The position numbers and the translations under genes are program-made. DNA of 64,000 nucleotides from the NCBI GenBank assembly GCA_036274495.1, contig DASUFP010000076.1, forward strand, positions 8,367 through 72,366, read 5' to 3'. Shown here one piece after another: positions 1 through 64,000 of the stretch. This stretch comes from Bacteroidia bacterium. GTDB lineage: Bacteria > Bacteroidota > Bacteroidia > AKYH767-A > OLB10. The notes beneath the pieces were generated by a model that saw only the letters and a program-made list of their open reading frames with translations, made no database searches and was not told the origin of the DNA. How positions within the stretch are numbered: the first letter of the stretch is position 1; every line of letters begins with the position of its first letter.

Positions 1-1760
1 ACATTGCGGTAGTATTTACGCATTCATTATTGAAATTAACCGTGTCGTCGGTCGACCAATTTTGGCATTTAAACTGAATGCCGGGCCACGAGCTAGTATA
101 ATTTGTCTCAAAATCAATGACTTGCGAATGAATCTCCTCCAAACAACCCCAAAAAAAGTTCGAACTCCTAAACATTAGATATAACTGACGCGATTTTTCA
201 TCATTTTGAAAATCCGGTGCATTTTCAACACAATTATAATCTGTTGAAATATAGGTAATTGCGGAAATAATCGGATTGATTTTCAGAGTTCGAAGTGTAT
301 GGTTTTCATGGATGTACTGTAAACCATCCGGAAAAACGAGATTTTGAAGCCTGACCTTTCCATTATAGTCTGATATCTGCCACATATTCAATAAATTAGA
401 AGCTAATTTAGTAGCTTTTTCAAGCATAATTTCCAAGTTAGAACCATTTGGAGCTAAGGATTTTAGACTTACTTCAATTTCGGTTATTTTCTTCCTGTGT
501 GACGCTGAATGCTTCTGAAAGAGTTCCGGAGTGATTTTACTGGTGGCCAAATTGAACTCCATTGTCTCCAGTTCGTTTTTCAATCGAGTAAGTTCGTCTT
601 TCATCGGTTTTTCCCTGGCTGTATCGCTGGCATGCAACATCACATGGGTAGCTTCCAGATGAGATATAATTACAGGAATCAGAGATGTCTTGATTGATAA
701 TTTCGAGAGTTCTGCAGTGAACAGATCATGCAACTTGAGATTCCTGATGTTAACGCAACACCCAGTATCAGGGCACTTGTAATAAACGTATTTGGACCTC
801 AGCGAGTAGGCTGTCAATGGACGATTGCAAGTACCACAACGAACCGATGCCTTTAGCGGCATTTCCTCATTTTCACGATTCATTTTCCAGCCATGACTAT
901 TTTTATTCAAGATGCCATTAACACGCAGGAAAAGCTCTTCACTGACGAGAGGCTCATGTTTTCCACGAACTATTTCGCCATCATCCAGTAATGTGTTCGT
1001 AATATAGCCAGCATAAAAAGGATTTCTAAAAATTTGAGACAGCCGCTGTGGAGTTAGGTGTAGGCCCATTTTTTTAAGCCTGTCAATGATTTCTGTATAG
1101 TTAAGATTTTCACGGTCTTTCCAATGAAACGCCTGTCTCAGTTTAATGCCATCATCATTGATAAAACATTGGGGCTTGTCCAGTATATGCTCTTTTTTTC
1201 CTGTTACATATCTTTTTTCGTAACCAGTGGTTGGATGTCCAATCCATTCACCCCGTCGTAATTTGTTACGCTGTCCCAAAATGATTCTGTCACGCCGTTG
1301 GTCATTTTCCCATTTAGCGAAAAGCACAAATAAACTCTGCGAAAACTGACCACTTGATGTCTCGTCATCCACTCTTTGCCTGACAGAATGAACTCTGATT
1401 CCTTTTTCCCGAAGTTGCTTGAGCAATCCAACATCACCTGACCTTGTAAATCGATCATAGTTGTGAACGACTATATGCCCTATGTTCTCTTGCTCACAAA
1501 AAGCCAACATTTCCTTAAACACTTTACGATCATCGGTTTCAGCTGACTCTTTTACGAGATAGGTTTTTATAATTTCAAAATCAAACTCTCTACAAAGATT
1601 CACGCATTCAGCATCCTGCTGCTCAAGAGTATCTTGTTTTTCAGACGAGCAACGATTGTAAATGACTGTCCTTTTGTTTTCAGACGATTTGTTACTTGTG
1701 CACTTTACAGCAAATTGCTTTAAATAATTTGAGTAATTTGTATTTCCAGTTGTATTCATG
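1..1760 (-). CDS. Large serine recombinase, 5' part only; start codon at 1760 and the C-terminus lies beyond the left edge of the window. Not in the supplied ORF track.
   Basis: Manual translation of the reverse strand from the ATG at 1760 gives an unbroken reading frame of more than 586 codons. It begins MNTTGNT...VIYNRCSSEKQ, which is the catalytic-Ser motif of resolvase/serine recombinases. It continues IVVHNYDRFTR, the second resolvase motif, and later has a Cys-rich ribbon CGTCNRP...YYKCPDTGCCVN typical of the large serine recombinase zinc-beta-ribbon. The listed ORFs 509..697(+) and 1204..1458(-) are in other frames inside it. Confidence 0.8.
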
Positions 1761-1795
1761 GCTTTTTTCTCAATAAATAGCCGGAAAATTTATAA

Positions 1796-1981
1796 TCACT
1801 TTTTATCAACTACATTTTTAGTAGCCGCATCATAAAGTATCAACGAAAACTCCTTCAAAAAAGCAGCAACTTCCTTCAATTCGTCATCCGAATATTTATC
1901 CATTCCCGGAAAGGATCGCAACTGTTCATGAGTAAGTATATGCTCGGATTGTAAAAAATTATTATTTGCGATTTTCGACAT
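1796..1981 (-). CDS. Small hypothetical protein (61 aa) between the serine recombinase and the DUF2779-like gene; possible recombinase accessory factor.
   Basis: ORF track; position only, no recognisable motif. Confidence 0.3.
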   Translation of the reverse strand: MSKIANNNFLQSEHILTHEQLRSFPGMDKYSDDELKEVAAFLKEFSLILYDAATKNVVDKK

Positions 1982-1987
1982 TGTAAA

Positions 1988-3994
1988 TTATTGCATTTTT
2001 GCTCTCCACCCCTCCAGTAACATTACCATAGCCAATGTATCCAACTCGCAATAACGCAATAGACTATCGTGAATGCTTTTACGTTGTTCAACCGGTATTT
2101 CAGAAAACTGAAGATAGTTGTATGCAGTCATTGCAGTACCGCCATCGGCTAGCTCATCCATGTCTTTAACGAGCAGATCAAGAGTATCCTGGTCATAATC
2201 ATCAAATACTCGCGGCAGAGTTTTGTAGGGATTGTAATTTGTTTCAGGTGTTATCCAAACATGATCGTCAAAGTTCAAACTCCGAACTTCTTTATTTTTA
2301 CCATACACCCCGGCTTTCCCATATTTACTCTTCAAATAATCGCTTTCAGCAATGATGGCCGGAAGAATTTGTTTAAGTGAGTTGCTGCCTTTAGCTGCTG
2401 GCGAATAATAATATTGCAAGACCAGTTTATATAAATCAATCATATCCCGTGGGCCGGAATGGTTTCTTGACTTTTCATGAGTGATTGTATCAATAAAACT
2501 CATTAATTCCTTTTTATCAGCGGGCGCATCTTTGCTGGAATTTAGTTGCCAGTAAATCATGTTCAGGAAAGTATTTTCATGATTGTGGTACCGGAATACA
2601 CTTCCATTATCTTTTTTTAATGCATTTTTCAATTGTCGCACAAATTCAAAATTTGGAAATGTACCAGGTTCAAATGATAGAAATTGCGTTTCATGTCGAA
2701 CATTATAGTCTTTGTCAATAATATGATGGGAAAACTGAAAGGCGACACCTTCATAAGGTTTCATTCCTTTAAAAAAAGGAACAGCTACGGCCGAGGTTTC
2801 AAAGTCAATCATGTGCAATGGGAATGTCCAGGTATCCATTTCCCTTTTCAGACCTTCGGCATCAAAATAACTCTCACGTTCATTTTGTTTTACCCGATTC
2901 ACCTGTTCCATTCGACGTGAATGAGGTGTTAAACCGGGCAAAATGCTTGTTGATTTACCGGAAGGAATTATATCAGATTCTTCAATTTCATGAATAAAGT
3001 GTTTATTTTTTTTGACAAGTTCTGAAGTAAAATTTCTGGGACCGGCCAGACCATTCCATAATTCAGTAACTAATTCCATTTCAATTTTATCTGATCCTAT
3101 TGCCTTTTGCCAGCATTCAATAAAACCATCGCGCATATGGACAGGATCATCTTCATCAGTATAAAATTGACAGGCTTTACATTTTGAGCCGAGTGGGGTG
3201 GTGGTTTGCACATCATTTGTATAAATATCAGCTGTTTTCCAAACAAAATCTTCAAAACTGATATTTTCTATTAAATCTGTAGGTACTGGAAATTCGGTTT
3301 CAATTTTATCACAAATTTCATCCACGGGGACTGGAATCAATATTTGTGCTCCCAGGTCCTTTCGTTGTAGACCATCTTTTGAAATTATTTTAATGCGGCC
3401 GGCATTTGAATATACTTTAAAAAACTGAAGTAATCCATCAATATCGGTTGTGGCATCCTTATTTACAAGTATCAGATGCGTTTTGATTTTGAAATCATGA
3501 CCTGCTAATGCATTCGTAATTACATACCTCTGAAATGCGATATCATAAAGATATTCCACCCATTTTGACATCACGGCAGTGCCTTTGGCATTCAGGAATC
3601 GTTCTTCTTGGTCGAATGATTTTGCTTTTACTTCATAAATCTTAATCAAATTGTCCTCACGAACCAGCAAATCTACTCGGATAAATAAATTTTTATAACG
3701 AAACGCTGCTTCTGCAATTACGACACGGCCCGGCAATTTTAAACGCCTCTTTGTTTCTGTCACGGCCGCCTCATAGTCCAATGTGTCAATTGTGATCGAT
3801 TCATTGGCAGGGTCCTCACAGAAATAATATTTCGCGAGTTCTCCGACCTGGTAACCACCCTTGGCTAATGCAAGGAGAAATTCATCATCAAGATTTTTAT
3901 CCGCGTAAACGGACATTTTTCCGGTATAAAATAGCTTGCTTACACATTCAAGGGCCTGTTTAAATCTCGATTTTGTAAGATATCTGTTTTGCAT
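1988..3994 (-). CDS. DUF2779-like two-domain nuclease: N-terminal PD-(D/E)xK (RecB/Cas4-like) domain and C-terminal DnaQ/DEDD-like exonuclease-fold domain.
   Basis: N-terminus has FIRVDLLV...IYEVKAKS (a D...E-V-K arrangement) followed by AFQRYV, which resembles the QxxxY motif. C-terminal half has HMIDFETSAVAVPF...AFQFSHH, resembling the Exo I D-x-E motif of an RNase H-fold exonuclease. 668 aa. Confidence 0.5.
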   Translation of the reverse strand: MQNRYLTKSRFKQALECVSKLFYTGKMSVYADKNLDDEFLLALAKGGYQVGELAKYYFCEDPANESITIDTLDYEAAVTETKRRLKLPGRVVIAEAAFRYKNLFIRVDLLVREDNLIKIYEVKAKSFDQEERFLNAKGTAVMSKWVEYLYDIAFQRYVITNALAGHDFKIKTHLILVNKDATTDIDGLLQFFKVYSNAGRIKIISKDGLQRKDLGAQILIPVPVDEICDKIETEFPVPTDLIENISFEDFVWKTADIYTNDVQTTTPLGSKCKACQFYTDEDDPVHMRDGFIECWQKAIGSDKIEMELVTELWNGLAGPRNFTSELVKKNKHFIHEIEESDIIPSGKSTSILPGLTPHSRRMEQVNRVKQNERESYFDAEGLKREMDTWTFPLHMIDFETSAVAVPFFKGMKPYEGVAFQFSHHIIDKDYNVRHETQFLSFEPGTFPNFEFVRQLKNALKKDNGSVFRYHNHENTFLNMIYWQLNSSKDAPADKKELMSFIDTITHEKSRNHSGPRDMIDLYKLVLQYYYSPAAKGSNSLKQILPAIIAESDYLKSKYGKAGVYGKNKEVRSLNFDDHVWITPETNYNPYKTLPRVFDDYDQDTLDLLVKDMDELADGGTAMTAYNYLQFSEIPVEQRKSIHDSLLRYCELDTLAMVMLLEGWRAKMQ

Positions 3995-4026
3995 TCGAGG
4001 ATGGGTTGTAAAAAGTGAAGGTAAAA

Positions 4027-4650
4027 TTATTTTCGTTTTACATAAAAGAATAATAAGATATCGGGTGTTTTCATAATAAAGAATTTGTATATTTCTTCTG
4101 CATGTGTAACATCGATTGTATAAAAGGATGCTTCCTTTGAATAATTATGGACGTACTGTTCTTCAAGCAGAGTCTGACCAGTTATGGTTGCCTCAAAAAA
4201 TTCTCTATTTGTTTCTGACAGAAAAATAAAACAGGTTGGAAGAATACTCACAAATCTTTCATAATAAAACGAATCTTTTCCGGCTATAAATGGAGTGAAA
4301 GGTTTGGAATTATTTTTCATGGCGAAATCAAGTAGATGGTCGTTGTAGATTTGCTCGCGCTTTTGCGCTTCCAGATCGGTATGATGGTACATTTTACAGT
4401 TTTGAATTCCTTGGATTGTCGTCACATTTGACAAAATATCCTGAATAATAATCAGTTCATCTTCCGGAGTGGTATCAGATGAGTTTAATTTTTCAATTGC
4501 TATTTTCATTAGAGGATGTTTTTCGAATTCAATTTCTATTGCACAATTAAAACTAAGCCAGGATGCGCAATCAATATTGACCATTTCCAATTTTAAAATG
4601 GAATCGCCTTTTTCATTATGTGTGAAATAGCTTTGTAGTTCTACATTCAT
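4027..4650 (-). CDS. Hypothetical protein (207 aa), middle gene of a three-gene minus-strand operon.
   Basis: ORF track. Its start shares the ATGA overlap at 4650 with the upstream gene's stop, and its own stop is 32 bp from the downstream gene. No recognisable motif. Confidence 0.45.
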   Translation of the reverse strand: MNVELQSYFTHNEKGDSILKLEMVNIDCASWLSFNCAIEIEFEKHPLMKIAIEKLNSSDTTPEDELIIIQDILSNVTTIQGIQNCKMYHHTDLEAQKREQIYNDHLLDFAMKNNSKPFTPFIAGKDSFYYERFVSILPTCFIFLSETNREFFEATITGQTLLEEQYVHNYSKEASFYTIDVTHAEEIYKFFIMKTPDILLFFYVKRK

Positions 4651-5951
4651 TATTTTCGAGATTTAAGTTTTGTATTACTTTTTGTTTTGGTTTCAATTGG
4701 ATCACCGGCCGTTAGTTCCAGTTGTCTGATTGATTTAACTGCACTTCCGGCGATTCCCCGAATGGATGAGTAAATGTGGGTAGCATTCAATATCACTTTT
4801 TCAATTTCTTTCTGCCGTTGCTTCCAGATTGCATCCATTGCCCGCTTTTCGTTTAAAAGGTTTTTCTGCATTGTTGTAAATGCCTCAACTATGGCTTCCA
4901 TCTGCATCCGGAATTCATTACTCACCATGTATTCATATATGATTTCCATTTTGCTACCTTTATCTGATTGTGCTGTTTTCACGTCATTTAGTCGGATGAG
5001 ACTTTCACGTAATACATAACATAGTCCTTTTGCTTCCTCCCGTGAACATATCCAAATACCTTCCATCAGAGATAACCTCTCAACACCTTTCGGATATGTT
5101 TCCGTAACAAGAACGCCGATGTCAGCATTCCGGGCCCTCATGTCGGCCTTAAATTTGGGAATCCATGATGGCTGGAAATCCTTGGTTCGTTTGGTTTCAT
5201 AGTATATGGACCCGCAATTATGTTGCATAGTCGAATGGACAAAATGAATGCTGTCGCCACCTTTTGTACCTTTTTTGATTTCTTCGATGGTATCCATTGG
5301 AAAACATTGCCTGAGATAATCTTCTAGATTGGTCTCCATCACTTCACCTCGCAGTTGGCCTGAACCTTGGTCAGCTTTGCGCGATGCCTCGGTTAGTTGA
5401 GTTTTCAATTGCTGAATTACATGTTCCTTTTCCGCGACAAGCAATTCGTTTTTTGACTCCAAATCCTTTCTGATTTTTTTACGTTCCTGTTCGATTTCAG
5501 CTGTGATTCTTAATTCAGCTTCTGCTTCAATTTTTTCTTTTAGCGCTGTTTTTTCTCGATGAAGTTTTTGAAAATCTGCCTTGAGCTTGTTGAGTTCTTT
5601 TACTTCTTTCACTTTTTCATCCAACTGTTCCTTATAAGAATTAAGTTCATCGGACTTTTCAACCTGTAGTTGTTCCCGGATCATCTTTTCCTGTTTCACA
5701 CGTTCCGTGGAGAGACATTTATTAACTCCCAGCATTATCGCAGTATCGATTTCTGACTTCAGTTTTAATATTTCGGATTTCTCATGTTCTAACTTTACAT
5801 TTTTTTGCTCCAGTTCTTTTCTATCTTGTGCGAGTTTCTCATTCAATTGCCTGGAAAGCTGGGAATACATCTGAGTGTATAGAATTTCATTGACATTTAT
5901 AGCCTCATTGCATTGGGGACAGTTTATTGTGGTTTTTTCCATTTTATTCAA
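4650..5951 (-). CDS. DUF2130-like protein: N-terminal CxxC...C zinc ribbon, a long coiled coil, and a conserved C-terminal domain.
   Basis: Begins MNKMEKTTINCPQCNEAIN, a zinc ribbon. About 200 aa of E/K/L/Q-rich heptad-like sequence follows. C-terminal domain contains ADIGVLVTETYPKG, where acidic residues and a lysine could form a nuclease-like site. The family assignment is from memory. Confidence 0.5.
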   Translation of the reverse strand: MNKMEKTTINCPQCNEAINVNEILYTQMYSQLSRQLNEKLAQDRKELEQKNVKLEHEKSEILKLKSEIDTAIMLGVNKCLSTERVKQEKMIREQLQVEKSDELNSYKEQLDEKVKEVKELNKLKADFQKLHREKTALKEKIEAEAELRITAEIEQERKKIRKDLESKNELLVAEKEHVIQQLKTQLTEASRKADQGSGQLRGEVMETNLEDYLRQCFPMDTIEEIKKGTKGGDSIHFVHSTMQHNCGSIYYETKRTKDFQPSWIPKFKADMRARNADIGVLVTETYPKGVERLSLMEGIWICSREEAKGLCYVLRESLIRLNDVKTAQSDKGSKMEIIYEYMVSNEFRMQMEAIVEAFTTMQKNLLNEKRAMDAIWKQRQKEIEKVILNATHIYSSIRGIAGSAVKSIRQLELTAGDPIETKTKSNTKLKSRK

Positions 5952-6111
5952 ATTTAGTAACGCAAAGGTATGATATAATCATTGAAATAACCAACGATTA
6001 AATCAATGTTTTTAACATATATTTTATATATGATTGATTTACAATCATATAATTTTCGCTTTTATGTTCATTATTAGCTAAAAAGTTTTCGGAAATGAAG
6101 TGTTAAAAAGA

Positions 6112-6119
6112 TATTTTTG
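6112..6119 (+). promoter_or_regulatory. Candidate Bacteroidota -7 promoter element (TAnnTTTG) for the plus-strand defense operon, inside the divergent AT-rich intergenic region 5952-6136.
   Basis: TATTTTTG lies 18 nt upstream of the ATG at 6137. The same 185-bp AT-rich region must also carry the promoter of the divergent minus-strand DUF2130 operon. Confidence 0.3.
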
Positions 6120-6136
6120 TAAAATCTGATTTAACA

Positions 6137-6334
6137 ATGGCACAGAAAGTAAAAAAGGAAATAAAAGGAGGTGTCCGGAAAGGAGCAGGAAGAAAACCAG
6201 TGGCAGATCCAAAAGTGATGGTACCACTTTATATTGAAACATCAATAATTAGTGCCTTAGGAGGATTGGAAGAGGTGCGGAGTGCTTGTTATTCATTCAT
6301 AAGGTCCAAAATTGACAATAAAAAGCAAAATTGA
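6137..6334 (+). CDS. Small basic protein (65 aa), possible DNA-binding regulator and first gene of the plus-strand operon.
   Basis: ORF track. Contains GGVRKGAGRKPV, a basic AT-hook-like stretch. Ends 9 bp before the next gene. Confidence 0.35.
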   Translation: MAQKVKKEIKGGVRKGAGRKPVADPKVMVPLYIETSIISALGGLEEVRSACYSFIRSKIDNKKQN

Positions 6335-6343
6335 AGTATACAA

Positions 6344-7222
6344 ATGAAGGCTAAAAATAGTGTTGAAATTTCCCAGTCGCCAAAGCCGACGTTTTCAGGC
6401 CATGATTCGTTTGAATGCCGACAATTCTGGCTTAAGAAGGGATTTGATCATTTAATGGTCGAAGCAAAGTTCAATGATGAAGCAGTAGTTCCACTAGGTG
6501 TCGGACGAAATATGGTAAACGCGATTCGGCATTGGATGAAATCATTTGGTATGATAGATCAACACGATAAACTAACTGATTTTTCAAGAATAATATTTGG
6601 AAAAAAAGGATTTGATCCATATTTGGAAGATGAATCCTCCTTATGGCTCCTTCATTTTCAACTTGTGACAACTGAATTTGCTTCTCTTTACGGTTTAATT
6701 TTTAATGAATTCAGAAAACAAAAGCCCGAATTTACTAAAGAACATATAGTGCGTTTTATACTGACAAAATATCCAGGTTTCAATGAGAATACCATTGGTA
6801 AGGATTTTGAAACATTCACCAGAATGTATATTCCAAAAAGCAATGAAGCAGAAGAAAATTATGATGGAATCTTATCAGAATTAAATCTTGTTGAAGAAAT
6901 AAAGAAGAACATTTATGTTATCAAGAATGAAGATCGCCAACGAATCCCAGCAGAGATTATTTTGTATTGCATACTTCAGCAATCGAATAAAAAATCATTT
7001 GATTTCGAAAGCTTGCTGCTTGACAAAAATAGTGTGGGGTCAGTTTTCGCTCTAACAAAACAAGGGCTTGCAGATAAACTTGAGGAATTAGGCGAAAATT
7101 ATAAAAGGGAAGGCATTGTATTTAGTAACCATGCCGGAATCCGAGAATTACAGTTCAAGAAAACCTTGCCGTCTCCCAAAGAATTTTTAACGAATTACTA
7201 TAATCAAACTTATGCCGGTTAA
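6344..7222 (+). CDS. DUF4007-like protein (SspB-like candidate).
   Basis: 292 aa. Its stop overlaps the start of the large ATPase, with the PAPS-reductase-like gene next, which is the gene order of SspB-SspC-SspD modules. The call rests on context plus a vague sequence recollection; I have not verified the domain. Confidence 0.4.
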   Translation: MKAKNSVEISQSPKPTFSGHDSFECRQFWLKKGFDHLMVEAKFNDEAVVPLGVGRNMVNAIRHWMKSFGMIDQHDKLTDFSRIIFGKKGFDPYLEDESSLWLLHFQLVTTEFASLYGLIFNEFRKQKPEFTKEHIVRFILTKYPGFNENTIGKDFETFTRMYIPKSNEAEENYDGILSELNLVEEIKKNIYVIKNEDRQRIPAEIILYCILQQSNKKSFDFESLLLDKNSVGSVFALTKQGLADKLEELGENYKREGIVFSNHAGIRELQFKKTLPSPKEFLTNYYNQTYAG

Positions 7223-10200
7223 ATTCTCACCTTCAATCAATATTATTCGAGATACTGATCGTCAGTTCCGGTATGTTGTTACACAAAATGCTTCCAATAC
7301 AATTCAGCAGGTTATTGATGATTTTCATTTTGGATTTCATAGCAATATTATTATTGGTAGTTATGGAACGGGAAAATCCGCACTTTTAAAAGCATTTGAA
7401 CAATCACTTAAAGGCGAATCAAAGTATTTTAATGTTTCATCATTAAAAGTAAAACCATCAGCTGTTAAATTTATACGGTTCATTGGCGAGTATGAATCCA
7501 TCATACAATCGTTTGCTGACCATTTTGGCATAAAAAAGGTATCCAGTGGCCACCAGCAAATTTTTGATGCAATCTTTCAGGAATATGAAGAAGTTCGAAA
7601 GAATGGAATACTTGTAATATTCATTGATGAATTTGGAAAGTTCTTGGAATACGCTTCACAGAATCAAGTTGAAAAAGAACTTTATTTTATACAGCAACTT
7701 GCTGAATTTGTAAACGATCCAGATAGGAATATTTTTCTAATAACAACACTTCATCAGAATTTTGAAGCCTATTCTTCACGATTGGACGTTAATCAGCGGA
7801 ATGAGTGGAAAAAAGTTAAGGGTCGATTCAAAGAAATTACTTTTAATGAACCTGTAGAGCAATTATTGGCTTTAGCATCCTCAGTTATCAACAGCACTCC
7901 TGATAAAAAGCAAATAAAGAAGATACAAGAGCTTAACAAAATCTTCACTCAAAATTCTTTATTTAAGATAAATAGAGATTTTATAAACCAAATTAGTTCA
8001 AAGCTTTTTCCGCTAGATTTTATAACTGGTTGTTGTGCTACAAGAGCATTGCAAGAGTACGGTCAGAATGAACGCTCATTATTTACTTTCATTGAATCGA
8101 GAGATTTTCATAATTTGATTCGTGATAATCGTATCGCAAATCTTTCTTGGCTTTATGATTATTTGTTTTTGAATTTTTATTCATTTTTAAATTCAAAACA
8201 TAATGTACATTTCAATGGATGGTCAGATATAAAGGATTGCATTGAACGCGCTGAGACCGTATTGGTAAAGCACGTTGAGGAAGCTATAGCTATTATCAAG
8301 ACAATTGGCTTGTTGAGTATTTTTACAAATAAAGGAGCGAAAATAAATGAGGAATTTCTGATATCTTATTCCGCAACAGCATTAGATGTCTCGTCCGTAC
8401 CAGAAATTTTGAAGCAACTAAGTGCTCACAAAATTATAAAGTACAGTCGCTTCAATGATTCATTCAGGTTATTCCAAGGTACAGACGTTGATATTGACAA
8501 GGCATTAAATGATGAGGACAAAAAAGTTGAAAAAATTCGTGATGTTGCTTTGTCACTTAATAAGCATTTTGGTGCCATGCCTGGCGTTACCGCAAAGGAA
8601 GTCACCTACAAAACTGGAACAACACGCACTTTCAAATTTGATATTTCTGAAATTCCTAAAATTTTAAAAGCAACCGATGAAATTGACGGATATATAAACC
8701 TTGTAATTTCCGAGCATATATCAGAAATTCAATTGAAGGAACATTCTTCAAAGGATCGCGAAGCTAATCTTTATGGATTGTTTGGAAACTCCAAGAAGAT
8801 TAAATTTCACTTGCATGAGATTGAGAAGGCTCAAAACGTAAAAATGAAAAATACAGATGATAAAATTGTGCAGAAAGAGATGGAAATCATCATCAACAGT
8901 AATAAAAACTTACTGCATCATTATTTCATTGATGAAATATATTCTGATAGCGTCACATGGTTCTATAATGGGAAAAAGTTAAAGATTTCTAACAAAAGAA
9001 TGTTTAACCAGGCACTCTCCGAAATTGCTGCTAAAATTTATCCACTGACCCCTGTATTTAAGAATGAGCTTGTTAATCGCCACAAGATATCCTCATCAAT
9101 TCATACAGCTAGGAAAGATTTCTTTAATCATCTTGTGAATAATTGGAGTGAACCAAAATTAAGTTATGATGATAACTTTCCACCTGACAAAACTATTTAC
9201 ATTTCACTATTACTTGAAAATGGTATACACAAAGCTATAAAGGGAGGATTTGGACTTTATGGCCCGTCCAATCAATCTTCATTCGCGCCGGTGTGGGAAG
9301 CATGTGATGAATTTTTGAGATCAACTAAGCACGGTAAACGTCCGATATCTGAATTATATGACTTACTCTTGAGTAAACCTTACAAATTAAAACTTGGCTT
9401 GGCCGAATTTTTGATCCCAACATACTTGTTTGTAAGAAGAGATGATTACGCCTTGTTTGGAAAAAATGGTTTTATACCGGAAATGAATGAAACCACTTTA
9501 TTGCTTTTTGCCCGCAATGCTGAAGAATATATGATTAAAGCATTTGATTTGGATGGTGTAAAAATAGATTTGTTCAACAAATATCGGGAGTTATTGAAAT
9601 TGAAACCTGAACTCAATCCAACGAACGAGGATTTTATTCATAGTATTAAACCGTTCATGACATTTTACAGACAGCTTCCGGAATATTCAAAATTTACCAA
9701 AAAAGGTTTATCATCAGAAGCGCGTGCTGTACGCGATGCTATTATTAATTCTACTGATCCTGAAAAAACATTCTTTGAAGATTTTCCTGGGGCCCTGCAT
9801 CATACAACTAATGAATTAATAAAATCAAAAAAAGCATTACAGGAATATGCAGAACAACTAAAATCGGTAATTAATGAAATACGATCTGCACATGATGAAT
9901 TAATAAACCGGTTTGAAAAATTCATTTGTATTGATATTGTTGGCACTGAAATGGATTTTCAAGAATACCAGGAATTATTGCAAAAGCGTTTTAAGAATAT
10001 TAAGGACCATCTGCTCTTAAATTATCACAAATCTTTCTTAATGAGAGTAAACTCGCCATTGGACGACAAAAAATCTTGGCTATCATCAGTGGCCCAATCT
10101 TTAATTGGAAAATCCTTAGAAACAATAAAGGATGATGAAGAAAATATTTTGAAAGACAAATTTCGGACTATTGTGCATGAATTGGATAATTTCGTGGAGG

Positions 10201-10418
10201 TATCAGCAATCAAAGCTGATTCGGCCAGGGAAAAAGTTTTTAAGTTTGAAGTGACTGGCGAAAAAATGGTACACAAAACTTTTGTAAAAATTCCAAAAAC
10301 AAAATATTTAGAATTGGATAATATCGAACAGCAAATTAAGAAAATATTGAAAAAGGATAGACAATTAAATATTGCAGTTTTGACAAAGATTATTGAGGAG
10401 CAATTAAGAAATGAATAA
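7212..10418 (+). CDS. Large P-loop NTPase (1068 aa), SspC-like candidate.
   Basis: Walker A GSYGTGKS at about aa 50 and Walker B ILVIFIDEFGK at about aa 135. This compact spacing argues against an ABC/SMC-type ATPase. About 900 aa of unassigned sequence follow. Start and stop both overlap the neighbouring genes (7212-7222 and 10411-10418). Confidence 0.6.
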   Translation: MPVKFSPSINIIRDTDRQFRYVVTQNASNTIQQVIDDFHFGFHSNIIIGSYGTGKSALLKAFEQSLKGESKYFNVSSLKVKPSAVKFIRFIGEYESIIQSFADHFGIKKVSSGHQQIFDAIFQEYEEVRKNGILVIFIDEFGKFLEYASQNQVEKELYFIQQLAEFVNDPDRNIFLITTLHQNFEAYSSRLDVNQRNEWKKVKGRFKEITFNEPVEQLLALASSVINSTPDKKQIKKIQELNKIFTQNSLFKINRDFINQISSKLFPLDFITGCCATRALQEYGQNERSLFTFIESRDFHNLIRDNRIANLSWLYDYLFLNFYSFLNSKHNVHFNGWSDIKDCIERAETVLVKHVEEAIAIIKTIGLLSIFTNKGAKINEEFLISYSATALDVSSVPEILKQLSAHKIIKYSRFNDSFRLFQGTDVDIDKALNDEDKKVEKIRDVALSLNKHFGAMPGVTAKEVTYKTGTTRTFKFDISEIPKILKATDEIDGYINLVISEHISEIQLKEHSSKDREANLYGLFGNSKKIKFHLHEIEKAQNVKMKNTDDKIVQKEMEIIINSNKNLLHHYFIDEIYSDSVTWFYNGKKLKISNKRMFNQALSEIAAKIYPLTPVFKNELVNRHKISSSIHTARKDFFNHLVNNWSEPKLSYDDNFPPDKTIYISLLLENGIHKAIKGGFGLYGPSNQSSFAPVWEACDEFLRSTKHGKRPISELYDLLLSKPYKLKLGLAEFLIPTYLFVRRDDYALFGKNGFIPEMNETTLLLFARNAEEYMIKAFDLDGVKIDLFNKYRELLKLKPELNPTNEDFIHSIKPFMTFYRQLPEYSKFTKKGLSSEARAVRDAIINSTDPEKTFFEDFPGALHHTTNELIKSKKALQEYAEQLKSVINEIRSAHDELINRFEKFICIDIVGTEMDFQEYQELLQKRFKNIKDHLLLNYHKSFLMRVNSPLDDKKSWLSSVAQSLIGKSLETIKDDEENILKDKFRTIVHELDNFVEVSAIKADSAREKVFKFEVTGEKMVHKTFVKIPKTKYLELDNIEQQIKKILKKDRQLNIAVLTKIIEEQLRNE

Positions 10419-11529
10419 AATTAGACACGTATTAGGAATTTCTGGCGGTAAGGATAGTGCAGCTCTTGCTATTTATCTGAATTTAAAATACCCTCAGTTG
10501 AACATTGACTACTATTTCTGTGATACAGGAAAGGAATTGCAAGAAACGTACCTGTTAATTGAACGGCTTGAAAGTCTTCTTGGAAAGAGCATAACAACGC
10601 TAATTGCGGAAGATGCAAAGCAAAACCCCTCTGATAATCCATTTGATCACTTTTTTAAGATATATCGGGGCTACCTTCCTTCTTCAACTGCTCGATGGTG
10701 CACAAAGAAATTAAAATTAGAACCTTTTGAAAAATACGTAGGTGAATCGCCTGTTATTTCATATGTCGGTATTCGTGGCGACGAAAACCGAGAAGGGTAT
10801 ATTTCAAAAAAGTCAAATATTCAATCTATATTTCCTTTCAGGAAGAATATATGGAGTGAAGATGTAATTAATAAAGTGATGCATCCGACAAACAATGAGT
10901 GGCTTATGGATGTATATTCTAGCTTAATGTCGGGACGCAAGCTTGATAAAGTTAATTCGGCCATATTTTCTAGTATTTCTTCTGATGTAGAAAAAGCAAA
11001 AAGGTTATCTGACTTGTTGGACGTTGGCGTTGTTGAGTTCAATAAAGCTGTTTTCAGCTTTATGAAAAATACTGATTATCCGCTGGCTTTAGAAGAAGAT
11101 TTTCCGTTGCTTGAAAATGACGAGGTGCTCGTGAGAGAGGATATATTCAGGATATTACGAGAGAGTGGAGTAGGTGTACCAGAGTACTACGAAAAAATAA
11201 AGTACGAGGTAGATGGTAAAAGCAGTGAATACGCTCGCAGTCGGTCCGGCTGTTACTTTTGTTTCTTTCAGCAAAAAATTGAATGGATTTGGCTGTATGA
11301 ACAACACCCAGATCTTTTTGAAAAGGCCATGCAGTATGAAAATGAAAAAGAAGGCTTTACTTGGAACCAACACGAGAGCCTGGATGATCTGATTCAACCA
11401 TCCCGTATGGAACAGATAAAACGTGACCACCTTTTAAGAAAAAACAAAGAGAAATCAATAAAGTCACCATACCTTTTGGATATTTTGGATGATACTGAAA
11501 GCGATGGATGTACAGCTTGTTTTATTTAA
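10411..11529 (+). CDS. PAPS-reductase-family PP-loop ATP pyrophosphatase (DndC/SspD-like).
   Basis: N-terminal PP-loop LGISGGKDSAAL (the SGGxDS motif). Also RWCTKKLKLEPF, the R(W/F)C motif of the PAPS reductase/DndC family, and a C-terminal Cys pair CYFCFF. 372 aa. Confidence 0.65.
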   Translation: MNKIRHVLGISGGKDSAALAIYLNLKYPQLNIDYYFCDTGKELQETYLLIERLESLLGKSITTLIAEDAKQNPSDNPFDHFFKIYRGYLPSSTARWCTKKLKLEPFEKYVGESPVISYVGIRGDENREGYISKKSNIQSIFPFRKNIWSEDVINKVMHPTNNEWLMDVYSSLMSGRKLDKVNSAIFSSISSDVEKAKRLSDLLDVGVVEFNKAVFSFMKNTDYPLALEEDFPLLENDEVLVREDIFRILRESGVGVPEYYEKIKYEVDGKSSEYARSRSGCYFCFFQQKIEWIWLYEQHPDLFEKAMQYENEKEGFTWNQHESLDDLIQPSRMEQIKRDHLLRKNKEKSIKSPYLLDILDDTESDGCTACFI

Positions 11530-12653
11530 AACTAATTATGGAATATTATTTAAAGGAATACTCTATTCAAGAAGTTTTTCAATTGGTTGATAAAAATCTA
11601 ATTGATTTAAGCCCGGCATATCAAAGAAATTTCATTTGGTCTCCGGATAATCAAAAGGAATTAATTGATACGATTTTAAAAGATTACCCCTTACCAAGTT
11701 TCTTTTTTTATGAAAAAAAAGATAAGACTTTTGAAATGGTTGACGGGCAACAACGAACGAAAACTATTATCCGTTTCATCCAGGGATTTATTACCTCTTC
11801 TAAGGAATTTGATAGGGTGACGTTTGATAGAATTGATCAGGAGAAGTTTTTGAATTATAGAATATCTGTAATAATTATAAAGACTTTACAAAATGAGAGT
11901 CTATTAAAAGAATTTTATGTATTAATAAATAAAAAAGGCGTTCACTTAAATATTGCCGAGGTCAATAAATCTGAATTTTTTGACACTAACTTTATGAAGT
12001 TAGCAAATGAGCTTTTATCATATCAAAATTTAATTAATCTTGACTTGTTTTCCGAAGCTGTTGTAAAAAGAATGAATGATAGATCATTTGTTGAGGAATT
12101 GCTCGCATATCTTTATAGTGGTACAAAAGAAAAGCGCAAATCAGTAGAAAATGTTTTTAAAACTGATATAAGTGACGGCGATTATAAATATTTAGATAAT
12201 CAATTTAAGAGAGTTATCGACAAGATTGAAACACTCAACAGAATATCGCCGATTAGTGAAACAAGATATAAACAAAAAAATGATTTTTATACGCTTTTCT
12301 CTTTTATAAATGAGAATATTGATAGCAATATGGATTTGCTTAACTTTCAATATGCAATTCTGCTATTTATAGATGGAAATGATAAGGAAGGAAGACAAAT
12401 GATTAGACCATCAAATTCTGAATGTGAGGCTTTTAGGGAGTATGCAAACAATTGTATCACGCAATCAAATTCCAGAGCAGCTAGAGAAAATAGACTGAAA
12501 TTTTTTAATGCATTATTAAAGAATGAATCAACTCAAAACAATGAAATTCTAATAAGTGTGCTTGATTATTTATCCTCACTTTATGGAAACGACAAAATAT
12601 CGTTAAAAAAGATTAACGGCTACGAGTTGTTGGATGTAGAAAGGATCAAATAA
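11508..12653 (+). CDS. DUF262 (ParB/GmrSD N-terminal-like) domain protein without a DUF1524/HNH C-terminus. The true start is probably the ATG at 11538 (MEYYLKEY...), immediately after the upstream stop.
   Basis: Textbook DUF262 motifs: AYQRNFIW and VDGQQRTKTI (the DGQQR motif). 381 aa. Confidence 0.7.
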   Translation: MYSLFYLKLIMEYYLKEYSIQEVFQLVDKNLIDLSPAYQRNFIWSPDNQKELIDTILKDYPLPSFFFYEKKDKTFEMVDGQQRTKTIIRFIQGFITSSKEFDRVTFDRIDQEKFLNYRISVIIIKTLQNESLLKEFYVLINKKGVHLNIAEVNKSEFFDTNFMKLANELLSYQNLINLDLFSEAVVKRMNDRSFVEELLAYLYSGTKEKRKSVENVFKTDISDGDYKYLDNQFKRVIDKIETLNRISPISETRYKQKNDFYTLFSFINENIDSNMDLLNFQYAILLFIDGNDKEGRQMIRPSNSECEAFREYANNCITQSNSRAARENRLKFFNALLKNESTQNNEILISVLDYLSSLYGNDKISLKKINGYELLDVERIK

Positions 12654-12660
12654 TTGAGTT

Positions 12661-13689
12661 ATGAATTTTAATTTTCCTGATAATAAACTCATTGATAAAG
12701 GTACGATTTGCAACCGGATTGGTACATCGACTTTTGGAGAGCTTATAAATATTGCAATTCCAGTTGATAACCAAATTTCAATAGATGGAACTGATTTTTA
12801 TTTTACATATTTGAAAGGAGCTGATCCTGGTAATAAAGGCGGTAATTCTATAATTTTGAACTTGTATGCTAGCCAGGAAATTGATTTGGACAATTTAGAG
12901 TATGGTGTACCAGACCTTGTATTAAAAATTTCAAAATTTAGAAATTCGATTAATCCGTTATTTCCAAATAAAAAGCAAAAGCGATTTGAAAAAGAAATTG
13001 AAGCTTTAAGAAAATGTAATGATGAGCCGTTTCAAAATGTTATCAAGATTTTTCATAATGGTATATGTAAAATTAAAAGCTCAAATAATAGATTTTACGA
13101 TGAGCACTTATACTACACGATGGAGTATGCAGAATACGATTTAAAAAGTTATATAGAAGCAAAACATGATGAACTTTCATTGGATGAGAAATTATCATTA
13201 TGTATTAGTATTTGTGAGGGACTCAAAGAGTTATACTCATTAGAATATTATCATAGAGATATAAAACCTGATAATATATTTATGATAGATGGGTTGTGGA
13301 AAATAGGCGATTTGGGACTGGTAGCTGAGCGTAACAATTCTGATGAAATTGATGGAGTGGCAGAAAAAATAGGGCCGATTGGATGGTTGTCGCCAGAATC
13401 GATGAATAAATATCTTTGTGAGGGGAAAGGATTTAAGTTTAAACATGATTTTATTATCGATCATCAATCAGATATTTTTCAACTAGGAAAAGTCTTTTGG
13501 TATATTTTCCAAAATAATGCCCCAGTGGGATCAATAAAAATCTCGGATTTTTTAATTAAACAAAGTAATTTATATTCAGTATTAAGAACTATGTTGAATC
13601 ATTCTAAAAGAAGACGGTTCAAAAATGTAGAAGAGGTAATAAGAATTATGAAAATAGTTGAGAAGAAAATTCTTATGGTTACAAATTAA
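12661..13689 (+). CDS. Eukaryotic-type Ser/Thr protein kinase domain protein, last gene of the plus-strand operon.
   Basis: Catalytic loop YHRDIKPDNIF (the HRDxKPxN motif). KIGDLGL stands in the DFG position. GPIGWLSPE is APE-like. IGTSTFGEL is glycine-loop-like, LVLKISK is a candidate beta3 lysine, and MEYAEYD is hinge-like. 342 aa. Confidence 0.65.
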   Translation: MNFNFPDNKLIDKGTICNRIGTSTFGELINIAIPVDNQISIDGTDFYFTYLKGADPGNKGGNSIILNLYASQEIDLDNLEYGVPDLVLKISKFRNSINPLFPNKKQKRFEKEIEALRKCNDEPFQNVIKIFHNGICKIKSSNNRFYDEHLYYTMEYAEYDLKSYIEAKHDELSLDEKLSLCISICEGLKELYSLEYYHRDIKPDNIFMIDGLWKIGDLGLVAERNNSDEIDGVAEKIGPIGWLSPESMNKYLCEGKGFKFKHDFIIDHQSDIFQLGKVFWYIFQNNAPVGSIKISDFLIKQSNLYSVLRTMLNHSKRRRFKNVEEVIRIMKIVEKKILMVTN

Positions 13690-13698
13690 AGAATGTAT

Positions 13699-16092
13699 TT
13701 ACTCTTCGAGTACACCCATCAGCTGTTCCATTCCAAAATTTAGCAAGAAGTCGGAGTAGTAACTGTCGAAAACATCGCGGATATATTCATCAACAGTAAT
13801 TTCTTCGAGTTTATCTCCTTTTGGAATAGTTAATGCATATTTTCTACGTTTAGTAATCATGTACAGAAAAAGTGTATGGAAATACACAGAGGAGAGATAG
13901 CGTTTTTGTGCAACTACGATTTGATCCTCTGATTTAAGGTTTTTTCTATGGTTTAAAAATACATTACTATCAAGATTGATATAAACTTTTTCAAGTTTAT
14001 CACCTTCACCAACTGGGAACATTACTGTTTCGTGGCTCATTGATATGCCATGCTCTTCCATTTGTTGCCACTGTTCCTTATGTACACGTTTCAATTCCGG
14101 CAAACCAATGTTTTCTAATTCTTCCTCTTGTTTCGGAGCCTTTTCCATTGGTGCTTCTGGTTGTACAATCTTTACAAGCAAAATTTGATTCTGCGCTTCT
14201 CCTGGCGCTGTAAGCGAAATATTTATTTCAATTTCATCACCAACTTTCAATTCATGTGTTGGATTCAACGAAAGTTTGATAGTTCCTTTATTTGGACTGC
14301 TTTTTACGATATTCAGGTACTCTGAGATTTCTTTTTTATTACCTGGTTCATCACCACCTTTAGCAATATTTCTTTTAATTTTCAACAACGCTAATTGCAA
14401 CTCACCTGGTTCTTCAACTCTGTCAAAATAATCATTATCAACGTCAGTTTCAAACTTGATGATTTTTTCACCATTCAATGGAAGATTGATTGCATTTGTG
14501 TTTCCTTTGTTTCCAAGAAGGTTAAAAAAGGTAGGAAAACGTTTTGAATTGAATGGTTTTTCTTCTCGTTCTGCTTTTGGTCTTTGACCATCCTGACGTT
14601 GATTGGTTTCTTTTTTCTCTTCCAACTTAAGTGTGTTTTGTAGTAGTTTAAACAATTCACTATCCTTTGGAAGATTTTTAGCGAATGATTTTATTAACTC
14701 AGAAGTGTCTTCACTTTCCAAGCCAATAGACTCTTTACGATGTCTGTTGATTTCATCTAATTGGCTTTTACGAAGTTTTTTACCAAGATAATCCCTGAGC
14801 ATCAAGGATTCATCACCCCCTTTTAATCGCTCACGATCACTCATGAATAATTCTTCTCGGAAATCTGCTTTCATTTCAGTGCAATCGCAGTGAATCAATA
14901 AGTAATCCTTTAACAGGTTAAATTTTAAAGTTCGTGTAACAAATTCCGAAGTATAACTCCCCTGAACTTGGCCGTTCACAGAAAACATTACAGACATATT
15001 ATTTCTGAAGAATCTGTCACCTATAATTTTTTTTGATTCTTTTACATTACGTTTATCAAGTTTTGGTTTGAAAACATAGCATGTAACTTTAGCTTTACCA
15101 AAATGCTCATCAAAATATTCTTCAGAGAAAAAGCTTTCAACATAGTCATTTTTATCCTCTTCTAGCCTTCTCTTCAGGCCATACAAATCTAATTCAAGTA
15201 CTTTATTGTTCGGGTAACGTTCTTTTTTATCAACTGTATAAATTGGTAATACAGGTTCAAAAAGATATTCATTTAAACTTTGATTTAAATCTTGTGCAAA
15301 GCCTGAGTAGCCTGATGGAAATTGATAAGAAAATAGTTTAATTACCGTACCAGTCTTGAACTTCCTCCCATGTAATTTCAAATCCATCTCACCAGAATCA
15401 AAAGATGGAATCATTCCATCAATTTTCAGATATTCAAAATAGCTGAATCGCCTGGCATCATTTGCCTCACCTATTTTGCGTTGCCTACACAATGTAAAAC
15501 CAAATTTGCCTGTATTATCAAACCGCTTTGAACCAATAAGCTGGTAACGTTTTTTACCGCAAAAAACTAGTGCACCGCTTCCACCCATGTTATACTTTCC
15601 CTGGACAAAGTGAATATTTATTTTGTTACCGCGCACTAATGACAAAAAGGTATTTTCAAAATCTTGAGGATGTTGACCTTCACCATTGTCATAAATAATT
15701 ACAGAAGTGTTTCGAGTGGGGCCGTCAGCAACAATCTGTATTTCTTCTGCTTGTTTTCTTCTAAAAGATTGCAAGTCCCATTGAGTGTGATCAGGAAAGA
15801 ATTTGTTAATGGCCTGCTCCATTGTATGTGGTGCATCAGCAGAAGTGGGATTTATACCCAATTCAATACATTTTCGCATCAACAAGGCATCAATAGAATT
15901 AGTGACTTTCTCAACTAGTGCTGCAATCGGATTTGATTGTTGACCCCTAACAATTCCAAATAGTTTTTCATCTCCTCCAAACGGAGTCCAATTGTCATTT
16001 TTGAAAATGTCCGGATTGCTTTCTATTATTTCATCTACGGATTCTTCTGTTTGTGCAAAATACAATTGCTCAAAAATCTTTCTAAGTTGCAT
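13699..16092 (-). CDS. GHKL-superfamily (Bergerat-fold, HATPase_c-like) ATPase with a long uncharacterised C-terminal region (797 aa).
   Basis: N-box ALVEKVTNSIDA (the E-x-x-x-N-S-x-D-A motif), G1 box IIYDNGEGQ (DxGxG), G2 box GKYNMGGSGA. Convergent with the kinase gene; the two stop codons are 9 bp apart. Confidence 0.6.
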   Translation of the reverse strand: MQLRKIFEQLYFAQTEESVDEIIESNPDIFKNDNWTPFGGDEKLFGIVRGQQSNPIAALVEKVTNSIDALLMRKCIELGINPTSADAPHTMEQAINKFFPDHTQWDLQSFRRKQAEEIQIVADGPTRNTSVIIYDNGEGQHPQDFENTFLSLVRGNKINIHFVQGKYNMGGSGALVFCGKKRYQLIGSKRFDNTGKFGFTLCRQRKIGEANDARRFSYFEYLKIDGMIPSFDSGEMDLKLHGRKFKTGTVIKLFSYQFPSGYSGFAQDLNQSLNEYLFEPVLPIYTVDKKERYPNNKVLELDLYGLKRRLEEDKNDYVESFFSEEYFDEHFGKAKVTCYVFKPKLDKRNVKESKKIIGDRFFRNNMSVMFSVNGQVQGSYTSEFVTRTLKFNLLKDYLLIHCDCTEMKADFREELFMSDRERLKGGDESLMLRDYLGKKLRKSQLDEINRHRKESIGLESEDTSELIKSFAKNLPKDSELFKLLQNTLKLEEKKETNQRQDGQRPKAEREEKPFNSKRFPTFFNLLGNKGNTNAINLPLNGEKIIKFETDVDNDYFDRVEEPGELQLALLKIKRNIAKGGDEPGNKKEISEYLNIVKSSPNKGTIKLSLNPTHELKVGDEIEINISLTAPGEAQNQILLVKIVQPEAPMEKAPKQEEELENIGLPELKRVHKEQWQQMEEHGISMSHETVMFPVGEGDKLEKVYINLDSNVFLNHRKNLKSEDQIVVAQKRYLSSVYFHTLFLYMITKRRKYALTIPKGDKLEEITVDEYIRDVFDSYYSDFLLNFGMEQLMGVLEE

Positions 16093-16337
16093 AATGTCAG
16101 TTGTTTAAAATTGGCAAGGTTACAAATATATACAAAAACCCTGTGTTTCAACAAAATGACTCATATCTATGGAAGCATGAAGAAATCAAAGCTATTATAG
16201 CATTAACAAATAAACCATTTTTGAGGCCCTGTTATGGATTATTTTAAGACTTGACAGTTGCTTTCAAGGCATAGTCACCTTCGAAGCTTGATCCTTGCTC
16301 AAATCTTTGCTAATGAAGCGGAACGGGCCTTTAAATA

Positions 16338-16388
16338 TCCACCAAAAAAAACAGCCGGCCTCGCGCGAGGCCGGTTGTTTTGGATAAG
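16338..16388. terminator. Bidirectional rho-independent terminator between the methyltransferase and the GHKL ATPase gene.
   Basis: aaaaaaaa-cagCCGGCCTCGcgCGAGGCCGGttg-tttt. A perfect 9-bp GC-rich stem flanked by an A-run on one side and a T-run on the other. Confidence 0.6.
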
Positions 16389-16753
16389 ATTCCATAACGT
16401 TGTGAATAAGTGGTGCTGAAATTAAGCGCTTAAAATCTGCACCGGCCAGTCACAACGGAGGATTCTTTGAGATATAGTTCTCTTTCGTGGTTCTTAAATA
16501 CTACTTTTTACTTACCTTTTGGTCGGGGTGCCGGTGGTGGATTATTTCCGCGTCCGGGTCCGGAAGGTTTGCTAGTTGTACTGGGGCCATTTGGTGGCCT
16601 GACTGTTGTTTTTGCCATAAATAAACTTGTTTTTAAATTATTTGACATTCGGTGCGCCACTTTTAGCATGCATTAGCGACAGAACCAATTACAAGCTCTA
16701 AGTTAGAGTAATTTTAGTAAAAAGCAAATATTTTCAAATTATAAATCAAACCG

Positions 16754-17506
16754 CTAAAGCCCAATCGACTTCATATATTGAAAATACACCGGGTCAATCT
16801 CGAACCCAATGTAGAATCGTCCCAGCTCCTTCGCAACCTTGCATATTGTACCGCTGCCTGCGAACGGATCAACAACCACATCCCCTGGATTTGTAGAAAT
16901 CAGGATTATTTTACGCGCGATTTCTTCCGGTATCGGACACGGATGAGGATTTCCGGATTTGATTTTTGAAACATTTTTCACAATGTTTTCAATCCACCAA
17001 TCATAAAGTGGGGCCATATGTCCGGCTTCCATTCTAGCAATAATTCGCTTATCATTCGGGTTTTTGTAGGGTTGTGATGCCCTCTTGAAATCAGGCCTGT
17101 GATTCCAAAAAGTGATTTGCCTGGATTGTTTCTTCGTGTTTGAATTGTAACACCAGAATGCACTTTCTGTACATGAGGTCATTAATGCCTGTGGCAATAG
17201 GTTAATTGTAGGCTCCGGATAATGAATAATCGCTGATTTTTTACCCCAAAATGCATCGTGCAACAATTGAACATATTCATCATTTTTTAAATTGTCATCA
17301 TAATAATCGTAATGATAATTCTGGTTGTAAGGCGGGTCAGAGATAAAGAAGCAATCATTCCATGTTGACAAATCCATTGTCCTGAAATCAGCATTAAAAA
17401 CAGTGTCGAGCGGGAGACAAGTTAGATTACTTGTGGTGGCAGTTGGAATAAGTATGCCGTCATACGGTAGATAGATTCCTGAGTCGGTTTTTTTAGTTAT
17501 TTTCAT
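16754..17506 (-). CDS. Beta-class amino (N6-adenine or N4-cytosine) DNA methyltransferase.
   Basis: Motif IV DPPY (FFISDPPYNQ) precedes motif I VVDPFAGSGT. That order defines the beta class. 250 aa. Confidence 0.8.
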   Translation of the reverse strand: MKITKKTDSGIYLPYDGILIPTATTSNLTCLPLDTVFNADFRTMDLSTWNDCFFISDPPYNQNYHYDYYDDNLKNDEYVQLLHDAFWGKKSAIIHYPEPTINLLPQALMTSCTESAFWCYNSNTKKQSRQITFWNHRPDFKRASQPYKNPNDKRIIARMEAGHMAPLYDWWIENIVKNVSKIKSGNPHPCPIPEEIARKIILISTNPGDVVVDPFAGSGTICKVAKELGRFYIGFEIDPVYFQYMKSIGL

Positions 17507-17712
17507 AATATTAAATATTTAGAAAACAACTATAGTTTCGACTTACCGAAAAGTAAATGCTAATTATATTTAAATTAAAAAATAAATGAAACAGTGAGCG
17601 TAGGAAACGCTCAAGAAACAAAACAGCAGTTTCAGGAATGAATTTTAGTAGTTACGATTAATCTGCTATTTGCACACAACACAACATTGCTTGAGTGATC
17701 AACAGCCGCGAT

Positions 17713-19302
17713 TTATCCTTTCTGCCTGTCAGCCAGAATAACTTGTTCAATAAAGTCATCACCCTTGGTTTCGACTGTGGTCTGGACATAAGATAGAAAA
17801 TCATCAAGCTTGGCATGGCCAGAAAACAACATGCATATTTCAGCCTGAATTTTTCGATGGTAGTAAAAATTTGTGCAGAAGGATCGTCTTGCCACATGGG
17901 AGCTGATGCACTCAAACAATTTTGGAACACGAGGTTCTGGCCAACCTTTCTGTTGTTCTTTATACAGTTCTGACTTACCGGTTTGTAAATTTATCCTATA
18001 TGAAATAAAATCCTGATTGAAGGACTCATCAATTGATACAACTCTCGGCATAACATCTTGTATTAAAATATTGTATTTATCCAGGTCCAATTCTTTAAAC
18101 TGGAAATTATACTTCTCAAGTATTTTATACACTTTATCGTGCAGTGGAATTTGTTTCCTTTCTCCGACTTTGGTTGATCGCGATTCAATAAAATGGATGG
18201 TATGTCCCTTGTGTTGTTTAGTTTGTACCCTAAAAGCTTGGTTCCAGTCGCCAAAACGTAAGCCTCCAGTGTATGCACCAACGAGGAAAAGATCCCTGAC
18301 ATATTCAAGTTGTTTTTCTGTCCAGCTATCACCAAATTTAATCTGCATCATAGATTCTAATTGCTCTTCTGTTAGGTATGGCTGTCTTACTTCCTCCCGT
18401 TCTGCAGAATATGTTTTGCTGGAAGGTCTTACGGCGGTTGGTGAAATGCATTTATCTTCATCAATAGCCCAGTACAATACAGATTTCAATCGGGATACAT
18501 ACTTTGCAAAATTGTTAAGTGTATTCATCTGCGGCCTTAACCAATTGAGGAATTCTTTAGATACGTTGTCATTATATTGATTGATAGTAATTTTGGAATT
18601 CCATTTCTTGAATTTTTTGGAGAGATTAACATAAGGAGTATCATCCTTCAACCTTCCTTTACCTGGCAACTGCATTTTTGCTTTCGCAACCTCCAGAATA
18701 TAGTCTGCGAATAATGAAGAATTGTCTTGTATTGCACCTGGCTCAGATAAATGTTCACTAGTAGCAGTGATAGCGAATGTGGGTTCTAGAATATATTCAA
18801 GCGGAGCATCATGAAGAACAAAGAAACGATCAAGATTAATTGTCCGGTTATTAGAATCCACCAATCGGAAATTATGCCTTATGATTTTATTTTTTAATTG
18901 CTCATAAAAAAATCCTCGTGGTAATTCTTTGTTTATTGCTTCATCCACATCCTTCTGAAACTTCGTTGGTTGTTTATGAATGGAAATATCAATCCCATCT
19001 TCAATAATGGAGTGGAATGCTTTGTTATTAAAAAACTCCACAATTTGTTCATCTGATAACCTATAATAGTCGGTGAGTCGGTCACCGATATAATTTATCA
19101 AATCAAGCATGGTGGTCCTCAAAACGGAATCAATAGGCAGATTTTTTACATCATCCCAATGGTTCCTGGGAAGCGAAATTCCAGTAGATTTATACAACTG
19201 CAAGTATTTGCCCCGATACTTAATTCCAAAACCAATGCTCACCTGAATAGGGTGGGTTGTAGCTTTTGTTTGCTGTAACCTGAGTGAAATTGTTGGCTTC
19301 AT
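17713..19302 (-). CDS. Tyrosine recombinase/integrase of the Bacteroidota type.
   Basis: C-terminal catalytic region HVARRSFCTNFYYHRK...MLFSGHAKLDDFLSYV, giving the R...H-x-x-R...H...Y arrangement with the terminal Tyr. The N-terminus MKPTISLRLQQ...YRGKYLQLY is arm-binding-domain-like. 529 aa. The overlapping ORF 17658..17930(-) is judged spurious. Confidence 0.7.
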   Translation of the reverse strand: MKPTISLRLQQTKATTHPIQVSIGFGIKYRGKYLQLYKSTGISLPRNHWDDVKNLPIDSVLRTTMLDLINYIGDRLTDYYRLSDEQIVEFFNNKAFHSIIEDGIDISIHKQPTKFQKDVDEAINKELPRGFFYEQLKNKIIRHNFRLVDSNNRTINLDRFFVLHDAPLEYILEPTFAITATSEHLSEPGAIQDNSSLFADYILEVAKAKMQLPGKGRLKDDTPYVNLSKKFKKWNSKITINQYNDNVSKEFLNWLRPQMNTLNNFAKYVSRLKSVLYWAIDEDKCISPTAVRPSSKTYSAEREEVRQPYLTEEQLESMMQIKFGDSWTEKQLEYVRDLFLVGAYTGGLRFGDWNQAFRVQTKQHKGHTIHFIESRSTKVGERKQIPLHDKVYKILEKYNFQFKELDLDKYNILIQDVMPRVVSIDESFNQDFISYRINLQTGKSELYKEQQKGWPEPRVPKLFECISSHVARRSFCTNFYYHRKIQAEICMLFSGHAKLDDFLSYVQTTVETKGDDFIEQVILADRQKG

Positions 19303-19309
19303 GGTGATT

Positions 19310-19361
19310 ATTTTGACTTCGTGGCAATATTAGTCAAAATAAAATCATTATATAGTCAAAA
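19310..19361. repeat. AGTCAAAA repeat cluster upstream of the integrase start: an inverted pair plus a direct copy. Candidate integrase/operator binding sites or element end.
   Basis: ATTTTGACT at 19310-19318 is the inverse of AGTCAAAAT at 19332-19340. A third copy, AGTCAAAA, sits at 19354-19361. Confidence 0.4.
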
Positions 19362-19444
19362 CACAATTAATTTATTAACATAATCATGTAATATACAATG
19401 ATATATAGCTGATTTATTGCCGCCCCGTCCGGACCGCCTTCGCT

Positions 19445-19488
19445 CGCCGAAGTTTTGCTATCGCAAAACTTCGGCGATTTTCTTTTTT
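19445..19488 (+). terminator. Perfect 14-bp inverted repeat followed by a T-rich tract at the island/core junction. Terminator-like, or possibly a recombination site.
   Basis: CGCCGAAGTTTTGC-tatc-GCAAAACTTCGGCG followed by attttctttttt. Confidence 0.4.
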
Positions 19489-19690
19489 AAATACACTTTT
19501 AAATCGGAGCTTCAGCAATGCGCAGGAGTGCTTTTCCTCCATTACTCATTCAGGCTAATTCTGGTTAATGCATTCAGAATATCAGCAATTCTGAAGCGTA
19601 AAATGGTGGTTAACCTGGGCTGGGAAAAAGTGATCATTCTGCCACAGAAAACGGTGGTCAATTTAGGCGGATTTTGCAGTATCCCGCACA

Positions 19691-21343
19691 TTACTCAACC
19701 AAAAGTTTCGCCACATGACGGGAAGTTTTATTTTGTACCGATATAAAATAAACTCCCGGCGAAAGTGATGGTAAAGAAAGTTGTATTTCGGAGGTTAGGT
19801 CCGTTACCGAGCTTTCAAATACGGTGCGGCCTAACAGGTCGGTTATGAGGCAACTGCCCTTTGAGAAAACGGCATTTTGCAAAGTAAGCGTTACCGTATT
19901 GCCCGTTACCGGATTGGGATAGAGCAGGAGGTTTGTTTGAGGTATTTCCTCCAATCCTACATTGGTGCAAAGCGTCATCACATTAAGCCCCGAGTGTACC
20001 GTAAGTGCCGGGGTGTATACCGTACCAATGGTGCTGTCGATGATGCCGCTATAGGTGGTGTACTGAACAATGGGCAGGGAATCCACTGTGACGGTGTGAA
20101 ATTTCTCATTACAGCCTGCATAACCAAGTGAGTCGGCTTTTAGGAGGTACATATCATACGAAGAACCATAACTGCTGGTAAAGCCAGCAGCTACTATCCC
20201 GCCATCATCCGTGAGGTCCATGGAACGGGCTTGCTCGGTGAGTGTATCCGAATAAAAGCGTGTCCACAGGGTATCACCGTTGGCCGCGAACTTCACCATC
20301 ATAACATCACCTGGGTCGGCAAATGTACCTTGCGAAATATATCCTGCCGTTATATAGGAACCGTCAGGGGTTTCTTTGCATTTGAGGCAAACACCAGTAT
20401 TCCATGTTTCCAGACTGCGGTTCCATACAACCTGGCCATTGCTGTCTAATTTCATAATAAAATAATTTTCACCTCCCGGTGATACATCGCTTGAGCCACA
20501 AGCAAGGAAACCATAATCAGAGGTCTTTTCAATGTGATAAATATTTTTGGGTGCTTCATTTCCTGACATAACGCCATACGACCAGATTGACAAGAGGTTT
20601 CCAGCACTGTCAGTTTTTGAAAGATGTGACAATGCTGGAGTACAAAGATTATTGGTGCTGCCACTGGAAAGTAGGAGATCATGATTCTGCTCTTCAAGAA
20701 TACTGTAAACAGGATTTGGCTGTGGAATACTGCACCGGTAAGTCCGTGTCCATAGGTGATTGCCGGCTGAATCGAATTTGGCCAGCATCGGCTCCGAGCT
20801 ATTAGGGTTTCCACCAGGTATGCCTTGTGTGGAGCCGGCCACTAAAAAACCTCCGTCATTTGTGATGATAACATCTTCGGCAATATCAGCCTGTACCGTC
20901 CCAATTGCTTTACTCCAAATCAGGTTGCCTAATGAATCCAGCCGCAGCACCCAGAAGTCGCCAAAGTCACCTGCCAAAAGCCCACAAGCAATATAACCCC
21001 GGTCAATAGTTTGCTTGATTGAAAAAAGGTAATTTGTGGCCGGTCCAAATCCTCTGGTCCAAAGTGTGTCTCCCCATTCATCGGTCTTTACAATAAGACC
21101 TTTTAGTCCAGCAAATCCGGCCATTATTCCATCACCACACATCATATATCCACCGTCACTAGTTTTTATTATATCGTGGCATTCCTGACCCAATGCAGAA
21201 GTATATGTTTTTTGAAACATTGGCTGTGATTGTGAAAATGAATCAATGCTTGTCATGGTCACCAATGTGACAATGATTAAAATAAATGTTTCAGATTTAA
21301 TTACCTGTTTTCTTTTTGCAGAAACATTAGAGTATATGATCAT
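19691..21343 (-). CDS. Secreted beta-propeller-like repeat protein with a T9SS (Por) C-terminal sorting domain.
   Basis: N-terminal signal peptide. Repeated ...TSDGGY.. / ..DGGF..AG modules. C-terminus LYPNPVTGNTVTLTL...GVYFISVQNKTSRHVAKLLVE, which is a type A T9SS CTD. 550 aa. Confidence 0.7.
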   Translation of the reverse strand: MIIYSNVSAKRKQVIKSETFILIIVTLVTMTSIDSFSQSQPMFQKTYTSALGQECHDIIKTSDGGYMMCGDGIMAGFAGLKGLIVKTDEWGDTLWTRGFGPATNYLFSIKQTIDRGYIACGLLAGDFGDFWVLRLDSLGNLIWSKAIGTVQADIAEDVIITNDGGFLVAGSTQGIPGGNPNSSEPMLAKFDSAGNHLWTRTYRCSIPQPNPVYSILEEQNHDLLLSSGSTNNLCTPALSHLSKTDSAGNLLSIWSYGVMSGNEAPKNIYHIEKTSDYGFLACGSSDVSPGGENYFIMKLDSNGQVVWNRSLETWNTGVCLKCKETPDGSYITAGYISQGTFADPGDVMMVKFAANGDTLWTRFYSDTLTEQARSMDLTDDGGIVAAGFTSSYGSSYDMYLLKADSLGYAGCNEKFHTVTVDSLPIVQYTTYSGIIDSTIGTVYTPALTVHSGLNVMTLCTNVGLEEIPQTNLLLYPNPVTGNTVTLTLQNAVFSKGSCLITDLLGRTVFESSVTDLTSEIQLSLPSLSPGVYFISVQNKTSRHVAKLLVE

Positions 21344-21347
21344 CGCC

Positions 21348-24300
21348 TTACCTTGTTACAGATAACTTACCGAAATAAATAATATTACCTGAATTATTGC
21401 GAATAATATAATGGTACATGCCTTGATTGAGCGTTGAGACGTTCAGCTCAACCGTAGTCCCGGACATTTCTTGATTTATAACACTTTTCCCTAAAACATC
21501 CACTATTGAAATTGAACCTTCGACATGCTCAGTGCAGGTAAATAGCACTTGAAGAGATGCAGGGTTGGGTTGTATTGTAACCTGTGGTTTTGACTTTAAT
21601 GGTTGAGATGATATCACATACTGAGCATACCTTTGAGATGGTAGTCCGCAATTGGTATTGTCATCATATTGCACATTTCCGTTCCATAAACTTTCCATGG
21701 CCCTGGCCTGATAAACGGCATAGCCCTTAATGTAGGGACAAGAGCCCGCCACTGCTTCAATAGTGGTCATTTGAATAGTGTCCAGATCATAATCATCATA
21801 CACCAAGCTATTCAAATATACTGAATTTACCTTTTGAATTGCGGTTTCCAAAATGTTTGACGGCACCATGTTGCTGTTTAAAGTATTGGCCCCGGAAATA
21901 AACGATTCAAATGAAGCGCCAAAGTTTTCACTCAGATCCTCCGTTGCCTGCTTGAGCAGGTTTTCAATTGCAGCTATTTTACCCATGTTGGCGGTTGAGG
22001 CTGAATCAAAAAAGTCCTCAATTAGTGGATACTCAAGTAGAGCAGTATCCTTCAACAGATGTCTTAGCAAAGAAAGCTGTGAGGTATAAGTAAGGGCGTC
22101 TTCAGCAGTGGTATCGTTCATAAAAATCCGCTGCACAGTATTCACTGCATCATTCGCAGTGAAATAGGGATACAAGGTGTTGGTGATTGCATCACATTCG
22201 ATCACGATATCCTGCGGATCGGGGTTCTCACACATATACCGTCCCGCAACAGCCGGATCATCCAAATCAAACGGCACACCGCCTGCTCCGGCATAGTTGG
22301 ATATGATTCCATACGTTGGATCGCCCGCCTCATGCCAGAATATGATATTGGAGGCATCTATACCATCAAATGTATAGAGCTGACCAAGTACAAAACTACC
22401 GGTTCCTGAAAATTCATTCCCTATATTTTTATTTAGCAAATTATCAACTTGAGAATTTATCAAAGATGGGATAACTCCAAAGCCTAAATCATCACCAAGC
22501 TGAGCACCGGCACGCATATTTCCAAATACATCATGCCGGATGGCCACAGTATTGGCACTAAGGTACCGCATGCCCACTTCATTGCCAAGTGATGAATTGC
22601 AGTGAAAGCCGCTGCCGTTCACATATGCGGAATTGATTCCTACGGACTTGAACAACTGACTTGAACTGATATTTACATCATTCACCGTGTTACAGTTTAA
22701 GTTGATGGCGTAATTGTCCTGGCAGTTGATGGCGTTGCATGGGTAGGTTACACCTTGATCATGACCGAGATCAATATCGTTTGAATAGACATGAGCGTAA
22801 TATGCAGAACGGAGTAAAATACCATTCTCCCCTTTAGTATTGATGTCAAGGTTGTCATTTATCTTGACTGTTCCGGATTCACTGCTGCTACCGTTGATTT
22901 CAATTGCCGCATTTGGGTGATCAGCATCCGGTTTAGTTTCAATCAAATAATTGTCATAAATAGCAATGCTATCGCGGTGCGACCAGGCACGAATGCCGGT
23001 AAAAGAATTTTGAATGGTATTGTGATGAATATCGGCAACTTTAGCCCAGCCTGCAACATAATCGATTGCGGTTTGGATGGGATTAAACGTGTTATCGTGT
23101 ATTTCTGCATTTATATTGCGCACCAACACACCAGTAGTGATTTCAGAATGAGTGTCATTGAAAATATTGTCAGTGACAAGCACCTCGTTCTGAGGCCATA
23201 GGCGAAAGGCAAATGGTCTGGTGTTTTCGGCATGTATCCCCACCTCTAATCCCGTAAATGTATTGCCATCAATGATCAAATCTGAATTATTCGCATAAAT
23301 GCCATTGGTACCGATACTGAATACATTGCCGGCTCCAATATTAATGGTCTCTGCATCATCCACACAAATTCCGCAAAAGGTAGGTCCGCTTACCGGTGAC
23401 GGCATTGCAATGTTTCCGGTAAACGTGCTGCCGGTTATTGTGACATCTCCATCATCATCAAAGTCATTGAGCACAATGGCTTTTTCAAAGTCTGCAAAGG
23501 CAGCATCTGTGCACACCACCTTTGCATCCCTGGAAACCGTAAAACAACCAACGCAATCACTGATAACGCAATTATCGGAGGTACCCGGAATATTTTCTAG
23601 TCTAAGGTCGGTTGCGGTATTGCTGATATACACACCATCCCATAATCCAAGGCACCCGTGCATGTTACAGCCTCTGAAAATCAAGTCGGTCACTATCCCT
23701 GTGTTTAATATTCGGGCATTGGGACCAAAAATAATTTCACAATCCTGGAAAATTGACCGGTGAAAATCTTCATCGATGGTGAAATCTCCATTGATGTACA
23801 ATATTTCTCCGGTGATAGTACAAGTTGTAATGGGCGGCTGTGTTGTAGTAGTGTTACATGTCGGGGTTAAAAAGGAAATTAAATCATTAAGGTTACTTTC
23901 ACCGGTACTGGCATATTGGGAAGAAGTTCCATTGCAGCATCCGATCACTTCTACTGTAACCATAGCGGTAGAAGAACATGACCCGTCTGTTACGGTCAAG
24001 GTATATACATATGCTGCGGGCGATGATGGAAACGTTGTGTTACTTATAGTGATGCAACTTGTTGATTGCCCTGTTGACCATAGATAATTCAATCCGGTAC
24101 CGGATGAGCAATTTCCTAACTCTACCTGATCAGATGCTATAACATTCTCCGGACATACTTTCCGGTCCGGTCCTGCATCAGCTTTGCAGGAAGGCAGATT
24201 GAAATCAACTTTCGCCCAACAGCTTCGAGCTACATCATTATTCGAATAATATAGCTGTATAGTTTCGCTTTCTGCCAGTTCAAAATCGGGATTTTGAATA

Positions 24301-27300
24301 AATGGATCCGAAAAAGCATTGGAACTGTTGCCGGCTGTCCAAATAAAATAATCAACCGATCCGGATGTGGCATTGCCTTCCAGTGCTACAATTCCGGGTT
24401 GATAAAATCCGCCCGGGCCGGGTACAGGGCTAATTACATCAATTTGAACCATTGGTAAAGCAGGATACAATGTAATGGATTGCTGACATCCAATGGATCC
24501 ATCGGTTACATCAACCAACAAATTGAAACCAGAAGCGGGTCCCGGTCCGGTTACCGTGTATGTTAATTCAATAGTTGCTTCATCATCAGAAATGGGTGTT
24601 ACTGATTGTGCTACTGAACATGCACTGCATCCGGTAAGGCTGTAACTTACATTCAGATTGCCGGGATCAATTCCCTGTACAAGCAAAGTTGTGGATTCTC
24701 CCGGACATAGTGTTAAATCAGACAAGGTAACTGGACAATTACCGGACGGCTTTTGATAAGTGATTTTAGTAATAGAGTATGCCGGTACCGATATTAAGCT
24801 ATTGGTTATATTAACCTGAACATCATGGTAAATACGATCAAATGTGTTGGTTGGGAATGGAGATCCAAGTGCATTTCCAATAATGCCATACCCCAAAATT
24901 TCAGGAGTTGCAGCATAGTTGACTCCGTTCTGATACCATTGCTCCAGTGTATAGGCAGTGCCAGCAGGAACCAGATTTGTTACAGATAGGCCAGGATAAT
25001 TTACATTAGGGTTAGGAAAATCAAGTCTTACAAAAATAATTTCTACAGTTTGTGGGCCGTCAAAATACCAACCGTAAGTCCCGGGAATCAAGGTTGGATT
25101 AGTTGCTATTACCGGAACGCCGGAAAAACCTAATTGCTGATGAGAGGTGGTCCGTTTCAGCGTTTTTGCTATTGGTTGCAAAGCTACACCAAGAGCAGAG
25201 TGCTGGGTAATATTGGTTTGAGTGGAGGCGTTAGCAGGCGGTTCAAATCCTCCGAACTCTAGTCCTTCATCAGTATTAAAAATTGCCGCAAAGGCAGCAT
25301 CGCCAACAAGTGCATGAATATTTACCAGGGTTATATTTGGATCCTCAAGATAAGAAAGCAGCATGGATGATGTTAAAAGTGCATGTGCCCAGGTGCCGTG
25401 AACATGGTGATTATCGCCACTATCAAATAAATTCATTTCTGTTATCCATATTTCAGGTTTTGGTGTATGTTGTATATCATTGATTATTCCGATTTCTCCG
25501 TCTGGTTCAGACATTTCTTTGAAATGCTTAAAAGTGGAAGCAAACATTTTATTATAGACTGACGCGGGATTACCGGATGGAGAAGGCTGCTGAGGAAAAT
25601 CCACATTCCCCACTATTCCACTGCCAAAATAGTCATGCAGAATTACGGCATCTATATGGTGATTTGTAAGCTGCAGTTGAGGAGTAATATCCCTCAGCCA
25701 TTCATTACGCCTTCTGTAGGGTGGATCACCCGGCCGAATAGTCGCACCAACCACACCTATTTTAATTTGTGATCCAAATGTGCTTTCCAATTTGTCTGCC
25801 CAATCAATGGCGGAATTCATATAATCTACTCCTCCTGAATATTTATCAAGATATTCATCCACCTCCAGATAATACTCATTTCCCAGTTCTATAACCGTTG
25901 CGGGAAGGTTTTGAACCTGCGTTTCAGCTACAAATGCTGCCTGATATCCCGGATCCGAAGTTAGCAAATTAAGTGTTAGCTGACTGGAGGCTCCCAGACC
26001 TTTGGTGTACTGGCCGTACATTGCCACCGAATTGTCTTTTGTACCCAGGCTGTAGCTGTTATAAGCATTGGGCAGATGCCATGGGAATCCGCTCACCTGG
26101 GGAATGTCTTCCTCTTCAAAAAACCACCCTTGTTTATAATTCCACCAATTGGCTGTGGTACCACCGGGATATCTTAGGCGACCGGGGTGCAAACTTGCAC
26201 CATTCTGTATTTGTGATAGCAGGTTCGGAAATTCTAATCCTCCTTTATCGGTTATGATACTGCTTATATTGAAACCAAAGTAGTCATGGCTGTGATTGAT
26301 CACAGTACTTGAAACTGTAACAACCAATGGTCTGTATGCTACAATTATATTTCCATAGCCGGAACTGCCTGTATAACATCTGGCAAATCCTACGGCGACC
26401 TCTGCCTCTCCCATTTCCTCCCATTGTGATCCATTCCATCTGGATAGATATACGGTGCGATTGTGCTGATAGTCACACGTGGTACTATCATACTTAACTT
26501 TGACAGTGTCAGCCGAATTGCCACTCAATTGTTCCAATTGCCAATACTGACAATTACTGAGGGCATCTAAAGTAGCATCTTTGGTATTTCCGAATGGCTG
26601 CATTTCATCATAGTACTCTGCAAGATATTCTACAGTTGAAGAATTAGGTGATGAAATTCCAATAGCCCGCCAGTTTTCCCCCTTTCCCACCGGAAACTCA
26701 AAGGCCGTATCTCCCACCTTCTTCACCGGTCCGCTCACAAAGCTGCTGTTGCTGGCTCCGATAGCCTGAGAACCGGCAAGGAAGGTTAAGATGTTTGTTG
26801 CGGTTGAGATCAGATTACCCTGCACAAAGGTCACGCTGCCTCTTATGTCTATGGAGGTGTTCAGTGTTACATGCTCTGAGGGCTTGTTTAAGATCATTTT
26901 GTGGACGGTAGCGGTCGCATTTCCGTTAATTGCCTGCGGCAAGGTGCCGTCAAAAACCAGGGTGCCATTGTCGCTTCCAAAGAACACATTGGGTGAGCTG
27001 ACTGTTAGGTCACCTCTGATACTGTTGTCGCCCCAATAGGCAACTTCAAGTCTGGCACCTCCAATTGATTCAAACATAGCATCAGCATGATACGTATCAG
27101 CAGCCCGGGTTGCCAGTCTCCATCCGTAACTTCCTGAACATTTGAACGAGGCATCCTGGAAATAGGCATTATCGCCATCGCATTGGTTGAGTATTGAGCC
27201 CGTTTTGTTAAATTCTGTAGTTCCATTAAAGGTATTACCTCTTAGCAGGATGCCGGGTGCGGTCAGCTGTAAGGAACCGTCCCAAACTGTTTGCATCAGG

Positions 27301-28115
27301 TTTACCGTAGTATAACCGGTGATGCTTATGTTTTGAGGGGTATTGCCCTGCTGGTAAAACCCGGTCATGTTCAGGTACACGCAGTTAAATGTACCGGGGG
27401 TACTCAGAGTATATCCATTTGCTAATTCTGTACTTCCTCCTGCCGATCCAAAGGAGATTGTCTTGCCGCCATTGCTGTAAAGCGATACATCTCCGTTAAA
27501 TTTGTTGATCCCGGCTGCGGCGATGTCCAGGATAGCTACACCGTTGTTATGAAATTCGGTTGTGCTGTTATAGGTATCACCAAGCATTGCAGCAAGGGTA
27601 AAAACTCCTGCCCCTGTTACTTTATAGGTGAAAGTCCCGTCAAACGTATTGCCGCCGTTTCCTGTGCATGGGCTGCTGACTTCCATATATACCGGTGAGA
27701 TAAATCTGCTTCCGCTAAGGGACGCCGTGGTGCAGGTAGCGTATACACCGGCTCCTATCTGCGTTCCGGTAAATTCAGCAGTGCCATGAAGTATCAGCTG
27801 TCCGTTATCGACCTGTCCGGAGGCAAACAAACTGCCTCCATAAATCGTTAACGAATCACCGTTAAGGTCCAGTGTGCCGCCATTGATAACTATACGATGA
27901 ACACCTCGGTTGCCCGAGAGCTGAGGGTTGTTGGAGGCGCTGACAACGGTTACAGAGTCCGACTCGGCAGGTACCCCGTTGGGAGTCCAGTTGGTGGCCG
28001 TGGTCCACGAAGTATTTGTGGTGCCGGTCCAGGTATAATTGGCTGAGAAGGATGAGGTAGTTGTCAAAATGAAAAGTAAAAAATAAACAAGGCGGAAGGT
28101 GGCTGTTTTTTTCAT
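21348..28115 (-). CDS. Giant (2255 aa) T9SS-secreted protein with parallel beta-helix repeats and an internal clan GH-A (GH51/GH79-like) TIM-barrel glycoside hydrolase-like domain.
   Basis: Signal peptide. Pectate-lyase-like repeat runs (NTFNPIQTAIDY..., DNYLIE...). In the middle, LRYPGGTTANWWNYKQGW, ELGNEYY (candidate acid/base Glu) and IWITEMN (candidate nucleophile Glu). C-terminal T9SS CTD IQPNPAS...GMYHYIIRNNSGNIIYFGKLSVTR. The many antisense ORFs inside it are spurious. Confidence 0.75.
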   Translation of the reverse strand: MKKTATFRLVYFLLFILTTTSSFSANYTWTGTTNTSWTTATNWTPNGVPAESDSVTVVSASNNPQLSGNRGVHRIVINGGTLDLNGDSLTIYGGSLFASGQVDNGQLILHGTAEFTGTQIGAGVYATCTTASLSGSRFISPVYMEVSSPCTGNGGNTFDGTFTYKVTGAGVFTLAAMLGDTYNSTTEFHNNGVAILDIAAAGINKFNGDVSLYSNGGKTISFGSAGGSTELANGYTLSTPGTFNCVYLNMTGFYQQGNTPQNISITGYTTVNLMQTVWDGSLQLTAPGILLRGNTFNGTTEFNKTGSILNQCDGDNAYFQDASFKCSGSYGWRLATRAADTYHADAMFESIGGARLEVAYWGDNSIRGDLTVSSPNVFFGSDNGTLVFDGTLPQAINGNATATVHKMILNKPSEHVTLNTSIDIRGSVTFVQGNLISTATNILTFLAGSQAIGASNSSFVSGPVKKVGDTAFEFPVGKGENWRAIGISSPNSSTVEYLAEYYDEMQPFGNTKDATLDALSNCQYWQLEQLSGNSADTVKVKYDSTTCDYQHNRTVYLSRWNGSQWEEMGEAEVAVGFARCYTGSSGYGNIIVAYRPLVVTVSSTVINHSHDYFGFNISSIITDKGGLEFPNLLSQIQNGASLHPGRLRYPGGTTANWWNYKQGWFFEEEDIPQVSGFPWHLPNAYNSYSLGTKDNSVAMYGQYTKGLGASSQLTLNLLTSDPGYQAAFVAETQVQNLPATVIELGNEYYLEVDEYLDKYSGGVDYMNSAIDWADKLESTFGSQIKIGVVGATIRPGDPPYRRRNEWLRDITPQLQLTNHHIDAVILHDYFGSGIVGNVDFPQQPSPSGNPASVYNKMFASTFKHFKEMSEPDGEIGIINDIQHTPKPEIWITEMNLFDSGDNHHVHGTWAHALLTSSMLLSYLEDPNITLVNIHALVGDAAFAAIFNTDEGLEFGGFEPPANASTQTNITQHSALGVALQPIAKTLKRTTSHQQLGFSGVPVIATNPTLIPGTYGWYFDGPQTVEIIFVRLDFPNPNVNYPGLSVTNLVPAGTAYTLEQWYQNGVNYAATPEILGYGIIGNALGSPFPTNTFDRIYHDVQVNITNSLISVPAYSITKITYQKPSGNCPVTLSDLTLCPGESTTLLVQGIDPGNLNVSYSLTGCSACSVAQSVTPISDDEATIELTYTVTGPGPASGFNLLVDVTDGSIGCQQSITLYPALPMVQIDVISPVPGPGGFYQPGIVALEGNATSGSVDYFIWTAGNSSNAFSDPFIQNPDFELAESETIQLYYSNNDVARSCWAKVDFNLPSCKADAGPDRKVCPENVIASDQVELGNCSSGTGLNYLWSTGQSTSCITISNTTFPSSPAAYVYTLTVTDGSCSSTAMVTVEVIGCCNGTSSQYASTGESNLNDLISFLTPTCNTTTTQPPITTCTITGEILYINGDFTIDEDFHRSIFQDCEIIFGPNARILNTGIVTDLIFRGCNMHGCLGLWDGVYISNTATDLRLENIPGTSDNCVISDCVGCFTVSRDAKVVCTDAAFADFEKAIVLNDFDDDGDVTITGSTFTGNIAMPSPVSGPTFCGICVDDAETINIGAGNVFSIGTNGIYANNSDLIIDGNTFTGLEVGIHAENTRPFAFRLWPQNEVLVTDNIFNDTHSEITTGVLVRNINAEIHDNTFNPIQTAIDYVAGWAKVADIHHNTIQNSFTGIRAWSHRDSIAIYDNYLIETKPDADHPNAAIEINGSSSESGTVKINDNLDINTKGENGILLRSAYYAHVYSNDIDLGHDQGVTYPCNAINCQDNYAINLNCNTVNDVNISSSQLFKSVGINSAYVNGSGFHCNSSLGNEVGMRYLSANTVAIRHDVFGNMRAGAQLGDDLGFGVIPSLINSQVDNLLNKNIGNEFSGTGSFVLGQLYTFDGIDASNIIFWHEAGDPTYGIISNYAGAGGVPFDLDDPAVAGRYMCENPDPQDIVIECDAITNTLYPYFTANDAVNTVQRIFMNDTTAEDALTYTSQLSLLRHLLKDTALLEYPLIEDFFDSASTANMGKIAAIENLLKQATEDLSENFGASFESFISGANTLNSNMVPSNILETAIQKVNSVYLNSLVYDDYDLDTIQMTTIEAVAGSCPYIKGYAVYQARAMESLWNGNVQYDDNTNCGLPSQRYAQYVISSQPLKSKPQVTIQPNPASLQVLFTCTEHVEGSISIVDVLGKSVINQEMSGTTVELNVSTLNQGMYHYIIRNNSGNIIYFGKLSVTR

Positions 28116-28168
28116 GGCAGTATGATCTATGGTAAATAGTAAATGATTGAGATGAAGAAAAAAGAAGC

Positions 28169-28579
28169 TCAGTTGGCCAGAAACTGATAATATCCACTCC
28201 AGTTTCCAAAGTGATTTTTAATGCGCACGCGTGCGAAAAAGGCCGCTGGCGGAGTGAGTGTTCCTAAAGTCAGGTACACCTTGTCTCCCGTGCGATTCCA
28301 GTTCATTCCCGACGGCAATCCAGAAGAGTTGTCGTAAACAAAAGTCTGAGCCAGCAGATCCGTCATACCAGGTGCCGTGCCCAAACCTATTTCGAGCATG
28401 GCTACTGCATTGGTATCGGGTACCTGCACATAAAAAGTGCACGTTGACAACGAATCAAATGAGACGGTGGCATCAGTAGGTTTCTGAACGGTTTGGGCAG
28501 ATGTCTCTTTTACTGACAAAAGAATGATCACTGCAAGAACCCAGTAGAATCTGTTGCCGGTGTTTGGAAGGTTTTTCAT
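28169..28579 (-). CDS. Small secreted hypothetical protein (136 aa), probably co-transcribed with the giant gene.
   Basis: Signal peptide MKNLPNTGNRFYWVLAVIILLSVKETSAQ. Ends 54 bp before the start of the giant gene. Confidence 0.5.
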   Translation of the reverse strand: MKNLPNTGNRFYWVLAVIILLSVKETSAQTVQKPTDATVSFDSLSTCTFYVQVPDTNAVAMLEIGLGTAPGMTDLLAQTFVYDNSSGLPSGMNWNRTGDKVYLTLGTLTPPAAFFARVRIKNHFGNWSGYYQFLAN

Positions 28580-29429
28580 GTTATATTATTTTGATGAGAG
28601 CAAAGGCATTATGCAGATGTGATTCTTGCTTAAACAGTGCATTAATAAAATGCACTACATAGCAACCACCGCATCGCTATGATGGCTATTGGCACAAAAA
28701 TCGGAGCACTCAATGTGAAATCAGTAAGCCAACCTCATGAATCGCCGTTGGGGGTGTATGGTCGAAGTGGGTCACCGAAGAAAAATCCAGAATTTTCTGG
28801 ATTTATTTAGATCAAGATTAAACGATGTTTTTAATAAAGAAAAATAATTCAACCAAAAGTTATGAACAACATGTAATTACTTAGCCCGATGTCTGAAAAT
28901 ATGTGGATGGTGTTGGTTTGCTTCATTTAAGGTTTCCCGATTACTTGACGTGAAACGGACCTATTGGGATCGCGCGAAACTGACTTCATTTATTCATGGG
29001 AATGTGACCACGACTTTTATGGTTTGATTATTAAAGTAAAGATGTGCTGGTATTCGGAAATTGTTTAGCATTAGCCCGAATAACCCGAATCCCGAAAAAT
29101 ATTAGCCCGAATGAAAAAACAGTTAACCGTAATCAACTGTAAATTATTGTAAATCAATTAGATATTAGTCCCGTCCGGACCGCAAATTGATCAAAACGAT
29201 CAAAATGGTAAATGAAGCGAGCAAATAAAAAGGCTCGCTTTTTTATTTGATAGGAATTAATGACATCCTCGCCTCAGGCGAGGACGAGATCGGGGAAGTC
29301 TGAATAACATATTGGATAATTAGTCTGCACAAAGTCTCCAGATGGATATTATTTAACGAGAAAGAATAATTGCAAAATTCTTGAATAGAGCTCAAGAATG
29401 ATCAATTCGTCAATCTTCAAATTTTTATT

Positions 29430-30902
29430 TCACTGCACCAATACCAATTTACCGCTCTTAATCCCGCCATCATCAAGCACTATTCTGTATATATATACTC
29501 CTCCGGGTACTTTAGTGGTATTAATAAACAGAGATTTGAAAGTACCATACAATTTTTGCCGTTCTACCACTTTTCCAAATGTATTCATCAAAACGAATTC
29601 ACCGTTGCGGTTGTTCAAAAAATCGTAGGCAATGGTGAAATGATTGGTAGCCGGGTTAGGGAAAACATGGATGTTTTGTAATGCATCTTCCATTTCATAA
29701 ATACTGGTTAAAGTATCACAAGGGCTGGCTGCCCACTGGCCTAAATTGTAGTTTTGTATGTTAGGCAATCCCAAAAAGCTGCGCCTACCGCCCAGATTGA
29801 AACTGTTCGGGGCAATGTTGCATCCAGGGCCATAAACATCAGGATTATTTATAACTGTTAAGTTCATGTTTTCATTCGTAAATACATTGTTGGGCAATGA
29901 TCCACCACATATGGTTGCCATATATATTTTATCATCAGGTGCCAATAATAGCTGACCATTTTCACAATTATTTGCCGTTAACAACAAGAGGTTCTTAGTT
30001 GCCATCACATTAGCAGCTGTAAGATCATACTGAAGCAGGGAATCCAGTTCTTTAGATACAAATAATATATTTTCGTTGGGAGAAAAGGTGCAACCGTAAA
30101 AACCTCCAGACATAGGTGCAACTACTTGGCTTAAATTAAGTGTGTTTGAAAGCATTCCCGTACACCTGTTAAAATCAAATACATTCAAACTTCCGCCCAT
30201 ACCTGCTAACACCAGCTTATTGCCGTTTCGGGAAAATTTCATTTGGCCTAAGATGTCCCCATTATTAATCAATGTTCCTATGTTTTGGTAGTATGGGCCT
30301 TGAATACCAAATGGCGTAATTAAAAACTTAATAAAACGATTGTTCACGGAATATCCTTCGTGGGTCAACAACCACCAGTCACGACCATTACCATGCTTTA
30401 CCGCTTCCATCTTTTCGGTAAAATATAAATTAGAAATCAAATTATTTTTTACTGTTACATCACCTGTGTTTCCGTTCAAGCTCATATCAATAACACTGTA
30501 ATGCAGGTTGGAACCGAAACCAAAAACGGTTGGTAAAATCGTGAATAAATAATACTTCAAAGGATCATCAGGGAAGGGTATAATTAATGCACCCTGTGTG
30601 GCTGAAGCATAACCATAAATACCGTTTCCATTGGGCATTATTTGAAAATTATTATTCCATACTTTTAAAGAATCAAAATTATTATTTTCTGGGCCAACAT
30701 AAAACAATAAATTGCCCGATGAATCTGCTATTGATGCACTGCATTCTATCGAATTTATCTTTATTGAATCAAGAAGCTGTGGTATTCCTGTTTGAAAACT
30801 TATGCCACACGAATCGCCAAATATCCAAACATGATCCTGCATTTGAGCATGAGCAATAAATGCAAAATGTAAGATCAGAATTAATATTTTTAACTGTTTC
30901 AT
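29430..30902 (-). CDS. T9SS-sorted secreted protein (490 aa), function unknown.
   Basis: Signal peptide. C-terminal type A CTD HVFPNPATNHFTIAYD...GGVYIYRIVLDDGGIKSGKLVLVQ. Confidence 0.7.
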   Translation of the reverse strand: MKQLKILILILHFAFIAHAQMQDHVWIFGDSCGISFQTGIPQLLDSIKINSIECSASIADSSGNLLFYVGPENNNFDSLKVWNNNFQIMPNGNGIYGYASATQGALIIPFPDDPLKYYLFTILPTVFGFGSNLHYSVIDMSLNGNTGDVTVKNNLISNLYFTEKMEAVKHGNGRDWWLLTHEGYSVNNRFIKFLITPFGIQGPYYQNIGTLINNGDILGQMKFSRNGNKLVLAGMGGSLNVFDFNRCTGMLSNTLNLSQVVAPMSGGFYGCTFSPNENILFVSKELDSLLQYDLTAANVMATKNLLLLTANNCENGQLLLAPDDKIYMATICGGSLPNNVFTNENMNLTVINNPDVYGPGCNIAPNSFNLGGRRSFLGLPNIQNYNLGQWAASPCDTLTSIYEMEDALQNIHVFPNPATNHFTIAYDFLNNRNGEFVLMNTFGKVVERQKLYGTFKSLFINTTKVPGGVYIYRIVLDDGGIKSGKLVLVQ

Positions 30903-30952
30903 TTTAATTAAAATGCAAACGGAGAAAAATTATTTGCTCCGTTTATAATGTT

Positions 30953-31411
30953 TTATTCTTTATTAATATTCAACTTATCCCGAGCTTTGATAGTGTTATT
31001 TATAACAACATGGTATAAGTAAATTCCATCGGAAAAATTACTGCAATAGATGGTTAACTGGTTTAACCCTAACCCAGTTTGCACATAGCTTTGACTAAAG
31101 GGTAAATGCGGTACACTTCCTATTACTGAACGGATGGCGCGGAAAAATTCAGAACCATTAGTCCAAAAGAGTATTTGTCCGGAACTATCACATATTCCTG
31201 CCGAAGTTTGTGCGAGGTGAGCAGTATCAGGATACGATATATATTGCATACTCCCACCGGTAAAATCAGCTTTGCCAATCCAGCCTAACATCCATTGGTT
31301 CCCTTGCTGTGCGAACACAGGCTGCACGAAACCGGTTGCTGTAAGGCAAATAAAAAGTACGACGCTGATTTGTTTCATGGGGTGATGAGGGGCACGATCA
31401 AATATAATCAA
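30953..31411 (-). CDS. Short (152 aa) protein with a signal peptide and a T9SS-CTD-like C-terminus; a small cargo protein or a remnant.
   Basis: N-terminal signal MKQISVVLFICLTATGFVQPVFAQQ. C-terminus ...GIYLYHVVINNTIKARDKLNINKE resembles the end of a CTD. There is no substantial passenger domain. Confidence 0.4.
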   Translation of the reverse strand: MIIFDRAPHHPMKQISVVLFICLTATGFVQPVFAQQGNQWMLGWIGKADFTGGSMQYISYPDTAHLAQTSAGICDSSGQILFWTNGSEFFRAIRSVIGSVPHLPFSQSYVQTGLGLNQLTIYCSNFSDGIYLYHVVINNTIKARDKLNINKE

Positions 31412-31842
31412 AAAATACTGCCGAAAATCTTCTTGCGGTTCATAACTAAACGTTTGTAAACGTTTACAATGCTTTTGGTATTAATCTGACCTTTAACTTT
31501 ACTGCGGGCGGGGGCCTGGTGGCCCCCGGGGTGAGTTAATAAATATTGCATTTTTTTTACCATCCGGGGTTTTACCTCAGGCATGGACGAGTCGATATAA
31601 GTAAATAAGATTTTTTATATATTTACCGGCACCTGTTTTTACTATTCTTTTTGAAACGATTTCTACTATGACGCCTTGGGAATTCCGACACAGATCAACT
31701 TTAATTCTAATTGAACTGTTTTCGACATTGGCATACCGCATATAAGGATATTGCCAGGACTAAAATCATTTTGTAACCACACAAGTTGTTTAAATTAAAC
31801 TAGAAGGTATTAATTTTCAGCACTAAATTTTTAAATCTGTCT

Positions 31843-34131
31843 ATGAGAAGCTTCAAATTACTCTTATTCGTCAATTGCATGACACTGTTTGGAATGGTTC
31901 CCTTCAGCAACGGACAAACTACTTTATTATGGGATACCGTTTACGCTTTGCCTCAACCCTACTGCATAGGAGTCTTAAACGATGTTATAAATGACAATAG
32001 CGGAAATGTTTATACATGTGGTTACATGCAGGGACATGGTACATGCTGGGGAGCAACTCCTTTTGTTGGCAGATTGCTGAAAACTGACAGCAACGGAACT
32101 ATTTTATGGGAAGGGGTACAGGATTTTTATATCGGACCCTTACAATATTATGTTGGCAGCTGGGGCCTCGCTTTTGATGCTGACAGTAATATTTATATGT
32201 TTAGCGGTTATGGCCCCAATAGTAGCAGCGCCATAGATCAATTACTGATATCCAAATGGGATACTTCGGGTAATATGATATGGGAACACAACTATTCTAC
32301 TTATACCGGTTTTAACACAGCGGACGATAAAACAATACGCTTACGAAGTGATGGAAAATTTTACCTTAAAGGTGAAGGAAATAAACCTTTGACAATAGAC
32401 ACTTCAGGAGCACTTACCAAATTGACCGTATTTGGCTATTCTTACAGTAAAACCGATTTAGATTCTTTAGATAACTTATACAGTATTGCCATCTATAACT
32501 CCACCTTTGACCGCTACTTTCAGAAAATAAACAGCAATGGAACTTTACAATTTTCTCTTCCAAACATAAACAGTATCCAATACACCGACCTGAAGGTAAT
32601 AGATGTGAATCATATTGCAGTATATGGCTACTCTCAAGTAATACCTTCGACATATTATTTAACAGTATTTGATTCTGTTGGATCCCTCATATGGCAACAG
32701 GCCGTACCCCCTACAAACCAATTGATTTCAAACACATTTGGAGAAATATGGACAGTAGATCAATTTTTCCCGACTGTTGAATTGTCAAAATTTGATTTAA
32801 ACGGCAATTTGCTGTTCACTAAATCATATCCTTTACCTCTTTCATCCACCGCTTCTGGAATTACCAATGTAAATATTAAACAGGACGAACAGGCTAATCT
32901 CTATATTTCAGGTTTAGCTTCCGGTTCATTTAATTTTGCCGTTTTAATGAAAATCACCAATAATGGCAATTTAGCTTTCTATCATCAATACGATTATTCA
33001 CCAGTAGTGGCTAACCAATGGGAGGGGGTAAATGGATTATCCCTTGATAGGGAAGGTAACATTTATTTGGCTTCGGATCTTACCACATTCCCGGTTGTAA
33101 ATGATTACCAATTGCTCATCAAATATTCAAAACCACCTGCGGTAGTATGGCCGGGTGATGCGGACTATAATCTGAATGCCGACAACTATGATATTCTTGA
33201 ACTTGGACTGAACTATGGAATCACCGGCACCACCAGATCGAATGCTTCACTAAACTGGGTAGCTCAACCATCGGCGGAATGGAATTCCTTTTCACCCAGC
33301 AGTATTAACTCAAAGCATGCTGATTGTAACGGAGATGGGATCGTTTCTCATAGCGACACGGCTGCTGTTTCGCTTAATTACGGACAAAGCCATCCATTCC
33401 GCTTAATGCAGCCTAATTCAAATTCATCTGCAACCGGACCAGATCTATATTTTGATTTTCCTTCCGGATCGGTAACTCCGGGAGGCACTGCAACTATTCC
33501 GGTCAAATTGGGAACTCAATCTAACCCTGCAACCGATTTCTATGGCATTGCCTACACTATAGATTATGATGAAAATAAAATTGATCCCAATTCAATAAGT
33601 GTGAGTTATTCCGGTTCATGGCTGGGTCAATACCCCTCAGCAATCAATTTCGCTAAAAATTTCCCGACAACGGGGCAATTAGACCTCGCTCAGGTTTCCG
33701 CTCTTCATAATAACATTACCGGCTATGGAACCATTGCTGAGATTTCATTTCAGCTTAAACCGACTGCCGCCGGAACCATTAATTTCGCTTTCAATAACAC
33801 CTACGCTATTAATAATTCATCCGACAATTTACCTGTAAATACTTTGCCCTACGGACTTACAACAGGGTTAACTGAAAATCCGCCAATTAACCCCATCTCA
33901 ATCTATTTCAATGCCGCCGAGGATTTAATTTATGTTTATACAACCACCAATCCGAACGAAAAAAGAGAAGTAGCGGTATTCAATCTGGTAGGACAACAAC
34001 TAATCCATTCCGCTACTTCAAATAACTCATTGGCACTGGATGCTTCATCTTTGGCTTCGGGAACGTATATTGTTCAGGTATCCGGTTTAAACAACAAAAC
34101 AGCCAGGTTAAAATTTGTCATTACCCGATAA
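31843..34131 (+). CDS. T9SS-sorted secreted protein (762 aa) with a dockerin-like Ca-binding repeat.
   Basis: Signal peptide. DCNGDGIVSHSD and GDADYNLNADNYD are dockerin/EF-hand-like. C-terminal CTD VAVFNLVGQQLIHS...GTYIVQVSGLNNKTARLKFVITR. Confidence 0.7.
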   Translation: MRSFKLLLFVNCMTLFGMVPFSNGQTTLLWDTVYALPQPYCIGVLNDVINDNSGNVYTCGYMQGHGTCWGATPFVGRLLKTDSNGTILWEGVQDFYIGPLQYYVGSWGLAFDADSNIYMFSGYGPNSSSAIDQLLISKWDTSGNMIWEHNYSTYTGFNTADDKTIRLRSDGKFYLKGEGNKPLTIDTSGALTKLTVFGYSYSKTDLDSLDNLYSIAIYNSTFDRYFQKINSNGTLQFSLPNINSIQYTDLKVIDVNHIAVYGYSQVIPSTYYLTVFDSVGSLIWQQAVPPTNQLISNTFGEIWTVDQFFPTVELSKFDLNGNLLFTKSYPLPLSSTASGITNVNIKQDEQANLYISGLASGSFNFAVLMKITNNGNLAFYHQYDYSPVVANQWEGVNGLSLDREGNIYLASDLTTFPVVNDYQLLIKYSKPPAVVWPGDADYNLNADNYDILELGLNYGITGTTRSNASLNWVAQPSAEWNSFSPSSINSKHADCNGDGIVSHSDTAAVSLNYGQSHPFRLMQPNSNSSATGPDLYFDFPSGSVTPGGTATIPVKLGTQSNPATDFYGIAYTIDYDENKIDPNSISVSYSGSWLGQYPSAINFAKNFPTTGQLDLAQVSALHNNITGYGTIAEISFQLKPTAAGTINFAFNNTYAINNSSDNLPVNTLPYGLTTGLTENPPINPISIYFNAAEDLIYVYTTTNPNEKREVAVFNLVGQQLIHSATSNNSLALDASSLASGTYIVQVSGLNNKTARLKFVITR

Positions 34132-34235
34132 AAACAAAATAATGATCCATCTCATTAATAATTATTCCTGTGTCATTATTGCCAAGTAAAACTACTTCCT
34201 GATTTAACCAGGAAGCTATCCGTTTAAAATTGTGA

Positions 34236-34265
34236 AGCAGGCAAGAACATTGCCTGCTTTTTTTA
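34236..34265 (+). terminator. Rho-independent terminator downstream of the 31843..34131 gene.
   Basis: AGCAGGCAA-gaac-ATTGCCTGCT followed by ttttttt. Confidence 0.6.
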
Positions 34266-34605
34266 TCCTCAACAAATAAACCGCTTTTTGGCCAGCCAAT
34301 GTATTTCAGGTCTGGTTTCTGACTGCAGGATTAATTCCGGTCACTCCATGCCTATCAATACTGCTCTTCCACACAACAATTTTTCATTCAAAACCAAAAG
34401 AAGAAACTCCTTTCAAATGCAACACATTTTTTTCGGAAGCATTTGATACCTCCCGTAAAGCGCTCCTTGCATAAACTTATTTTACTTGCACTTTTTATGG
34501 TTTAAGTACAACCTGATCTATTCATCTGAAATTCATAAAATCGTCATCAATCCTTCATTTTCCTGAAGAAACATTTACACCGTTAAAAACAAACACCAAA
34601 AAGCT

Positions 34606-34965
34606 ATGAAAAAGCTAATGTTAATGATTCTGGTTGCAGGCTTCGCTCAGGCAGGCATTGCACAAACTACCACTCCGGCTGCTAAAAAAGCAACCCCTCC
34701 TCCAACATCCGTAAATGCTACTAAGAACACCCAGTCCGGCACAACCGCTACTTCGACGACTGCCAAAAAGACTACGGCTCCGGCCACGGCTTCGGCTTCC
34801 ACAAAGGCCAAACCCGAAGCAAAGGCTACCGGAACCAAGAGTCACCATTCCGACAAGAAATCGCATCACAAAACAGAGCATCCTACTACTCCGTCGCCCT
34901 CCTCTTCAAAGGCAAATCCGGATGTTAAGTCAACTGCCACCATGCAAAAGACCCCCCAGAAGTAA
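34606..34965 (+). CDS. Low-complexity secreted protein rich in Thr, Ala, Lys, Pro and Ser (119 aa).
   Basis: Signal peptide MKKLMLMILVAGFAQAGIAQ. Followed by a strong terminator. The overlapping ORFs 34621..34881(-), 34647..34838(-) and 34715..35035(+) are treated as compositional artefacts. Confidence 0.5.
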   Translation: MKKLMLMILVAGFAQAGIAQTTTPAAKKATPPPTSVNATKNTQSGTTATSTTAKKTTAPATASASTKAKPEAKATGTKSHHSDKKSHHKTEHPTTPSPSSSKANPDVKSTATMQKTPQK

Positions 34966-34985
34966 CATTCTGAATCCAAATGAAA

Positions 34986-35020
34986 GCCGGGAAACCCGTA
35001 CGTTTCCCGGCTTTTTTTTA
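34986..35020 (+). terminator. Rho-independent terminator.
   Basis: GCCGGGAAAC-ccgtac-GTTTCCCGGC followed by tttttttt. Confidence 0.75.
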
Positions 35021-35358
35021 TTTAAGGCCCGGTAAGGCTTCCCTCACTATTAAATGCCGGGCCCTGTTCTTCATAAAGAGATAACGCACGGTTAATATTG
35101 ACATGATATTGATGTTCTTTTTTTGCATCAAAATAAAACCGTATTGACATCAAGTCGTAATTCATATACCCGCCGCACGTTTTTAACTGTATTTTCAACG
35201 GGTCTCACCTCCTCCCTTTTATTTTTAACAGTACAACCGGAGAAATTCAACAACTTCTTTCTTCAGCCATACGTCGAATTGCTGCTGGCCACTCATAGCG
35301 GTATTTTCTCCGCCTTCCGATTCAATCCGAATTCGAGACTTCACTGAAACCCGCTATT

Positions 35359-36255
35359 ATGAAAACCCCACCGGCCGGCAAACAAAAGAGAAAAGTTGAA
35401 CTGGTCGTTCTCTCCGATATACATCTCGGTACCTACGGCTGTCACGCGAAAGAACTGTACCGGTATATGAAGAGCATCCGCCCCAAAGCCGTTGTGCTGA
35501 ATGGCGACATCATTGACATGTGGCAGTTTTCGAAGAATTACTTTCCGAAAGACCATTTGAGCGTACTGCACCGTCTATTCAAATGGATCAACAAAGGCAT
35601 ACCTGTTTACTACTTACCCGGCAACCACGATGAGAACCTCAGAAGGTTCGTCGGGTTTAAGATGGGGTCGCTGGCCATTGAAAACAAACTGGTCATGGAC
35701 CTAAACGGCAAAAAGACCTGGATTTTTCATGGTGATGTGTTTGATGTAACCATGCAGCATTCCAAATGGCTCGCCCGGCTGGGAGCTATCGGTTACGACA
35801 CCTTGATTCTGATCAATTCTTTTTGCAACTGGATTCTAACGAAAACAGGAAGAGGGAAAATTTCCTTTTCCAAAACCATAAAGAACAGCGTTAAACAGGC
35901 TGTAAGTTTTATCAATCATTTTGAGCAGCTCTGTGCCGATATTGCTTCCGAAAGCGGTTATGACACCGTTATTTGCGGACATATACATCAGCCGGAGATA
36001 AGAGAGATGCAAGGCGAAAAGGGACCCGTAACTTATATGAATTCCGGCGACTGGATAGAAAACCTGACAAGCCTGGAATACAACGATGGTAAATGGAGCT
36101 TGTTTAAATACGATGAAAAAGATTTTGAAGCATCGCATGAAGAAACTGAAACAGAAGAGGCGGAACAGTTACCGGATGAAAAGTTAGTCTTTATGAAAAA
36201 CAAAGAAATTTTCACACTGATGGCCACTGAATTCGGAATGAAAATGGACCGGTAA
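35359..36255 (+). CDS. Calcineurin-like metallophosphoesterase, LpxH-like (UDP-2,3-diacylglucosamine diphosphatase family).
   Basis: VLSDIHLG, LNGDIIDMW, LPGNHDE, FHGDVFD and CGHIHQPEI, which are the metallophosphoesterase motifs in the order seen in LpxH. Confidence 0.65.
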   Translation: MKTPPAGKQKRKVELVVLSDIHLGTYGCHAKELYRYMKSIRPKAVVLNGDIIDMWQFSKNYFPKDHLSVLHRLFKWINKGIPVYYLPGNHDENLRRFVGFKMGSLAIENKLVMDLNGKKTWIFHGDVFDVTMQHSKWLARLGAIGYDTLILINSFCNWILTKTGRGKISFSKTIKNSVKQAVSFINHFEQLCADIASESGYDTVICGHIHQPEIREMQGEKGPVTYMNSGDWIENLTSLEYNDGKWSLFKYDEKDFEASHEETETEEAEQLPDEKLVFMKNKEIFTLMATEFGMKMDR

Positions 36256-36279
36256 CAGAACTATAAGAAATCTAAACCC

Positions 36280-37329
36280 ATGAATAAGAAACTAAAAATC
36301 CTCTATGCAATACAGGGAACCGGCAATGGCCATATTACCAGAGCAATGGAGATTGTTCCACTTCTCAAAAAAAAGGGCACTGTTGACGTATTAATCAGCG
36401 GCATACAGTCGGACCTGGAGTTGCCTTTTAAAGTGCAGTATAAACTCAACGGCCTCTCATTTATTTTTGGTACAAAAGGCGGTGTTGATATCTGGCATAC
36501 CTATGCACGCATGAACACCTTACGGTTATTGAAAGAAATAAAAAGTCTGGATCCCACCAAATACGATCTTGTAATAAGCGATTTTGAACCCGTTTCAGCA
36601 TGGGCCTGTCAGCTGGCGGGAGTCCCCTGCATAGGACTAAGCAACCAGGCCGCCACCCTGCATCCCAAGACACCAAAGCCTAAAAACATCGACTTAATCG
36701 GAAAACTGGTGCTGGAACATTATGCTCCGGTTACTTTTAATTACGGATTTCATTTCAAGCGTCTTGATAAATCCATTTTCACGCCTATAATCCGAAAAGA
36801 GGTAAGAAGCCTTACCCCTTCCGACAAGGGCCATTACACTGTTTATCTTCCCAGTTACAGTGACGAACGCATCATTAAAGTGCTTGATAAAATGGAAAAT
36901 ATAACCTGGGAGGTCTTTTCGAAACGCTGTACCAAAAAATTTGAGCACAATAAAATTACCATTCAGCCCATAAAGCAGGAATCCTTTTTGAAGAGTATTG
37001 CCGCTTCATCTGGGGTGTTGTGTAATGCCGGTTTCGGAGTGGCCAGTGAAGCGTTGTTTCTTGGGAAAAAACTGCTGGTTATTCCAATGAAAACACAATA
37101 CGAACAAATGTGCAATGCCGCCATGCTGAAAAGCATGGGCGTGACGGTTATCAAAAAACTGAGAAAGAAAAATATCGGGAAAATTGAAAACTGGATCGCT
37201 AAAGGAGCTGTTGCACCGGTTGATTACAAAGACGAAACAGAACAGATTCTGGATATGATTATTAAAAATCATGCAGGCCACACTGTTGAACACTTTGCCG
37301 AAACGGGGACCTATTCATCCATACAATAA
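36280..37329 (+). CDS. GT-B fold glycosyltransferase (MurG/GT28-like family).
   Basis: N-terminal KILYAIQGTGNGHITRA, a Gly-rich loop typical of the MurG/UDP-glycosyltransferase superfamily. 349 aa. Confidence 0.5.
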   Translation: MNKKLKILYAIQGTGNGHITRAMEIVPLLKKKGTVDVLISGIQSDLELPFKVQYKLNGLSFIFGTKGGVDIWHTYARMNTLRLLKEIKSLDPTKYDLVISDFEPVSAWACQLAGVPCIGLSNQAATLHPKTPKPKNIDLIGKLVLEHYAPVTFNYGFHFKRLDKSIFTPIIRKEVRSLTPSDKGHYTVYLPSYSDERIIKVLDKMENITWEVFSKRCTKKFEHNKITIQPIKQESFLKSIAASSGVLCNAGFGVASEALFLGKKLLVIPMKTQYEQMCNAAMLKSMGVTVIKKLRKKNIGKIENWIAKGAVAPVDYKDETEQILDMIIKNHAGHTVEHFAETGTYSSIQ

Positions 37330-37374
37330 GTGAATCCAAACACCTATTTTCGCATCATCACCACCCGTAGATAA

Positions 37375-38709
37375 GTGAAAGCGTCTGAATTTGGATCCTC
37401 CTTTAAATGGGGAGTATCGGCGTCGGCATATCAGACAGAAGGTGCCTATGCCGCTGACGGGAAAGGATTGTCGATTTGGGATGTGTTTACCGAAAAAAAA
37501 AGACACATTCGCAATGGGGCAAATGCCAATGTGAGCTGCGACTTTTACAACAGGTATAACAGCGATTTAGATCATATCCAATCACTCCGTATTCCCAATT
37601 TCAGGTTCTCACTCTCCTGGTCGCGGTTGTTGCCGGATGGTATTGGCAGGGTAAATAAAAAAGGGGTTGATTTTTACAACAGATTAATTGATGGCTGTAA
37701 TGAGAGAGGCATTACGCCCTGGATTACATTATACCACTGGGATCTCCCTCAAAAACTTTCGGAAAAAGGCGGCTGGATAAACCGTGATGTGGTTGAATGG
37801 TTTTCCGAATATACCGGAAAGGCTTTACAGCTGTTTGGCGACAGGGTAACCTACTGGATGGTTTTAAATGAACCAATGGTATTTACCGGTGCCGGATACT
37901 TTATGGGTATTCATGCTCCCGGTAAAAAAGGTCTGGGAAATTTCCTCGCATCCATGCACCATGCCACACTGGCGCAGGCAGCCGGCTGTAAAATTATCAA
38001 ATCGGCCGGCAACGGCATGCAGGCAGGGACTACCTTTTCCTGTTCGCATCTCACCCCCTATACCTCCTCGGAAGCTGATCAGAGAGCCACCGTTCGAATG
38101 GATGCGCTCTTAAACCGGTTGTTTATTGAACCGGCTCTCGGGCTAGGCTATCCTACTGCAGAGCTTTCCTTTTTACACAAGGCCGAAAAATACATGCAGC
38201 CCGGTGATGCGGACAACATGAAAGCCGATTTCGATTTTATAGGAATTCAAAACTACACACGTGAATGTGTTGCGCATTCCATGTGGATTCCCTATCTGAA
38301 TGCCCGTTTGATACCGGCACACAAAAGAAAGGTGTACCACACCTCGATGAACTGGGAGGTGTATCCGGAAGCTATTTATGAAACGCTCCGTAAATTCAAT
38401 GAATACAAAGGGATAAAAAAACTGATAGTAACCGAAAACGGAGCTGCCTTTCATGATGTACTGCAACACAACCGTGTGACCGATACCGAAAGAACGCAGT
38501 ACCTGAACGATTACCTGAACCAGGTGTTAAGGGCAAAAAAAGAAGGAATGCCTGTTGATGGTTATTTTGTCTGGTCGCTAACCGATAATTTTGAATGGGC
38601 CGAAGGATATGATCCGCGGTTCGGGTTGATTTATGTTGACTTTGCAACACAACAACGAACCGTTAAAGATTCGGGCTTCTGGTACCGGGATTTTTTAACC
38701 AGGGGCTAA
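37375..38709 (+). CDS. Glycoside hydrolase family 1 beta-glucosidase.
   Basis: FKWGVSASAYQTEG, MVLNEPMV (acid/base NEP) and LIVTENGAA (nucleophile TENG). 444 aa. Confidence 0.85.
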   Translation: MKASEFGSSFKWGVSASAYQTEGAYAADGKGLSIWDVFTEKKRHIRNGANANVSCDFYNRYNSDLDHIQSLRIPNFRFSLSWSRLLPDGIGRVNKKGVDFYNRLIDGCNERGITPWITLYHWDLPQKLSEKGGWINRDVVEWFSEYTGKALQLFGDRVTYWMVLNEPMVFTGAGYFMGIHAPGKKGLGNFLASMHHATLAQAAGCKIIKSAGNGMQAGTTFSCSHLTPYTSSEADQRATVRMDALLNRLFIEPALGLGYPTAELSFLHKAEKYMQPGDADNMKADFDFIGIQNYTRECVAHSMWIPYLNARLIPAHKRKVYHTSMNWEVYPEAIYETLRKFNEYKGIKKLIVTENGAAFHDVLQHNRVTDTERTQYLNDYLNQVLRAKKEGMPVDGYFVWSLTDNFEWAEGYDPRFGLIYVDFATQQRTVKDSGFWYRDFLTRG

Positions 38710-38712
38710 CTG

Positions 38713-39276
38713 TTATTTCTTCGCATTTCTTGCAAGCACCTCTTTTACCCGTGCAATAAATCCGCGCAGCTGTTCCATTGAGGCGGGCGTCATTTCGATG
38801 GTCGATTGGGTATCATCTTTTTTAAGACGCATAAATATCACCCATTTATCTTCGTCAAAAAAACAACCTGCCTCGGTACCTCCGCGTGTGTTGAAGACCA
38901 ATTCGGTGTAAGAGGTAGGAGTTGTCTGCAGATATTGTTCACTCATCATCGTCAGCATTTTTTGCATCCCGTCAATTTCATCGCTTTCAATCATGGTGTA
39001 TTTACCCTTGTCGAGTACATCAAAGACCATACACTGTCGTTCTTCACCCGTATCGGTGTCTTTGAGCAGCAACGCATTTACTTCCATATCCTGCTTCACC
39101 ATACCATACTTCACTGTTAACGTACCTACCGTAATCATCTTTTTTTCGACAATCGAGTTGGGTTTATTCATGAAGATGTCGGAATCGGTCTGATAGGTAT
39201 TCTTTCTTTTATCCTGGCCCAAAGCCACAACGCAAATGAACAGATACAAGCCGGTGAGAAGAAGTACTTTTTTCAT
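38713..39276 (-). CDS. Secreted hypothetical protein (187 aa).
   Basis: Signal peptide MKKVLLLTGLYLFICVVALGQ. Confidence 0.5.
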   Translation of the reverse strand: MKKVLLLTGLYLFICVVALGQDKRKNTYQTDSDIFMNKPNSIVEKKMITVGTLTVKYGMVKQDMEVNALLLKDTDTGEERQCMVFDVLDKGKYTMIESDEIDGMQKMLTMMSEQYLQTTPTSYTELVFNTRGGTEAGCFFDEDKWVIFMRLKKDDTQSTIEMTPASMEQLRGFIARVKEVLARNAKK

Positions 39277-39325
39277 AGAGAAATGTGTTTAATCAAGTCA
39301 AAAATAGTAAAACCATTCTGAAATG

Positions 39326-39928
39326 CTACCATATTTCAATCAGTTCCTTCTGAAGCGTCATTGTTTGGTCGACAGCGTACCACAGGTGCAGCTCTTTCTG
39401 AAAATCCTCTTTTGAAATGGCGCCATCGGCATGTTTCCACTTCAACATAATTTCCTGTGCAGGTTTGGGCCGCGGCCCCCAGCGGCTGATCAGCTGACCG
39501 GATTGCTTATTAACTCTCAGCAAAACGGGTACCGAGCGTGATCCATCCGTTAAAAAGCGCTTCATTAATTCGGGGTGGTTATCTCTGCCGGTAATCAGCA
39601 GTTGAATAGTCCCGGACGACAACCGGGCAATTTTATCAAAAACAGGGAGCGTCTGGGCCGAATCGCCGCACCATGCCTCCGACAGTACCAGCCACACCTC
39701 GGGCCTTTGCAGCTGCGAAACTTTTTGAACCAGCTCCTCTTTCAGCTCTACTTTATTTTCGAGCCGGTCCATGCGGTATTCATTCAGCCGGGTGAATTCA
39801 ACATAACTCTCTGTGACAGTGTTTCCTGTTGTCAGATTTTTTGACAGCAGTTTTTTTATCAGACTACGGTAATCGCTATAGCTTAACGCGTCGGATGGAA
39901 TAGTTACCGGCTCCATGCTACCGAACAA
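39326..39928 (-). CDS. Thioredoxin-fold family protein.
   Basis: WLVLSEAWCGDSAQ, a Trx-like WCxxS/C site. 200 aa. Confidence 0.45.
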   Translation of the reverse strand: MFGSMEPVTIPSDALSYSDYRSLIKKLLSKNLTTGNTVTESYVEFTRLNEYRMDRLENKVELKEELVQKVSQLQRPEVWLVLSEAWCGDSAQTLPVFDKIARLSSGTIQLLITGRDNHPELMKRFLTDGSRSVPVLLRVNKQSGQLISRWGPRPKPAQEIMLKWKHADGAISKEDFQKELHLWYAVDQTMTLQKELIEIW

Positions 39929-39969
39929 AGATCAAAAAAGTGCATGCAGGAGCAATTGTTCATTTCAAT

Positions 39970-40551
39970 TTACGGATGGTGCACCGGCATTTGTGAAACA
40001 GCCGGTAAGGTATCAAGTAATCGAAAAGGCAGATCAAGCTTTTGAATATCAAGTATGGTATCCAGAAATACATCTTCACCGTTCCAGTCCTTGCCTTCGA
40101 AAAAAGCATTCACATATTTATTCATACCTAAAAGATAATACCCTCCCTCTTCGGCAGGTCCCACCACCACCGAGGTTTCTTTCATATTCTCAAATGCTTC
40201 AACAATGTGCGAACGACTCATCTCCGAACACTCACCCATTACCAGTACAACCCGTTTGTAACCCCGTTCGAAACCGCTCTTAAAGGCATCCGCCAAACGG
40301 CTGCCCGTATCACCACCCGATTGCATTTCCTTGCCGTAGGTGTCCTCCTCAAAAACATCACCCGTCTCGATAAAATCGCTGTATAAAACCAGCTTTTCTG
40401 CCGGCAAAGTTGAGGATATGTCGCGTAAATGCTGCAGCATTTGCAGGTAGGTTTCAAGCGCATTCGACTCACCCACCAGCCGGATTATTGAAGGATGCAC
40501 TTTACCATCCACCGCGTTGCGGATAAAGAGAATCAACAGATTGTCGTTCAT
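39970..40551 (-). CDS. DUF2064/TIGR04282-like nucleotide-diphospho-sugar transferase-fold protein.
   Basis: N-terminus LLILFIRNAVDGKVHPSIIRL resembles the LIIFaK.P.pG.VKTRL start of DUF2064 proteins. 193 aa. Assignment is from memory. Confidence 0.4.
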   Translation of the reverse strand: MNDNLLILFIRNAVDGKVHPSIIRLVGESNALETYLQMLQHLRDISSTLPAEKLVLYSDFIETGDVFEEDTYGKEMQSGGDTGSRLADAFKSGFERGYKRVVLVMGECSEMSRSHIVEAFENMKETSVVVGPAEEGGYYLLGMNKYVNAFFEGKDWNGEDVFLDTILDIQKLDLPFRLLDTLPAVSQMPVHHP

Positions 40552-40635
40552 AAGATGCGGATTACGGGTGTAAGAATAAAAAAAACCGCAGTCTGTTAAG
40601 GACTACGGTTTAAAAAAGTTATCTACAACAGCCTG

Positions 40636-41097
40636 TTACTGTCCGGGTGCAGGAGCCGGTGGAGCTTCAGGAGTAGTTCCGGGAATATTTTTCTTGTATT
40701 TTACAAGTGTTGCCTTAATAACAACATCCTGATTTATTTTGGTTTTGCTGACACCGCCACTCACACTGCCACCGTGCTTATTGGATTTTCCGCCTCCGCC
40801 ACCAACTGATGTAAATCCGCCTGCCTGCTGATCAAAATTGTCGATAATAACAGCGTCAGCACCCTTGCTGGCTGCAATTTGCATAACCTTTCGCTGAATT
40901 TTTTCGGTAGATTTTTTGGACGACATTTTCACATCCATTTTGCCCATAATTTCAAAAGGCTCAGGAATATCTGCTTCTCTGAAAAACATTTCCGCATTGA
41001 CGGTTGGCGCATACGACTTACCAAAATATTTATAGGGGCTCGATCCGCAACCCGCAAGTGCGGTAACAACAAACAAAACTGAAAAAAGACGCTTCAT
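40636..41097 (-). CDS. Lipoprotein (153 aa), hypothetical.
   Basis: Lipobox LAGC after the signal sequence MKRLFSVLFVVTA. Confidence 0.5.
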   Translation of the reverse strand: MKRLFSVLFVVTALAGCGSSPYKYFGKSYAPTVNAEMFFREADIPEPFEIMGKMDVKMSSKKSTEKIQRKVMQIAASKGADAVIIDNFDQQAGGFTSVGGGGGKSNKHGGSVSGGVSKTKINQDVVIKATLVKYKKNIPGTTPEAPPAPAPGQ

Positions 41098-41166
41098 ATA
41101 ATTATGTGTTTAGGTTAGAAGTATTATGCAAATTTAGCCGAAAATCCATTATAAAGGGCACTTCGT

Positions 41167-42576
41167 TCAATTCCTGATTCCGGAACGCACCAGTTTAATG
41201 GTTTGTCCTACTCCGCTGCCGCTAACATGAACCAGATAAATACCATTGCTCCAGGGCTGCGAAGGAATGGTCAATTTGTTGGAGCCAGACTGCAGGTCAG
41301 CAATCTGATCATAAACGGAACGTCCGAGCATATCCACAATTTTCAACGATACCTTGCCGGGATCTTTTAAAGTTATCTGAAGTGTTGCATCGCCGCTTAC
41401 CGGATTGCCGATAACCGCCACACCCTGATTTACCCCGTCAGGAGTATGTGCAGCAAGTACCGTAGCGCCGTTTAACAAAAACAATCCGTTAGAAATATCG
41501 CTGGCCACAATTGTTCCTGATGGTAAAAAGGGATACACTCCCCAGCAACCCGCATAGGATGAATAATCAACATTTGACGGATAGGTATCATAATAGGCCA
41601 CCTGCACCGGATTGGATGGATCGGCAATATCAAACACCTGAACACCGTCGTGATAATAGGAGACAAAGAGATAATGTTCTCTTATAAATTCATTATGCGG
41701 TATACTGCCATTAGGTCCGTTAGGAACAGGCACGTTCAGGAGATTGGAGCGGAATACACTTTTTACAATCGGATTCGAGAAATCGGAAATGTCAAATGCC
41801 TTAAGTCCGCTTCCGTGCGTTTCGTCAGCAACAATTAAGGTAAAACCCTGGGGGGTTAACCAGGAACTGTGGCTGTAGCCCATTTCGGGGTAGTTATCGA
41901 GAACCAGCAACAACTGCGGCGATATTGGATTCACAAAACTGTAAACATACAATCCATCGTACCCGACAGAGCAATAGGCTGTGTCGTTTCTAACAAACAC
42001 ATCGTGTACATGCGAAAAGTTGGTACTCGAAAGCGTGGTTATGAAGGTAGGATTTACAGGATTGGCAAGTGAGAGCACATCCATAGCATGAAAGTTACCT
42101 CCAACGGTAGTAGATGGCATATACAATTTATTGCCTTCAATAAAAATGTTGTGTGCCCGGGTACAAAGCACGTCGCTGTCGTAAACTTTCACGACAGAGT
42201 CGGGCAGGTATTGCAGATCGAAAATCTGTAAGGAGTTGGCGCCCTCATCGGCCACTCCGTAACAGTAGTGAGAATAGGTTTTAAAGTCGCGGTGAATGGT
42301 AAGCGTTGCCTGATCCTTACTCGGCTGAAAACTCACCTGCACCGGATTGGTCGGATTGGTAACATCAAAGAAGTGTGTACCTATTGCACTGCCTATAATG
42401 GCATACTCATGCCCAAGGCTGTCGGCATATCCCCAGCAGTCGTTATAGGCACCATAAAACGCGGGAGGAATGGTTGGGTCGTTCCAATTATAAAGTAAAG
42501 GCAAATTGAGTTGCATTTGAGCGTGGGCACCGCTCATTGAAATACCCGCAATAAGTAAGAGTATAAATTTCTTCAT
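41167..42576 (-). CDS. T9SS-sorted LVIVD-repeat beta-propeller protein. Start chosen at the internal Met (MKKFILLLIAG...); the ORF-track start is 42624.
   Basis: Signal peptide MKKFILLLIAGISMSGAHAQ. Repeats of the form ...G..V.D.S.P.NP... C-terminal CTD AVIGNPVSGDATLQI...GIYLVHVSGSGVGQTIKLVRS. Confidence 0.7.
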   Translation of the reverse strand: MKKFILLLIAGISMSGAHAQMQLNLPLLYNWNDPTIPPAFYGAYNDCWGYADSLGHEYAIIGSAIGTHFFDVTNPTNPVQVSFQPSKDQATLTIHRDFKTYSHYCYGVADEGANSLQIFDLQYLPDSVVKVYDSDVLCTRAHNIFIEGNKLYMPSTTVGGNFHAMDVLSLANPVNPTFITTLSSTNFSHVHDVFVRNDTAYCSVGYDGLYVYSFVNPISPQLLLVLDNYPEMGYSHSSWLTPQGFTLIVADETHGSGLKAFDISDFSNPIVKSVFRSNLLNVPVPNGPNGSIPHNEFIREHYLFVSYYHDGVQVFDIADPSNPVQVAYYDTYPSNVDYSSYAGCWGVYPFLPSGTIVASDISNGLFLLNGATVLAAHTPDGVNQGVAVIGNPVSGDATLQITLKDPGKVSLKIVDMLGRSVYDQIADLQSGSNKLTIPSQPWSNGIYLVHVSGSGVGQTIKLVRSGIRN

Positions 42577-42656
42577 GTTAACAGCTGTTAGGAACCTGAC
42601 CCAAATGTACAAAAAGAGGGACAATCAGGGGGTCATGTTCTCGTAAAAAGGAGTTG

Positions 42657-43469
42657 TTAACTTTCTGAAATAAGCGTTTCGATCAGTGTAGTCAGCTTTG
42701 CTTCGGCAAGGGATGCCACATGCACCACTTCGTCATGGGTCAAAGGTTCGGGTTGGTCCATCCCTCCAAGGTCGGTAATAACCGAAACGGCAAAACAGCT
42801 GAGCCCCATGTGCCGGGCGGCAATAACCTCGGGGACCGTTGACATACCCACCGCATCGGCACCTATGGTACGTATATAACGGTATTCGGCCGGCGTTTCG
42901 TAACAGGGCCCGGTAACAGCGGCATAAACACCTGTATGACATCTGAAACCTTGTTTGACGGCGATGGATTGCGCTTTCTTAATCAATTTCTGATCATAAG
43001 GAGCACTCATATCCGGAAATCTTGGCCCCAGTTCCTCCTCGTTATGACCTATCAGAGGGTTTACTCCCATCAGGTTGATGTGGTCATCCAGAATCATCAG
43101 ATCACCTACCTGAAATCCGGGGCGCAGGCCACCGCTCGCGTTACTTAACAGGAGCTGCTGTACTCCCAGATAACGCAAGACCCGTACAGGAAATACAACC
43201 TCTTCCATGGAGTAGCCTTCGTAAAAATGAAACCTACCCTGAAGGGCCACCACTTTTTTGCCACCCAGGATTCCCATTGTCATTTTGCTTCCATGACCCT
43301 TGACAGTAGATACCGGAAAGTTGGGAATTTGGTGGTAAGGAATTTCAAACTCCTTTTGTATGGCATTGGCAAGTCCGCCCAAACCGCTACCTAAAATAAT
43401 TCCGATTTCGGGCTCCCAGCCGCTTGCCTTTTTTAAAAAATCAGCTGTCGCTTTTATTTGTTTCGACAT
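42657..43469 (-). CDS. punA: Purine nucleoside phosphorylase, PNP family 1, inosine/guanosine type.
   Basis: IGIILGSGLGGLA, HGSKMTMG, ALQGRFHFYEG and MSTVPEVIAA, characteristic trimeric PNP motifs. 270 aa. Confidence 0.8.
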   Translation of the reverse strand: MSKQIKATADFLKKASGWEPEIGIILGSGLGGLANAIQKEFEIPYHQIPNFPVSTVKGHGSKMTMGILGGKKVVALQGRFHFYEGYSMEEVVFPVRVLRYLGVQQLLLSNASGGLRPGFQVGDLMILDDHINLMGVNPLIGHNEEELGPRFPDMSAPYDQKLIKKAQSIAVKQGFRCHTGVYAAVTGPCYETPAEYRYIRTIGADAVGMSTVPEVIAARHMGLSCFAVSVITDLGGMDQPEPLTHDEVVHVASLAEAKLTTLIETLISES

Positions 43470-44562
43470 AATTTAAAATCAGTTCATCAAACACAGATTG
43501 GTCTTCCGGCGGTAACAGAATGTCAACTGGCACATAAAATACCGGTAACTCCTTTAACATTCCATGTTCGGCAGCAGTGCGCAACCGCATTGCATCTTTT
43601 TCGGTTGTGAGGAGTACTGTAGACGGCTCATTCAGCATTCTGGTCTGAAAATGTTCTGCCAGCTCATCCAGTTCCGCAGGGGTATATTCATGATGATCGC
43701 CAAACAAAAAGATATCAGGCTTAACATAACGGGCAGTAACATATTCAACAAACCGACCGGCATCGGCAATACCCGCAAATAAAATCACCACTTTGGGATG
43801 TTCGGGAAAAGTGACAACCGTACCGGTAAAAACCGGCTTTGGATGGCCATATGTAAGAGATGAGAAAAGGACCGGCTTTTCATGCATTCGAACTTTTCGG
43901 GTAATGCTTTTTTTTTCAGCTTCCACCCCGTCAGGAGTTTTTGTTACAATGAGGCAATCGGCTCGTCTTTTTCCGGATACAGGTTCACGCAAGTTACCTG
44001 CGGGCAGCAGGTGATCTTTGTAAAACGGACGCTGCCAGGAGGTCAACAGGATTTTAAAACCCGGTACCACCCTTCGGTGCTGAAATCCATCATCCATAAG
44101 GATAACCTGAACATTCGGGAACTGTTTTATGATGGTACGTATACCCTCGGCCCTGTTTTCACATACGGTTACCGTTAGTTCGGGATGGCGTGTCTTATAA
44201 AGCAGCGGTTCATCGCCGGCTTCGTTAACCGACGAGCGCAGGGTGACTTCCCTGAAACCTTTTGACTGACGCCCATATCCCCTGCTTAAAGTTGCAACCC
44301 GGTATTTACCCGAGAGCAACCGGATGAGGTATTCGGTATGGGGTGTTTTACCGGTTCCGCCCGTACTCAGGTTACCGACAAGAATAACGGGAAGATTAAA
44401 TTTTACCGAAGGAAAAATTCCTGAATCGTAAAAAAAATTCCGCAACACCACCACCAGTCCGTAACAAAAAGAAAAGGGATAAAGCAGGAGTCGCATCTGT
44501 TGATCAGAATTTGTACGAATACTTTTAATGTTGCCGAAGGTAGGAAAATCGACCGAAATCAA
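43441..44562 (-). CDS. lpxK: Tetraacyldisaccharide 4'-kinase.
   Basis: VGNLSTGGTGKTPHTEYLI, the LpxK P-loop. 373 aa. Confidence 0.8.
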   Translation of the reverse strand: MISVDFPTFGNIKSIRTNSDQQMRLLLYPFSFCYGLVVVLRNFFYDSGIFPSVKFNLPVILVGNLSTGGTGKTPHTEYLIRLLSGKYRVATLSRGYGRQSKGFREVTLRSSVNEAGDEPLLYKTRHPELTVTVCENRAEGIRTIIKQFPNVQVILMDDGFQHRRVVPGFKILLTSWQRPFYKDHLLPAGNLREPVSGKRRADCLIVTKTPDGVEAEKKSITRKVRMHEKPVLFSSLTYGHPKPVFTGTVVTFPEHPKVVILFAGIADAGRFVEYVTARYVKPDIFLFGDHHEYTPAELDELAEHFQTRMLNEPSTVLLTTEKDAMRLRTAAEHGMLKELPVFYVPVDILLPPEDQSVFDELILNYVETNKSDS

Positions 44563-44604
44563 AATAACGGAAACAGCTGTGCTATTGAAATGTAACAGGT
44601 AACT

Positions 44605-45723
44605 TTGACCTTTGAACCGATTACTATGGAGAAACTAAGCACCCTGATAAATCACCTTGAATCCATTGCGCCTCCGGCTTTGCAGGAGTCGTATGATAAC
44701 GCCGGTCTTATTACCGGGAACCCGAATATGGAAATTACAGGCGCCCTTATTTGCCTCGACAGCACTGAAGCCGTAATTGATGAGGCCATACAACTGGGAT
44801 ATAATCTGGTTATAGCCCACCATCCGATTGTGTTTTCAGGGATGAAAAAATTCAGCGGCGACAGCTATGTGGAGCGGGTAATTGTAAAAGCCATCCGGCA
44901 CGATATTGCATTGTATGCGGCACATACCAACCTGGATAATGTTGCGGCAGGCGTTAATCAGGAAATATGCAACCGCCTGGGATTAAATAACATCAGCATT
45001 CTGGCACCAAAAGAGGGATTATTGAAAAAGCTGGTTACCTATGCCCCGGTGGCGGAGGCCGAAAAGGTAAGAGCAGCATTATTTGCCGCGGGAGCAGGAG
45101 CAATTGGGAACTACGACTCGTGCAGTTTTAACATTCCGGGTACCGGAACCTTCAGAGGTAACGAACAATCCAACCCCGTAAAAGGTCAAAAAGGAGCGGT
45201 ACATGCTGAGAATGAGGAACGGATTGAGTTGATTTATGAGGCATTTCGCGAGCCACAAATCCTGTCGGCTCTCCGTCAATCGCACTCTTACGAGGAAATT
45301 GCCTGGCAGTCGGTTCATGTAACCAACCCGTTGCAGACGGTCGGCTCCGGGATGGTCGGTAACCTCCCTGAGCCAATTGACTATCAAGCCTTTTTGACAC
45401 TTGTTAAGGACCGTTTCAACACCGGAATCATACGTTATACGGAACCTACCGGAAAACCCATTCAAAAAGTTGCAGTATGCGGAGGATCAGGGAGTTTCCT
45501 GCTAAAAGACGCCATAAAAGCCGGAGCTGATGCTTTTGTTACGGCCGACTTCAAATACCACCAGTTTTTTGATGCCGACGGGCGTATCTTCCTGGCTGAT
45601 ATCGGGCACTTTGAAAGTGAACAGTTTACGATGGATTTATTTTATAGGATTCTGAACAAAAAATTTCCTAAATTTGCCGTCCGTTTAACAGCTACCCCGA
45701 CGAATCCCGTCCGGTACTTTTAG
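44605..45723 (+). CDS. Nif3-family dinuclear metal centre protein (YqfO/YbgI-like).
   Basis: YDNAGL, VIAHHP and AAHTNLD. The 372-aa length fits the form with an inserted PII-like domain. Confidence 0.85.
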   Translation: MTFEPITMEKLSTLINHLESIAPPALQESYDNAGLITGNPNMEITGALICLDSTEAVIDEAIQLGYNLVIAHHPIVFSGMKKFSGDSYVERVIVKAIRHDIALYAAHTNLDNVAAGVNQEICNRLGLNNISILAPKEGLLKKLVTYAPVAEAEKVRAALFAAGAGAIGNYDSCSFNIPGTGTFRGNEQSNPVKGQKGAVHAENEERIELIYEAFREPQILSALRQSHSYEEIAWQSVHVTNPLQTVGSGMVGNLPEPIDYQAFLTLVKDRFNTGIIRYTEPTGKPIQKVAVCGGSGSFLLKDAIKAGADAFVTADFKYHQFFDADGRIFLADIGHFESEQFTMDLFYRILNKKFPKFAVRLTATPTNPVRYF

Positions 45724-45753
45724 TCCGGACCGATACACCCACAAATACTATCT

Positions 45754-46638
45754 ATGATCGCTGAAAAAAAGACCGCAAAAGCGAAAGCCACAGGCGAAAA
45801 GAAAGAGAAAAAGCCGTCCACGAGAACTAAACTCGCCGAAAAAAAGCCGGTCCAGGAAATCAAAGAGCGCAGGTTTAATTTCGATTTAAAAGTCTTCAAC
45901 AAAGACAAATCGGAATTTACAACAGAAGAAAAGCTATACGCATTATTTCAGTTACAGCTGATTGATTCGGAAATCGACAAAATCAGAATTGTCCGCGGAG
46001 AGTTACCTATGGAAGTGAGTGATCTTGAAGATGAGGTGGCGGGACTGCAGACACGGTTAACGAATTTTACCGAGGAGGCTGCCGAGTTACAACAATCCAT
46101 CACTCAGAAAAAGCAGTCGATAAAAGATTCCAATGCACTCATCAAAAAGTATGAGGCGCAGCAGATGAATGTGAAGAACAACCGCGAATTTGATTCCCTG
46201 AACAAGGAAATCGAATTTCAGCAACTTGAAATACAGCTTGCACAAAAACGCATCAAGGAATCGGAAGCAGAACTGCACGACAAAATTGAGGTGGTAGCCG
46301 CTTCAACAGTTACACTGGATGAGCGTTCACAGGATTTGGCAGTAAAGAAAAGTGAACTTGACACCATCGTGGCAGAGACACAAAAAGAAGAAGAACAGCT
46401 GTTGCAGTTCCGCGAAAAAGCCACCGAAATGATTGATGAAAGACTGCTTACCGCCTATCATCGTACCCGTGAGAACGCGCGCAACGGCTTGGCTGTTGTT
46501 ACCATTCAGCGTGATGCCTGCGGCGGATGTTTCAACAAGATCCCGCCTCAGCGCCAGCTCGATATCCGCCAGCACAAGAAAGTGATTGTGTGCGAGCATT
46601 GCGGACGCATTTTAGTTGACGTCAACATCGGATTGTAA
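45754..46638 (+). CDS. COG1579-type zinc-ribbon/coiled-coil protein, commonly encoded next to Nif3.
   Basis: Long coiled coil, then C-terminal CGGCFNKIPP...CEHCGRIL zinc ribbon. Confidence 0.7.
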   Translation: MIAEKKTAKAKATGEKKEKKPSTRTKLAEKKPVQEIKERRFNFDLKVFNKDKSEFTTEEKLYALFQLQLIDSEIDKIRIVRGELPMEVSDLEDEVAGLQTRLTNFTEEAAELQQSITQKKQSIKDSNALIKKYEAQQMNVKNNREFDSLNKEIEFQQLEIQLAQKRIKESEAELHDKIEVVAASTVTLDERSQDLAVKKSELDTIVAETQKEEEQLLQFREKATEMIDERLLTAYHRTRENARNGLAVVTIQRDACGGCFNKIPPQRQLDIRQHKKVIVCEHCGRILVDVNIGL

Positions 46639-46650
46639 TCCGAAACAAAT

Positions 46651-46690
46651 AAGCTTTACAGGGATTTCCAAAAGGGAGTCCCTTTTTTTT
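46651..46690 (+). terminator. Rho-independent terminator.
   Basis: AGGGATTTCC-aaaa-GGGAGTCCCT is an imperfect stem, followed by nine T residues. Confidence 0.55.
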
Positions 46691-46718
46691 ATTCTTACAT
46701 TGTTGTTACCTTCATTGT

Positions 46719-48200
46719 ATGCTCGGCCCCCTTACGGTATTGCTCCTTTTCTTCGGCACACTCACAGCCACTGCCACCGTATTTGAAATGAATACTACGT
46801 GTCGTGAAGCTTATACCAACATTCAGCTTTTGCAATTCAACAAAGCCAGGGAACTGATAAGCCTCGAACGAAAGGCACATGCCGGCAACGCAGCTGTGGT
46901 GTACCTGGAAGGATATATTGATTTTCTGACTGCTTTTGTTACCGAGGAGGATACCTGTTTTGAGAAGCAGAAGAAATCGCTTGACAGCCGACTGCAACTG
47001 CTCAATAAAGTTGCACCCGCCAACCCATGGGTGCGTATGGCCGGAGCCGAACTCATTATGCAAACAGCCATCAACAAACTGAAGTGGCAGGAATTTTTAT
47101 CGGCAGGTTACCTGTTTCGTAAATCGTATAAAATGCTGGAGGAAAACCAAAAGCAGTATCCTGATTTTTATCCGAATTTAAAGGCACTTGGGTTTTGTCA
47201 TACTGCTATTGGTTCCGTCCCTTCGAACTACCAGTGGCTGGCCAACCTTGCCGGCATGAAGGGTTCGGTAAAACAGGGCGCCGCTGAACTGGACCTCCTC
47301 CTGTATCGAATTAAAAACGACCCGGAACTGAACTTCCTTGAAACAGAAACCGAATTTATAAGAGCATTTGTCGCTATTCATTTTGAAAAAAACAATACTA
47401 CAGCTCTTCAAATAGCGAACCGGTTTGAACATGCAAAATACAACGGACCGCTCCAGCTCTTTCTAACGGCTAATGTGTATGTGCTAACCGGTGATCCGCA
47501 AAAAGGCCTTGCTATTCTTGAAAACGCGGCACCTTCACCGGGAACACTGAAAATGGATTACCTCGATTACATGAAAGGCAGCCTGAAAATAGAGAAGCTT
47601 GATTATAACGCTGCAGCCGACCTGGGTGCATTCACCGGATCGTTTAAAGGCCGCAGTTTTATTAAAGCCGCCTGGCAAAAGATGGGATGGATAAGACTGC
47701 TGCAAGGCGATACAACAGGATATACCGCCTGCATGCGCCAGGTAACATTGCATGGAAACAACTTTACCGACGAAGACAAACAGGCGACAGTGGAGGCGGA
47801 AAGCGGATCCATTCCAAATATCATCCTGCTTCGCGCCAGGCTTCTTACAGATGGTGGCAACTATGGTGATGCACTTGCCGTGATAGCTTCCCAGCCGGCA
47901 TCCATTTACCACACCACCCACGAACAACTGGAACTCACCTACAGGCTGGCACGCATTTATGATAAAATGGGAAACACCGCCAAGGCACTTGAATATTATC
48001 AGCTTACTTGTACCAACGGTGCTTCACGCCCCTATTATTTTGCTGCAAACTCGGCACTCCTCACCGCAGTGATTTATGAACAGCAGGGTAACCGTGAAAA
48101 AGCAATAGAATGGTATAAGAAATGTCTTTCGATGCGCAACCATGAATACCAGAACAGCATCGACCAGAAGGCGAAGTCGGGACTGGACAGGCTGGGGTAA
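46719..48200 (+). CDS. Secreted TPR-like repeat protein (493 aa), hypothetical.
   Basis: Signal peptide. Helical-repeat character with TPR-like segments such as YDKMGNTAKALEYYQ and YEQQGNREKAIEWYKK. Confidence 0.5.
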   Translation: MLGPLTVLLLFFGTLTATATVFEMNTTCREAYTNIQLLQFNKARELISLERKAHAGNAAVVYLEGYIDFLTAFVTEEDTCFEKQKKSLDSRLQLLNKVAPANPWVRMAGAELIMQTAINKLKWQEFLSAGYLFRKSYKMLEENQKQYPDFYPNLKALGFCHTAIGSVPSNYQWLANLAGMKGSVKQGAAELDLLLYRIKNDPELNFLETETEFIRAFVAIHFEKNNTTALQIANRFEHAKYNGPLQLFLTANVYVLTGDPQKGLAILENAAPSPGTLKMDYLDYMKGSLKIEKLDYNAAADLGAFTGSFKGRSFIKAAWQKMGWIRLLQGDTTGYTACMRQVTLHGNNFTDEDKQATVEAESGSIPNIILLRARLLTDGGNYGDALAVIASQPASIYHTTHEQLELTYRLARIYDKMGNTAKALEYYQLTCTNGASRPYYFAANSALLTAVIYEQQGNREKAIEWYKKCLSMRNHEYQNSIDQKAKSGLDRLG

Positions 48201-48337
48201 AGTAATGATGCGGATCAAGTTACTCGACACCTACGGCAATGTGTAGTTTGATTGTGATGAATTGAATCTTTGTGAACGAATAAACGGCGCCAACCTATTT
48301 AGTATTTTTGATAGTTGAATGTTGAATAACTGAAGCA

Positions 48338-48979
48338 ATGGAATTTCTGGACGAAAAACTTACAGGGTATATCGATGCGCATACGGCAGAGGAACCGGCG
48401 ATACTGGCCGCACTGAACCGCGAAACGTGGGCCAAAATACTTATGCCCCGGATGTTGTCTGGTCACCTGCAGGGAAGAGTACTGTCGATGCTGAGTCATA
48501 TGATACGGCCTGCCAGCGTACTTGAAATAGGAACCTACACCGGCTACTCTGCTATTTGTCTGGCCGAAGGTCTTGCATCCGGCGGAACCGTTACAACAAT
48601 AGATATCAATGATGAACTGGAGGAGATGGTCAAAAGATACATCGACTTGTCAGGCAATACCCAAAAAATTACCGCGCTTATCGGCGATGCCACACAACTG
48701 ATTCCTGCAATAGACCGGACGTTTGATCTGGTATTTATTGATGCCGATAAGGAGAATTACTCCAATTACTTTGATCTTGTAATTAATAAGGTGCGGCCGG
48801 GAGGCTATATTATTGCCGATAATGTGTTGTGGAGCGGGAATGTCCTGCAGGCCCCCTCCGAAATGGATGCAGAAACCAGGGCGATTTTCGACTTTAACAA
48901 CAAAATCCATAGCGATTCGAGAGTGGCTCATGTCCTGTTCCCTGTCAGAGACGGCTTAATGATTTGTCGGAAACTTTAA
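48338..48979 (+). CDS. Class I SAM-dependent O-methyltransferase (caffeoyl-CoA OMT/YrrM-like).
   Basis: VLEIGTYTGYSAICLA (motif I) and DLVFIDADKENY, typical of the CCoAOMT family. 213 aa. Confidence 0.8.
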   Translation: MEFLDEKLTGYIDAHTAEEPAILAALNRETWAKILMPRMLSGHLQGRVLSMLSHMIRPASVLEIGTYTGYSAICLAEGLASGGTVTTIDINDELEEMVKRYIDLSGNTQKITALIGDATQLIPAIDRTFDLVFIDADKENYSNYFDLVINKVRPGGYIIADNVLWSGNVLQAPSEMDAETRAIFDFNNKIHSDSRVAHVLFPVRDGLMICRKL

Positions 48980-49088
48980 TGAAAGTGCCACTTGCCTTAT
49001 TTAATTAATCGCCTTACATTTGATATCAGTAAAGATTCAATTTAAACTCTAATCCCCATTTTGCATCAAACCCAATAAACCCTCTGCT

Positions 49089-49469
49089 ATGAAATCAAAA
49101 CTGATTATTGCTGTACTCCTGCTTTTTGCAGGCACTACCTATTCTTTTGGTCAAAAAAGTGAATCGGCTGCATCTGCTCAAACAGCTGAACAACGGACAC
49201 AAGTAATTGTGCAACAAATGACTAAGAACCTGAGCTTATCTCAGGAACAACAAAAACGTGTTCACGACCTGGTGCTGACCCGCGAGCAAAAGCGCGACAC
49301 CGGAAAATTTACTGAAGAAGATAAAGCGGTATTCAAAAAACAACTGAACACCATCCTTACTCCTGAACAACAACAAAAGCACAACCAGATGATGCAGGAG
49401 CGTCACAAACAACAAGGCACTCAGGACAGTCCCGGTAAACAGCCTAAAAAACAAGAAGTTACACAGTAA
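49089..49469 (+). CDS. Periplasmic Spy/CpxP-like (LTxxQ-type) protein.
   Basis: Signal peptide. Q/E/K-rich helical sequence with LSLSQEQQKRVHDL and LTREQKRD, which are LTxxQ-like motifs. Confidence 0.4.
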   Translation: MKSKLIIAVLLLFAGTTYSFGQKSESAASAQTAEQRTQVIVQQMTKNLSLSQEQQKRVHDLVLTREQKRDTGKFTEEDKAVFKKQLNTILTPEQQQKHNQMMQERHKQQGTQDSPGKQPKKQEVTQ

Positions 49470-49490
49470 CTAACGGTAATAAAAATTGTA

Positions 49491-49522
49491 ACGGGAGGGG
49501 CTAAGCCCCTCCTTTTTTTATG
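49491..49522 (+). terminator. Rho-independent terminator.
   Basis: GGAGGGGC-taa-GCCCCTCC followed by ttttttt. Confidence 0.75.
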
Positions 49523-49572
49523 GTTACAGGCGTCAAATTGCTAACTTTGCCGGTACCTGATTGTGCACCCAA

Positions 49573-50289
49573 ATGGCCTACGAATTTAACGACGCGACTA
49601 TTGTAAAGATTGAAGATGAATCGGATATCGTCAAACGCTTTTATATTAAAATGCCTGATGCTACCCCGTTTACTTTTAAAGCAGGTCAATTTGTAATGCT
49701 CGATCTGCCCATTGAAGCCAAATACACCAACCGCAGCTACTCCATAGCTTCACCGCCCTCAACTGACAATACCTTTGAATTGTGTATTGTATTAAAGTCG
49801 GATGGTCTGGGTACCAATTATATGTGGAATAATTACACGGTGGGAACATCTGTGAAAGTATCGAGGGTGCTGGGTAAATTCGGAATACTGGAGCCTATCG
49901 ACACCGACATCTGCTTTATTTGTACAGGAACGGGAATAGCGCCGTTACGGTCGCAATTGCTGGATATCCTGAACCGAAAGCTGGAACACAGGAATATTTA
50001 CATGATTTTCGGGAACCGGTGGGAAAAGGATATCATTTACAGGAAGGAGATGGAAGCGCTTGAGCAGCAACACCCTGAATTTAAGTTTATTCCGGTGCTT
50101 TCCCGGGAAAATGCCGGCTGGAAAGGAGCCTCCGGATATGTGCACCAGGTGTATGAACAGCTGTTTGCAGACCGGCGTCCTGCAAAATTTTATATCTGCG
50201 GATGGGCCTCCATGCTGCGGGAAGCTCGGCAGCGGCTTGAAGCAATGGGATACGATAAAAAATCGATCCGTTTTGAGTCGTACGACTGA
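49573..50289 (+). CDS. FNR-family FAD/NAD(P)-binding oxidoreductase. Start set at the ATG at 49573; the ORF track begins at a TTG at 49561.
   Basis: RSYSIASPP (the RxYS FAD-binding motif), FICTGTGIAPL (the NAD(P)-binding GTGxAP motif). Confidence 0.7.
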   Translation: MAYEFNDATIVKIEDESDIVKRFYIKMPDATPFTFKAGQFVMLDLPIEAKYTNRSYSIASPPSTDNTFELCIVLKSDGLGTNYMWNNYTVGTSVKVSRVLGKFGILEPIDTDICFICTGTGIAPLRSQLLDILNRKLEHRNIYMIFGNRWEKDIIYRKEMEALEQQHPEFKFIPVLSRENAGWKGASGYVHQVYEQLFADRRPAKFYICGWASMLREARQRLEAMGYDKKSIRFESYD

Positions 50290-50485
50290 TTTTCGAAAGC
50301 CTGCCCTTTAACCGAACGGCTGTAATAGTAAAGGCATTTGTAATTTTTTTTACCGGCAAGTAATTCTCTTCTGAAATCATGAAGCGGCCGGGCACTTGCG
50401 GTTGAAATCAAAATTGCCGGTCGGCACCGTTTCATTTCCGTACAACAAAGTTGGTCCAATTTGGATCAATCAATGAACTACTTCT

Positions 50486-50493
50486 TATATTTG
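50486..50493 (+). promoter_or_regulatory. Candidate Bacteroidota -7 promoter element for the nuo operon.
   Basis: TATATTTG (the TAnnTTTG pattern) lies 17 nt upstream of the nuoA ATG. Confidence 0.3.
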
Positions 50494-50509
50494 ACCAAAC
50501 CAATTGTGA

Positions 50510-50860
50510 ATGGGACCGGGATCAATTATTGCCTTAATGCTTGCTGCTGTTGCTTTTTCAGGAATAGCGATACTTGTTTCCAAAGTCATTTTAAAAACCA
50601 CTCACAATACTGCCAAAGGAGAGCCTTACGAGTGCGGCATTCCCACTATAGGTCCCAGCTGGATTCAATTCAGTGTCGGATACTATCTGTTTGCGCTGAT
50701 ATTTCTGATTTTCGATGTTGAACTGATTTTTTTATTTCCATGGGCTGTCGTAGTTAAAAAGCTGGGGTTCGTTGCTTTTGCCGAAATACTTATTTTCATT
50801 ACCATATTATTTATGGGATTTCTATACGCCCACAAGAAAAAAGCCCTCAAATGGATGTGA
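50510..50860 (+). CDS. nuoA: NADH-quinone oxidoreductase subunit A.
   Basis: [12 protein letters not shown]...[16 protein letters not shown]. Confidence 0.85.
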
Positions 50861-51399
50861 ACCCGAAGAAACCCGATCCGTTTCCGGGAGAAGTAATTCA
50901 GACTCCCGGCGGCGGCATTCTGGTGAGTAAAATGGACCAGGTGATTAACTGGGCCCGCAGTAACTCACTCTGGCCGCTGGTGTTCGGCACCAGCTGTTGC
51001 GCTATTGAGATGATGAGTACAGCAGCGGCAAAATACGACTGGTCGCGTTTTGGATTTGAAGTTGCGCGGGCTACGCCCCGGCAGGCAGATGTAATTATTA
51101 TTGCCGGTACAATTGTAAATAAAATGGCGCCTGTATTAAAACGGCTGTACGACCAAATGGCGGAACCCAAATATGTTATTGCCATGGGAGCCTGCGCCAC
51201 CAGCGGAGGTCCGTTTTTTTACAATACCTACTCTGTCGTTAAAGGTGCCGACCATGTCATCCCCGTTGATGTTTACATTGCCGGTTGTCCTCCGCGGCCC
51301 GAGGCGCTTATACATGCTATGATATCGCTTCAGGAAAAAATCCGCAGCGGCATGACACGCGAACAAATTAAAATGCAAAAACCCGAAAACAGTTTTTAA
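50851..51399 (+). CDS. nuoB: NADH-quinone oxidoreductase subunit B.
   Basis: [18 protein letters not shown] and GCPPRPE, the ligands of cluster N2. Confidence 0.9.
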
Positions 51400-51855
51400 A
51401 TGACACGGGAAGAACTGCAGTCACGATTGCCGGAACTGGTCCCCGGCGCCACTTTTGAAGAGGGAGGCGAGTGGCTTAATATGAAGGTGGATGCAAGTGC
51501 CTGGAAAGAATTACCTGCCGCACTTAAATCCACTCCCGGCTTCGATTTCGACTACCTCTTTTGTCTGACATGCGTTGACTGGAAAACACATCTTACCATG
51601 GTTTACCACATGACCTCCACTACACACAGACACCACCTGGTAGTAAAAATACAACTCGACCGCACACAACCCGAAGTTGAAACCGTGTGTCACATTTGGA
51701 GGACAGCGGAATTTCACGAGCGGGAAGTTTTTGAGTTATTCGGCGTAACATTTTTAAATCATCCCGACCTGCGTAATCTGATTCTGCCTGATGTATGGGA
51801 CGGATATCCGTTACGCAAAGATTACGAAGACCCTATAAACATGATCAAGCTGTAA
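51400..51855 (+). CDS. nuoC: NADH-quinone oxidoreductase subunit C (30 kDa), not fused to NuoD.
   Basis: EFHEREVFELFGVTFLNHPDLRNLILPDVWDGYPLRKDY. Confidence 0.85.
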   Translation: MTREELQSRLPELVPGATFEEGGEWLNMKVDASAWKELPAALKSTPGFDFDYLFCLTCVDWKTHLTMVYHMTSTTHRHHLVVKIQLDRTQPEVETVCHIWRTAEFHEREVFELFGVTFLNHPDLRNLILPDVWDGYPLRKDYEDPINMIKL

Positions 51856-51857
51856 CG

Positions 51858-52973
51858 ATGTTCGAAGAAGTAGCCACCACCGAACAGGGAGATCTTGTTA
51901 TCAATATTGGCCCTCAGCATCCCGCTACTCACGGGGTACTCCATCTGCTTATCACGCTCAATGGCGAAACCATCAAAAAAGTGGAACCGCATTTGGGATA
52001 TATCCACCGGTCCATTGAGAAAATGTGTGAAAGCCTCAGCTACCGGCAATTCATATATGTTACCAGCCGAATGGACTACCTGTCGTCACATATCAACAAC
52101 CATGGATGTGCACTGCTGGTAGAAAAAGCCATGCAAATAGAAATCCCCGATCGTGCGCAATACATACGCGTGATTATGGATGAGCTTACCCGACTTGCAT
52201 CACACCAGCTGTGGTGGGGAGCAATGGCAATGGATGTTGGCGCCTTTACCCCTTTCTTCCTTGCTTTTCGCGAACGCGAAATGATCAACGAAATAATGGA
52301 GGAGACCTGCGGCGCACGACTCACCATGAACTATATGGTTCCCGGAGGAGTGATGTTCGATATTCATCCGAATTTTTGTAAAAAGGTAAAAGATTTCATT
52401 GTCCACTTTCGTGCAAAAATTGATGAGTACGACGAATTGCTTACCGGAAATATCATTTTTCAAAACCGGATGAAAGGTATCGGCGTTCTTTCAAAAGAAG
52501 ATGCCATTTCGTTTGGCTGTTCGGGACCAACAGCACGCGCAAGCGGCGTTGAATGCGATATACGCAAGCTTTACCCATACGATGTTTACGATAAAGTAGA
52601 TTTTAAAGAGGTAATAGCCACCGAAGGCGATAGTCTTGCACGATACAAGGTGCGTCTCGTTGAAATGCGTGAATCCATGCGTATCATCGAACAACTCATT
52701 GACGCCATTCCCGAAGGTGACTTCCAGGCAAAGACAAAAGCGGTTCTGAAATTACCCAAAGGAGAGTTTTACTCCCGCGTTGAAACTGCGAGGGGCGAAT
52801 TTGGTGTATATGTCGTCAGCGAAGGCGGCACTACCCCTTACCGTATCAAATTCCGTTCTCCGGGATTCAGCAATCTGTCGGCACTGGACCATATGGTTCG
52901 CGGACAAAAACTTGGTGATATGGTTGCCATTATGGGGACTATTGATTTAGTGATTCCCGATATTGACAGATGA
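51858..52973 (+). CDS. nuoD: NADH-quinone oxidoreductase subunit D (49 kDa). Start set at the Met right after the nuoC stop; the ORF track starts at 51795.
   Basis: NIGPQHPATHGVLHL, plus NuoD-type conservation throughout. Confidence 0.9.
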   Translation: MFEEVATTEQGDLVINIGPQHPATHGVLHLLITLNGETIKKVEPHLGYIHRSIEKMCESLSYRQFIYVTSRMDYLSSHINNHGCALLVEKAMQIEIPDRAQYIRVIMDELTRLASHQLWWGAMAMDVGAFTPFFLAFREREMINEIMEETCGARLTMNYMVPGGVMFDIHPNFCKKVKDFIVHFRAKIDEYDELLTGNIIFQNRMKGIGVLSKEDAISFGCSGPTARASGVECDIRKLYPYDVYDKVDFKEVIATEGDSLARYKVRLVEMRESMRIIEQLIDAIPEGDFQAKTKAVLKLPKGEFYSRVETARGEFGVYVVSEGGTTPYRIKFRSPGFSNLSALDHMVRGQKLGDMVAIMGTIDLVIPDIDR

Positions 52974-53027
52974 TTCAGTAATGAAATGTATAAACGATTT
53001 ACGATATAGCTATTTACTCTTCCTGTA

Positions 53028-54104
53028 ATGTTTTCACTTGAATCGCTTACCAATGCAGTACACGAATGGCTTTATAGCCAGTTCGCTCCCGGGCTGGCGC
53101 TGGTAATGGAATTCGCCATTATAGGAATCCTGATTATTACACTTTTTTCATTGCTCGGGTTGATTTTGATTATGATGGAACGAAGGGTTTCGGCATGGAT
53201 GCAGCTGCGGCTGGGACCTAACAGAGTCGGGCCAAGGGGAATGTTTCAGACAGTAGCCGATACACTGAAGCTGATCGTAAAAGAAGGAATGACACCAGAG
53301 GGTGCCGACAAGTTCCTCTTTAACCTGGCGCCGTTTATTGTAATGATTGTGTCGATGGTAATAATGGCACCATTAATGTTTGCCAAAGGATTTCAAATCT
53401 GGGACATCAACATCGGTGTGTTTTTTATAACGGCTATTTCATCCGTATCCGTAATCGGAATCTTAATGGCCGGGTGGGCATCCAACAATAAATATTCGCT
53501 TCTGGGAGCCATGCGCAGCGGCGCACAAATTGTAAGCTATGAACTGTCGGCAGGGTTGTCGATACTCTCTATTGTGGTGCTTACCGGAAGCATGCAGGTA
53601 TCCGAAATTATAGCGGCACAGGAAACAGGCTGGTGGATTTTTAAAGGACATATTCCGGTACTCATCTCATTTGTAATCTTCCTGATTGCTGTAACAGCCG
53701 AAACCAACCGTGCACCTTTCGATATGGCCGAAGCTGAATCGGAACTCACCGCCGGTTTCCATACCGAATATTCAGGAATGAAGTTCGCACTCTTCTTCCT
53801 TGCCGAATACGTAAATATATTTGTCGTGTGTGCCATCGGTGCCACACTCTTTCTTGGCGGCTGGATGCCATTTCACATTGGCCACTGGGATGCGCTTAAT
53901 CATATCATGAATTTCATCCCGTCGTCCGTCTGGTTCTTCGGGAAAACCTTCTTTCTGATCTTTGTTATCATGTGGTTCCGCTGGACATTTCCGCGGATGC
54001 GTATCGACCAGTTACTGAATCTTGAATGGAAATACCTCTTGCCTATAAGTATGTTCAACCTTATTCTTGTTACACTTGTAGCGATAATGGGCTGGCATTT
54101 CTGA
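53028..54104 (+). CDS. nuoH: NADH-quinone oxidoreductase subunit H.
   Basis: Polytopic membrane protein with RVGPRG, GWASNNKYSLLGAMR and AEYVNIF. Confidence 0.9.
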   Translation: MFSLESLTNAVHEWLYSQFAPGLALVMEFAIIGILIITLFSLLGLILIMMERRVSAWMQLRLGPNRVGPRGMFQTVADTLKLIVKEGMTPEGADKFLFNLAPFIVMIVSMVIMAPLMFAKGFQIWDINIGVFFITAISSVSVIGILMAGWASNNKYSLLGAMRSGAQIVSYELSAGLSILSIVVLTGSMQVSEIIAAQETGWWIFKGHIPVLISFVIFLIAVTAETNRAPFDMAEAESELTAGFHTEYSGMKFALFFLAEYVNIFVVCAIGATLFLGGWMPFHIGHWDALNHIMNFIPSSVWFFGKTFFLIFVIMWFRWTFPRMRIDQLLNLEWKYLLPISMFNLILVTLVAIMGWHF

Positions 54105-54174
54105 ATTTGATGCTATGTAAATTACCAATAGTCTTATTATCCGAAAACTGAAGTTAAGAACTGTTATAAAAAGA

Positions 54175-54654
54175 ATGTACCTCGTAAACTATATCAAAGA
54201 TGTCTACAACGGAGTAGCGTCCCTGCTTAAGGGTATGCGACTCACCGGAAGGTATTTTGTGCATCATAAGCGCGAGGAGATCACAGAACAGTATCCCGAC
54301 AACCGTTCCACTTTACATTTGCCGGAACGATTCAGAGGTGAAGTGGTAATGCTCCACGACGAAAACAATGAACATGCCTGCACGGGATGTACCGCATGTG
54401 AGTTGGCCTGCCCAAACGGCACTATTAAAATCGTCACCAAACAGGAGGTGAATGCCGAGGGGAAAAAGAAAAAAGCCATCGACACATTTGTTTACCACCT
54501 GGAGTTGTGCACCATGTGCAATTTATGTATCGAAGCCTGTCCTACCGCCGCCATAAAAATGGACCAGACATTTGAACACAGTGTTTTTGACAGGAGCCTG
54601 CTTACCAAAAAATTAAACAAACCGGGTTCTAAAATAAGGGAGGGCGTAGAGTAA
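54175..54654 (+). CDS. nuoI: NADH-quinone oxidoreductase subunit I (2x[4Fe-4S] ferredoxin-type).
   Basis: CTGCTACELACP and CTMCNLCIEACP. Confidence 0.9.
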   Translation: MYLVNYIKDVYNGVASLLKGMRLTGRYFVHHKREEITEQYPDNRSTLHLPERFRGEVVMLHDENNEHACTGCTACELACPNGTIKIVTKQEVNAEGKKKKAIDTFVYHLELCTMCNLCIEACPTAAIKMDQTFEHSVFDRSLLTKKLNKPGSKIREGVE

Positions 54655-55169
54655 TGAGTATATCGGCAATAGTATTTTACCTCCTTTCCGCACTCATTCT
54701 CGGTGCGGGACTGCTTGCCGTTACCACCCGTAAAATATTCCGTTCGGCCATTTACCTGCTAGGCTCTCTTGTAGGAATTGCCGGGCTCTATTTCTGGATG
54801 GAGGTAGAATTTATTGCCGCTGTTCAGATAGTAGTATATGTAGGCGGAATTGTAGTACTCATTATTTTTTCCATCTTCCTGACACAGCAATCAGGTCGTA
54901 AAATGCAGCGCACCTCCACCGGCCGGACGGTTGCCGCCCTGCTGGCTTCCGTTTTCGGATTTCTGCTTGCATGCTCACTCATTCATCAGTATGGCTTTTC
55001 GTCGTGCGACAAACCCTTTGACACAAACGTACAGCGTATAGGCACATTAATGCTGAACACAGGCGACGGCGGTTTCGCACTGCCGTTTGAAGTTGTAAGT
55101 ATCCTGCTGCTGGCAGCCATGATCGGCTGTATTGTTATTGCGCTAAAGACAGATACAGAAGAAAAATGA
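54654..55169 (+). CDS. nuoJ: NADH-quinone oxidoreductase subunit J.
   Basis: Membrane protein of the right size and position with a NuoJ-like pattern (VQIVVYVGGIVVL). Confidence 0.8.
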   Translation: MSISAIVFYLLSALILGAGLLAVTTRKIFRSAIYLLGSLVGIAGLYFWMEVEFIAAVQIVVYVGGIVVLIIFSIFLTQQSGRKMQRTSTGRTVAALLASVFGFLLACSLIHQYGFSSCDKPFDTNVQRIGTLMLNTGDGGFALPFEVVSILLLAAMIGCIVIALKTDTEEK

Positions 55170-55480
55170 ACGAGATACCTCTTACACATATTCTCTTTCT
55201 TAGCACCGCGCTCTTTTTTATAGGCATGTACGGTTTATTTACCCGTCGTAACATGATAACCATGCTTATGGCAATTGAGTTGTTGTTAAATAGCGTCAAT
55301 ATAAACTTTGTGGCTTTTAACAAATACCTCTATCCCGATAAAATGGACGGCATCTTCTTCACCATCTTTATCATTACCATTGCCGCGGCCGAAGCAGCTG
55401 TGGCCATCGCCATTATCATTCACCTGTACCGCAATCATAAATCGATCGACATTGAAGATGCTTCAAACCTGAAGTTCTGA
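55166..55480 (+). CDS. nuoK: NADH-quinone oxidoreductase subunit K.
   Basis: MLMAIELLLNSVNINFVAF; about 100 aa with three transmembrane segments. Confidence 0.85.
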   Translation: MNEIPLTHILFLSTALFFIGMYGLFTRRNMITMLMAIELLLNSVNINFVAFNKYLYPDKMDGIFFTIFIITIAAAEAAVAIAIIIHLYRNHKSIDIEDASNLKF

Positions 55481-55488
55481 CAACCCAT

Positions 55489-57414
55489 ATGCAATATCAT
55501 TCCTATATAGCGTTAATACTGCTGATTCCCCTTGCCAGTTTTCTGTTGCTCGGTCTCTTCGGCCGGAAACGCATCGGTGTCGCCAGCGGAATTGTAGGTG
55601 TGCTGGCGCTGACTGCATCTGCCGGATTGTCATTGTACACAGCCTGGCAATACTTTTTTGTTCAGGTACCCGAAGGCGGCATTTACCGGGCAGTTATTCC
55701 GCTTAAATACACTTGGCTTACGTTCTCTCAGAATTTATCCATCGACATGGGCATCCTCCTCGATCCCGTTTCGGTGATGATGCTGGTGGTTGTCACCTTT
55801 GTATCACTCATGGTACATCTGTTCAGCCTGGGATACATGAAAGGCGAGGAGCGATACAGCACCTACTTTGCTTTTTTATCACTCTTTACTTTCTCGATGC
55901 TGGGTCTGGTAGTCTCTACCAACATTTTCCAGATTTATATGTTCTGGGAACTGGTTGGAGTATCATCATATCTGCTCATCGGTTATTATTTCGATAAGCC
56001 ATCGGCGGTTGCCGCATCAAAAAAAGCATTTATCGTTACCCGGTTTGCCGATCTGGGATTTCTCATCGGTATTCTGATGCTTGGAATAGGAACGGGCAGT
56101 CTCGATTTCGGAACCATCATCAGCAGACTCACCGGACCCGGTATGCCTGAATCCGCGGGAATGATAACCACCTCCTTCCTTGGCATTTCTATGTTATCGT
56201 GGGCACTTACGCTTGTATTTATCGGCGGCGCCGGCAAGTCGGCAATGTTTCCGCTGCACATCTGGCTGCCCGATGCCATGGAAGGCCCTACACCGGTTTC
56301 CGCACTTATTCACGCCGCCACAATGGTAGTCGCAGGCGTATACCTTGTTGCCCGGTTGTTTCCTGTCTTCAGCACCGACCCTGCTGTCATGCAACTCATA
56401 ACATGGACCGGAGTTGTTTCTGCAGTATTCGCGGCCGTTATCGCATGTACGCAAACCGATATAAAGCGGGTATTAGCCTATTCTACCATGTCACAAATTG
56501 GTTATATGCTGTTTGCCCTGGGTGTATCAGGCATAACCACCGAAAACAGTACCGGTTACATTGGATCGTTGTTTCATCTGTTCACCCATGCTTTTTTCAA
56601 GTCGCTCCTGTTCCTGTGCGCCGGCGCAGTTATACACATGGTACACAGCAACGAAATGCGCGACATGGGAGGACTCCGTAAGCATATGCCCATCACGCAT
56701 CTTGCCTTTCTTATTGCCTGTCTGGCCATTTCTGGTATTCCTCCATTTGCCGGGTTCTTCAGCAAAGAAGAAATTCTTCTTGCCGCATGGAACAGCAGTA
56801 AACCGGTCTACTACCTGGCCCTCGCCACCTCCGGTGTAACGGCATTTTATATGTTCCGTCTCTACTTCTCCATTTTTCATAACAAGGAAGCACACCTCCA
56901 CGATCATCACGGCGAAGGAACCCTTTCGATGAAACTGCCACTGGTGCTGTTAGGTATATTAAGTGTTATTGGCGGGCTGTTCCCCTTTGCATCTTACATC
57001 ACCCCTACCGGCATACCTTCTCACTCCGAAATGCACCTTTCCTTTTCCATTGCTCCTGTGCTGTTTGGTATTACCGGAATTGTTACTGCCTATATTCTTT
57101 ATTTCCGTGCATCCGATAAGTCTGATCAAATCAGCGCTTCTTTCGGAATACTCTACCGGTCGGAGTACCGTAAATTTTACATTGACGAAGTATACCTCTT
57201 TGTAACCAAAAAAATCCTGTTTAAAAAAATCGGCAAACCTGCCGCCTGGACCGACAAACATATTGTTGATGGCGCGGTTAACACTTCCGGCAACATGACC
57301 CTGCTGGTATCGGAACTTATCCGCGGGTTTCAATCGGGAAAAGTTCAATCCTATGCCATCTATTTTATTGCCGGCATTATTACACTCACTGTCTATCTGC
57401 TTTATTTCTGGTAA
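55489..57414 (+). CDS. nuoL: NADH-quinone oxidoreductase subunit L.
   Basis: 641-aa antiporter-like subunit with WLPDAMEGPTPVSALIHAATMV. Confidence 0.9.
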   Translation: MQYHSYIALILLIPLASFLLLGLFGRKRIGVASGIVGVLALTASAGLSLYTAWQYFFVQVPEGGIYRAVIPLKYTWLTFSQNLSIDMGILLDPVSVMMLVVVTFVSLMVHLFSLGYMKGEERYSTYFAFLSLFTFSMLGLVVSTNIFQIYMFWELVGVSSYLLIGYYFDKPSAVAASKKAFIVTRFADLGFLIGILMLGIGTGSLDFGTIISRLTGPGMPESAGMITTSFLGISMLSWALTLVFIGGAGKSAMFPLHIWLPDAMEGPTPVSALIHAATMVVAGVYLVARLFPVFSTDPAVMQLITWTGVVSAVFAAVIACTQTDIKRVLAYSTMSQIGYMLFALGVSGITTENSTGYIGSLFHLFTHAFFKSLLFLCAGAVIHMVHSNEMRDMGGLRKHMPITHLAFLIACLAISGIPPFAGFFSKEEILLAAWNSSKPVYYLALATSGVTAFYMFRLYFSIFHNKEAHLHDHHGEGTLSMKLPLVLLGILSVIGGLFPFASYITPTGIPSHSEMHLSFSIAPVLFGITGIVTAYILYFRASDKSDQISASFGILYRSEYRKFYIDEVYLFVTKKILFKKIGKPAAWTDKHIVDGAVNTSGNMTLLVSELIRGFQSGKVQSYAIYFIAGIITLTVYLLYFW

Positions 57415-57421
57415 CTGAACT

Positions 57422-58903
57422 ATGAACCTGAACCTGCTTTTACTAATCCCGCTAGTATCATCCGTTGGTGTTTTATGCACAAACGGCTTAAAGCAGGTTC
57501 GTGCAATAGCATTAACGGGTGCTGCGGTTCAACTGGCTTTGTCACTTTTTCTGCTGTATTGTTTTAATGCGGCTCGCATGGAGGGCAACTCCGATCTTAT
57601 GCTGTTTGTTGCCGATTACAATTGGTTTCCGTCCCTTAACATACACTACCAGATAGGTGTCGACGGCATTTCTGTGGCCATGATTTTACTTACTGCGTTT
57701 GTTGTACTCGCAGGCGTACTTGTTTCGTGGAGAGAAGACCGGATGAGCAAGGAGTTTTTCTTTTTACTTCTCTTTCTGAGCCTGGGAGCATACGGGTTTT
57801 TTATTTCCATGGATTTATTTACACTGTTTTTCTTTCTCGAAGTGGCCGTCATTCCAAAATTCCTCCTGATAGGCATCTGGGGCAGCGGTAAAAAAGAATA
57901 CAGCGCAATGAAGCTGGCGCTGATGCTGATGGGCGGATCGGCACTTGTATTTGTAGGACTTACCGGCATTTATATGAACAGCGGAAGTGCAACGGGAATG
58001 CATACCTTCAGCATTGCCGAAATCGCGGCACAACATCTGCCGGATTACGTTCAGCAATTCTTTTTCCCGTTTGCCTTTGCGGGATTCGGGATATTTACCG
58101 CATTATTTCCGTTTCATACCTGGGTACCTGATGGTCACTCCTCTGCACCAACTGCCGCCTCCATGTTCCTGGCCGGCATTTCGATGAAACTGGGCGGATA
58201 TGGCTGTTTGCGCGTTGCCGTAACTCTCATGCCCGATGCCGCCGCACATTATTCATCCATTATTATTGTGCTTGCCACCATTGCCATTATTTACGGTGCA
58301 TTTGCCACAATGATGCAAACCGATCTCAAATACATTAACGCATATTCGTCAATAAGTCATTGCGGATTTGTGTTGCTTGGCATCGGAATGCTCACACAAA
58401 CAGCTGTCAAGGGAGCAGTACTGCAAATGGTTTCACACGGACTCATGACAGCACTCTTCTTTGCCGCCATCGGCATGATTTATACACGCACCCACACCCG
58501 TGAAGTCAAATTGCTTGGCGGACTCCTCAAAGTGATTCCCTTTATTGCGTCTGTATTTGTGATTGCGGGACTCTGTTCTCTCGGACTCCCGGGCTTCAGT
58601 GGCTTTGTTGCCGAAATGACTGTCTTTATCGGTTCATGGGAACATGCCGATGCCTTTTACCGCATTGCAACCATACTGGCCTGCGCTTCAATAGTTGTAA
58701 CGGCCGTGTATATATTACGTGCTGTCGGAAAAGTGATTATGGGACCGCTTACCGATACCCAACACCTTCCTTTCGGCGATGCCACCTGGAATGAAAAGGC
58801 CGCCGCGGTGCTGCTGGTTGCCGGTATTGTCGCCATGGGAGTGGCTCCATTCTGGCTGAATGATCTTGTTGCCCCCGGCGCAGCACTTATAGTCGGGAAA
58901 TGA
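57422..58903 (+). CDS. nuoM: NADH-quinone oxidoreductase subunit M.
   Basis: 493-aa antiporter-like subunit with HTWVPDGHSSAPTAASMFLAG. Confidence 0.9.
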   Translation: MNLNLLLLIPLVSSVGVLCTNGLKQVRAIALTGAAVQLALSLFLLYCFNAARMEGNSDLMLFVADYNWFPSLNIHYQIGVDGISVAMILLTAFVVLAGVLVSWREDRMSKEFFFLLLFLSLGAYGFFISMDLFTLFFFLEVAVIPKFLLIGIWGSGKKEYSAMKLALMLMGGSALVFVGLTGIYMNSGSATGMHTFSIAEIAAQHLPDYVQQFFFPFAFAGFGIFTALFPFHTWVPDGHSSAPTAASMFLAGISMKLGGYGCLRVAVTLMPDAAAHYSSIIIVLATIAIIYGAFATMMQTDLKYINAYSSISHCGFVLLGIGMLTQTAVKGAVLQMVSHGLMTALFFAAIGMIYTRTHTREVKLLGGLLKVIPFIASVFVIAGLCSLGLPGFSGFVAEMTVFIGSWEHADAFYRIATILACASIVVTAVYILRAVGKVIMGPLTDTQHLPFGDATWNEKAAAVLLVAGIVAMGVAPFWLNDLVAPGAALIVGK

Positions 58904-59005
58904 ATTGATGATTGTACTTATGATGTTCAGCAATTTAAATAAAAACCATTATCGTGACAGCAATGCCGAAAGTTACGGCATACTGCACGGATATTCCTCT
59001 GACAG

Positions 59006-60460
59006 TTGCGGCACCTATTACCATATAAAATGAGTTTCGACAATTTGATAATAATGAAGAGTGAATTGCTGCTACTGGCGGTACTGTTCATTATTCTTTT
59101 TATGAAAATACTGGAGAAACCGGATGTTTCCGGCACAACTACCGACCATTCCGGTTTTTTAAATGTGGTCAACTGTTTACTGTTACTGAATTTTATTGCC
59201 GGGTGGTTTATGAACGGAGAGGGCAGGTTGTTTGGCGACATGTTTCACAGTTCACCTCTTTTACATTTCGAAAAGAATGTGCTGAACCTCGGAACGTTAA
59301 TCATTTCACTCCAGGCCACCGAATGGCTCCGACACCACAAGCATGTATATGAATTTTACATGTTGTTGCTTTCCACGTTGCTGGGTATGTTCTTTATGAT
59401 TTCTACCGACAACCTGATGATGTTTTATCTGGGTTTGGAACTGTCGACCATACCCCTTGCGGCCCTCGCTAATTTTGATCTTGACAAAAAGAGATCTTCC
59501 GAAGCCGCAATGAAGATGATTATGCTTTCAGCATTTTCATCGGGCGTACTGCTGTTTGGTATTTCGATGCTCTACGGTACAACGGGAACCATGAGCCTGT
59601 ATGAACTCCCCTTTCTGCTCGATGGCAGCGGACTTCAATTGTTTGCTCTTGTCACCATTTTCGCGGGATTCGGATTCAAAATATCGGCTGTTCCGTTTCA
59701 TCTGTGGACGGCAGATGTATACGAGGGGGCACCCGCATCGGTAACCGCTTACCTGTCGGTAATCTCCAAAGGCGCCATACTCTTTGTGATGTTGCCGGTA
59801 ATTTACAACGCCTTTCAACCTCTTCACGCCTACAGTTACCGCATACTGGTATTGTTAGCCATCGCCACAATGGTGGTAGGTAATTTGTTTGCCCTGCGCC
59901 AAACCAATCTCAAACGACTTCTTGCTTTTTCGTCCATTGCACAAATTGGTTTTATCCTTGTCGGGATGAGCGGACAGTCGGTAGAGGGCAGTGTTTCTGT
60001 TATTTACTTTGTTCTTATCTACCTCTTCTCCAATTTGGGAGCGTTTGGTGTTATCACCTTAGTAAGTGCGCTCACCGGCAAAGAATCGATTGCCGATTAC
60101 AAAGGCTTTCATTCCACCAACCCCGGACTCAGCTGGGTGCTGGCCATTGCGTTGTTTTCACTCGCAGGAATTCCTCCGGTCGCGGGATTCTTCGGGAAAT
60201 TCTTCTTACTGTTTTCGGGAGCAGGACAGTCAAACTACACATTGGTAATTATTGCCGCATTAAACATGATTGTTTCACTTTATTATTATTTAAAAGTGAT
60301 TAAGGCGCTCTTTATGGATAAGGGTGATGCTCCCATACCACCATTACAGGTAAGTTTGTTTCCGAAAGCGGCTTTAACATTGTGTATAATAGGTATGCTG
60401 ACTGCAGGTTTATACGGCGATGTATACGGATACATCTACAACTTAATTGCTCTGCGATAA
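59006..60460 (+). CDS. nuoN: NADH-quinone oxidoreductase subunit N.
   Basis: Antiporter-like subunit with FHLWTADVYEGAPASVTAY. An internal Met could be the true start. Confidence 0.85.
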   Translation: MRHLLPYKMSFDNLIIMKSELLLLAVLFIILFMKILEKPDVSGTTTDHSGFLNVVNCLLLLNFIAGWFMNGEGRLFGDMFHSSPLLHFEKNVLNLGTLIISLQATEWLRHHKHVYEFYMLLLSTLLGMFFMISTDNLMMFYLGLELSTIPLAALANFDLDKKRSSEAAMKMIMLSAFSSGVLLFGISMLYGTTGTMSLYELPFLLDGSGLQLFALVTIFAGFGFKISAVPFHLWTADVYEGAPASVTAYLSVISKGAILFVMLPVIYNAFQPLHAYSYRILVLLAIATMVVGNLFALRQTNLKRLLAFSSIAQIGFILVGMSGQSVEGSVSVIYFVLIYLFSNLGAFGVITLVSALTGKESIADYKGFHSTNPGLSWVLAIALFSLAGIPPVAGFFGKFFLLFSGAGQSNYTLVIIAALNMIVSLYYYLKVIKALFMDKGDAPIPPLQVSLFPKAALTLCIIGMLTAGLYGDVYGYIYNLIALR

Positions 60461-60829
60461 ATGGCCATAAACAAAAATCATCTTTTTGAGGATCTTGAGG
60501 GTGTAAAGTGCGCCATCGTTGAATCGGGTGTTTCAGAAACTCGTAAAGATTTTTTAAAGTCGTTGCTCGAGACAAACGGATACAAGGTAGTGGTAAGTGC
60601 CGAAATCCCGAAAACCGCTGCACCGCCTGCCGATACAGAAACTCCTCAAACACCTGCGCCGTCAACCTACAAAATAGGCGTTACGGATGTGTCGTTCAAT
60701 TCCACCAATGCTATTTTCGGACGGTTGCTGAAAACCAAAAACGGGAAAGTGGTTACCATGGCTTACTGGCAGCAAAAAGAAGCTGTATCGCACGACGATG
60801 TTCCCTATTTTGAAAGCGGGAACAACTGA
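60461..60829 (+). CDS. Hypothetical protein (122 aa) whose ATG directly abuts the nuoN stop codon.
   Basis: ORF track. The stop/start junction TAAATG points to co-transcription with the nuo operon. No recognisable motif. Confidence 0.4.
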   Translation: MAINKNHLFEDLEGVKCAIVESGVSETRKDFLKSLLETNGYKVVVSAEIPKTAAPPADTETPQTPAPSTYKIGVTDVSFNSTNAIFGRLLKTKNGKVVTMAYWQQKEAVSHDDVPYFESGNN

Positions 60830-61160
60830 CCAGCCCTTTTTTGTACTGTTTAAACTTTTAGTGTTATGCTCCTTCGGGAGCATGCTGTATTTTATACCTA
60901 CTACCCCTCCCAGCCCGGGGGCCCTCCGGGCCCCCACCCGCAGTAAAGTTATAGGGAATGGAAATACGAAAAGCATCGTAAACGTTTACAAACGGTTCGT
61001 TTTGAACCATCACCAAAACGTTTAACCCCGCCCTAACCTGCTGTTTTTTTTATCCGGCAATGGAATCCCTCCCCTTCTTTTTCATATTAATAATCAGATG
61101 CCCATTCTATACTTTCCCCCTTATTCCCCTTCCTATTCACTAACTTTGACGCCACTTTTT

Positions 61161-63986
61161 ATGGAAGCAGCTGAAGCGGATATCTTTACCGAGCAAATTG
61201 AGGTTTATGGCGCCCGGGTGCATAACCTGCGCAACATTGACCTGAGCTTTCCACGCGAGAAACTGGTGGTGATCACCGGGTTAAGCGGCAGCGGAAAATC
61301 ATCGCTGGCATTTGATACCATTTATGCCGAAGGTCAGCGGCGTTATATGGAGACCTTTTCGGCATACGCCCGCAGTTTCCTTGGAAATATGGAGCGCCCT
61401 GATGTAGACAAAATTACCGGCCTCAGCCCTGTCATCTCCATCGAGCAAAAAACCACCAACACCAATCCCCGGTCAACCGTCGGCACTATCACCGAGATAT
61501 ATGACTTCCTCCGACTCCTCTATGCCCGTGCCGGTGAGGCGTTTTCATATGTAACGGGTGAAAAAATGATCCGACTCTCCGACGAACAGATCATCCAGCT
61601 GATTCTTGAACACTATAAAGGAAAAAAAGCGATGATACTTGCTCCTGTGGTGAAAGGACGTAAAGGGCATTATCGTGAACTCTTTGAGAATATCCGTCAG
61701 CTGGGTTATATAAGGGTCCGAGTGGACGGTGATGTGCTGGAAATGAAACGCGGCATGCAGGCCGACCGGTATAAAACACATGATATTGAAATTGTAATTG
61801 ACCGCATCGCTGTACAGGACGATCAGCAGCTGAGGGTGAACGAATCGGTAAAGGCAGCTCTCAAGCAAGGTAAAGGATCGCTGATGGTGTTGGATGAGGA
61901 CACGGGAAAGGTCCGTCATTTTTCGCAGCACCTGATGTGTCCTACTTCAGGCATTTCTTACGATGAACCGGCCCCCAACAGTTTTTCATTTAACTCTCCT
62001 TACGGAGCATGTTCAAAGTGTAACGGCCTTGGTACCATTGCCGAAATTGACATTAACAGTGTTATACCCGATACCTCTAAAACCATCCGGCAGGGAGGCA
62101 TTATACCATTGGGCGACTACAAGGACAACTGGATTTTCTCACAGGTACAGGCTATAGGAAGAAGGTACGGATTTACATTAAACACGCAGATAGCTGAAAT
62201 TCCGGACGAAGCCATCAATGTGTTACTGTATGGCTCCGACGAGGTGTTCCAGGTGAGCCGCGAATACCGGCAGGGTGATAAACACAACTACTCACTTGCT
62301 TTTGAGGGCATCGTAAACTTTATTGCAGGTCAGCTTCACGACCAGGCATCGGCATCGATAAAAAAATGGGCGCAAAGTTTTATGCAGCAGGTAACCTGTC
62401 CTGTTTGTGATGGTGCGCGACTGAAAAAGGATTCACTCTTTTTTAAAATAGACAATAAAAATATTGCTGAGCTGGCCGGAATGGATATTCTGGAACTGGA
62501 AGAATTTTTTAAAGGACTTGAAAAACGACTGACCAAAAAACAACAGCTGATAGGTCAGGAGGTGCTGAAGGAGATACGCAAGCGGATTCAGTTTTTACTG
62601 GATGTAGGACTGGATTACCTGACGCTGGACCGCAGTTCCAAAACGCTATCGGGCGGCGAGTCGCAGCGCATCCGTTTGGCCACTCAGATTGGGTCGCAGC
62701 TGGTGGGAGTGTTGTATATTCTCGACGAACCCAGCATCGGCTTACATCAGCGCGATAATGTGCGGTTGATTAAATCACTGATGGAACTGCGTGATGCGGG
62801 CAACTCGGTTATTGTGGTAGAACACGACAAAGAAACCATCATGGCTGCCGATTATGTTATTGATCTGGGTCCTGCCGCAGGCATTCATGGCGGTAAGGTA
62901 GTAGCTCACGGGACTCCCGAGATGATATTGCAATCGGATTCGCTCACCTCCCGCTACCTGAATGGCACAATTGTGTATCCCCCGTCGAAATTGCGTCCCG
63001 GCAACGGCAAAAAACTTACCATCACCGGTGCATCGGGCAACAACCTGAAAGACGTAACTCTTACCATTCCGTTAGGAAAGCTGATATGTATATCGGGTGT
63101 GAGCGGAAGTGGTAAATCGTCACTCATCAACGAAACGCTGTACCCCATTCTAAGCGCGCATTTTTACAGGTCCTTAACGAAACCGCTGCCCTATAAAACG
63201 ATAAAAGGGCTGCAGCACATCGACAAGGTCATTGAAATAGATCAGTCGCCCATAGGCCGGACGCCCCGCAGTAACCCCGCAACGTATACCGGTGTGTTCA
63301 GTGACATACGAAACCTCTTTGCTCAGTTACCTGAATCAAAAATAAGAGGCTATCCTCCCGGATGGTTTTCCTTTAATGTGAAAGGCGGAAGATGCGAAAC
63401 CTGTCAGGGTGCCGGCATGCGGGTTATTGAAATGAACTTTTTACCCGACGTTTACGTGCATTGCGAATCGTGCGGCGGCAAACGTTACAACCGTGAAATT
63501 CTGGAAGTCCGTTACCGAGGTAAGTCGATTAACGATGTGCTGGATATGAGCATTGAAGAAGCCGTGACGTTTTTTGCCAATATGCCTTCCATCTGTCATA
63601 AAATAAAAACCATACAGGAGGTCGGACTGGGTTACATAACATTGGGACAGCAGTCAACTACCCTTTCGGGTGGAGAAGCGCAGCGTGTGAAACTGGCTAC
63701 GGAGTTATCTAAAAAAGATACCGGCAACACACTTTATATCCTGGATGAACCAACCACCGGTCTTCACTTTGAAGATGTGCGTATTTTGCTGGATGTTTTA
63801 TCACGGCTGGTGGATAAGGGAAATACCGTTATTGTAATTGAACACAATTTGGATGTGATAAGAAGCGCCGACCACGTGATTGACATCGGACCCGAAGGTG
63901 GGCACCGCGGAGGAATGATTGTTGCGGAAGGAACTCCCGAAACTATTGCCAAAAACAAGAAGAGCCTTACCGGTCAGTTTATCTAA
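61161..63986 (+). CDS. uvrA: Excinuclease ABC subunit A. Start chosen at MEAAEADIF...; the ORF track begins at 61098.
   Basis: Two ABC ATPase modules ([14 protein letters not shown] and [14 protein letters not shown]), zinc-finger CxxC pairs, [12 protein letters not shown], and the signatures [12 protein letters not shown] and [12 protein letters not shown]. Confidence 0.9.
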
Positions 63987-64000
63987 AACAACAGATAACT

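Follow-up and report, generated by a model that had tools for sequence, protein, structure and literature searches.

The DUF2779 family (PF11074) has been placed among the RNase H-like proteins as family F.17 (PMC3985635), and one of its members, MMSYN1_0389 of JCVI-syn3.0, was described as a quasi-essential "solo Cas4-like plus DEDD" fusion (PMC13621843). The DUF2130 family has been listed as PD-(D/E)XK (PMC3424549). Comparable mobile platforms are the pipolins (PMC11551731), the SCCmec-linked defence cassettes (PMC11470126) and the recombinase-associated defence loci, RADS (PMC13552941), which combine a conserved recombinase module with a variable region of different known defence systems. 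In one survey, serine integrases made up less than 1% of those in att-delimited genomic islands (bioRxiv 10.64898/2026.01.13.699239).

The locus described here lies at the start of the window, i.e., the whole stretch of 64,000 nucleotides that was analysed, and comprises the following features:

1-1759, minus strand: large serine recombinase (LSR), cut by the window start
1796-1981, minus strand: 61-aa open reading frame (ORF) between the DUF2779 gene and the recombinase
1988-3994, minus strand: DUF2779 gene, 668 aa
4027-4650, minus strand: gene of a 207-aa protein that matches no family
4650-5951, minus strand: DUF2130 gene, 433 aa from TTG
5952-6136: divergent intergenic region with the palindromes TGATTG..CAATCA and CATTGAT..ATCAATG
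6137-6334, plus strand: 65-aa small protein, first gene of the cargo operon, no family match
6344-13689, plus strand: variable cargo of this copy, SspB, SspC, SspD, DUF262/GmrSD_N and a Ser/Thr kinase (PADLOC, Pfam)
13699-16092, minus strand: 797-aa HATPase_c_3 protein (Pfam E 6e-5), belonging to the island
16754-17506, minus strand: N6_N4 DNA methyltransferase (Pfam), far end of the island
17713-19302, minus strand: 529-aa tyrosine-recombinase-like protein (Pfam), far end of the island

Like pipolins, SCCmec cassettes and RADS, this locus joins a recombinase module to variable defence genes; it differs from them in that an LSR and a tyrosine recombinase lie at its opposite ends, in a backbone without PolB, a Ccr pair or a small serine recombinase, and in its invariant enzyme, the DUF2779 nuclease. 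The explanation that we favor holds that the genes of DUF2130, the 207-aa X-domain protein and DUF2779 form the promoter-proximal part of an operon of five genes, continued by the 61-aa ORF and the LSR, that this operon makes up the conserved backbone of a ~20-kb integrative island with exchangeable defence cargo, reaching from ~19.3-19.7 kb leftwards past the window start, and that its nuclease module most likely serves immunity; to all of this taken together we give about an even chance.

An earlier note on this DNA had presented the three genes as a tightly packed candidate defence cassette. The packing was borne out by the ORF coordinates, and the 32-bp gap given at 3995-4026 did measure 32 nt. 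The junction at 4650, taken for an ATGA overlap, instead reads TAATG, in which the TAA stop and the ATG have a single base in common; ATGA can be read there as letters, yet there is no 4-nt overlap. Gene callers start DUF2130 at the ATG of codon 4 (5942), giving 430 aa. The span assigned to the three genes, 1796-5951, also contains the 61-aa ORF, which carries a conserved "LKEFSLILY" motif and is kept in relatives, with homologues in the corresponding place of loci L002, L005 and L006 (34-43% identity) and HMM matches in L015 and L018. It follows the DUF2779 gene after 6 nt and precedes the LSR by 36 nt, and no terminator-like sites were found in these two gaps. The LSR (Pfam Resolvase, E 8.5e-22, and Recombinase, E 1.4e-10) is 612 aa long in the source contig, its last 26 codons lying beyond the window start; the complete gene is found at 12892-14730 of L001, and the recombinases that sister elements carry in this place are 50-65% identical to it. 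The small ORF and the LSR follow the genes in 14/14 clade loci (~10 distinct elements), counting loci whose downstream flank holds a full or near-full match, and the LSR is present in none of 79 more distant loci. As the ~10 elements share one ancestor, the link to the LSR is a case of conserved synteny and not of ten independent events.

Such strict linkage within the clade, on the same strand and across two short gaps devoid of terminator-like sites, would also be expected if the nucleases served the life cycle of the island and not immunity, i.e., DNA processing at or after LSR excision, establishment, or cargo exchange. A constitutive defence gene would not usually be co-transcribed with a recombinase, which counts against an immune role, and SCC elements likewise keep DNA-metabolism genes beside their ccr recombinases, which counts for a life-cycle role. 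DUF2779 is moreover the most conserved backbone protein, at 63-78% identity among the elements versus 50-65% for the LSR, and a 44%-identical homologue is carried by the conjugative plasmid pPAES01 among SRAP, zincin-like metallopeptidase, H-NS, thermonuclease and JAB genes, a company typical of plasmid establishment regions. Serine recombinases, however, need no nuclease for strand exchange, which is an established mechanism; homologues that are 37-58% identical lie in defence-rich parts of chromosomes with no adjacent recombinase; and the minimal L018 element showed no genes for replication, mobilisation or packaging. We regard a life-cycle role as possible but rather improbable.

The DUF2779 protein (Pfam PF11074, E 1.8e-23, aa 394-539) was examined through the motifs of 18 homologues. 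Its N-terminal half is a Cas4/RecB-like PD-(D/E)XK domain with invariant E95, D108, E121-V-K123 and Q155 and four invariant cysteines (C17, C272, C275, C294); its C-terminal half is a DEDDy-type 3'-5' exonuclease domain with invariant D397, E399, H470-N-H-E473-N, D520 and Y648-x3-D652. The D...EVK plus Q arrangement and the IDFETS Exo I motif (I-D397-F-E399-T-S) had both been read correctly from the single sequence, and so had the presence of two nuclease domains, an architecture that was already published (PMC3985635; PMC13621843). As for the system being undescribed, PADLOC matches none of the three proteins, but the two-nuclease design was not new. MMSYN1_0389-type proteins belong to the same Pfam family and share the N-terminal Cas4/DUF83-like PD-(D/E)XK domain with its D and E-x-K, as well as the C-terminal DEDD exonuclease with tyrosine replacing histidine; all four Cas4-type cysteines are present here versus two in MMSYN1_0389 (PMC13621843), and the gene described here, in contrast to that type, belongs to a mobile island, where it shares an operon with a serine recombinase.

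With the nuclease domain of Cas4 and AddB the protein shares the D..ExK..Q order and the layout of one N-terminal and three C-terminal cysteines. Cas4 and AddB contain Fe-S clusters, and cluster binding by the four cysteines is putative here; the spacing from the third to the fourth is 18 residues, which we take to be longer than in Cas4. The AF2 model (pLDDT 80, pTM 0.72) has as its top PDB fold matches Cas4-Cas1 (7mi4/7mi5), SSO0001 (4ic1) and MGME1, all weak and not significant (E >= 0.01, best E 0.011). Pfam scans of the ORFs at 1-34 kb of the window detected no cas1, cas2 or other cas families, and, unlike AddB, DUF2779 here has no helicase partner such as AddA. Identity to compact family members, e.g., the 501-aa protein of L149, is ~24%.

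The upstream protein had been called DUF2130-like, and this is the right family (Pfam PF09903, E 1.8e-64, aa 169-414). A CPxC at the N-terminus is followed by a long coiled coil (aa ~25-200) and, at the C-terminus, by a PD-(D/E)XK-type domain, and across 15 homologues C8-P-x-C11, G199-E-V-x-E203, D217, D230 and E249-x-K251 are invariant; the supposed zinc ribbon is a single CPxC pair and not a set of four ligands. RmuC also joins a long coiled coil to a PD-(D/E)XK domain, and the CPxC is similar to the zinc hook of Rad50/SbcC, a single CPxC of which two chains share one zinc. DUF2130 differs from SbcC/Rad50 in lacking the ATPase head and in carrying its CPxC at the N-terminus, not at the coiled-coil apex. 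A search for a sequence link of DUF2130 to RmuC or SbcC detected none. In L033, L034 and L152, the place of DUF2130 upstream of the DUF2779 gene is taken by SbcD-like and SbcC-like genes, and some sister elements retain a dead SbcD fragment there. The likeness to SbcCD/Mre11-Rad50 and RmuC may serve as a lead rather than as a test.

The 207-aa protein was said to be featureless, and indeed it gave zero matches in Pfam, NCBIfam, PHROGs and PADLOC, while its AF2 model (pLDDT 72) found no fold match in PDB or BFVD. Its N-terminal domain covers aa 1 to ~105 and is followed by an "X" domain at aa ~114-205. The whole protein is 44% identical to its homologues in L002 and L005, and its X half (~95 aa) matches proteins of 116-121 aa in L006, L147, L148, L149 and L018. 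The X domain is found in every backbone variant and was never seen outside the LSR clade.

The backbone is syntenic in ~10 distinct elements, so far mostly in Bacteroidota MAGs; DUF2779, the LSR and the X domain are its constant parts, and DUF2130 is optional. These elements bear on an unlikely alternative, namely that the three proteins are an anti-phage system complete in itself, with recombinase and cargo merely adjacent. The trio, tightly packed in a defence island, does recur at 44-79% identity in L002, L005 and L018, in L019 and L120 the DUF2130 gene adjoins that of DUF2779 with no LSR present, and the fast divergence of the 207-aa protein (31-45% identity vs 63-74% for DUF2779) would fit a specificity or target-facing subunit. 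Yet the trio is confined to part of one clade, and the 207-aa family counts only 10 clusters among 1.84 billion representatives. A self-contained, fixed cassette is contradicted by L148 and L149, which have no DUF2130, and by L006 and L147, where a short X-domain protein before DUF2130 replaces the 207-aa gene, as well as by the LSR that follows in the 14 clade loci. The restriction of the X domain to the LSR clade also speaks against it.

DUF2130 lies near DUF2779 (within 10 kb) in 11/111 loci. The two adjoin in this clade and in L019, a methyltransferase gene sits between them in L008, and their order is reversed, with another DUF2130 subfamily, in L120-L125/L129; outside the clade they stand side by side in at least three gene orders and with two DUF2130 subfamilies. 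The expected co-occurrence is thus found in that the two genes recur together, but not in a constant order or in most loci, and the majority of DUF2779 genes without DUF2130 nearby tells in part against the earlier note's proposal. Outside the clade most DUF2779 genes stand alone, in variable surroundings rich in defence genes, where CBASS, R-M, HipA, IetA and integrase genes are among the neighbours and none is fixed, a qualitative observation made without a baseline.

The setting in a defence island was confirmed, as was the divergent Ssp-like operon, PADLOC assigning SspB, SspC and SspD at E 1.6e-95, 0 and 6.4e-94. The core of the intergenic palindromes is partly conserved in seven elements, and they may be operators and promoters of both operons. 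The 65-aa protein has homologues of 53-75% identity in the corresponding place of L002, L005 and L006 and is present also in L018, L095/L148 and L149; its GGxRxGxGRKP tail and the beta-alpha-alpha pattern predicted to follow suggest a putative DNA-binding regulator. In sister elements the cargo slot is taken by SIR2-HerA, by Druantia-like genes, by a type I REase-like gene together with TIR genes, by Rosmerta (RmrA) accompanied by type I R-M, or by an SNF2 helicase together with NOV_C. The 797-aa HATPase_c_3 protein has no PADLOC match, gave no tblastn hit in other loci and is not shared with the sister elements. At the far end, the methyltransferase and the 529-aa protein are 70% and 81% identical to L002 genes in the same relative position, and a tyrosine integrase lies at the equivalent end of L018. 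In this copy as in L018 the island is bordered on either side by host genes, Por_Secre_tail genes beginning at 19691 in the window, and the G+C content of the region, 30-38%, rises beyond ~20 kb to the 43-47% found further along. A search for the island ends (att sites) did not find them.

The low G+C of the island counts against a further alternative, in which these are ordinary DNA-repair genes, i.e., end-resection or recombination nucleases captured by chance and devoid of any island-specific or immune role. The quasi-essentiality of MMSYN1_0389 in a minimal cell (PMC13621843) does point to DNA maintenance and against an immune role, SbcD-SbcC-DUF2779 operons resemble repair operons, and some lone DUF2130 and DUF2779 genes adjoin metabolic genes. 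Against this stand the patchy distribution of DUF2779 across phyla at 42-46% identity, its highly variable nearest neighbours (100 Pfam families in 141 neighbours, integrases, R-M and HipA turning up repeatedly) and its retention beside the LSR while all cargo turned over. Chance capture of repair genes is regarded as very unlikely.

Most likely, then, the backbone carries a DNA-end-degrading module centred on DUF2779, with swappable partners, that became fixed in a mobile defence island. The Cas4/AddB-like nuclease and the DEDDy exonuclease of DUF2779 would, with the polarities that we infer for them, degrade both strands from free DNA ends. DUF2130 would cooperate as one member of a set of interchangeable partners able to find or open such ends, SbcCD-like genes would be its substitute in other lineages, and the X-domain protein may be a lineage-specific adaptor or regulator. 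The divergent 65-aa gene heads a slot whose defence system changes from relative to relative, SspBCD in this copy. The most likely role of the module would be an island-encoded immunity against linear or broken foreign DNA, travelling with exchangeable cargo.

The ORF listing bore out the three minus-strand genes that the earlier note had read as a candidate defence cassette, and it added a 61-aa ORF that had gone unmentioned:

4650-5951, minus strand: DUF2130 gene, 433 aa from a TTG; gene callers start at an ATG three codons in (430 aa)
4027-4650, minus strand: gene of a 207-aa protein (ORF listing)
1988-3994, minus strand: DUF2779 gene, 668 aa (ORF listing)
1796-1981, minus strand: 61-aa ORF (ORF listing)

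The 32-nt gap between the 207-aa and DUF2779 genes (3995-4026) had been given correctly. At 4650, the letters ATGA do occur at the DUF2130/207-aa junction, yet the ATGA-type overlap claimed there does not exist; the junction reads AAA TAA TG, in which the TAA stop and the ATG share one base. The divergent neighbours of the operon are SspB, SspC and SspD, then a DUF262/GmrSD_N protein and a Ser/Thr kinase (Pfam, PADLOC), and the G+C content is 30-38% over the first 20 kb of the window versus 43-47% in the remainder. The 61-aa protein had no matches in Pfam, NCBIfam, PHROGs or PADLOC, and the same was true of the 207-aa protein, in keeping with its earlier description as lacking recognisable features; with the PADLOC-DB v2.0 models, the 668-aa, 207-aa and 61-aa proteins all remained without a match.

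The family guesses for the two larger proteins were upheld by Pfam (DUF2130, E 1.8e-64; DUF2779, E 1.8e-23). The 668-aa protein spans the full PF11074 (DUF2779) profile (1-126) with 83.6 bits against a gathering cut-off of 23.3, and 6956 relatives were found. In an alignment of 18 homologues (54-100% identity), the Cas4/RecB-type residues E95, D108, E121-V-K123 and Q155 are invariant, as are four cysteines (C17, C272-x2-C275 and C294) and the DEDDy-type residues D397-x-E399 (the IDFETS motif), H470-N-H-E473-N, D520 and Y648-x3-D652. The invariance of D108, EVK, Q155 and IDFETS speaks for the earlier reading of the protein as a putative double nuclease, and judged by its motifs the C-terminal half is a predicted DEDDy exonuclease, with the Exo I DxE, an acidic E473 and/or D520, and the Exo III Y-x3-D. 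In the AlphaFold model (pLDDT 80, pTM 0.72), the N-terminal motifs fall on three consecutive strands and the next helix, and confidence is low at 268-290, the stretch with C272 and C275. Cas4-Cas1, MGME1 and SSO0001 ranked top in a Foldseek search of the PDB, and the likeness to the Cas4 fold is only suggestive because these matches are weak, with E values of 0.011 or worse. The four cysteines, one N-terminal and three C-terminal, follow the same plan as in the Cas4/AddB Fe-S nucleases, and cluster binding is putative. As to a CRISPR-associated Cas4, no cas families were detected in the Pfam/PADLOC gene scans of the ORFs of window 1-34 kb, nor among the called genes of the related loci. DUF2779 had been put in a 3'-5' exonuclease clade, with its fusion to a Cas4-like DUF83 domain noted (Majorek et al., PMC3985635), and the same fusion is present in the quasi-essential MMSYN1_0389 of the minimal cell JCVI-syn3.0 (2026 paper, PMC13621843). 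The two-nuclease architecture is thus already in the literature; none of the trio fits a PADLOC model.

The C-terminal domain of the DUF2130 protein scored 217.9 bits with PF09903 (cut-off 26.7) and spans positions 2-253 of the 255 in the profile, and E200/E203, D230 and E249-x-K251 are invariant across 15 sequences of 47-79% identity. A nuclease domain is predicted, as this E..D..ExK core fits the listing of DUF2130 among the PD-(D/E)XK families (PMC3424549), whereby its PD-(D/E)XK nature is also already published. The core is preceded by one invariant CPxC (C8-P-x-C11) and a long coiled coil. The zinc ribbon proposed for the N-terminus did not hold, since a classical ribbon has four ligands and only a single conserved cysteine pair is present, with no second pair in either DUF2130 subfamily. 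A lone CPxC before a coiled coil is reminiscent of the Rad50/SbcC zinc hook. Matches to PADLOC were weak (E 2e-5 or weaker) and joined aa 3-199, the coiled-coil region, to internal segments of DpdE and LmuB, and jackhmmer over the fetched loci recovered neither RmuC nor SbcC. The second PF09903 subfamily was overlooked by a narrow DUF2130 HMM until separately seeded. No solved structure was detectable by sequence for DUF2779, DUF2130 or the 207-aa protein.

The 207-aa protein appeared to be an orphan in a word-indexed search, which returned only itself; this was overturned by locus comparison and an exhaustive search, which found relatives of 31-46% identity in merely 10 clusters among 1.84 billion representatives. 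Its AF2 model has a pLDDT of 72, and the fold assignments were rejected as meaningless (best E 0.27 in the PDB; E 0.0095 in BFVD, with probability 0.25 and rmsd 28 Å). Proteins of 116-121 aa in sister elements are homologous to its C-terminal ~95 aa, here called the X domain.

On the source contig, from a Bacteroidia MAG (L001; L numbers denote contig loci carrying DUF2779 relatives), a 612-aa large serine recombinase (LSR) starts 36 nt past the 61-aa ORF. It is cut by the window start but intact on the contig, with Resolvase and Recombinase domains, and a sulfotransferase gene lies beyond it. Close DUF2779 relatives (63-78% identity) share one common layout on their contigs. Most have a divergent small gene (~60-65 aa), and on the opposite strand DUF2779 is preceded by variable upstream genes and followed by a small ORF and then the LSR. 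The LSR was found in 14 of the 14 loci (~10 distinct elements) with a full or near-full DUF2779 match and a visible downstream flank. One further contig (L134), with only the C-terminal third of a DUF2779 gene (61% identity), is without it, and it was found in none of the 79 more distant loci (58% identity or less).

Genes upstream of DUF2779, in order, in the elements of the LSR clade
Window, L002-4, L005: DUF2130, 207-aa protein
L018: DUF2130, 207-like protein, X-domain protein, 133-like protein
L006/7, L147: 116-117-aa X-domain protein, DUF2130
L095/L148, L149/150: 121-aa X-domain protein, 127-133-aa protein; without DUF2130

The comparison showed a five-gene operon whose constant members in the clade are the X-domain protein, DUF2779 and the LSR, DUF2779 being the best-conserved backbone protein. 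The X domain was never found outside the LSR clade and occurs in every upstream-gene variant, and is therefore constant within it. The earlier view of the trio as an autonomous system in fixed order agrees with four elements (the window, L002-4, L005 and L018), and the trio is missing from four other backbone variants and from 111 more distant loci; such a system is consequently considered improbable. A 127-142-aa ORF just 5' of DUF2779 (L148:9589-9990, L149:9605-9988, L018:9561-9989) can be aligned to SbcD-like Metallophos proteins over their N-terminal ~110 aa (blastp 4e-9, 2e-6), and its GD and GNHD metal motifs are gone. L147 has another X-domain gene downstream of its recombinase (L147:14160-14525). 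In one metagenome copy, the recombinase gene is broken into ORFs of 103 and 461 aa (L002:12435-14088), and two further copies of that element have it whole (613 aa; e.g., L003:4434-6275). DUF2779 was ruled out as the host gene targeted by the LSR element: the additional DUF2779 of L149 is no fragment but a complete paralogue with 24% identity, and the island copy is complete in every element with the gene wholly on the contig.

On the other side of the backbone, the window contains the following features:

5952-6136: AT-rich divergent intergenic region, with palindromes TGATTG-N5-CAATCA and CATTGAT..ATCAATG-like repeats
6137-6334, plus strand: 65-aa gene
6344-13689, plus strand: cargo, namely SspBCD, a DUF262 protein and a kinase
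13699-16092, minus strand: 797-aa protein with a weak HATPase_c_3 match (E 6e-5)
16754-19302, minus strand: far island end, with an N6_N4 DNA methyltransferase and a 529-aa tyrosine-recombinase-like protein (Phage_int_SAM_5 match only)

Of the eight elements with a visible upstream side, seven have the 65-aa gene as the first gene of the cargo operon; it was not found in L147. Its product carries an invariant GG-x-R-x-G-x-GRKP basic tail and then a beta-alpha-alpha pattern reminiscent of ribbon-helix-helix regulators, with no family matches. Because the core of the intergenic region is partly conserved in seven elements, the palindromes may be operators for the 65-aa protein. The cargo beyond this gene, in the same orientation, differs element by element.

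Cargo of the sister elements
L002: ZorD/DpdE-like SNF2 helicase, NOV_C, D12 methyltransferase
L005, L147: type I REase-like protein, TIR, MazG_C
L006: SIR2-HerA
L148/L095: Druantia DruF/DruL-like protein and a 2049-aa helicase
L149: Rosmerta RmrA and type I R-M

Thus, an island was shown in which the cargo is completely turned over while the backbone is kept. The proposal that the backbone is an extra Ssp module, like SspE/FGH, was rejected, as the same backbone stands beside Ssp-free SIR2-HerA, Druantia-like and type I REase-like cargo. The Ssp cargo of the window comprises SspB-SspC-SspD without SspA, followed by a 381-aa DUF262-only protein and a Ser/Thr kinase in place of a canonical SspE; the best PADLOC match of the former is NsnA (E 6e-26), and that of the kinase is mad6. 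The 797-aa protein has no PADLOC match and no counterpart in the sister elements, and could be a defence gene of the cargo region that is still uncharacterised.

At the far end, the counterparts in L002:39-2448 are 70% (methyltransferase) and 81% (529-aa gene) identical to the window, versus 54-55% for the LSR, which suggests a mosaic history. L018, a minimal version (~10 kb), is located between the host genes scpA and fpg/ku; besides the 65-aa gene, the LSR and the nuclease operon, it has a tyrosine integrase and an Mrr-like gene. In the window, host Por_Secre_tail genes start at 19691, opening a run of very large T9SS-sorted proteins (19691-34131; one of 2255 aa at 21348-28115), and Por_Secre_tail-like genes also border the sister elements L002 and L147. 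Host flanks vary between elements, and the G+C of the island is below that of its flank. The island ends and mobility are only inferred from synteny, G+C and the differing flanks, because a search for att repeats in the window/L001 and L018 found only chance-level strings of 10-12 nt shared between the island ends.

Outside the LSR clade, a scan of one genome per species placed close DUF2779 relatives (42-56% identity) in at least 569 species of many phyla. Around 78 such genes, the 141 nearest neighbours represent 100 Pfam families, none of which recurs more than five times, the commonest being SMC/SbcC-type ATPases, HipA, phage integrases, and ResIII and UvrD helicases; PADLOC matches among the neighbours include IetA, LmuB, type III REases and RT-RmuC. 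One homologue (L153, 57% identity) adjoins two CBASS operons, and another (L152, 58%) lies in an operon of SbcD-like, SbcC-like, DUF2779, NUDIX and PLD-helicase genes. Intact SbcD-like and SbcC-like genes stand directly 5' of DUF2779 in three other lineages (SbcD-like comparison loci L152:1-1122, L033:6400-7524 and L034:6380-7540). DUF2130 occurs within 10 kb of DUF2779 in 11 of the 111 distant loci, in about six lineages, which by our own informal estimate is far above chance placement for a rare family. It is adjacent upstream in L019, and is separated from DUF2779 by a methyltransferase gene in L008. In the L120-L125/L129 group, a DUF2130 of the other PF09903 subfamily is directly downstream (Pfam E 5.5e-87); on these marine metagenome contigs (L120:10001-13263, L121, L123, L124, L125, L129; DUF2779 37-39% identical) the pair adjoins an EcoRV endonuclease/D12 methyltransferase pair. 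The partnership is facultative, and a constant pairing of DUF2779 with DUF2130 was ruled out by the genome scan. One DUF2779 gene (P0102) recurs in three samples (L010, L011 and L012, ~10001-12001) with its left flank conserved and a different right flank in each, one of them with a tyrosine integrase and IS genes, which suggests that the gene borders an integration hotspot.

DUF2779 was found on 24 of 72,556 plasmids. On the conjugative plasmid pPAES01 (L151; NC_011061.1 23656-25647), a 44%-identical DUF2779 gene has SRAP (SOS-response-associated peptidase), zincin-like metallopeptidase, H-NS, thermonuclease and JAB-domain genes as neighbours. A phage origin was dismissed, with no PHROG matches, none of 50,697 phage records containing DUF2779, and just three IMG/VR contigs doing so (41-44% identity). 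The plasmid context and the apparent co-transcription with the LSR would suit nucleases that serve the island's own excision, establishment or cargo exchange, but the homologues without a recombinase speak against this main alternative, which is regarded as possible though unlikely.

In the mechanism proposed here, DUF2779 would unite a Cas4/AddB-like nuclease of 5'-3' polarity and a DEDDy exonuclease of 3'-5' polarity, and would digest DNA starting at free ends. Recognising or opening those ends would fall to DUF2130, or in other lineages to SbcCD-like proteins, and the X-domain protein might be a clade-specific adaptor or regulator. An immune role, i.e., the destruction of linear or broken foreign DNA by the fixed core of a mobile defence island, is favoured because lone DUF2779 homologues lie in variable, defence-rich neighbourhoods and because the partners are shuffled as in defence systems. 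Its chances are judged to be about even, and plain housekeeping repair by the same proteins is thought very improbable. More speculatively, and with a probability judged to be low, DUF2779 could be the core of a widespread, undescribed nuclease-based immunity module that would attack foreign DNA at its ends with interchangeable end-finders (DUF2130 with its CPxC resembling the Rad50 hook, or SbcCD-like proteins), of which one lineage became fixed as the “core immunity” of a previously unrecognised Bacteroidota serine-recombinase island family that swaps whole defence systems at the slot behind the 65-aa regulator gene.

Defence platforms with a backbone and cargo are already known from pipolins (PMC11551731), SCCmec-linked cassettes (PMC11470126) and recombinase-associated loci (PMC13552941). 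The searchable literature yielded neither the recurrent pairing of DUF2779 with DUF2130 nor that with SbcCD-like proteins, nor the X domain, nor a one-slot island family bounded by an LSR and, at the opposite end, by a tyrosine recombinase. DUF2779 and DUF2130 are widely distributed families without an assigned function, and the conserved genetic partnership of DUF2779 with DUF2130 or SbcCD-like proteins, and with the recombinase in this lineage, opens a route to it. Dependence on a nuclease would be unusual for a serine-recombinase element, and the island would be such a case if the nucleases work on its own behalf. If the island is mobile as proposed, it would be a compact natural carrier in Bacteroidota of Ssp, Druantia, SIR2-HerA, Rosmerta and R-M systems via a single slot. 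It would then help in understanding how defence islands are assembled and in discovering new defence genes, any occupant of the slot being a candidate.

What the first reader, a model, noticed from the sequence alone, without database searches (positions are those of the whole stretch)
12661..13689. Stand-alone eukaryotic-like Ser/Thr kinase embedded in a defense operon
HRDIKPDNIF, DLG, an APE-like motif and a glycine-loop-like IGTSTFGEL make this a full ePK catalytic domain. It has no sensor or transmembrane domains. It is the terminal gene of the Ssp-like operon and abuts a convergent GHKL ATPase. Kinases are rare in bacterial immunity (for example Stk2-type abortive infection). Its substrate here might be a phage or host protein, or the upstream DUF262 NTPase.
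Basis: partly seen in the sequence, partly recalled or inferred. Interest (0 to 1): 0.55.

Follow-up and report, generated by a model that had tools for sequence, protein, structure and literature searches.

The report
Protein kinase wired into phosphorothioate defence
The ORF is a real, catalytically intact eukaryotic-type protein kinase that always sits directly after a ParB-like DUF262 NTPase gene inside Ssp DNA-phosphorothioation operons of Bacteroidota, a conserved add-on to this anti-phage system that I found described nowhere.

Summary
ORF 12661-13689 (+) encodes a 342-aa Hanks-type protein kinase. Evidence: Pfam PF00069 at E 1.3e-19, an AlphaFold model with pLDDT 87, and only protein kinases among the top PDB fold matches. 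Every catalytic residue is conserved in 74-75 of 75 family representatives. It lies in a variable N-terminal beta extension, and the real loop is GNKGGNS (residues 57-63).

The kinase ends a tight sspB-sspC-sspD-DUF262-kinase operon. In 74 of 74 testable metagenome loci, a kinase gene lies directly downstream of the DUF262 homologue. All 32 loci with at least 6 kb on both sides carry Ssp genes, although gene order varies. The link holds down to 30% kinase identity. No SspE nuclease domain is present.

Most likely the DUF262 NTPase is a DNA/phosphorothioate sensor and the kinase is its output. This is an inference. Most loci also carry a Pbe-like module, or the 797-aa GHKL protein seen here, so a regulatory role is a serious rival.

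No paper in the searched library describes this pair, and a 2025 review lists only dndFGH/sspFGH, sspE and pbeABCD as restriction branches. Verdict: a new variant of a known kind, of moderate-to-high interest.

The parts
6344..7222 (+). sspB (DUF4007, DNA-binding component of the phosphorothioation machinery)
   Evidence: Pfam DUF4007 E 5.3e-72. PADLOC SspB E 1.6e-95. Overlaps sspC by 11 nt.
7212..10418 (+). sspC (1068-aa AAA+ ATPase, BrxC/PglY-related)
   Evidence: PADLOC SspC E 0 over the full length; BrxC E 1.4e-59. Pfam AAA E 2e-6.
10411..11529 (+). sspD (PAPS-reductase-type sulfur transferase with an SGGKDS PP-loop)
   Evidence: PADLOC SspD E 6.4e-94. Pfam PAPS_reduct E 4.6e-8. SGGKDS motif seen in the translation.
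11538..12653 (+). ParB-like DUF262 NTPase plus a helical C-terminal domain (371 aa). The longest ORF starts at 11508, but homologues and the NCBI call start at MEY, nt 11538. It has no DUF1524/HNH nuclease domain. Motifs: YQRNFIW at 11619-11639 and DGQQR at 11742-11756.
   Evidence: Pfam GmrSD_N E 2.2e-20, covering only residues 25-158. PADLOC NsnA E 6.1e-26 over nearly the full length; no SspE or DndB hit. QRxxxW and DGQQR are invariant in 24 homologues. The AF2 model has pLDDT 83, and the best PDB folds are ParB, Noc and BrxU.
12661..13689 (+). Stand-alone Hanks-type (ePK) protein kinase, 342 aa: the finding itself
   Evidence: Its start lies 7 nt after the DUF262 stop. The N-terminus MxFxFP is conserved, so the start codon is right.
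12661..12795 (+). Family-specific N-terminal beta extension (residues 1-45).
   Evidence: The AF2 model places strands at 2-4, 9-12, 15-19, 26-28 and 38-41. F3, F5, P6, P34, N37 and I39 are invariant in the close subfamily. The extension is shortened or variable in more distant relatives.
12829..12849 (+). Glycine-rich ATP-binding loop GNKGGNS (residues 57-63)
   Evidence: It lies between beta1 and beta2 of the model. G60 is kept in 68/75; position 63 is S in 60 and G in 13 of 75.
12925..12996 (+). beta3 lysine K89 (12925-12927) to alphaC glutamate E112 (12994-12996)
   Evidence: Both are kept in 74/75 relatives. Coordinates.
13252..13317 (+). Catalytic loop HRDIKPDNIF (13252-13281) and Mg-binding DLG (13309-13317)
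   Evidence: H198, R199, D200, K202, N205, D217 and G219 are kept in 75/75. Coordinates.
13372..13398 (+). P+1/APE segment GPIGWLSPE. Together with D271 (13471-13473) and R319 (13615-13617), it carries ePK-specific C-lobe residues.
   Evidence: P245, E246 and R319 are kept in 75/75; D271 in 73/75.
13699..16092 (-). Convergent 797-aa GHKL-type ATPase-like protein. It is a recurrent Ssp neighbour and may be a further component of the system. Motifs: EKVTNSIDA at 15886-15912, DNGEG at 15676-15690, GKYNMGGSG at 15574-15600.
   Evidence: Pfam HATPase_c_3 E 6e-5, below the cut-off. Motifs. More than 2400 homologues. It sits next to Ssp genes in L082, L087, L172, L173, L174, L175 and in 10 of 80 metagenome loci.
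17713..19302 (-). Tyrosine-recombinase-type integrase at the edge of the low-GC island that carries the operon (context only)
   Evidence: Pfam Phage_int_SAM_5 E 1e-6 and Phage_integrase E 0.006. GC is 0.30-0.38 up to about 20 kb, against 0.43-0.47 beyond. Integrases flank related loci L081, L082 and L087.

Best explanation
Shown:
- The ORF encodes a catalytically competent, stand-alone eukaryotic-type protein kinase.
- It forms an obligate two-gene cassette with the preceding ParB-like DUF262 NTPase gene.
- That cassette is a conserved accessory arm of Ssp DNA-phosphorothioation systems in Bacteroidota.

Inferred mechanism:
- The DUF262 protein has the sensor half of SspE-type proteins (an NTPase head with QRxxxW and DGQQR motifs, plus a helical domain proposed to bind DNA) but no nuclease.
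- It reads the phosphorothioate/DNA state or a nucleotide signal and switches the kinase on, probably as a complex. The kinase's family-specific N-terminal beta extension is a candidate docking surface.
- The kinase then phosphorylates proteins of the phage, of the host (abortive-infection-like), or both.
- This would give the Ssp system a non-nuclease output that works beside the nuclease/ATPase modules found in the same loci: Pbe-like in most, and the 797-aa GHKL protein here.

I put identity and the genetic linkage at above 0.95. The confidence given below is for the sensor-effector mechanism.
For: Kinase identity:
- Pfam PF00069, E 1.3e-19.
- AF2 model with pLDDT 86.9.
- All top PDB fold matches are ePKs.
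- Catalytic and ePK-specific residues are kept in 73-75 of 75 cluster representatives down to about 33% identity, which argues for selection on activity.

The pair:
- The kinase lies directly downstream on the same strand in 74/74 metagenome loci found through the DUF262 partner.
- The same holds in 10 loci reached from kinase homologues, including kinases only 30-34% identical.
- Gene spacing ranges from a 7-nt gap to an 8-nt overlap.
- Identity to the window copies is more tightly correlated between the two proteins (r = 0.82) than between either of them and SspB, SspC or SspD (0.51-0.73).

Link to Ssp:
- Ssp genes are present in 32/32 loci with at least 6 kb on both sides.
- Gene order is shuffled (BCD-PK, BCD-Pbe-PK, PK-BCD, divergent), yet DUF262 and the kinase always stay adjacent.

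Sensor analogy:
- QRxxxW and DGQQR are invariant.
- There is a near-full-length match to NsnA (E 6e-26). NsnA's C-terminal domain is reported to be homologous to the DNA-binding middle domain of SspE (PMC12065111).
- In SspE the DUF262 GTPase couples phosphorothioate recognition to the effector domain (PMC13251355, PMC9646914).

Other points:
- A few well-covered loci have no Pbe-like and no GHKL partner: L081, L115, L124.
- No phosphatase gene appears among the genes examined around the operon.
Against: - No experiment exists, and there is no natural DUF262-kinase fusion among the top 120 or 150 relatives.
- The DUF262 partner does not match SspE or DndI by sequence profile, and neither appears among the 50 listed Foldseek matches. 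Only ParB, Noc and BrxU appear, weakly. Phosphorothioate sensing is therefore an analogy, not a shown homology.
- In 29 of 32 well-covered loci another candidate restriction module is present: Pbe-like in 24 and GHKL in 5. One further locus, L104, has a full GmrSD-like protein. The pair therefore need not be the restriction arm, and a regulatory role fits as well.
- The substrate and the Ser/Thr versus Tyr specificity are unknown.
- No sspA is present in this 64-kb window, so modification here would depend on a desulfurase encoded elsewhere.
Confidence: 0.45

Rival explanations
1. Regulatory module. The DUF262-kinase pair does not attack the phage. Instead it controls the system's own proteins, tuning phosphorothioation by SspBCD (as DndB restrains Dnd) or licensing and restraining the co-encoded Pbe-like or GHKL modules by phosphorylation (as the PglW kinase is an integral part of BREX type 2/Pgl).
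For: - 29/32 well-covered loci carry a separate candidate restriction module, and L104 has a GmrSD-like protein.
- The kinase gene can abut pbeA directly: the kinase match ends at 11060 and the PbeA match starts at 11060 in L150 to L167.
- SspC is a BrxC/PglY relative (E 1.4e-59), and BREX type 2 pairs such an ATPase with a kinase (PMC12839542).
- In other Ssp loci a ParB-superfamily protein fills the slot after sspD: DndB family in L172 and ParB_N in L175. DndB is described as a regulator.
- A phage kinase is reported to inactivate DndFGH by phosphorylation, so such machines can be controlled by phosphorylation.
Against: - There is no DndB Pfam or PADLOC match for the partner. The profile-profile match to the L172 DndB protein covers only the DGQ(Q/H)R motif, with probability 11%.
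- The NCBIfam PglW and MAD6 models are far below their cut-offs.
- No phosphatase is present to reverse a regulatory mark.
- The pair persists in loci without a Pbe-like or GHKL module.
Confidence: 0.3
2. Autonomous embedded defence pair. DUF262-kinase is a self-sufficient two-gene anti-phage system, like the Stk2 or PD-T4-6 kinases with a ParB-like sensor. It merely nests inside Ssp operons and needs no phosphorothioate.
For: - Defence genes are often embedded in other systems (bioRxiv 10.1101/2024.01.29.577857).
- The pair moves as a cassette relative to sspBCD.
- Among PADLOC models the kinase matches defence kinases: mad6 3.4e-26, Stk2 8.5e-19, PD-T4-6 1.3e-17.
Against: - Ssp genes are present in 32/32 well-covered loci, and no counter-example was seen down to 30% kinase identity. 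That is tighter than expected for a cargo gene.
- PADLOC holds only defence proteins, so the kinase hits there say little.
- The pair is absent from the plasmid and phage collections.
Confidence: 0.12
3. Ordinary signalling kinase, or an inactive remnant, that sits next to a defence operon by chance.
For: Stand-alone Hanks kinases are common in Bacteroidota. NCBI annotates this one only as 'protein kinase'.
Against: - The synteny is strict: 74/74.
- The gene lies on a low-GC integrase-bounded island.
- Catalytic residues are kept in 74-75 of 75 relatives.
- It sits in tight operon spacing.
Confidence: 0.03

Closest known systems
SspABCD-SspE phosphorothioate-sensing defence (Xiong 2020; Gao 2022, PMC9646914; PMC13251355)
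   Same: It has the same modification module, sspB-sspC-sspD. The gene after sspD encodes a DUF262 NTPase with DGQQR and QRxxxW motifs plus a helical domain.
   Different: There is no DUF1524/HNH nuclease domain and no PADLOC SspE match. A separate protein-kinase gene follows where SspE would carry its nuclease. sspA is not in the window.
PglW kinase of BREX type 2 / Pgl, and kinase-fused DndF (PMC12839542, PMC10853773)
   Same: These are Hanks-type kinases built into a DNA-modification-based defence that also has a BrxC/PglY-type ATPase (SspC is a relative). They have been proposed as protein-targeting co-effectors.
   Different: PglW is a 1400-1600-aa multidomain protein (NERD nuclease, pseudokinase, kinase, wHTHs). 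The kinase here is a 342-aa single domain with a separate ParB-like partner. NCBIfam PglW scores 17.6 bits against a 990-bit cut-off.
MAD6 kinase of the MADS methylation-associated defence system
   Same: It is the best PADLOC match for the kinase (E 3.4e-26), and it is a kinase in a modification-based multi-gene system.
   Different: The match covers only residues 104-298 against a 659-position model. NCBIfam MAD6 scores 32.8 bits against a 460-bit cut-off. MADS uses methylation, not phosphorothioation, and its other genes differ.
Single-protein defence kinases Stk2 and PD-T4-6
   Same: They have an ePK catalytic core acting in phage defence, and no paired phosphatase.
   Different: The matches are partial (E 1e-17 to 1e-19, core only). 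Those kinases act alone and are not tied to a DUF262 partner or to ssp genes.
Menshen NsnA and other nuclease-less DUF262 proteins (PMC12065111)
   Same: The partner protein has the NsnA-like architecture (ParB-DUF262 plus a C-terminal helical domain), with a near-full-length match at E 6e-26.
   Different: Menshen needs the NsnB ABC ATPase and NsnC, and neither is here. The downstream gene is a kinase, and the context is Ssp.
DndB (ParB-like regulator of Dnd systems)
   Same: It is of similar size, belongs to the ParB superfamily with a DGQ(Q/H)R motif, and occupies a position next to the modification genes. A true DndB-family protein fills the same slot in the Ssp locus L172.
   Different: No Pfam DndB (PF14072) hit. 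hhalign similarity is limited to 37 columns around the motif (probability 11%).

Membership tests
Eukaryotic-type (Hanks) protein kinase, Pfam PF00069 | Profile score above the curated cut-off | tested here: met
   71 bits against 31.7, E 1.3e-19. PF07714 scores 69 bits against 23.1.
Eukaryotic-type (Hanks) protein kinase, Pfam PF00069 | Catalytic residues: beta3 Lys, alphaC Glu, HRD Asp, catalytic-loop Asn, DFG Asp | tested here: met
   K89, E112, D200, N205 and D217 are present, and kept in 74-75 of 75 relatives.
Eukaryotic-type (Hanks) protein kinase, Pfam PF00069 | Bilobal kinase fold with ePK-specific C-lobe elements (APE Glu, alphaF Asp, subdomain XI Arg) that atypical or small-molecule kinases lack | tested here: met
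   AF2 pLDDT 86.9, and Foldseek top hits are all ePKs over 300-320 columns. E246 and R319 are kept in 75/75; D271 in 73/75.
Eukaryotic-type (Hanks) protein kinase, Pfam PF00069 | Phosphotransfer to protein Ser/Thr (or Tyr) | not testable with these tools
   This needs in-vitro kinase assays. The sequence gives mixed cues: an HRDxKPxN catalytic loop but a P-x-x-W P+1 loop.
SspABCD-SspE system | SspB, SspC and SspD present and adjacent | tested here: met
   PADLOC SspB 1.6e-95, SspC 0, SspD 6.4e-94. The genes overlap by 8-11 nt.
SspABCD-SspE system | SspA cysteine desulfurase in the locus (IscS may substitute) | tested here: not met
   tblastn with the L084 SspA finds nothing in the 64-kb window. 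SspA is present in related loci L081, L084, L086, L170 and L171.
SspABCD-SspE system | SspE: DUF262 fused to a DUF1524/HNH nuclease | tested here: not met
   The partner is 371 aa and has GmrSD_N only. It has no GmrSD_C/DUF1524 and no PADLOC SspE hit. The PDB profile search does not reach SspE or DndI.
SspABCD-SspE system | C-ps-C phosphorothioate modification and phosphorothioate-dependent phage resistance | not testable with these tools
   This needs LC-MS/MS and phage assays.
BREX type 2 PglW | NCBIfam NF033442 equivalog score and the multidomain NERD-pseudokinase-kinase architecture | tested here: not met
   17.6 bits against a 990-bit cut-off. The protein is a single 342-aa domain.
MADS MAD6 | NCBIfam NF047741 equivalog score | tested here: not met
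   32.8 bits against a 460-bit cut-off. The PADLOC mad6 match covers only the kinase core.
Menshen (NsnABC) | NsnA-like DUF262 protein followed by the NsnB ABC ATPase and NsnC | tested here: not met
   An NsnA-like protein is present (E 6e-26), but the next gene is a kinase. There is no NsnB or NsnC.
DndB | Pfam PF14072 match | tested here: not met
   None of the 24 family members hits PF14072. hhalign against a true DndB gives probability 11%.

The most novel reading that the evidence does not exclude
The DUF262-kinase pair is a restriction arm without a nuclease. A ParB-like NTPase converts the phosphorothioate (self/non-self) status of DNA into protein phosphorylation, so an epigenetic restriction-modification-type system would use a protein kinase as its 'R' output. 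With the GHKL-800 family noticed here, it would account for part of the about 84% of sspBCD clusters reported to have no known restriction partner.
Probability: 0.3. Interest if true: 0.8.

Novelty: new variant of a known kind. Interest (0 to 1): 0.62.

Why it matters
Wang et al. (PMC8092258) reported that 83.9% of sspBCD clusters have neither sspE nor sspFGH, and asked whether other restriction partners exist. A 2025 review (PMC12707154) still lists only dndFGH/sspFGH, sspE and pbeABCD.

The cassette found here is conserved, enzymatically intact and strictly linked to Ssp. It occurs in soil, marine and human-gut Bacteroidota. It offers a concrete, testable candidate for how phosphorothioate status is coupled to a cellular response through phosphorylation rather than DNA cleavage. 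It also gives a compact system (five genes plus a desulfurase) for asking what kinases do in modification-based immunity, a question still open for PglW and MAD6.

Tried and rejected
- The genome-contig scan with the kinase alignment was largely wasted. The tool chose generic kinase patterns (HRD[IL]KPDN, WKIGDLGL), and only L001 and L002 were true relatives.
- Single-sequence and profile searches of PDB sequences with the DUF262 partner, and Foldseek against the PDB, reached only ParB, Noc and BrxU. They did not list SspE (7DRS) or DndI (9JFL), so I could not show SspE-like sensing.
- I looked for DUF262-kinase fusions among the top hits of both families and among 150 cluster representatives. 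There were none. The long hits are generic multidomain kinases.
- Plasmid and phage collections gave no match for the kinase.
- The sigma-70 promoter scan is at chance level (56 found against 50 expected). No terminator lies between the kinase gene and the GHKL gene.
- No tRNA gene lies next to the integrase.
- Eight full-text literature searches, and reading within eleven papers, found no description of an Ssp-linked DUF262-kinase pair or GHKL protein. Absence from this library is not proof of absence.
- I considered and rejected an aminoglycoside/choline-kinase-like enzyme, a pseudokinase, membership of Stk2, PD-T4-6, MAD6 or PglW, and Menshen.
Full report
**The observation.** ORF 12661-13689 (+) is exactly as reported: 342 codons plus a stop.
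- Pfam places it in Pkinase (PF00069, E 1.3e-19, 71 bits against a 31.7-bit cut-off) and almost equally in PK_Tyr_Ser-Thr (69 bits). The profile alignment starts only at residue 104, so the N-lobe needed separate checking.
- An AlphaFold2 model built on 24 homologues has mean pLDDT 86.9 and pTM 0.84.
- Every listed Foldseek PDB match is a protein kinase (AAK1, FGFR2, PknB/Stk1, TTK, BRAF), aligned over about 300-320 columns.
- HRDIKPDNIF (198-207), DLG (217-219) and GPIGWLSPE (238-246) are present.
- In 75 sequences, mostly 50%-identity cluster representatives down to about 33% identity, K89 and E112 are kept in 74. H198, R199, D200, K202, N205, D217, G219, P245, E246 and R319 are kept in all 75, and D271 in 73.
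- The APE glutamate, alphaF aspartate and subdomain-XI arginine mark true protein kinases rather than aminoglycoside- or choline-kinase-like enzymes (established knowledge of the fold).

**One correction.** IGTSTFGEL (20-28) is not the glycine loop.
- Its columns are variable or gapped in relatives (G26 is a gap in 67/75).
- In the model it lies in an extra N-terminal beta extension (residues 1-45).
- The loop between beta1 (44-50) and beta2 (63-70) is GNKGGNS (57-63), with G60 kept in 68/75.
- Specificity is open. The catalytic loop is Ser/Thr-like, but the P+1 loop has the P-x-x-W pattern that I know as typical of tyrosine kinases.

**The surroundings.** Upstream lies a tight operon:
- sspB (6344-7222; DUF4007; PADLOC SspB 1.6e-95);
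- sspC (7212-10418; PADLOC SspC E 0);
- sspD (10411-11529; PADLOC SspD 6.4e-94; SGGKDS motif);
- a DUF262/GmrSD_N protein, with its true start at 11538 judged from homologues, ending at 12653;
- the kinase gene, 7 nt later.

The DUF262 protein keeps the QRxxxW and DGQQR NTPase signatures invariantly. It matches the Menshen NsnA model over almost its whole length (E 6e-26). It has no DUF1524/HNH domain and no SspE, DndB or DndI match. There is no sspA and no Pbe-like gene in the 64-kb window.

Converging on the kinase gene, 9 nt away, is a 797-aa ORF with GHKL N-box, G1 and G2 motifs but only a sub-threshold Pfam hit. The whole block lies on a low-GC island that ends at an integrase gene. NCBI holds the identical kinase protein from a Bacteroidia MAG.

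**Comparative evidence.** The kinase belongs to a family of about 300-345-aa stand-alone proteins, with 83 clusters at E up to 1e-30.
- In ten loci reached from kinase homologues, the DUF262 gene directly precedes the kinase gene, and Ssp genes are present in the locus. The loci are Dyadobacter, Aquimarina, Empedobacter, Algoriphagus, Marinoscillum and several MAGs. They include kinases only 30-34% identical.
- Searching metagenomes with the DUF262 partner instead gave 80 loci at 41-72% identity, from marine, freshwater, rumen and human-gut samples.
- A kinase gene lies directly downstream on the same strand in 74 of the 74 loci with room for it.
- Ssp genes are present in all 32 loci with at least 6 kb on both sides. 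The 11 loci without an Ssp hit are all truncated.
- Gene order varies: sspBCD-pair, sspBCD-Pbe-pair, pair-sspBCD, divergent. The two genes never separate.
- Their identities to the window copies correlate at r = 0.82, second only to SspB with SspC.
- No fusion of the two was seen. Neither plasmid nor phage collections hold the kinase.

**Other modules in these loci.**
- Fifty of the 80 loci carry a Pbe-like module. In L084, PADLOC PbeA scores E 3e-297, and a PbeC/LmuB-like ATPase is present.
- Ten of the 80 carry the GHKL-797 homologue, and no locus has both.
- Of the 32 well-covered loci, 24 have a Pbe-like module, 5 have the GHKL gene and 3 have neither. One of those three, L104, has a full GmrSD-like protein.
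- The GHKL family is large (more than 2400 proteins, with the top 120 hits 66-84% identical) and spans several phyla.
- In four further contexts from other lineages it again sits beside sspBCD. There the slot after sspD holds a DndB-family or ParB_N protein plus small unknown proteins.

The 3' end of Ssp operons thus looks like a variable region. A ParB-superfamily protein is paired there with different partners, and the kinase is one of them.

**Mechanism.**
- *Shown:* an intact ePK under selection for its catalytic residues, an obligate genetic pair with a DUF262 NTPase, and strict linkage to the phosphorothioation genes.
- *Inferred:* the DUF262 protein acts as the sensor/switch, by analogy with SspE. 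In SspE the DUF262 GTPase couples phosphorothioate recognition to the nuclease domain (PMC9646914, PMC13251355). The NsnA-type C-terminal domain is held to be homologous to SspE's DNA-binding middle domain (PMC12065111). The kinase would be the output, phosphorylating phage or host proteins.
- I give this about 0.45.
- The main rival (about 0.3) is that the pair regulates the system's own components. Three points support it: most loci already have another candidate restriction module, SspC is a BrxC/PglY relative and BREX type 2 has an integral kinase, and DndB-type proteins are described as regulators.
- An autonomous embedded pair (about 0.12) fits poorly with the 32/32 linkage.
- A chance neighbour is effectively excluded.

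**Comparison with what is known, and novelty.**
- The modification half is a regular Ssp system.
- The accessory half is not SspE (no nuclease). It is not Menshen (no NsnB or NsnC), not DndB (no PF14072 match), and not PglW or MAD6 (NCBIfam scores far below the cut-offs).
- Kinases in modification-based defence have precedents: PglW, MAD6, and kinase-fused DndF. The idea is therefore not categorically new.
- I found no paper linking a DUF262-kinase pair, or a GHKL protein, to Ssp.
- A 2025 review names only dndFGH/sspFGH, sspE and pbeABCD as restriction branches. Wang et al. note that 83.9% of sspBCD clusters lack a known partner.
- I therefore rate it a new variant of a known kind, with interest 0.62.

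Noticed in passing
window 13699-16092 (-); also L082, L087, L172, L173, L174, L175: The 797-aa GHKL-like protein belongs to a large family (more than 2400 proteins; the top 120 hits are 66-84% identical) found in several phyla. It lay next to sspBCD in every context I examined, and never together with a Pbe-like module in the 80 metagenome loci. It has no PADLOC hit, and no paper pairs 'SspBCD' with 'GHKL'. It looks like an undescribed Ssp-associated component.
   Followed up: partly
L084 11048-16103; L086 1-3564; L168 7960-13082; most of L108-L167: A PbeABCD-like module (SNF2/PLD helicase PbeA, a small protein, an SMC-like PbeC, and a small 'dnd_assoc_4' protein) accompanies sspBCD plus the DUF262-kinase pair in 50 of 80 loci, many from human-gut metagenomes. 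Pbe was described with Dnd systems. Here it is joined to Ssp systems.
   Followed up: partly
L172 3923-5627; L175 5741-7918; L173 13093-15965: In Ssp loci that lack the kinase, the slot after sspD holds other ParB-superfamily proteins (DndB family, ParB_N) plus small proteins of unknown function. This suggests a variable sensor-partner region at the 3' end of Ssp operons.
   Followed up: partly
L104 11148-15932 (-): One locus with the DUF262-kinase pair also has a convergent 761-aa full GmrSD-type protein (DUF262 plus DUF1524), a 505-aa protein of unknown function and a putAbiC protein. The pair can therefore coexist with an SspE-like nuclease.
   Followed up: no
window 1-19302: The operon sits on a low-GC island (GC 0.30-0.38 against 0.43-0.47 for the rest) that ends at an integrase gene (17713-19302). 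No tRNA gene was found in the window. Related loci are flanked by integrase, relaxase or TraG genes, which points to integrative mobile elements.
   Followed up: partly
window 1988-5951 (-): Upstream and divergent from sspB is a three-gene block: a DUF2779 protein (668 aa), a 207-aa protein with no family match, and a DUF2130 protein (433 aa). The last gives only weak PADLOC DpdE and LmuB hits. It may be another island cargo or defence system.
   Followed up: no
window 16754-17506 (-) and 16355-16374 (-): The N6_N4 DNA methyltransferase ORF (250 aa) matches only profile positions 99-220, so it may be truncated at the N-terminus; the L087 counterpart is 331 aa. A strong GC-rich terminator hairpin lies between it and the start of the GHKL gene.
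   Followed up: no
L168 5942-7023; L169 6912-7993: In these loci the DUF262 partner is called as two ORFs (206 and 89 aa) ahead of a 301-aa kinase. This may be a frameshift or decay of the partner.
   Followed up: no
window 19691-28115 (-): Just outside the island are two secreted proteins with type IX secretion sorting domains, of 550 and 2255 aa. This fits a Bacteroidota host.
   Followed up: no

What the first reader, a model, noticed from the sequence alone, without database searches (positions are those of the whole stretch)
13699..17506. 797-aa GHKL/Bergerat-fold ATPase next to a beta-class DPPY DNA methyltransferase, a possible novel restriction-like or MORC-like module
The ATPase shows the N-box ALVEKVTNSIDA, G1 DNGEG and G2 GGSGA in its first 180 residues. 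About 600 residues of unassigned sequence follow. It is convergent with the kinase operon; the stop codons are 9 bp apart with no terminator between them. It lies 660 bp downstream of a 250-aa methyltransferase in which DPPY comes before FAGSGT, and a bidirectional terminator separates the two. GHKL ATPases occur in MORC-like and Hsp90-like defense proteins, so this one could be the restriction or effector partner of the methyltransferase, or an independent effector. The C-terminal region may hold a cryptic nuclease.
Basis: partly seen in the sequence, partly recalled or inferred. Interest (0 to 1): 0.55.

Follow-up and report, generated by a model that had tools for sequence, protein, structure and literature searches.

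The report
GHKL ATPase partner of Ssp phosphorothioation
The 797-residue ATPase is real and MORC/Hsp90-like, but its partner is the neighbouring SspBCD DNA-phosphorothioation operon and not the methyltransferase, which makes it a strong candidate for a missing, undescribed restriction-type component of these sulfur-based defence systems.

Summary
Window 13699-16092 (-) encodes a 797-aa protein with intact GHKL motifs. It lies 9 bp from the convergent kinase gene and 661 bp from a beta-class N6-adenine methyltransferase.

- The "kinase operon" is SspB-SspC-SspD, the single-strand DNA phosphorothioation module, followed by a DUF262 gene and a Ser/Thr kinase gene.
- In 15 of 15 loci found through ATPase relatives of at least 44% identity, the ATPase sits next to Ssp genes.
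- Starting from SspD instead, 17 of 26 loci with enough flank carry the ATPase. All 36 hits are convergent with sspD.
- Most loci without it carry SspE or PbeA/PbeC-like genes in the same position.
- The methyltransferase was found in none of those 95 loci. It belongs to an integrase-borne island backbone (integrase-MTase ... DUF2130-207aa-DUF2779) that carries a different defence cargo elsewhere.

The predicted structure is GHKL plus transducer (Hsp90, MORC3, SMCHD1 and TopoVI-B-like), a helical linker, a beta-sandwich and an unassigned C-terminal domain. No nuclease signature was detected.

My best reading is an undescribed restriction-type or effector partner of SspBCD, working as an ATP-driven DNA clamp. 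How it acts on the target is unknown. I class it as a new variant of a known kind, interest 0.62.

The parts
13699..16092 (-). 797-aa GHKL ATPase, called 'GHKL-800' here: the candidate restriction-type partner of SspBCD
   Evidence: ORF. More than 2,400 homologues. The family has 1,737 clusters at 50% identity. It lies next to Ssp genes in 15/15 and 17/26 loci.
15193..16092 (-). Residues 1-300: N-terminal extension plus the Bergerat ATP-binding domain (motif I E61/N65/D68, motif II D135xGxG139, motif III G165..G170..G173, T200)
   Evidence: Conserved columns. Pfam HATPase_c_3 covers residues 58-179. AF2 pLDDT is mostly 80-95.
14728..15192 (-). Residues 301-455: transducer (S5-like middle) domain, with invariant N373-G374-Q375 and R420
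   Evidence: AF2 pLDDT is about 85-94. Foldseek alignments to Hsp90 N+M, MORC3, SMCHD1 and ParE cover about 450-490 columns. Assigning R420 as the gamma-phosphate sensor is my inference.
14533..14727 (-). Residues 456-520: helical segment and a Lys/Glu-rich flexible linker
   Evidence: AF2 pLDDT is below 50 for residues 457-512. This is the least conserved region.
14158..14532 (-). Residues 521-645: all-beta sandwich domain with the conserved motifs FPTxF and TDxxNDYFxR
   Evidence: DSSP strands. Weak Ig-like/BIG2 matches of about 125 columns in BFVD probably fall here, though their position in the query was not reported.
13702..14100 (-). Residues 665-797: C-terminal alpha/beta domain (W675, INMDS motif with N706, long helix 722-749). 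No family assignment; possibly the dimerisation or effector domain.
   Evidence: AF2 secondary structure. No Pfam, PDB or hhalign match.
6344..7222 (+). sspB (DUF4007)
   Evidence: PADLOC SspB at E = 1.6e-95. Pfam DUF4007 at E = 5e-72.
7212..10418 (+). sspC (BrxC-like AAA+ ATPase)
   Evidence: PADLOC SspC at E = 0, 1259 bits, full length.
10411..11529 (+). sspD (PAPS-reductase-like sulfur-insertion enzyme)
   Evidence: PADLOC SspD at E = 6e-94. Pfam PAPS_reduct.
11508..12653 (+). DUF262 (GmrSD_N) protein, 381 aa: first gene of a variable two-gene cassette
   Evidence: Pfam GmrSD_N at E = 2e-20. PADLOC NsnA-like and not SspE. The cassette is present in only some loci.
12661..13689 (+). Ser/Thr protein kinase, 342 aa: second gene of the variable cassette
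   Evidence: Pfam Pkinase at E = 1e-19. PADLOC mad6, Stk2 and PD-T4-6-like.
16093..16753 (.). Non-conserved spacer upstream of the ATPase gene. It holds a GC-rich terminator hairpin at 16355-16374 and a Bacteroidetes-type -7 box, TATATTTG, at 16130-16123 (- strand).
   Evidence: Terminator scan, sequence. No similarity in related loci. No Rfam match. The promoter box is read from the sequence against the published Bacteroides consensus TAnnTTTG, which I cite from my own knowledge.
6319..16755 (.). Cargo slot of the integrative island: the SspBCD, DUF262, kinase and GHKL-800 genes as one insert
   Evidence: blastn of the window against L021 finds homology only at 3602-6318, 16756-17572 and 17719-19438.
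16754..17506 (-). Beta-class N6-adenine DNA methyltransferase, 250 aa. It is island backbone and not a partner of the ATPase.
   Evidence: Pfam N6_N4_Mtase. Homologues of 70% identity lie next to the same integrase with a different cargo. It is found in 0 of 95 Ssp-linked loci.
17713..19302 (-). Tyrosine integrase, 529 aa (island backbone)
   Evidence: Pfam Phage_int_SAM_5 and Phage_integrase. PHROG integrase. 81% identical to the integrase in L021/L022.
1988..5951 (-). Other side of the island backbone: DUF2130 (4650-5951), a 207-aa protein (4027-4650) and DUF2779 (1988-3994)
   Evidence: Pfam. Identity to the corresponding genes in L021/L022 is 79%, 45% and 66%.

Best explanation
The 797-aa protein belongs to a large, unnamed family of about 800-aa GHKL ATPases. 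The architecture is a Bergerat ATP-binding domain, a transducer domain, a helical linker, a beta-sandwich and a C-terminal alpha/beta domain.

Its clade (about 44% identity or more) is a dedicated neighbour of the SspBCD phosphorothioation module. It occupies the position that SspE or PbeA/PbeC-like restriction genes hold in sibling loci. I therefore read it as the restriction-type or effector partner of SspBCD, that is, a new kind of Ssp defence system.

Proposed mechanism, which is inferred and not shown: like MutL, MORC and Hsp90, it forms a dimer held together at the C-terminus. Its N-terminal gates close on ATP binding, giving a clamp on DNA. The sulfur marks written by SspBCD, or the SspBCD scanning complex itself, tell it self from non-self. 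Unmarked invading DNA is then either entrapped and blocked from replication, or handed to a nuclease. That nuclease could be an unrecognised activity in the C-terminal half or a partner protein.

The adjacent methyltransferase is unrelated. It is part of the integrase-borne island backbone into which the whole Ssp/GHKL module is inserted as cargo.
For: Shown here:
1. SspB, SspC and SspD are identified with PADLOC at E = 1.6e-95, 0 and 6e-94.
2. ATPase relatives of 44-84% identity lie next to Ssp genes in 15 of 15 loci, from Bacteroidota, Ignavibacteria, Limnohabitans and an Ensifer plasmid.
3. In the reverse sampling from SspD, 17 of 26 loci with at least 9 kb downstream carry the ATPase. All 36 hits are convergent with sspD, with a median gap of 2.2 kb.
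4. Eight of the nine loci without it carry other genes in that position: SspE (PADLOC E = 7.6e-277), a DUF262 protein matching PADLOC HEC-06/Orf5/SspE models, SspA-PbeA-PbeC-like, or a different GHKL plus helicase. The ninth (L059) has nothing recognisable there.
5. SspA lies directly upstream in the same transcription direction in several loci: Flavobacterium frigoris, and L070, L075 and L076.
6. The island comparison shows SspBCD through the ATPase gene to be one cargo block.
7. All GHKL catalytic motifs are invariant or nearly so across 65 divergent representatives, so an active ATPase is expected.
8. The AF2 model has pLDDT 78 and pTM 0.71. Foldseek matches Hsp90 N+M, TopoVI-B, SMCHD1 and MORC3.
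9. The ATPase is as conserved as SspD (mean pairwise identity 0.60 against 0.61), while SspB and SspC are at 0.44. Its distances correlate only weakly with theirs (Spearman 0.23-0.38, against 0.56-0.72 within SspBCD). This is what a separable restriction module would show.

From the literature: about 84% of sspBCD loci have no known restriction partner (PMC8092258). GHKL+S5 proteins are recurrent components of restriction-modification systems (PMC2292703). A GHKL-nuclease fusion is an experimentally validated anti-phage protein (PMC12137116).
Against: - There is no experimental evidence for this family.
- No nuclease or other effector domain could be recognised in residues 456-797. The only strongly conserved polar residues there are T549, D550, R558, N706 and D708.
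- About a third of sibling SspBCD loci lack the protein, so it is not essential for phosphorothioation. By the same token, its role is inferred from position alone.
- Relatives of about 35% identity are stand-alone single genes with no Ssp nearby. The fold can therefore act without phosphorothioation.
- Being in one operon with SspA would also fit a role in modification.
Confidence: 0.6

Rival explanations
1. The ATPase is an accessory of the modification machinery, not a restriction component. It would be a MutL/Hsp90-like remodeller that loads or recycles the SspB-SspC-SspD complex on DNA or assists sulfur transfer from SspA.
For: - It is co-directional with sspA and directly downstream of it, with overlapping coordinates, in Flavobacterium frigoris and in L070, L075 and L076.
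- It is conserved to the same degree as the catalytic SspD.
- No nuclease motif was found.
- The best structural matches by E-value are Hsp90 N+M domains.
Against: - It is absent from 9 of 26 sibling loci whose SspBCD look intact. Most of those carry SspE or Pbe-like genes in its position.
- sspA is equally co-operonic with PbeA/PbeC-like genes there, so linkage to sspA does not discriminate between the two readings.
- Published SspABCD systems modify DNA without any such protein (PMC8092258).
- Its distances correlate only weakly with those of SspB and SspC.
Confidence: 0.15
2. It is an autonomous single-gene defence protein, comparable to the GHKL-nuclease VcSduA. It would merely co-localise with SspBCD because both ride in defence islands.
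For: - The subfamily at about 35% identity consists of solitary genes between housekeeping genes or in other defence islands (L017, L018, L103-L105).
- More distant relatives lie alone or next to a DNA methyltransferase in an archaeal plasmid.
- Single-gene GHKL defence has a precedent (PMC12137116).
Against: - Random island co-localisation does not give 15 of 15 adjacency across phyla, a fixed convergent orientation in 36 of 36 cases, and sspA placed directly upstream in the same direction in several loci.
- In L004 the SspBCD genes and the ATPase gene are conserved while the cassette between them is replaced.
- The position is shared with SspE and Pbe-like genes.
Confidence: 0.15
3. One reading: the ATPase is the restriction or effector partner of the adjacent beta-class methyltransferase.
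For: - The two genes are 661 bp apart on the same strand.
- MORC-like GHKL proteins do occur with methyltransferases (PMC2292703).
- A relative of 25% identity in Halogeometricum lies next to a different, 584-aa DNA methyltransferase.
Against: - This methyltransferase is absent from all 95 Ssp-linked loci examined.
- Its 70%-identical homologue sits beside the 81%-identical integrase in L021/L022 with a completely different cargo and no ATPase. Its 77%-identical homologue lies beside a type I HsdR.
- DNA homology to that island stops exactly at the methyltransferase stop codon, window 16756.
- A terminator hairpin lies between the two genes.
Confidence: 0.02

Closest known systems
SspABCD-SspE and SspABCD-SspFGH phosphorothioate defence systems (Xiong 2020; Wang 2021, PMC8092258)
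   Same: - The same modification module, SspB/SspC/SspD, with SspA in some loci.
- The ATPase gene occupies the position next to sspBCD where sibling loci carry SspE.
- The module is mobile and patchily distributed.
   Different: - The partner is a GHKL ATPase with no similarity to SspE (DUF262+DUF1524) or to SspF/G/H (Walker A and FtsK-like proteins).
- No PADLOC Ssp effector model matches it.
- Whether it attacks unmodified DNA, as SspFGH does, or needs phosphorothioate to be activated, as SspE does, is unknown.
Prokaryotic MORC and paraMORC GHKL+S5 ATPases of restriction-modification systems (Iyer, Abhiman and Aravind 2008, PMC2292703)
   Same: - A GHKL domain plus a transducer domain with intact catalytic motifs.
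- A family-specific C-terminal extension.
- Association with a DNA-modification module, and lateral mobility.
- MORC3 is the structural match with the best target coverage (TM 0.52).
   Different: - It is associated with backbone phosphorothioation and not with a methyltransferase, helicase and endonuclease set.
- No SFII helicase or restriction-fold nuclease is consistently linked to it.
- Membership in any of paraMORC1-5 was not tested, because I had no reference sequences.
VcSduA / paraMORC3 (Shedu type I-D), a GHKL ATPase fused to a DUF4263 PD-(D/E)xK nuclease (PMC12137116)
   Same: - A single polypeptide with an N-terminal GHKL domain, a clamp-like middle domain and a C-terminal domain.
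- Relatives of our protein also occur as stand-alone genes.
   Different: - No DUF4263, Shedu or PD-(D/E)xK signature is present.
- The C-terminal half is a beta-sandwich plus an unassigned alpha/beta domain.
MutL
   Same: - A GHKL domain plus a transducer domain followed by a flexible linker and a C-terminal domain.
- It works downstream of a DNA-scanning ATPase and reads an epigenetic mark to choose the strand.
   Different: - No sequence similarity was detected outside the ATPase motifs.
- The MutL C-terminal endonuclease motifs were not seen.
- There is no hit to any MutL chain in the PDB sequence searches.
BREX (BrxC-centred, non-degradative exclusion)
   Same: SspC is a BrxC homologue (PADLOC BrxC at E = 1.4e-59; PMC12839542). 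The system pairs a modification with an effector that has no obvious nuclease.
   Different: No PglZ, BrxL, BrxA or BrxB is present. The ATPase has no counterpart among BREX components.

Membership tests
GHKL (Bergerat-fold) ATPase superfamily | Motif I ExxxNxxD, motif II DxGxG, motif III glycine-rich ATP lid, motif IV Thr | tested here: met
   E61/N65/D68, D135-G137-G139, G165/G170/G173 and T200 are invariant or at least 90% conserved in 65 representatives. Pfam HATPase_c_3 matches at E = 6e-5, 1.5 bits under the gathering score.
GHKL (Bergerat-fold) ATPase superfamily | Bergerat fold followed by a transducer (S5-like) domain | tested here: met
   The AF2 model (pLDDT about 90 over residues 1-455) matches Hsp90 N+M, TopoVI-B, SMCHD1, ParE and MORC3 at Foldseek E of 3e-9 to 3e-7.
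MORC / paraMORC | Family-specific sequence motifs and clustering with reference MORC or paraMORC1-5 sequences | not tested
Only structural resemblance to MORC3 was obtained (TMt 0.52).
MORC / paraMORC | Conserved neighbourhood with an SFII helicase, a restriction-fold or Vsr nuclease and a DNA methyltransferase | tested here: not met
   The neighbours of this clade are SspBCD plus variable cassettes. No helicase, nuclease or methyltransferase is consistently linked.
Shedu type I-D (VcSduA / paraMORC3) | C-terminal DUF4263 PD-(D/E)xK nuclease domain | tested here: not met
   No Pfam or PADLOC hit for the whole protein or for 20 C-terminal fragments.
MutL | C-terminal dimerisation and endonuclease domain (DQHA(X)2E(X)4E motif) | tested here: not met
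   No MutL chain was found with single-sequence or profile searches of the PDB. I did not see the motif on reading the sequence.
Ssp system: modification module | Adjacent sspB (DUF4007), sspC (BrxC-like AAA+) and sspD (PAPS-reductase-like) genes | tested here: met
   PADLOC SspB at 1.6e-95, SspC at 0 and SspD at 6.4e-94. Pfam DUF4007 and PAPS_reduct.
Ssp system: known restriction partners (SspE, SspFGH) | Homology to SspE (DUF262+DUF1524) or to SspF/G/H | tested here: not met
   No PADLOC model matches the ATPase. hhalign against an SspE from L067 gives 0.1-0.2% probability. In the literature SspF has a Walker A motif and SspH is FtsK-like.
Ssp system: functional restriction partner | Phosphorothioate-dependent or phosphorothioate-excluded anti-phage activity | not testable with these tools
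   This needs phage, plasmid and toxicity assays. Only gene position and co-occurrence support it.
Type II-like restriction-modification pair with the adjacent methyltransferase | Co-occurrence and co-inheritance of the methyltransferase and the putative restriction gene | tested here: not met
   The methyltransferase is found in 0 of 95 loci. Its homologues lie with the integrase and other cargo.

The most novel reading that the evidence does not exclude
GHKL-800 would be a prokaryotic MORC-like clamp that reads a DNA-backbone mark (phosphorothioate) rather than a base mark. It would exclude unmarked invading DNA without cutting it, by ATP-dependent entrapment or compaction licensed by the BrxC-like SspC scanner. 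That would be a third, mechanistically distinct class of phosphorothioate-based immunity. It would also be a bacterial analogue of MORC-mediated silencing and a lead on the unsolved effector step of BREX-like systems.
Probability: 0.2. Interest if true: 0.85.

Novelty: new variant of a known kind. Interest (0 to 1): 0.62.

Why it matters
About 84% of sspBCD modules have no recognised restriction partner (PMC8092258). That has left open whether they are orphan epigenetic systems or defence systems with unknown effectors.

A single, highly conserved ATPase family sits in the partner position in about two thirds of the 26 informative loci sampled from this SspD clade. Close relatives span several phyla. 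This gives a concrete, clonable candidate for the missing effector, and cultured carriers exist: Flavobacterium frigoris DSM 15719, Albibacterium sp. RHL897, Algoriphagus oliviformis and Persicitalea jodogahamensis.

If confirmed, it would:
- add a new effector class to phosphorothioate immunity;
- extend the link between MORC/MutL-type clamps and epigenetic self/non-self discrimination to a backbone modification;
- allow Ssp loci in Bacteroidota and relatives to be annotated as complete systems.

Tried and rejected
Searches that found nothing:
- Sequence searches for a C-terminal nuclease: Pfam on the whole protein and on 20 C-terminal fragments, PADLOC, NCBIfam, PHROGs and PDB profile searches.
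- hhalign of the family profiles against SspE, PbeA, PbeC, SspB/C/D, DUF262, DUF2130, DUF2779 and three other GHKL proteins found near Ssp loci. Only tiny matches at ATPase motifs appeared.
- Phage genomes hold no homologue.
- The 661-bp spacer has no Rfam match and is not conserved in related loci.

Technical failures:
- The first AF2 run, on 34 close homologues, gave an unusable model (pLDDT 63, pTM 0.38). A more diverse 82-sequence alignment fixed this.
- The look-up of the window's own contig failed.

Ideas considered and rejected:
- The ATPase pairs with the DUF262+kinase cassette. Each occurs without the other: L062 and L066 have the cassette and no ATPase, while L023 and L053 have the ATPase and no cassette.
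- The about 730-750-aa genes in ATPase-less loci are divergent GHKL-800 copies. The family HMM does not hit them, and PADLOC calls them PbeA and PbeC.

Full report
**1. What is in the window**

The ORF at 13699-16092 (- strand) encodes 797 aa. An identical protein is deposited from a Bacteroidia MAG. More than 2,400 proteins of about 800 aa match it at E = 0. An exhaustive search finds 1,737 clusters at 50% identity, nearly all full length. The gene is therefore real and belongs to a large family that every source calls 'hypothetical' or 'ATP-binding protein'.

The geometry is as described. Nine nucleotides separate its stop codon from that of the convergent kinase gene, and no terminator is predicted there. 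A 661-bp gap separates it from the 250-aa methyltransferase. That gap holds a strong GC-rich hairpin with a T-run at 16374-16355.

The methyltransferase is a beta-class N6_N4 enzyme. DPPY comes before FAGSGT, and Pfam matches at E = 4e-29.

**2. What the neighbours are**

The convergent 'kinase operon' is an Ssp phosphorothioation module:
- 6344-7222 is SspB (DUF4007; PADLOC E = 1.6e-95).
- 7212-10418 is SspC (PADLOC E = 0, full length).
- 10411-11529 is SspD (PADLOC E = 6e-94; PAPS_reduct).
- A DUF262/GmrSD_N protein and a Ser/Thr kinase follow.

The region up to about 20 kb has a lower G+C content (0.30-0.38) than the rest of the window (0.43-0.47). It ends in a tyrosine integrase at 17713-19302.

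**3. The methyltransferase is island backbone, not a partner**

The closest methyltransferase homologues were traced to their contigs.
- In L021 and L022 the order is integrase (81% identical), methyltransferase (70%), then a D12 methylase, a NOV_C protein, an SNF2 helicase and two small genes, then DUF2130 (79%), a 207-aa protein (45%) and DUF2779 (66%).
- The window has the same outer genes with SspB through the ATPase in the middle.
- DNA homology covers window 3602-6318, 16756-17572 and 17719-19438, and nothing in between.

The SspBCD, DUF262, kinase and ATPase genes are therefore one cargo insert of about 10.4 kb. The methyltransferase travels with the integrase. Another homologue (77% identity) lies beside a type I HsdR and a SAVED protein. 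This methyltransferase was found in none of 95 Ssp-linked loci.

**4. The real partner is SspBCD**

Starting from the ATPase:
- Contexts of relatives with 44-84% identity were recovered from public assemblies, one genome per species, and plasmids.
- All 15 lie next to Ssp genes.
- They come from Bacteroidota, Ignavibacteria, a Limnohabitans MAG and an Ensifer plasmid.

Starting from SspD instead (80 metagenome loci):
- 17 of 26 loci with at least 9 kb downstream carry the ATPase.
- All 36 hits are convergent with sspD, with a median gap of 2.2 kb.
- Three are remnants or truncated copies.

The nine informative loci without it are telling. The same position holds:
- SspE (L067; PADLOC E = 7.6e-277);
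- a 739-aa DUF262 protein matching PADLOC HEC-06/Orf5/SspE models (L042);
- SspA plus PbeA-like and PbeC-like genes (L062, L064, L082, L084, L093);
- a different, MzaB-like GHKL plus a helicase (L092);
- nothing recognisable (L059).

SspA (PADLOC E = 1.8e-158 for the L064 member of the cluster) lies directly upstream of the ATPase, with overlapping coordinates, in L070, L075, L076 and Flavobacterium frigoris.

Between sspD and the ATPase gene lies a variable cassette:
- DUF262+kinase, as in the window;
- a three-gene set (a winged-helix protein, a small protein and a P-loop ATPase);
- or DndB plus a 165-aa protein.

In L004 both flanks, SspBCD and the ATPase gene, are about 74-78% identical to the window at the DNA level, while the cassette is replaced.

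**5. What the protein looks like**

A first model from close homologues failed. An 82-sequence alignment spanning 34-84% identity to the window protein gave pLDDT 78 and pTM 0.71, with residues 1-455 at about 90.

Foldseek against the PDB aligns the first 450-490 residues to Hsp90 N+M domains, TopoVI-B, the SMCHD1 ATPase module, ParE and MORC3 (E from 3e-9 to 3e-7; best target TM 0.52 for MORC3). Against viral models it matches phage rIIA, Hsp90 and topoisomerase subunits. It also gives weak hits of about 125 columns to Ig-like domains, which probably fall on the beta-sandwich.

All ATP-binding motifs are invariant or nearly so across 65 divergent representatives. So are N373-G374-Q375 and R420 in the transducer domain. 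I infer that R420 plays the gamma-phosphate-sensing role of Hsp90 Arg380.

Beyond residue 455 come:
- helices and a flexible Lys/Glu-rich linker (457-512);
- a beta-sandwich (521-645; motifs FPTxF and TDxxNDYFxR);
- an alpha/beta domain with a long helix (665-797; W675 and the INMDS motif).

No Pfam, PADLOC, NCBIfam, PHROG, PDB-profile or hhalign comparison assigns these regions. The few conserved polar residues (T549, D550, R558, N706, D708) do not form a recognisable nuclease signature.

**6. Evolutionary behaviour**

Across 31 loci the ATPase is as conserved as SspD (mean pairwise identity 0.60 and 0.61). SspB and SspC, the DNA-scanning and recognition parts, are at 0.44. ATPase distances correlate weakly with Ssp distances (Spearman 0.23-0.38) compared with SspB/C/D among themselves (0.56-0.72).

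The ATPase therefore behaves as a separable module that is exchanged between SspBCD variants. It is unlikely to read the modification sequence motif itself. I infer that it recognises something generic, such as the sulfur mark, SspD, or a conserved surface of SspC.

More distant relatives tell a different story.
- Relatives at about 35% identity keep all domains but are solitary genes among housekeeping genes or in other defence islands.
- Relatives at 25-28% identity occur alone, or next to a DNA methyltransferase in an archaeal plasmid.

The fold can evidently act in other contexts, and only this clade is specialised to Ssp.

**7. Mechanism**

Shown:
- it is an intact GHKL-transducer ATPase;
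- it is a conserved neighbour of SspBCD, in a conserved convergent orientation;
- in sibling loci its position is taken by SspE or Pbe-like genes.

Inferred:
- It is the restriction-type partner of SspBCD.
- By analogy with MutL, MORC and Hsp90, it should be a dimer held at the C-terminus, with N-terminal halves that close on ATP to clamp DNA.
- Phosphorothioate marks, or the SspBCD scanner, provide self/non-self information.
- The effector step is open. It could be an unrecognised activity in the C-terminal half, recruitment of another nuclease, or non-degradative exclusion. SspC is a BrxC homologue and BREX also lacks an obvious nuclease (PMC12839542).
- The tight stop-to-stop convergence without a terminator, conserved across loci, may couple expression of the two units. 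This is speculation.

My estimates: about 0.9 that the protein is functionally tied to SspBCD, about 0.6 that it is the defence effector or restriction partner, and about 0.2 that it works without cutting DNA.

**8. Comparison with what is known**

- It works like a MORC/paraMORC or MutL-type module of a restriction-modification system (PMC2292703).
- It sits where SspE sits in sibling loci.
- It is not SspE or SspF/G/H (PMC8092258), not a Shedu-type GHKL-nuclease (PMC12137116), and not MutL.
- Full-text searches found no paper linking a GHKL, MORC or Hsp90-like ATPase to Ssp systems. The two comparative-genomics surveys of phosphorothioation and BREX systems do not mention one either. The library does not cover most subscription journals, so earlier mention cannot be excluded.

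**9. Verdict**

The finding is upgraded from 'ATPase next to a methyltransferase' to 'candidate missing effector of a widespread SspBCD clade'. I class it as a new variant of a known kind of system.

Noticed in passing
window 11508-13689 (+); also L001, L011, L025, L030, L038, L041, L045, L050, L060, L062, L066 and others: A two-gene cassette, DUF262/GmrSD_N (about 330-380 aa, with no DUF1524 nuclease) plus a Ser/Thr kinase (about 340 aa), follows sspD in the same direction in many loci. It occurs both with and without the GHKL ATPase. It looks like an SspE-type sensor domain paired with a kinase in place of a nuclease, and could be a separate phosphorothioate-sensing module.
   Followed up: partly
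window 1988-6318 and 16756-19438; L021 and L022: An integrative-island backbone (529-aa tyrosine integrase, 250-aa methyltransferase ... DUF2130, 207-aa protein, DUF2779) has an exchangeable defence cargo slot. The window carries Ssp/GHKL. L021 and L022 carry an SNF2 helicase, a NOV_C protein, a D12 methylase and two small genes.
   Followed up: partly
L003, L019, L023, L026, L035, L054, L059, L076, L082, L087 (downstream of sspD): A recurrent three-gene cassette lies co-directional with sspBCD: a 360-560-aa protein with a weak winged-helix hit, a 205-300-aa protein, and a 370-aa P-loop ATPase with a faint BrxC/BrxD resemblance. No PADLOC match was found beyond a weak DolB hit.
   Followed up: partly
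L062, L064, L082, L084, L093: An sspA - PbeA-like (744 aa) - PbeC-like (about 728 aa) operon lies next to bacterial sspBCD. This would pair a Pbe-type restriction module, described for archaeal Dnd systems, with Ssp modification.
   Followed up: no
L021 3637-6148: A tandem array of seven near-identical 86-aa GIY-YIG ORFs (one of them a shorter 55-aa copy) lies directly beside the integrase of the related island.
   Followed up: no
L018 12522-16321; L014 7333-11708; L092 13528-16907: Other, unrelated GHKL proteins lie close to GHKL-800 family members or to sspBCD. They are a Metallophos protein plus a 774-aa HATPase_c_3 protein, a 680-aa protein plus a 776-aa 'sensor histidine kinase' with two HATPase domains, and a 595-aa MzaB-like GHKL plus a helicase.
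   Followed up: partly
window 16400-16750: The upstream part of the 661-bp spacer is locally G+C-rich (for example ccaccaccggcaccccgacc on the - strand). It has no ORF of note, no Rfam match and no similarity in related loci. It may be a remnant of an earlier cargo junction.
   Followed up: partly
BFVD matches of the model: The N-terminal half of the ATPase resembles phage rIIA 'membrane integrity protector' proteins as closely as it resembles Hsp90, and the overall protein sizes are similar (700-830 aa). The C-terminal halves were not compared.
   Followed up: no
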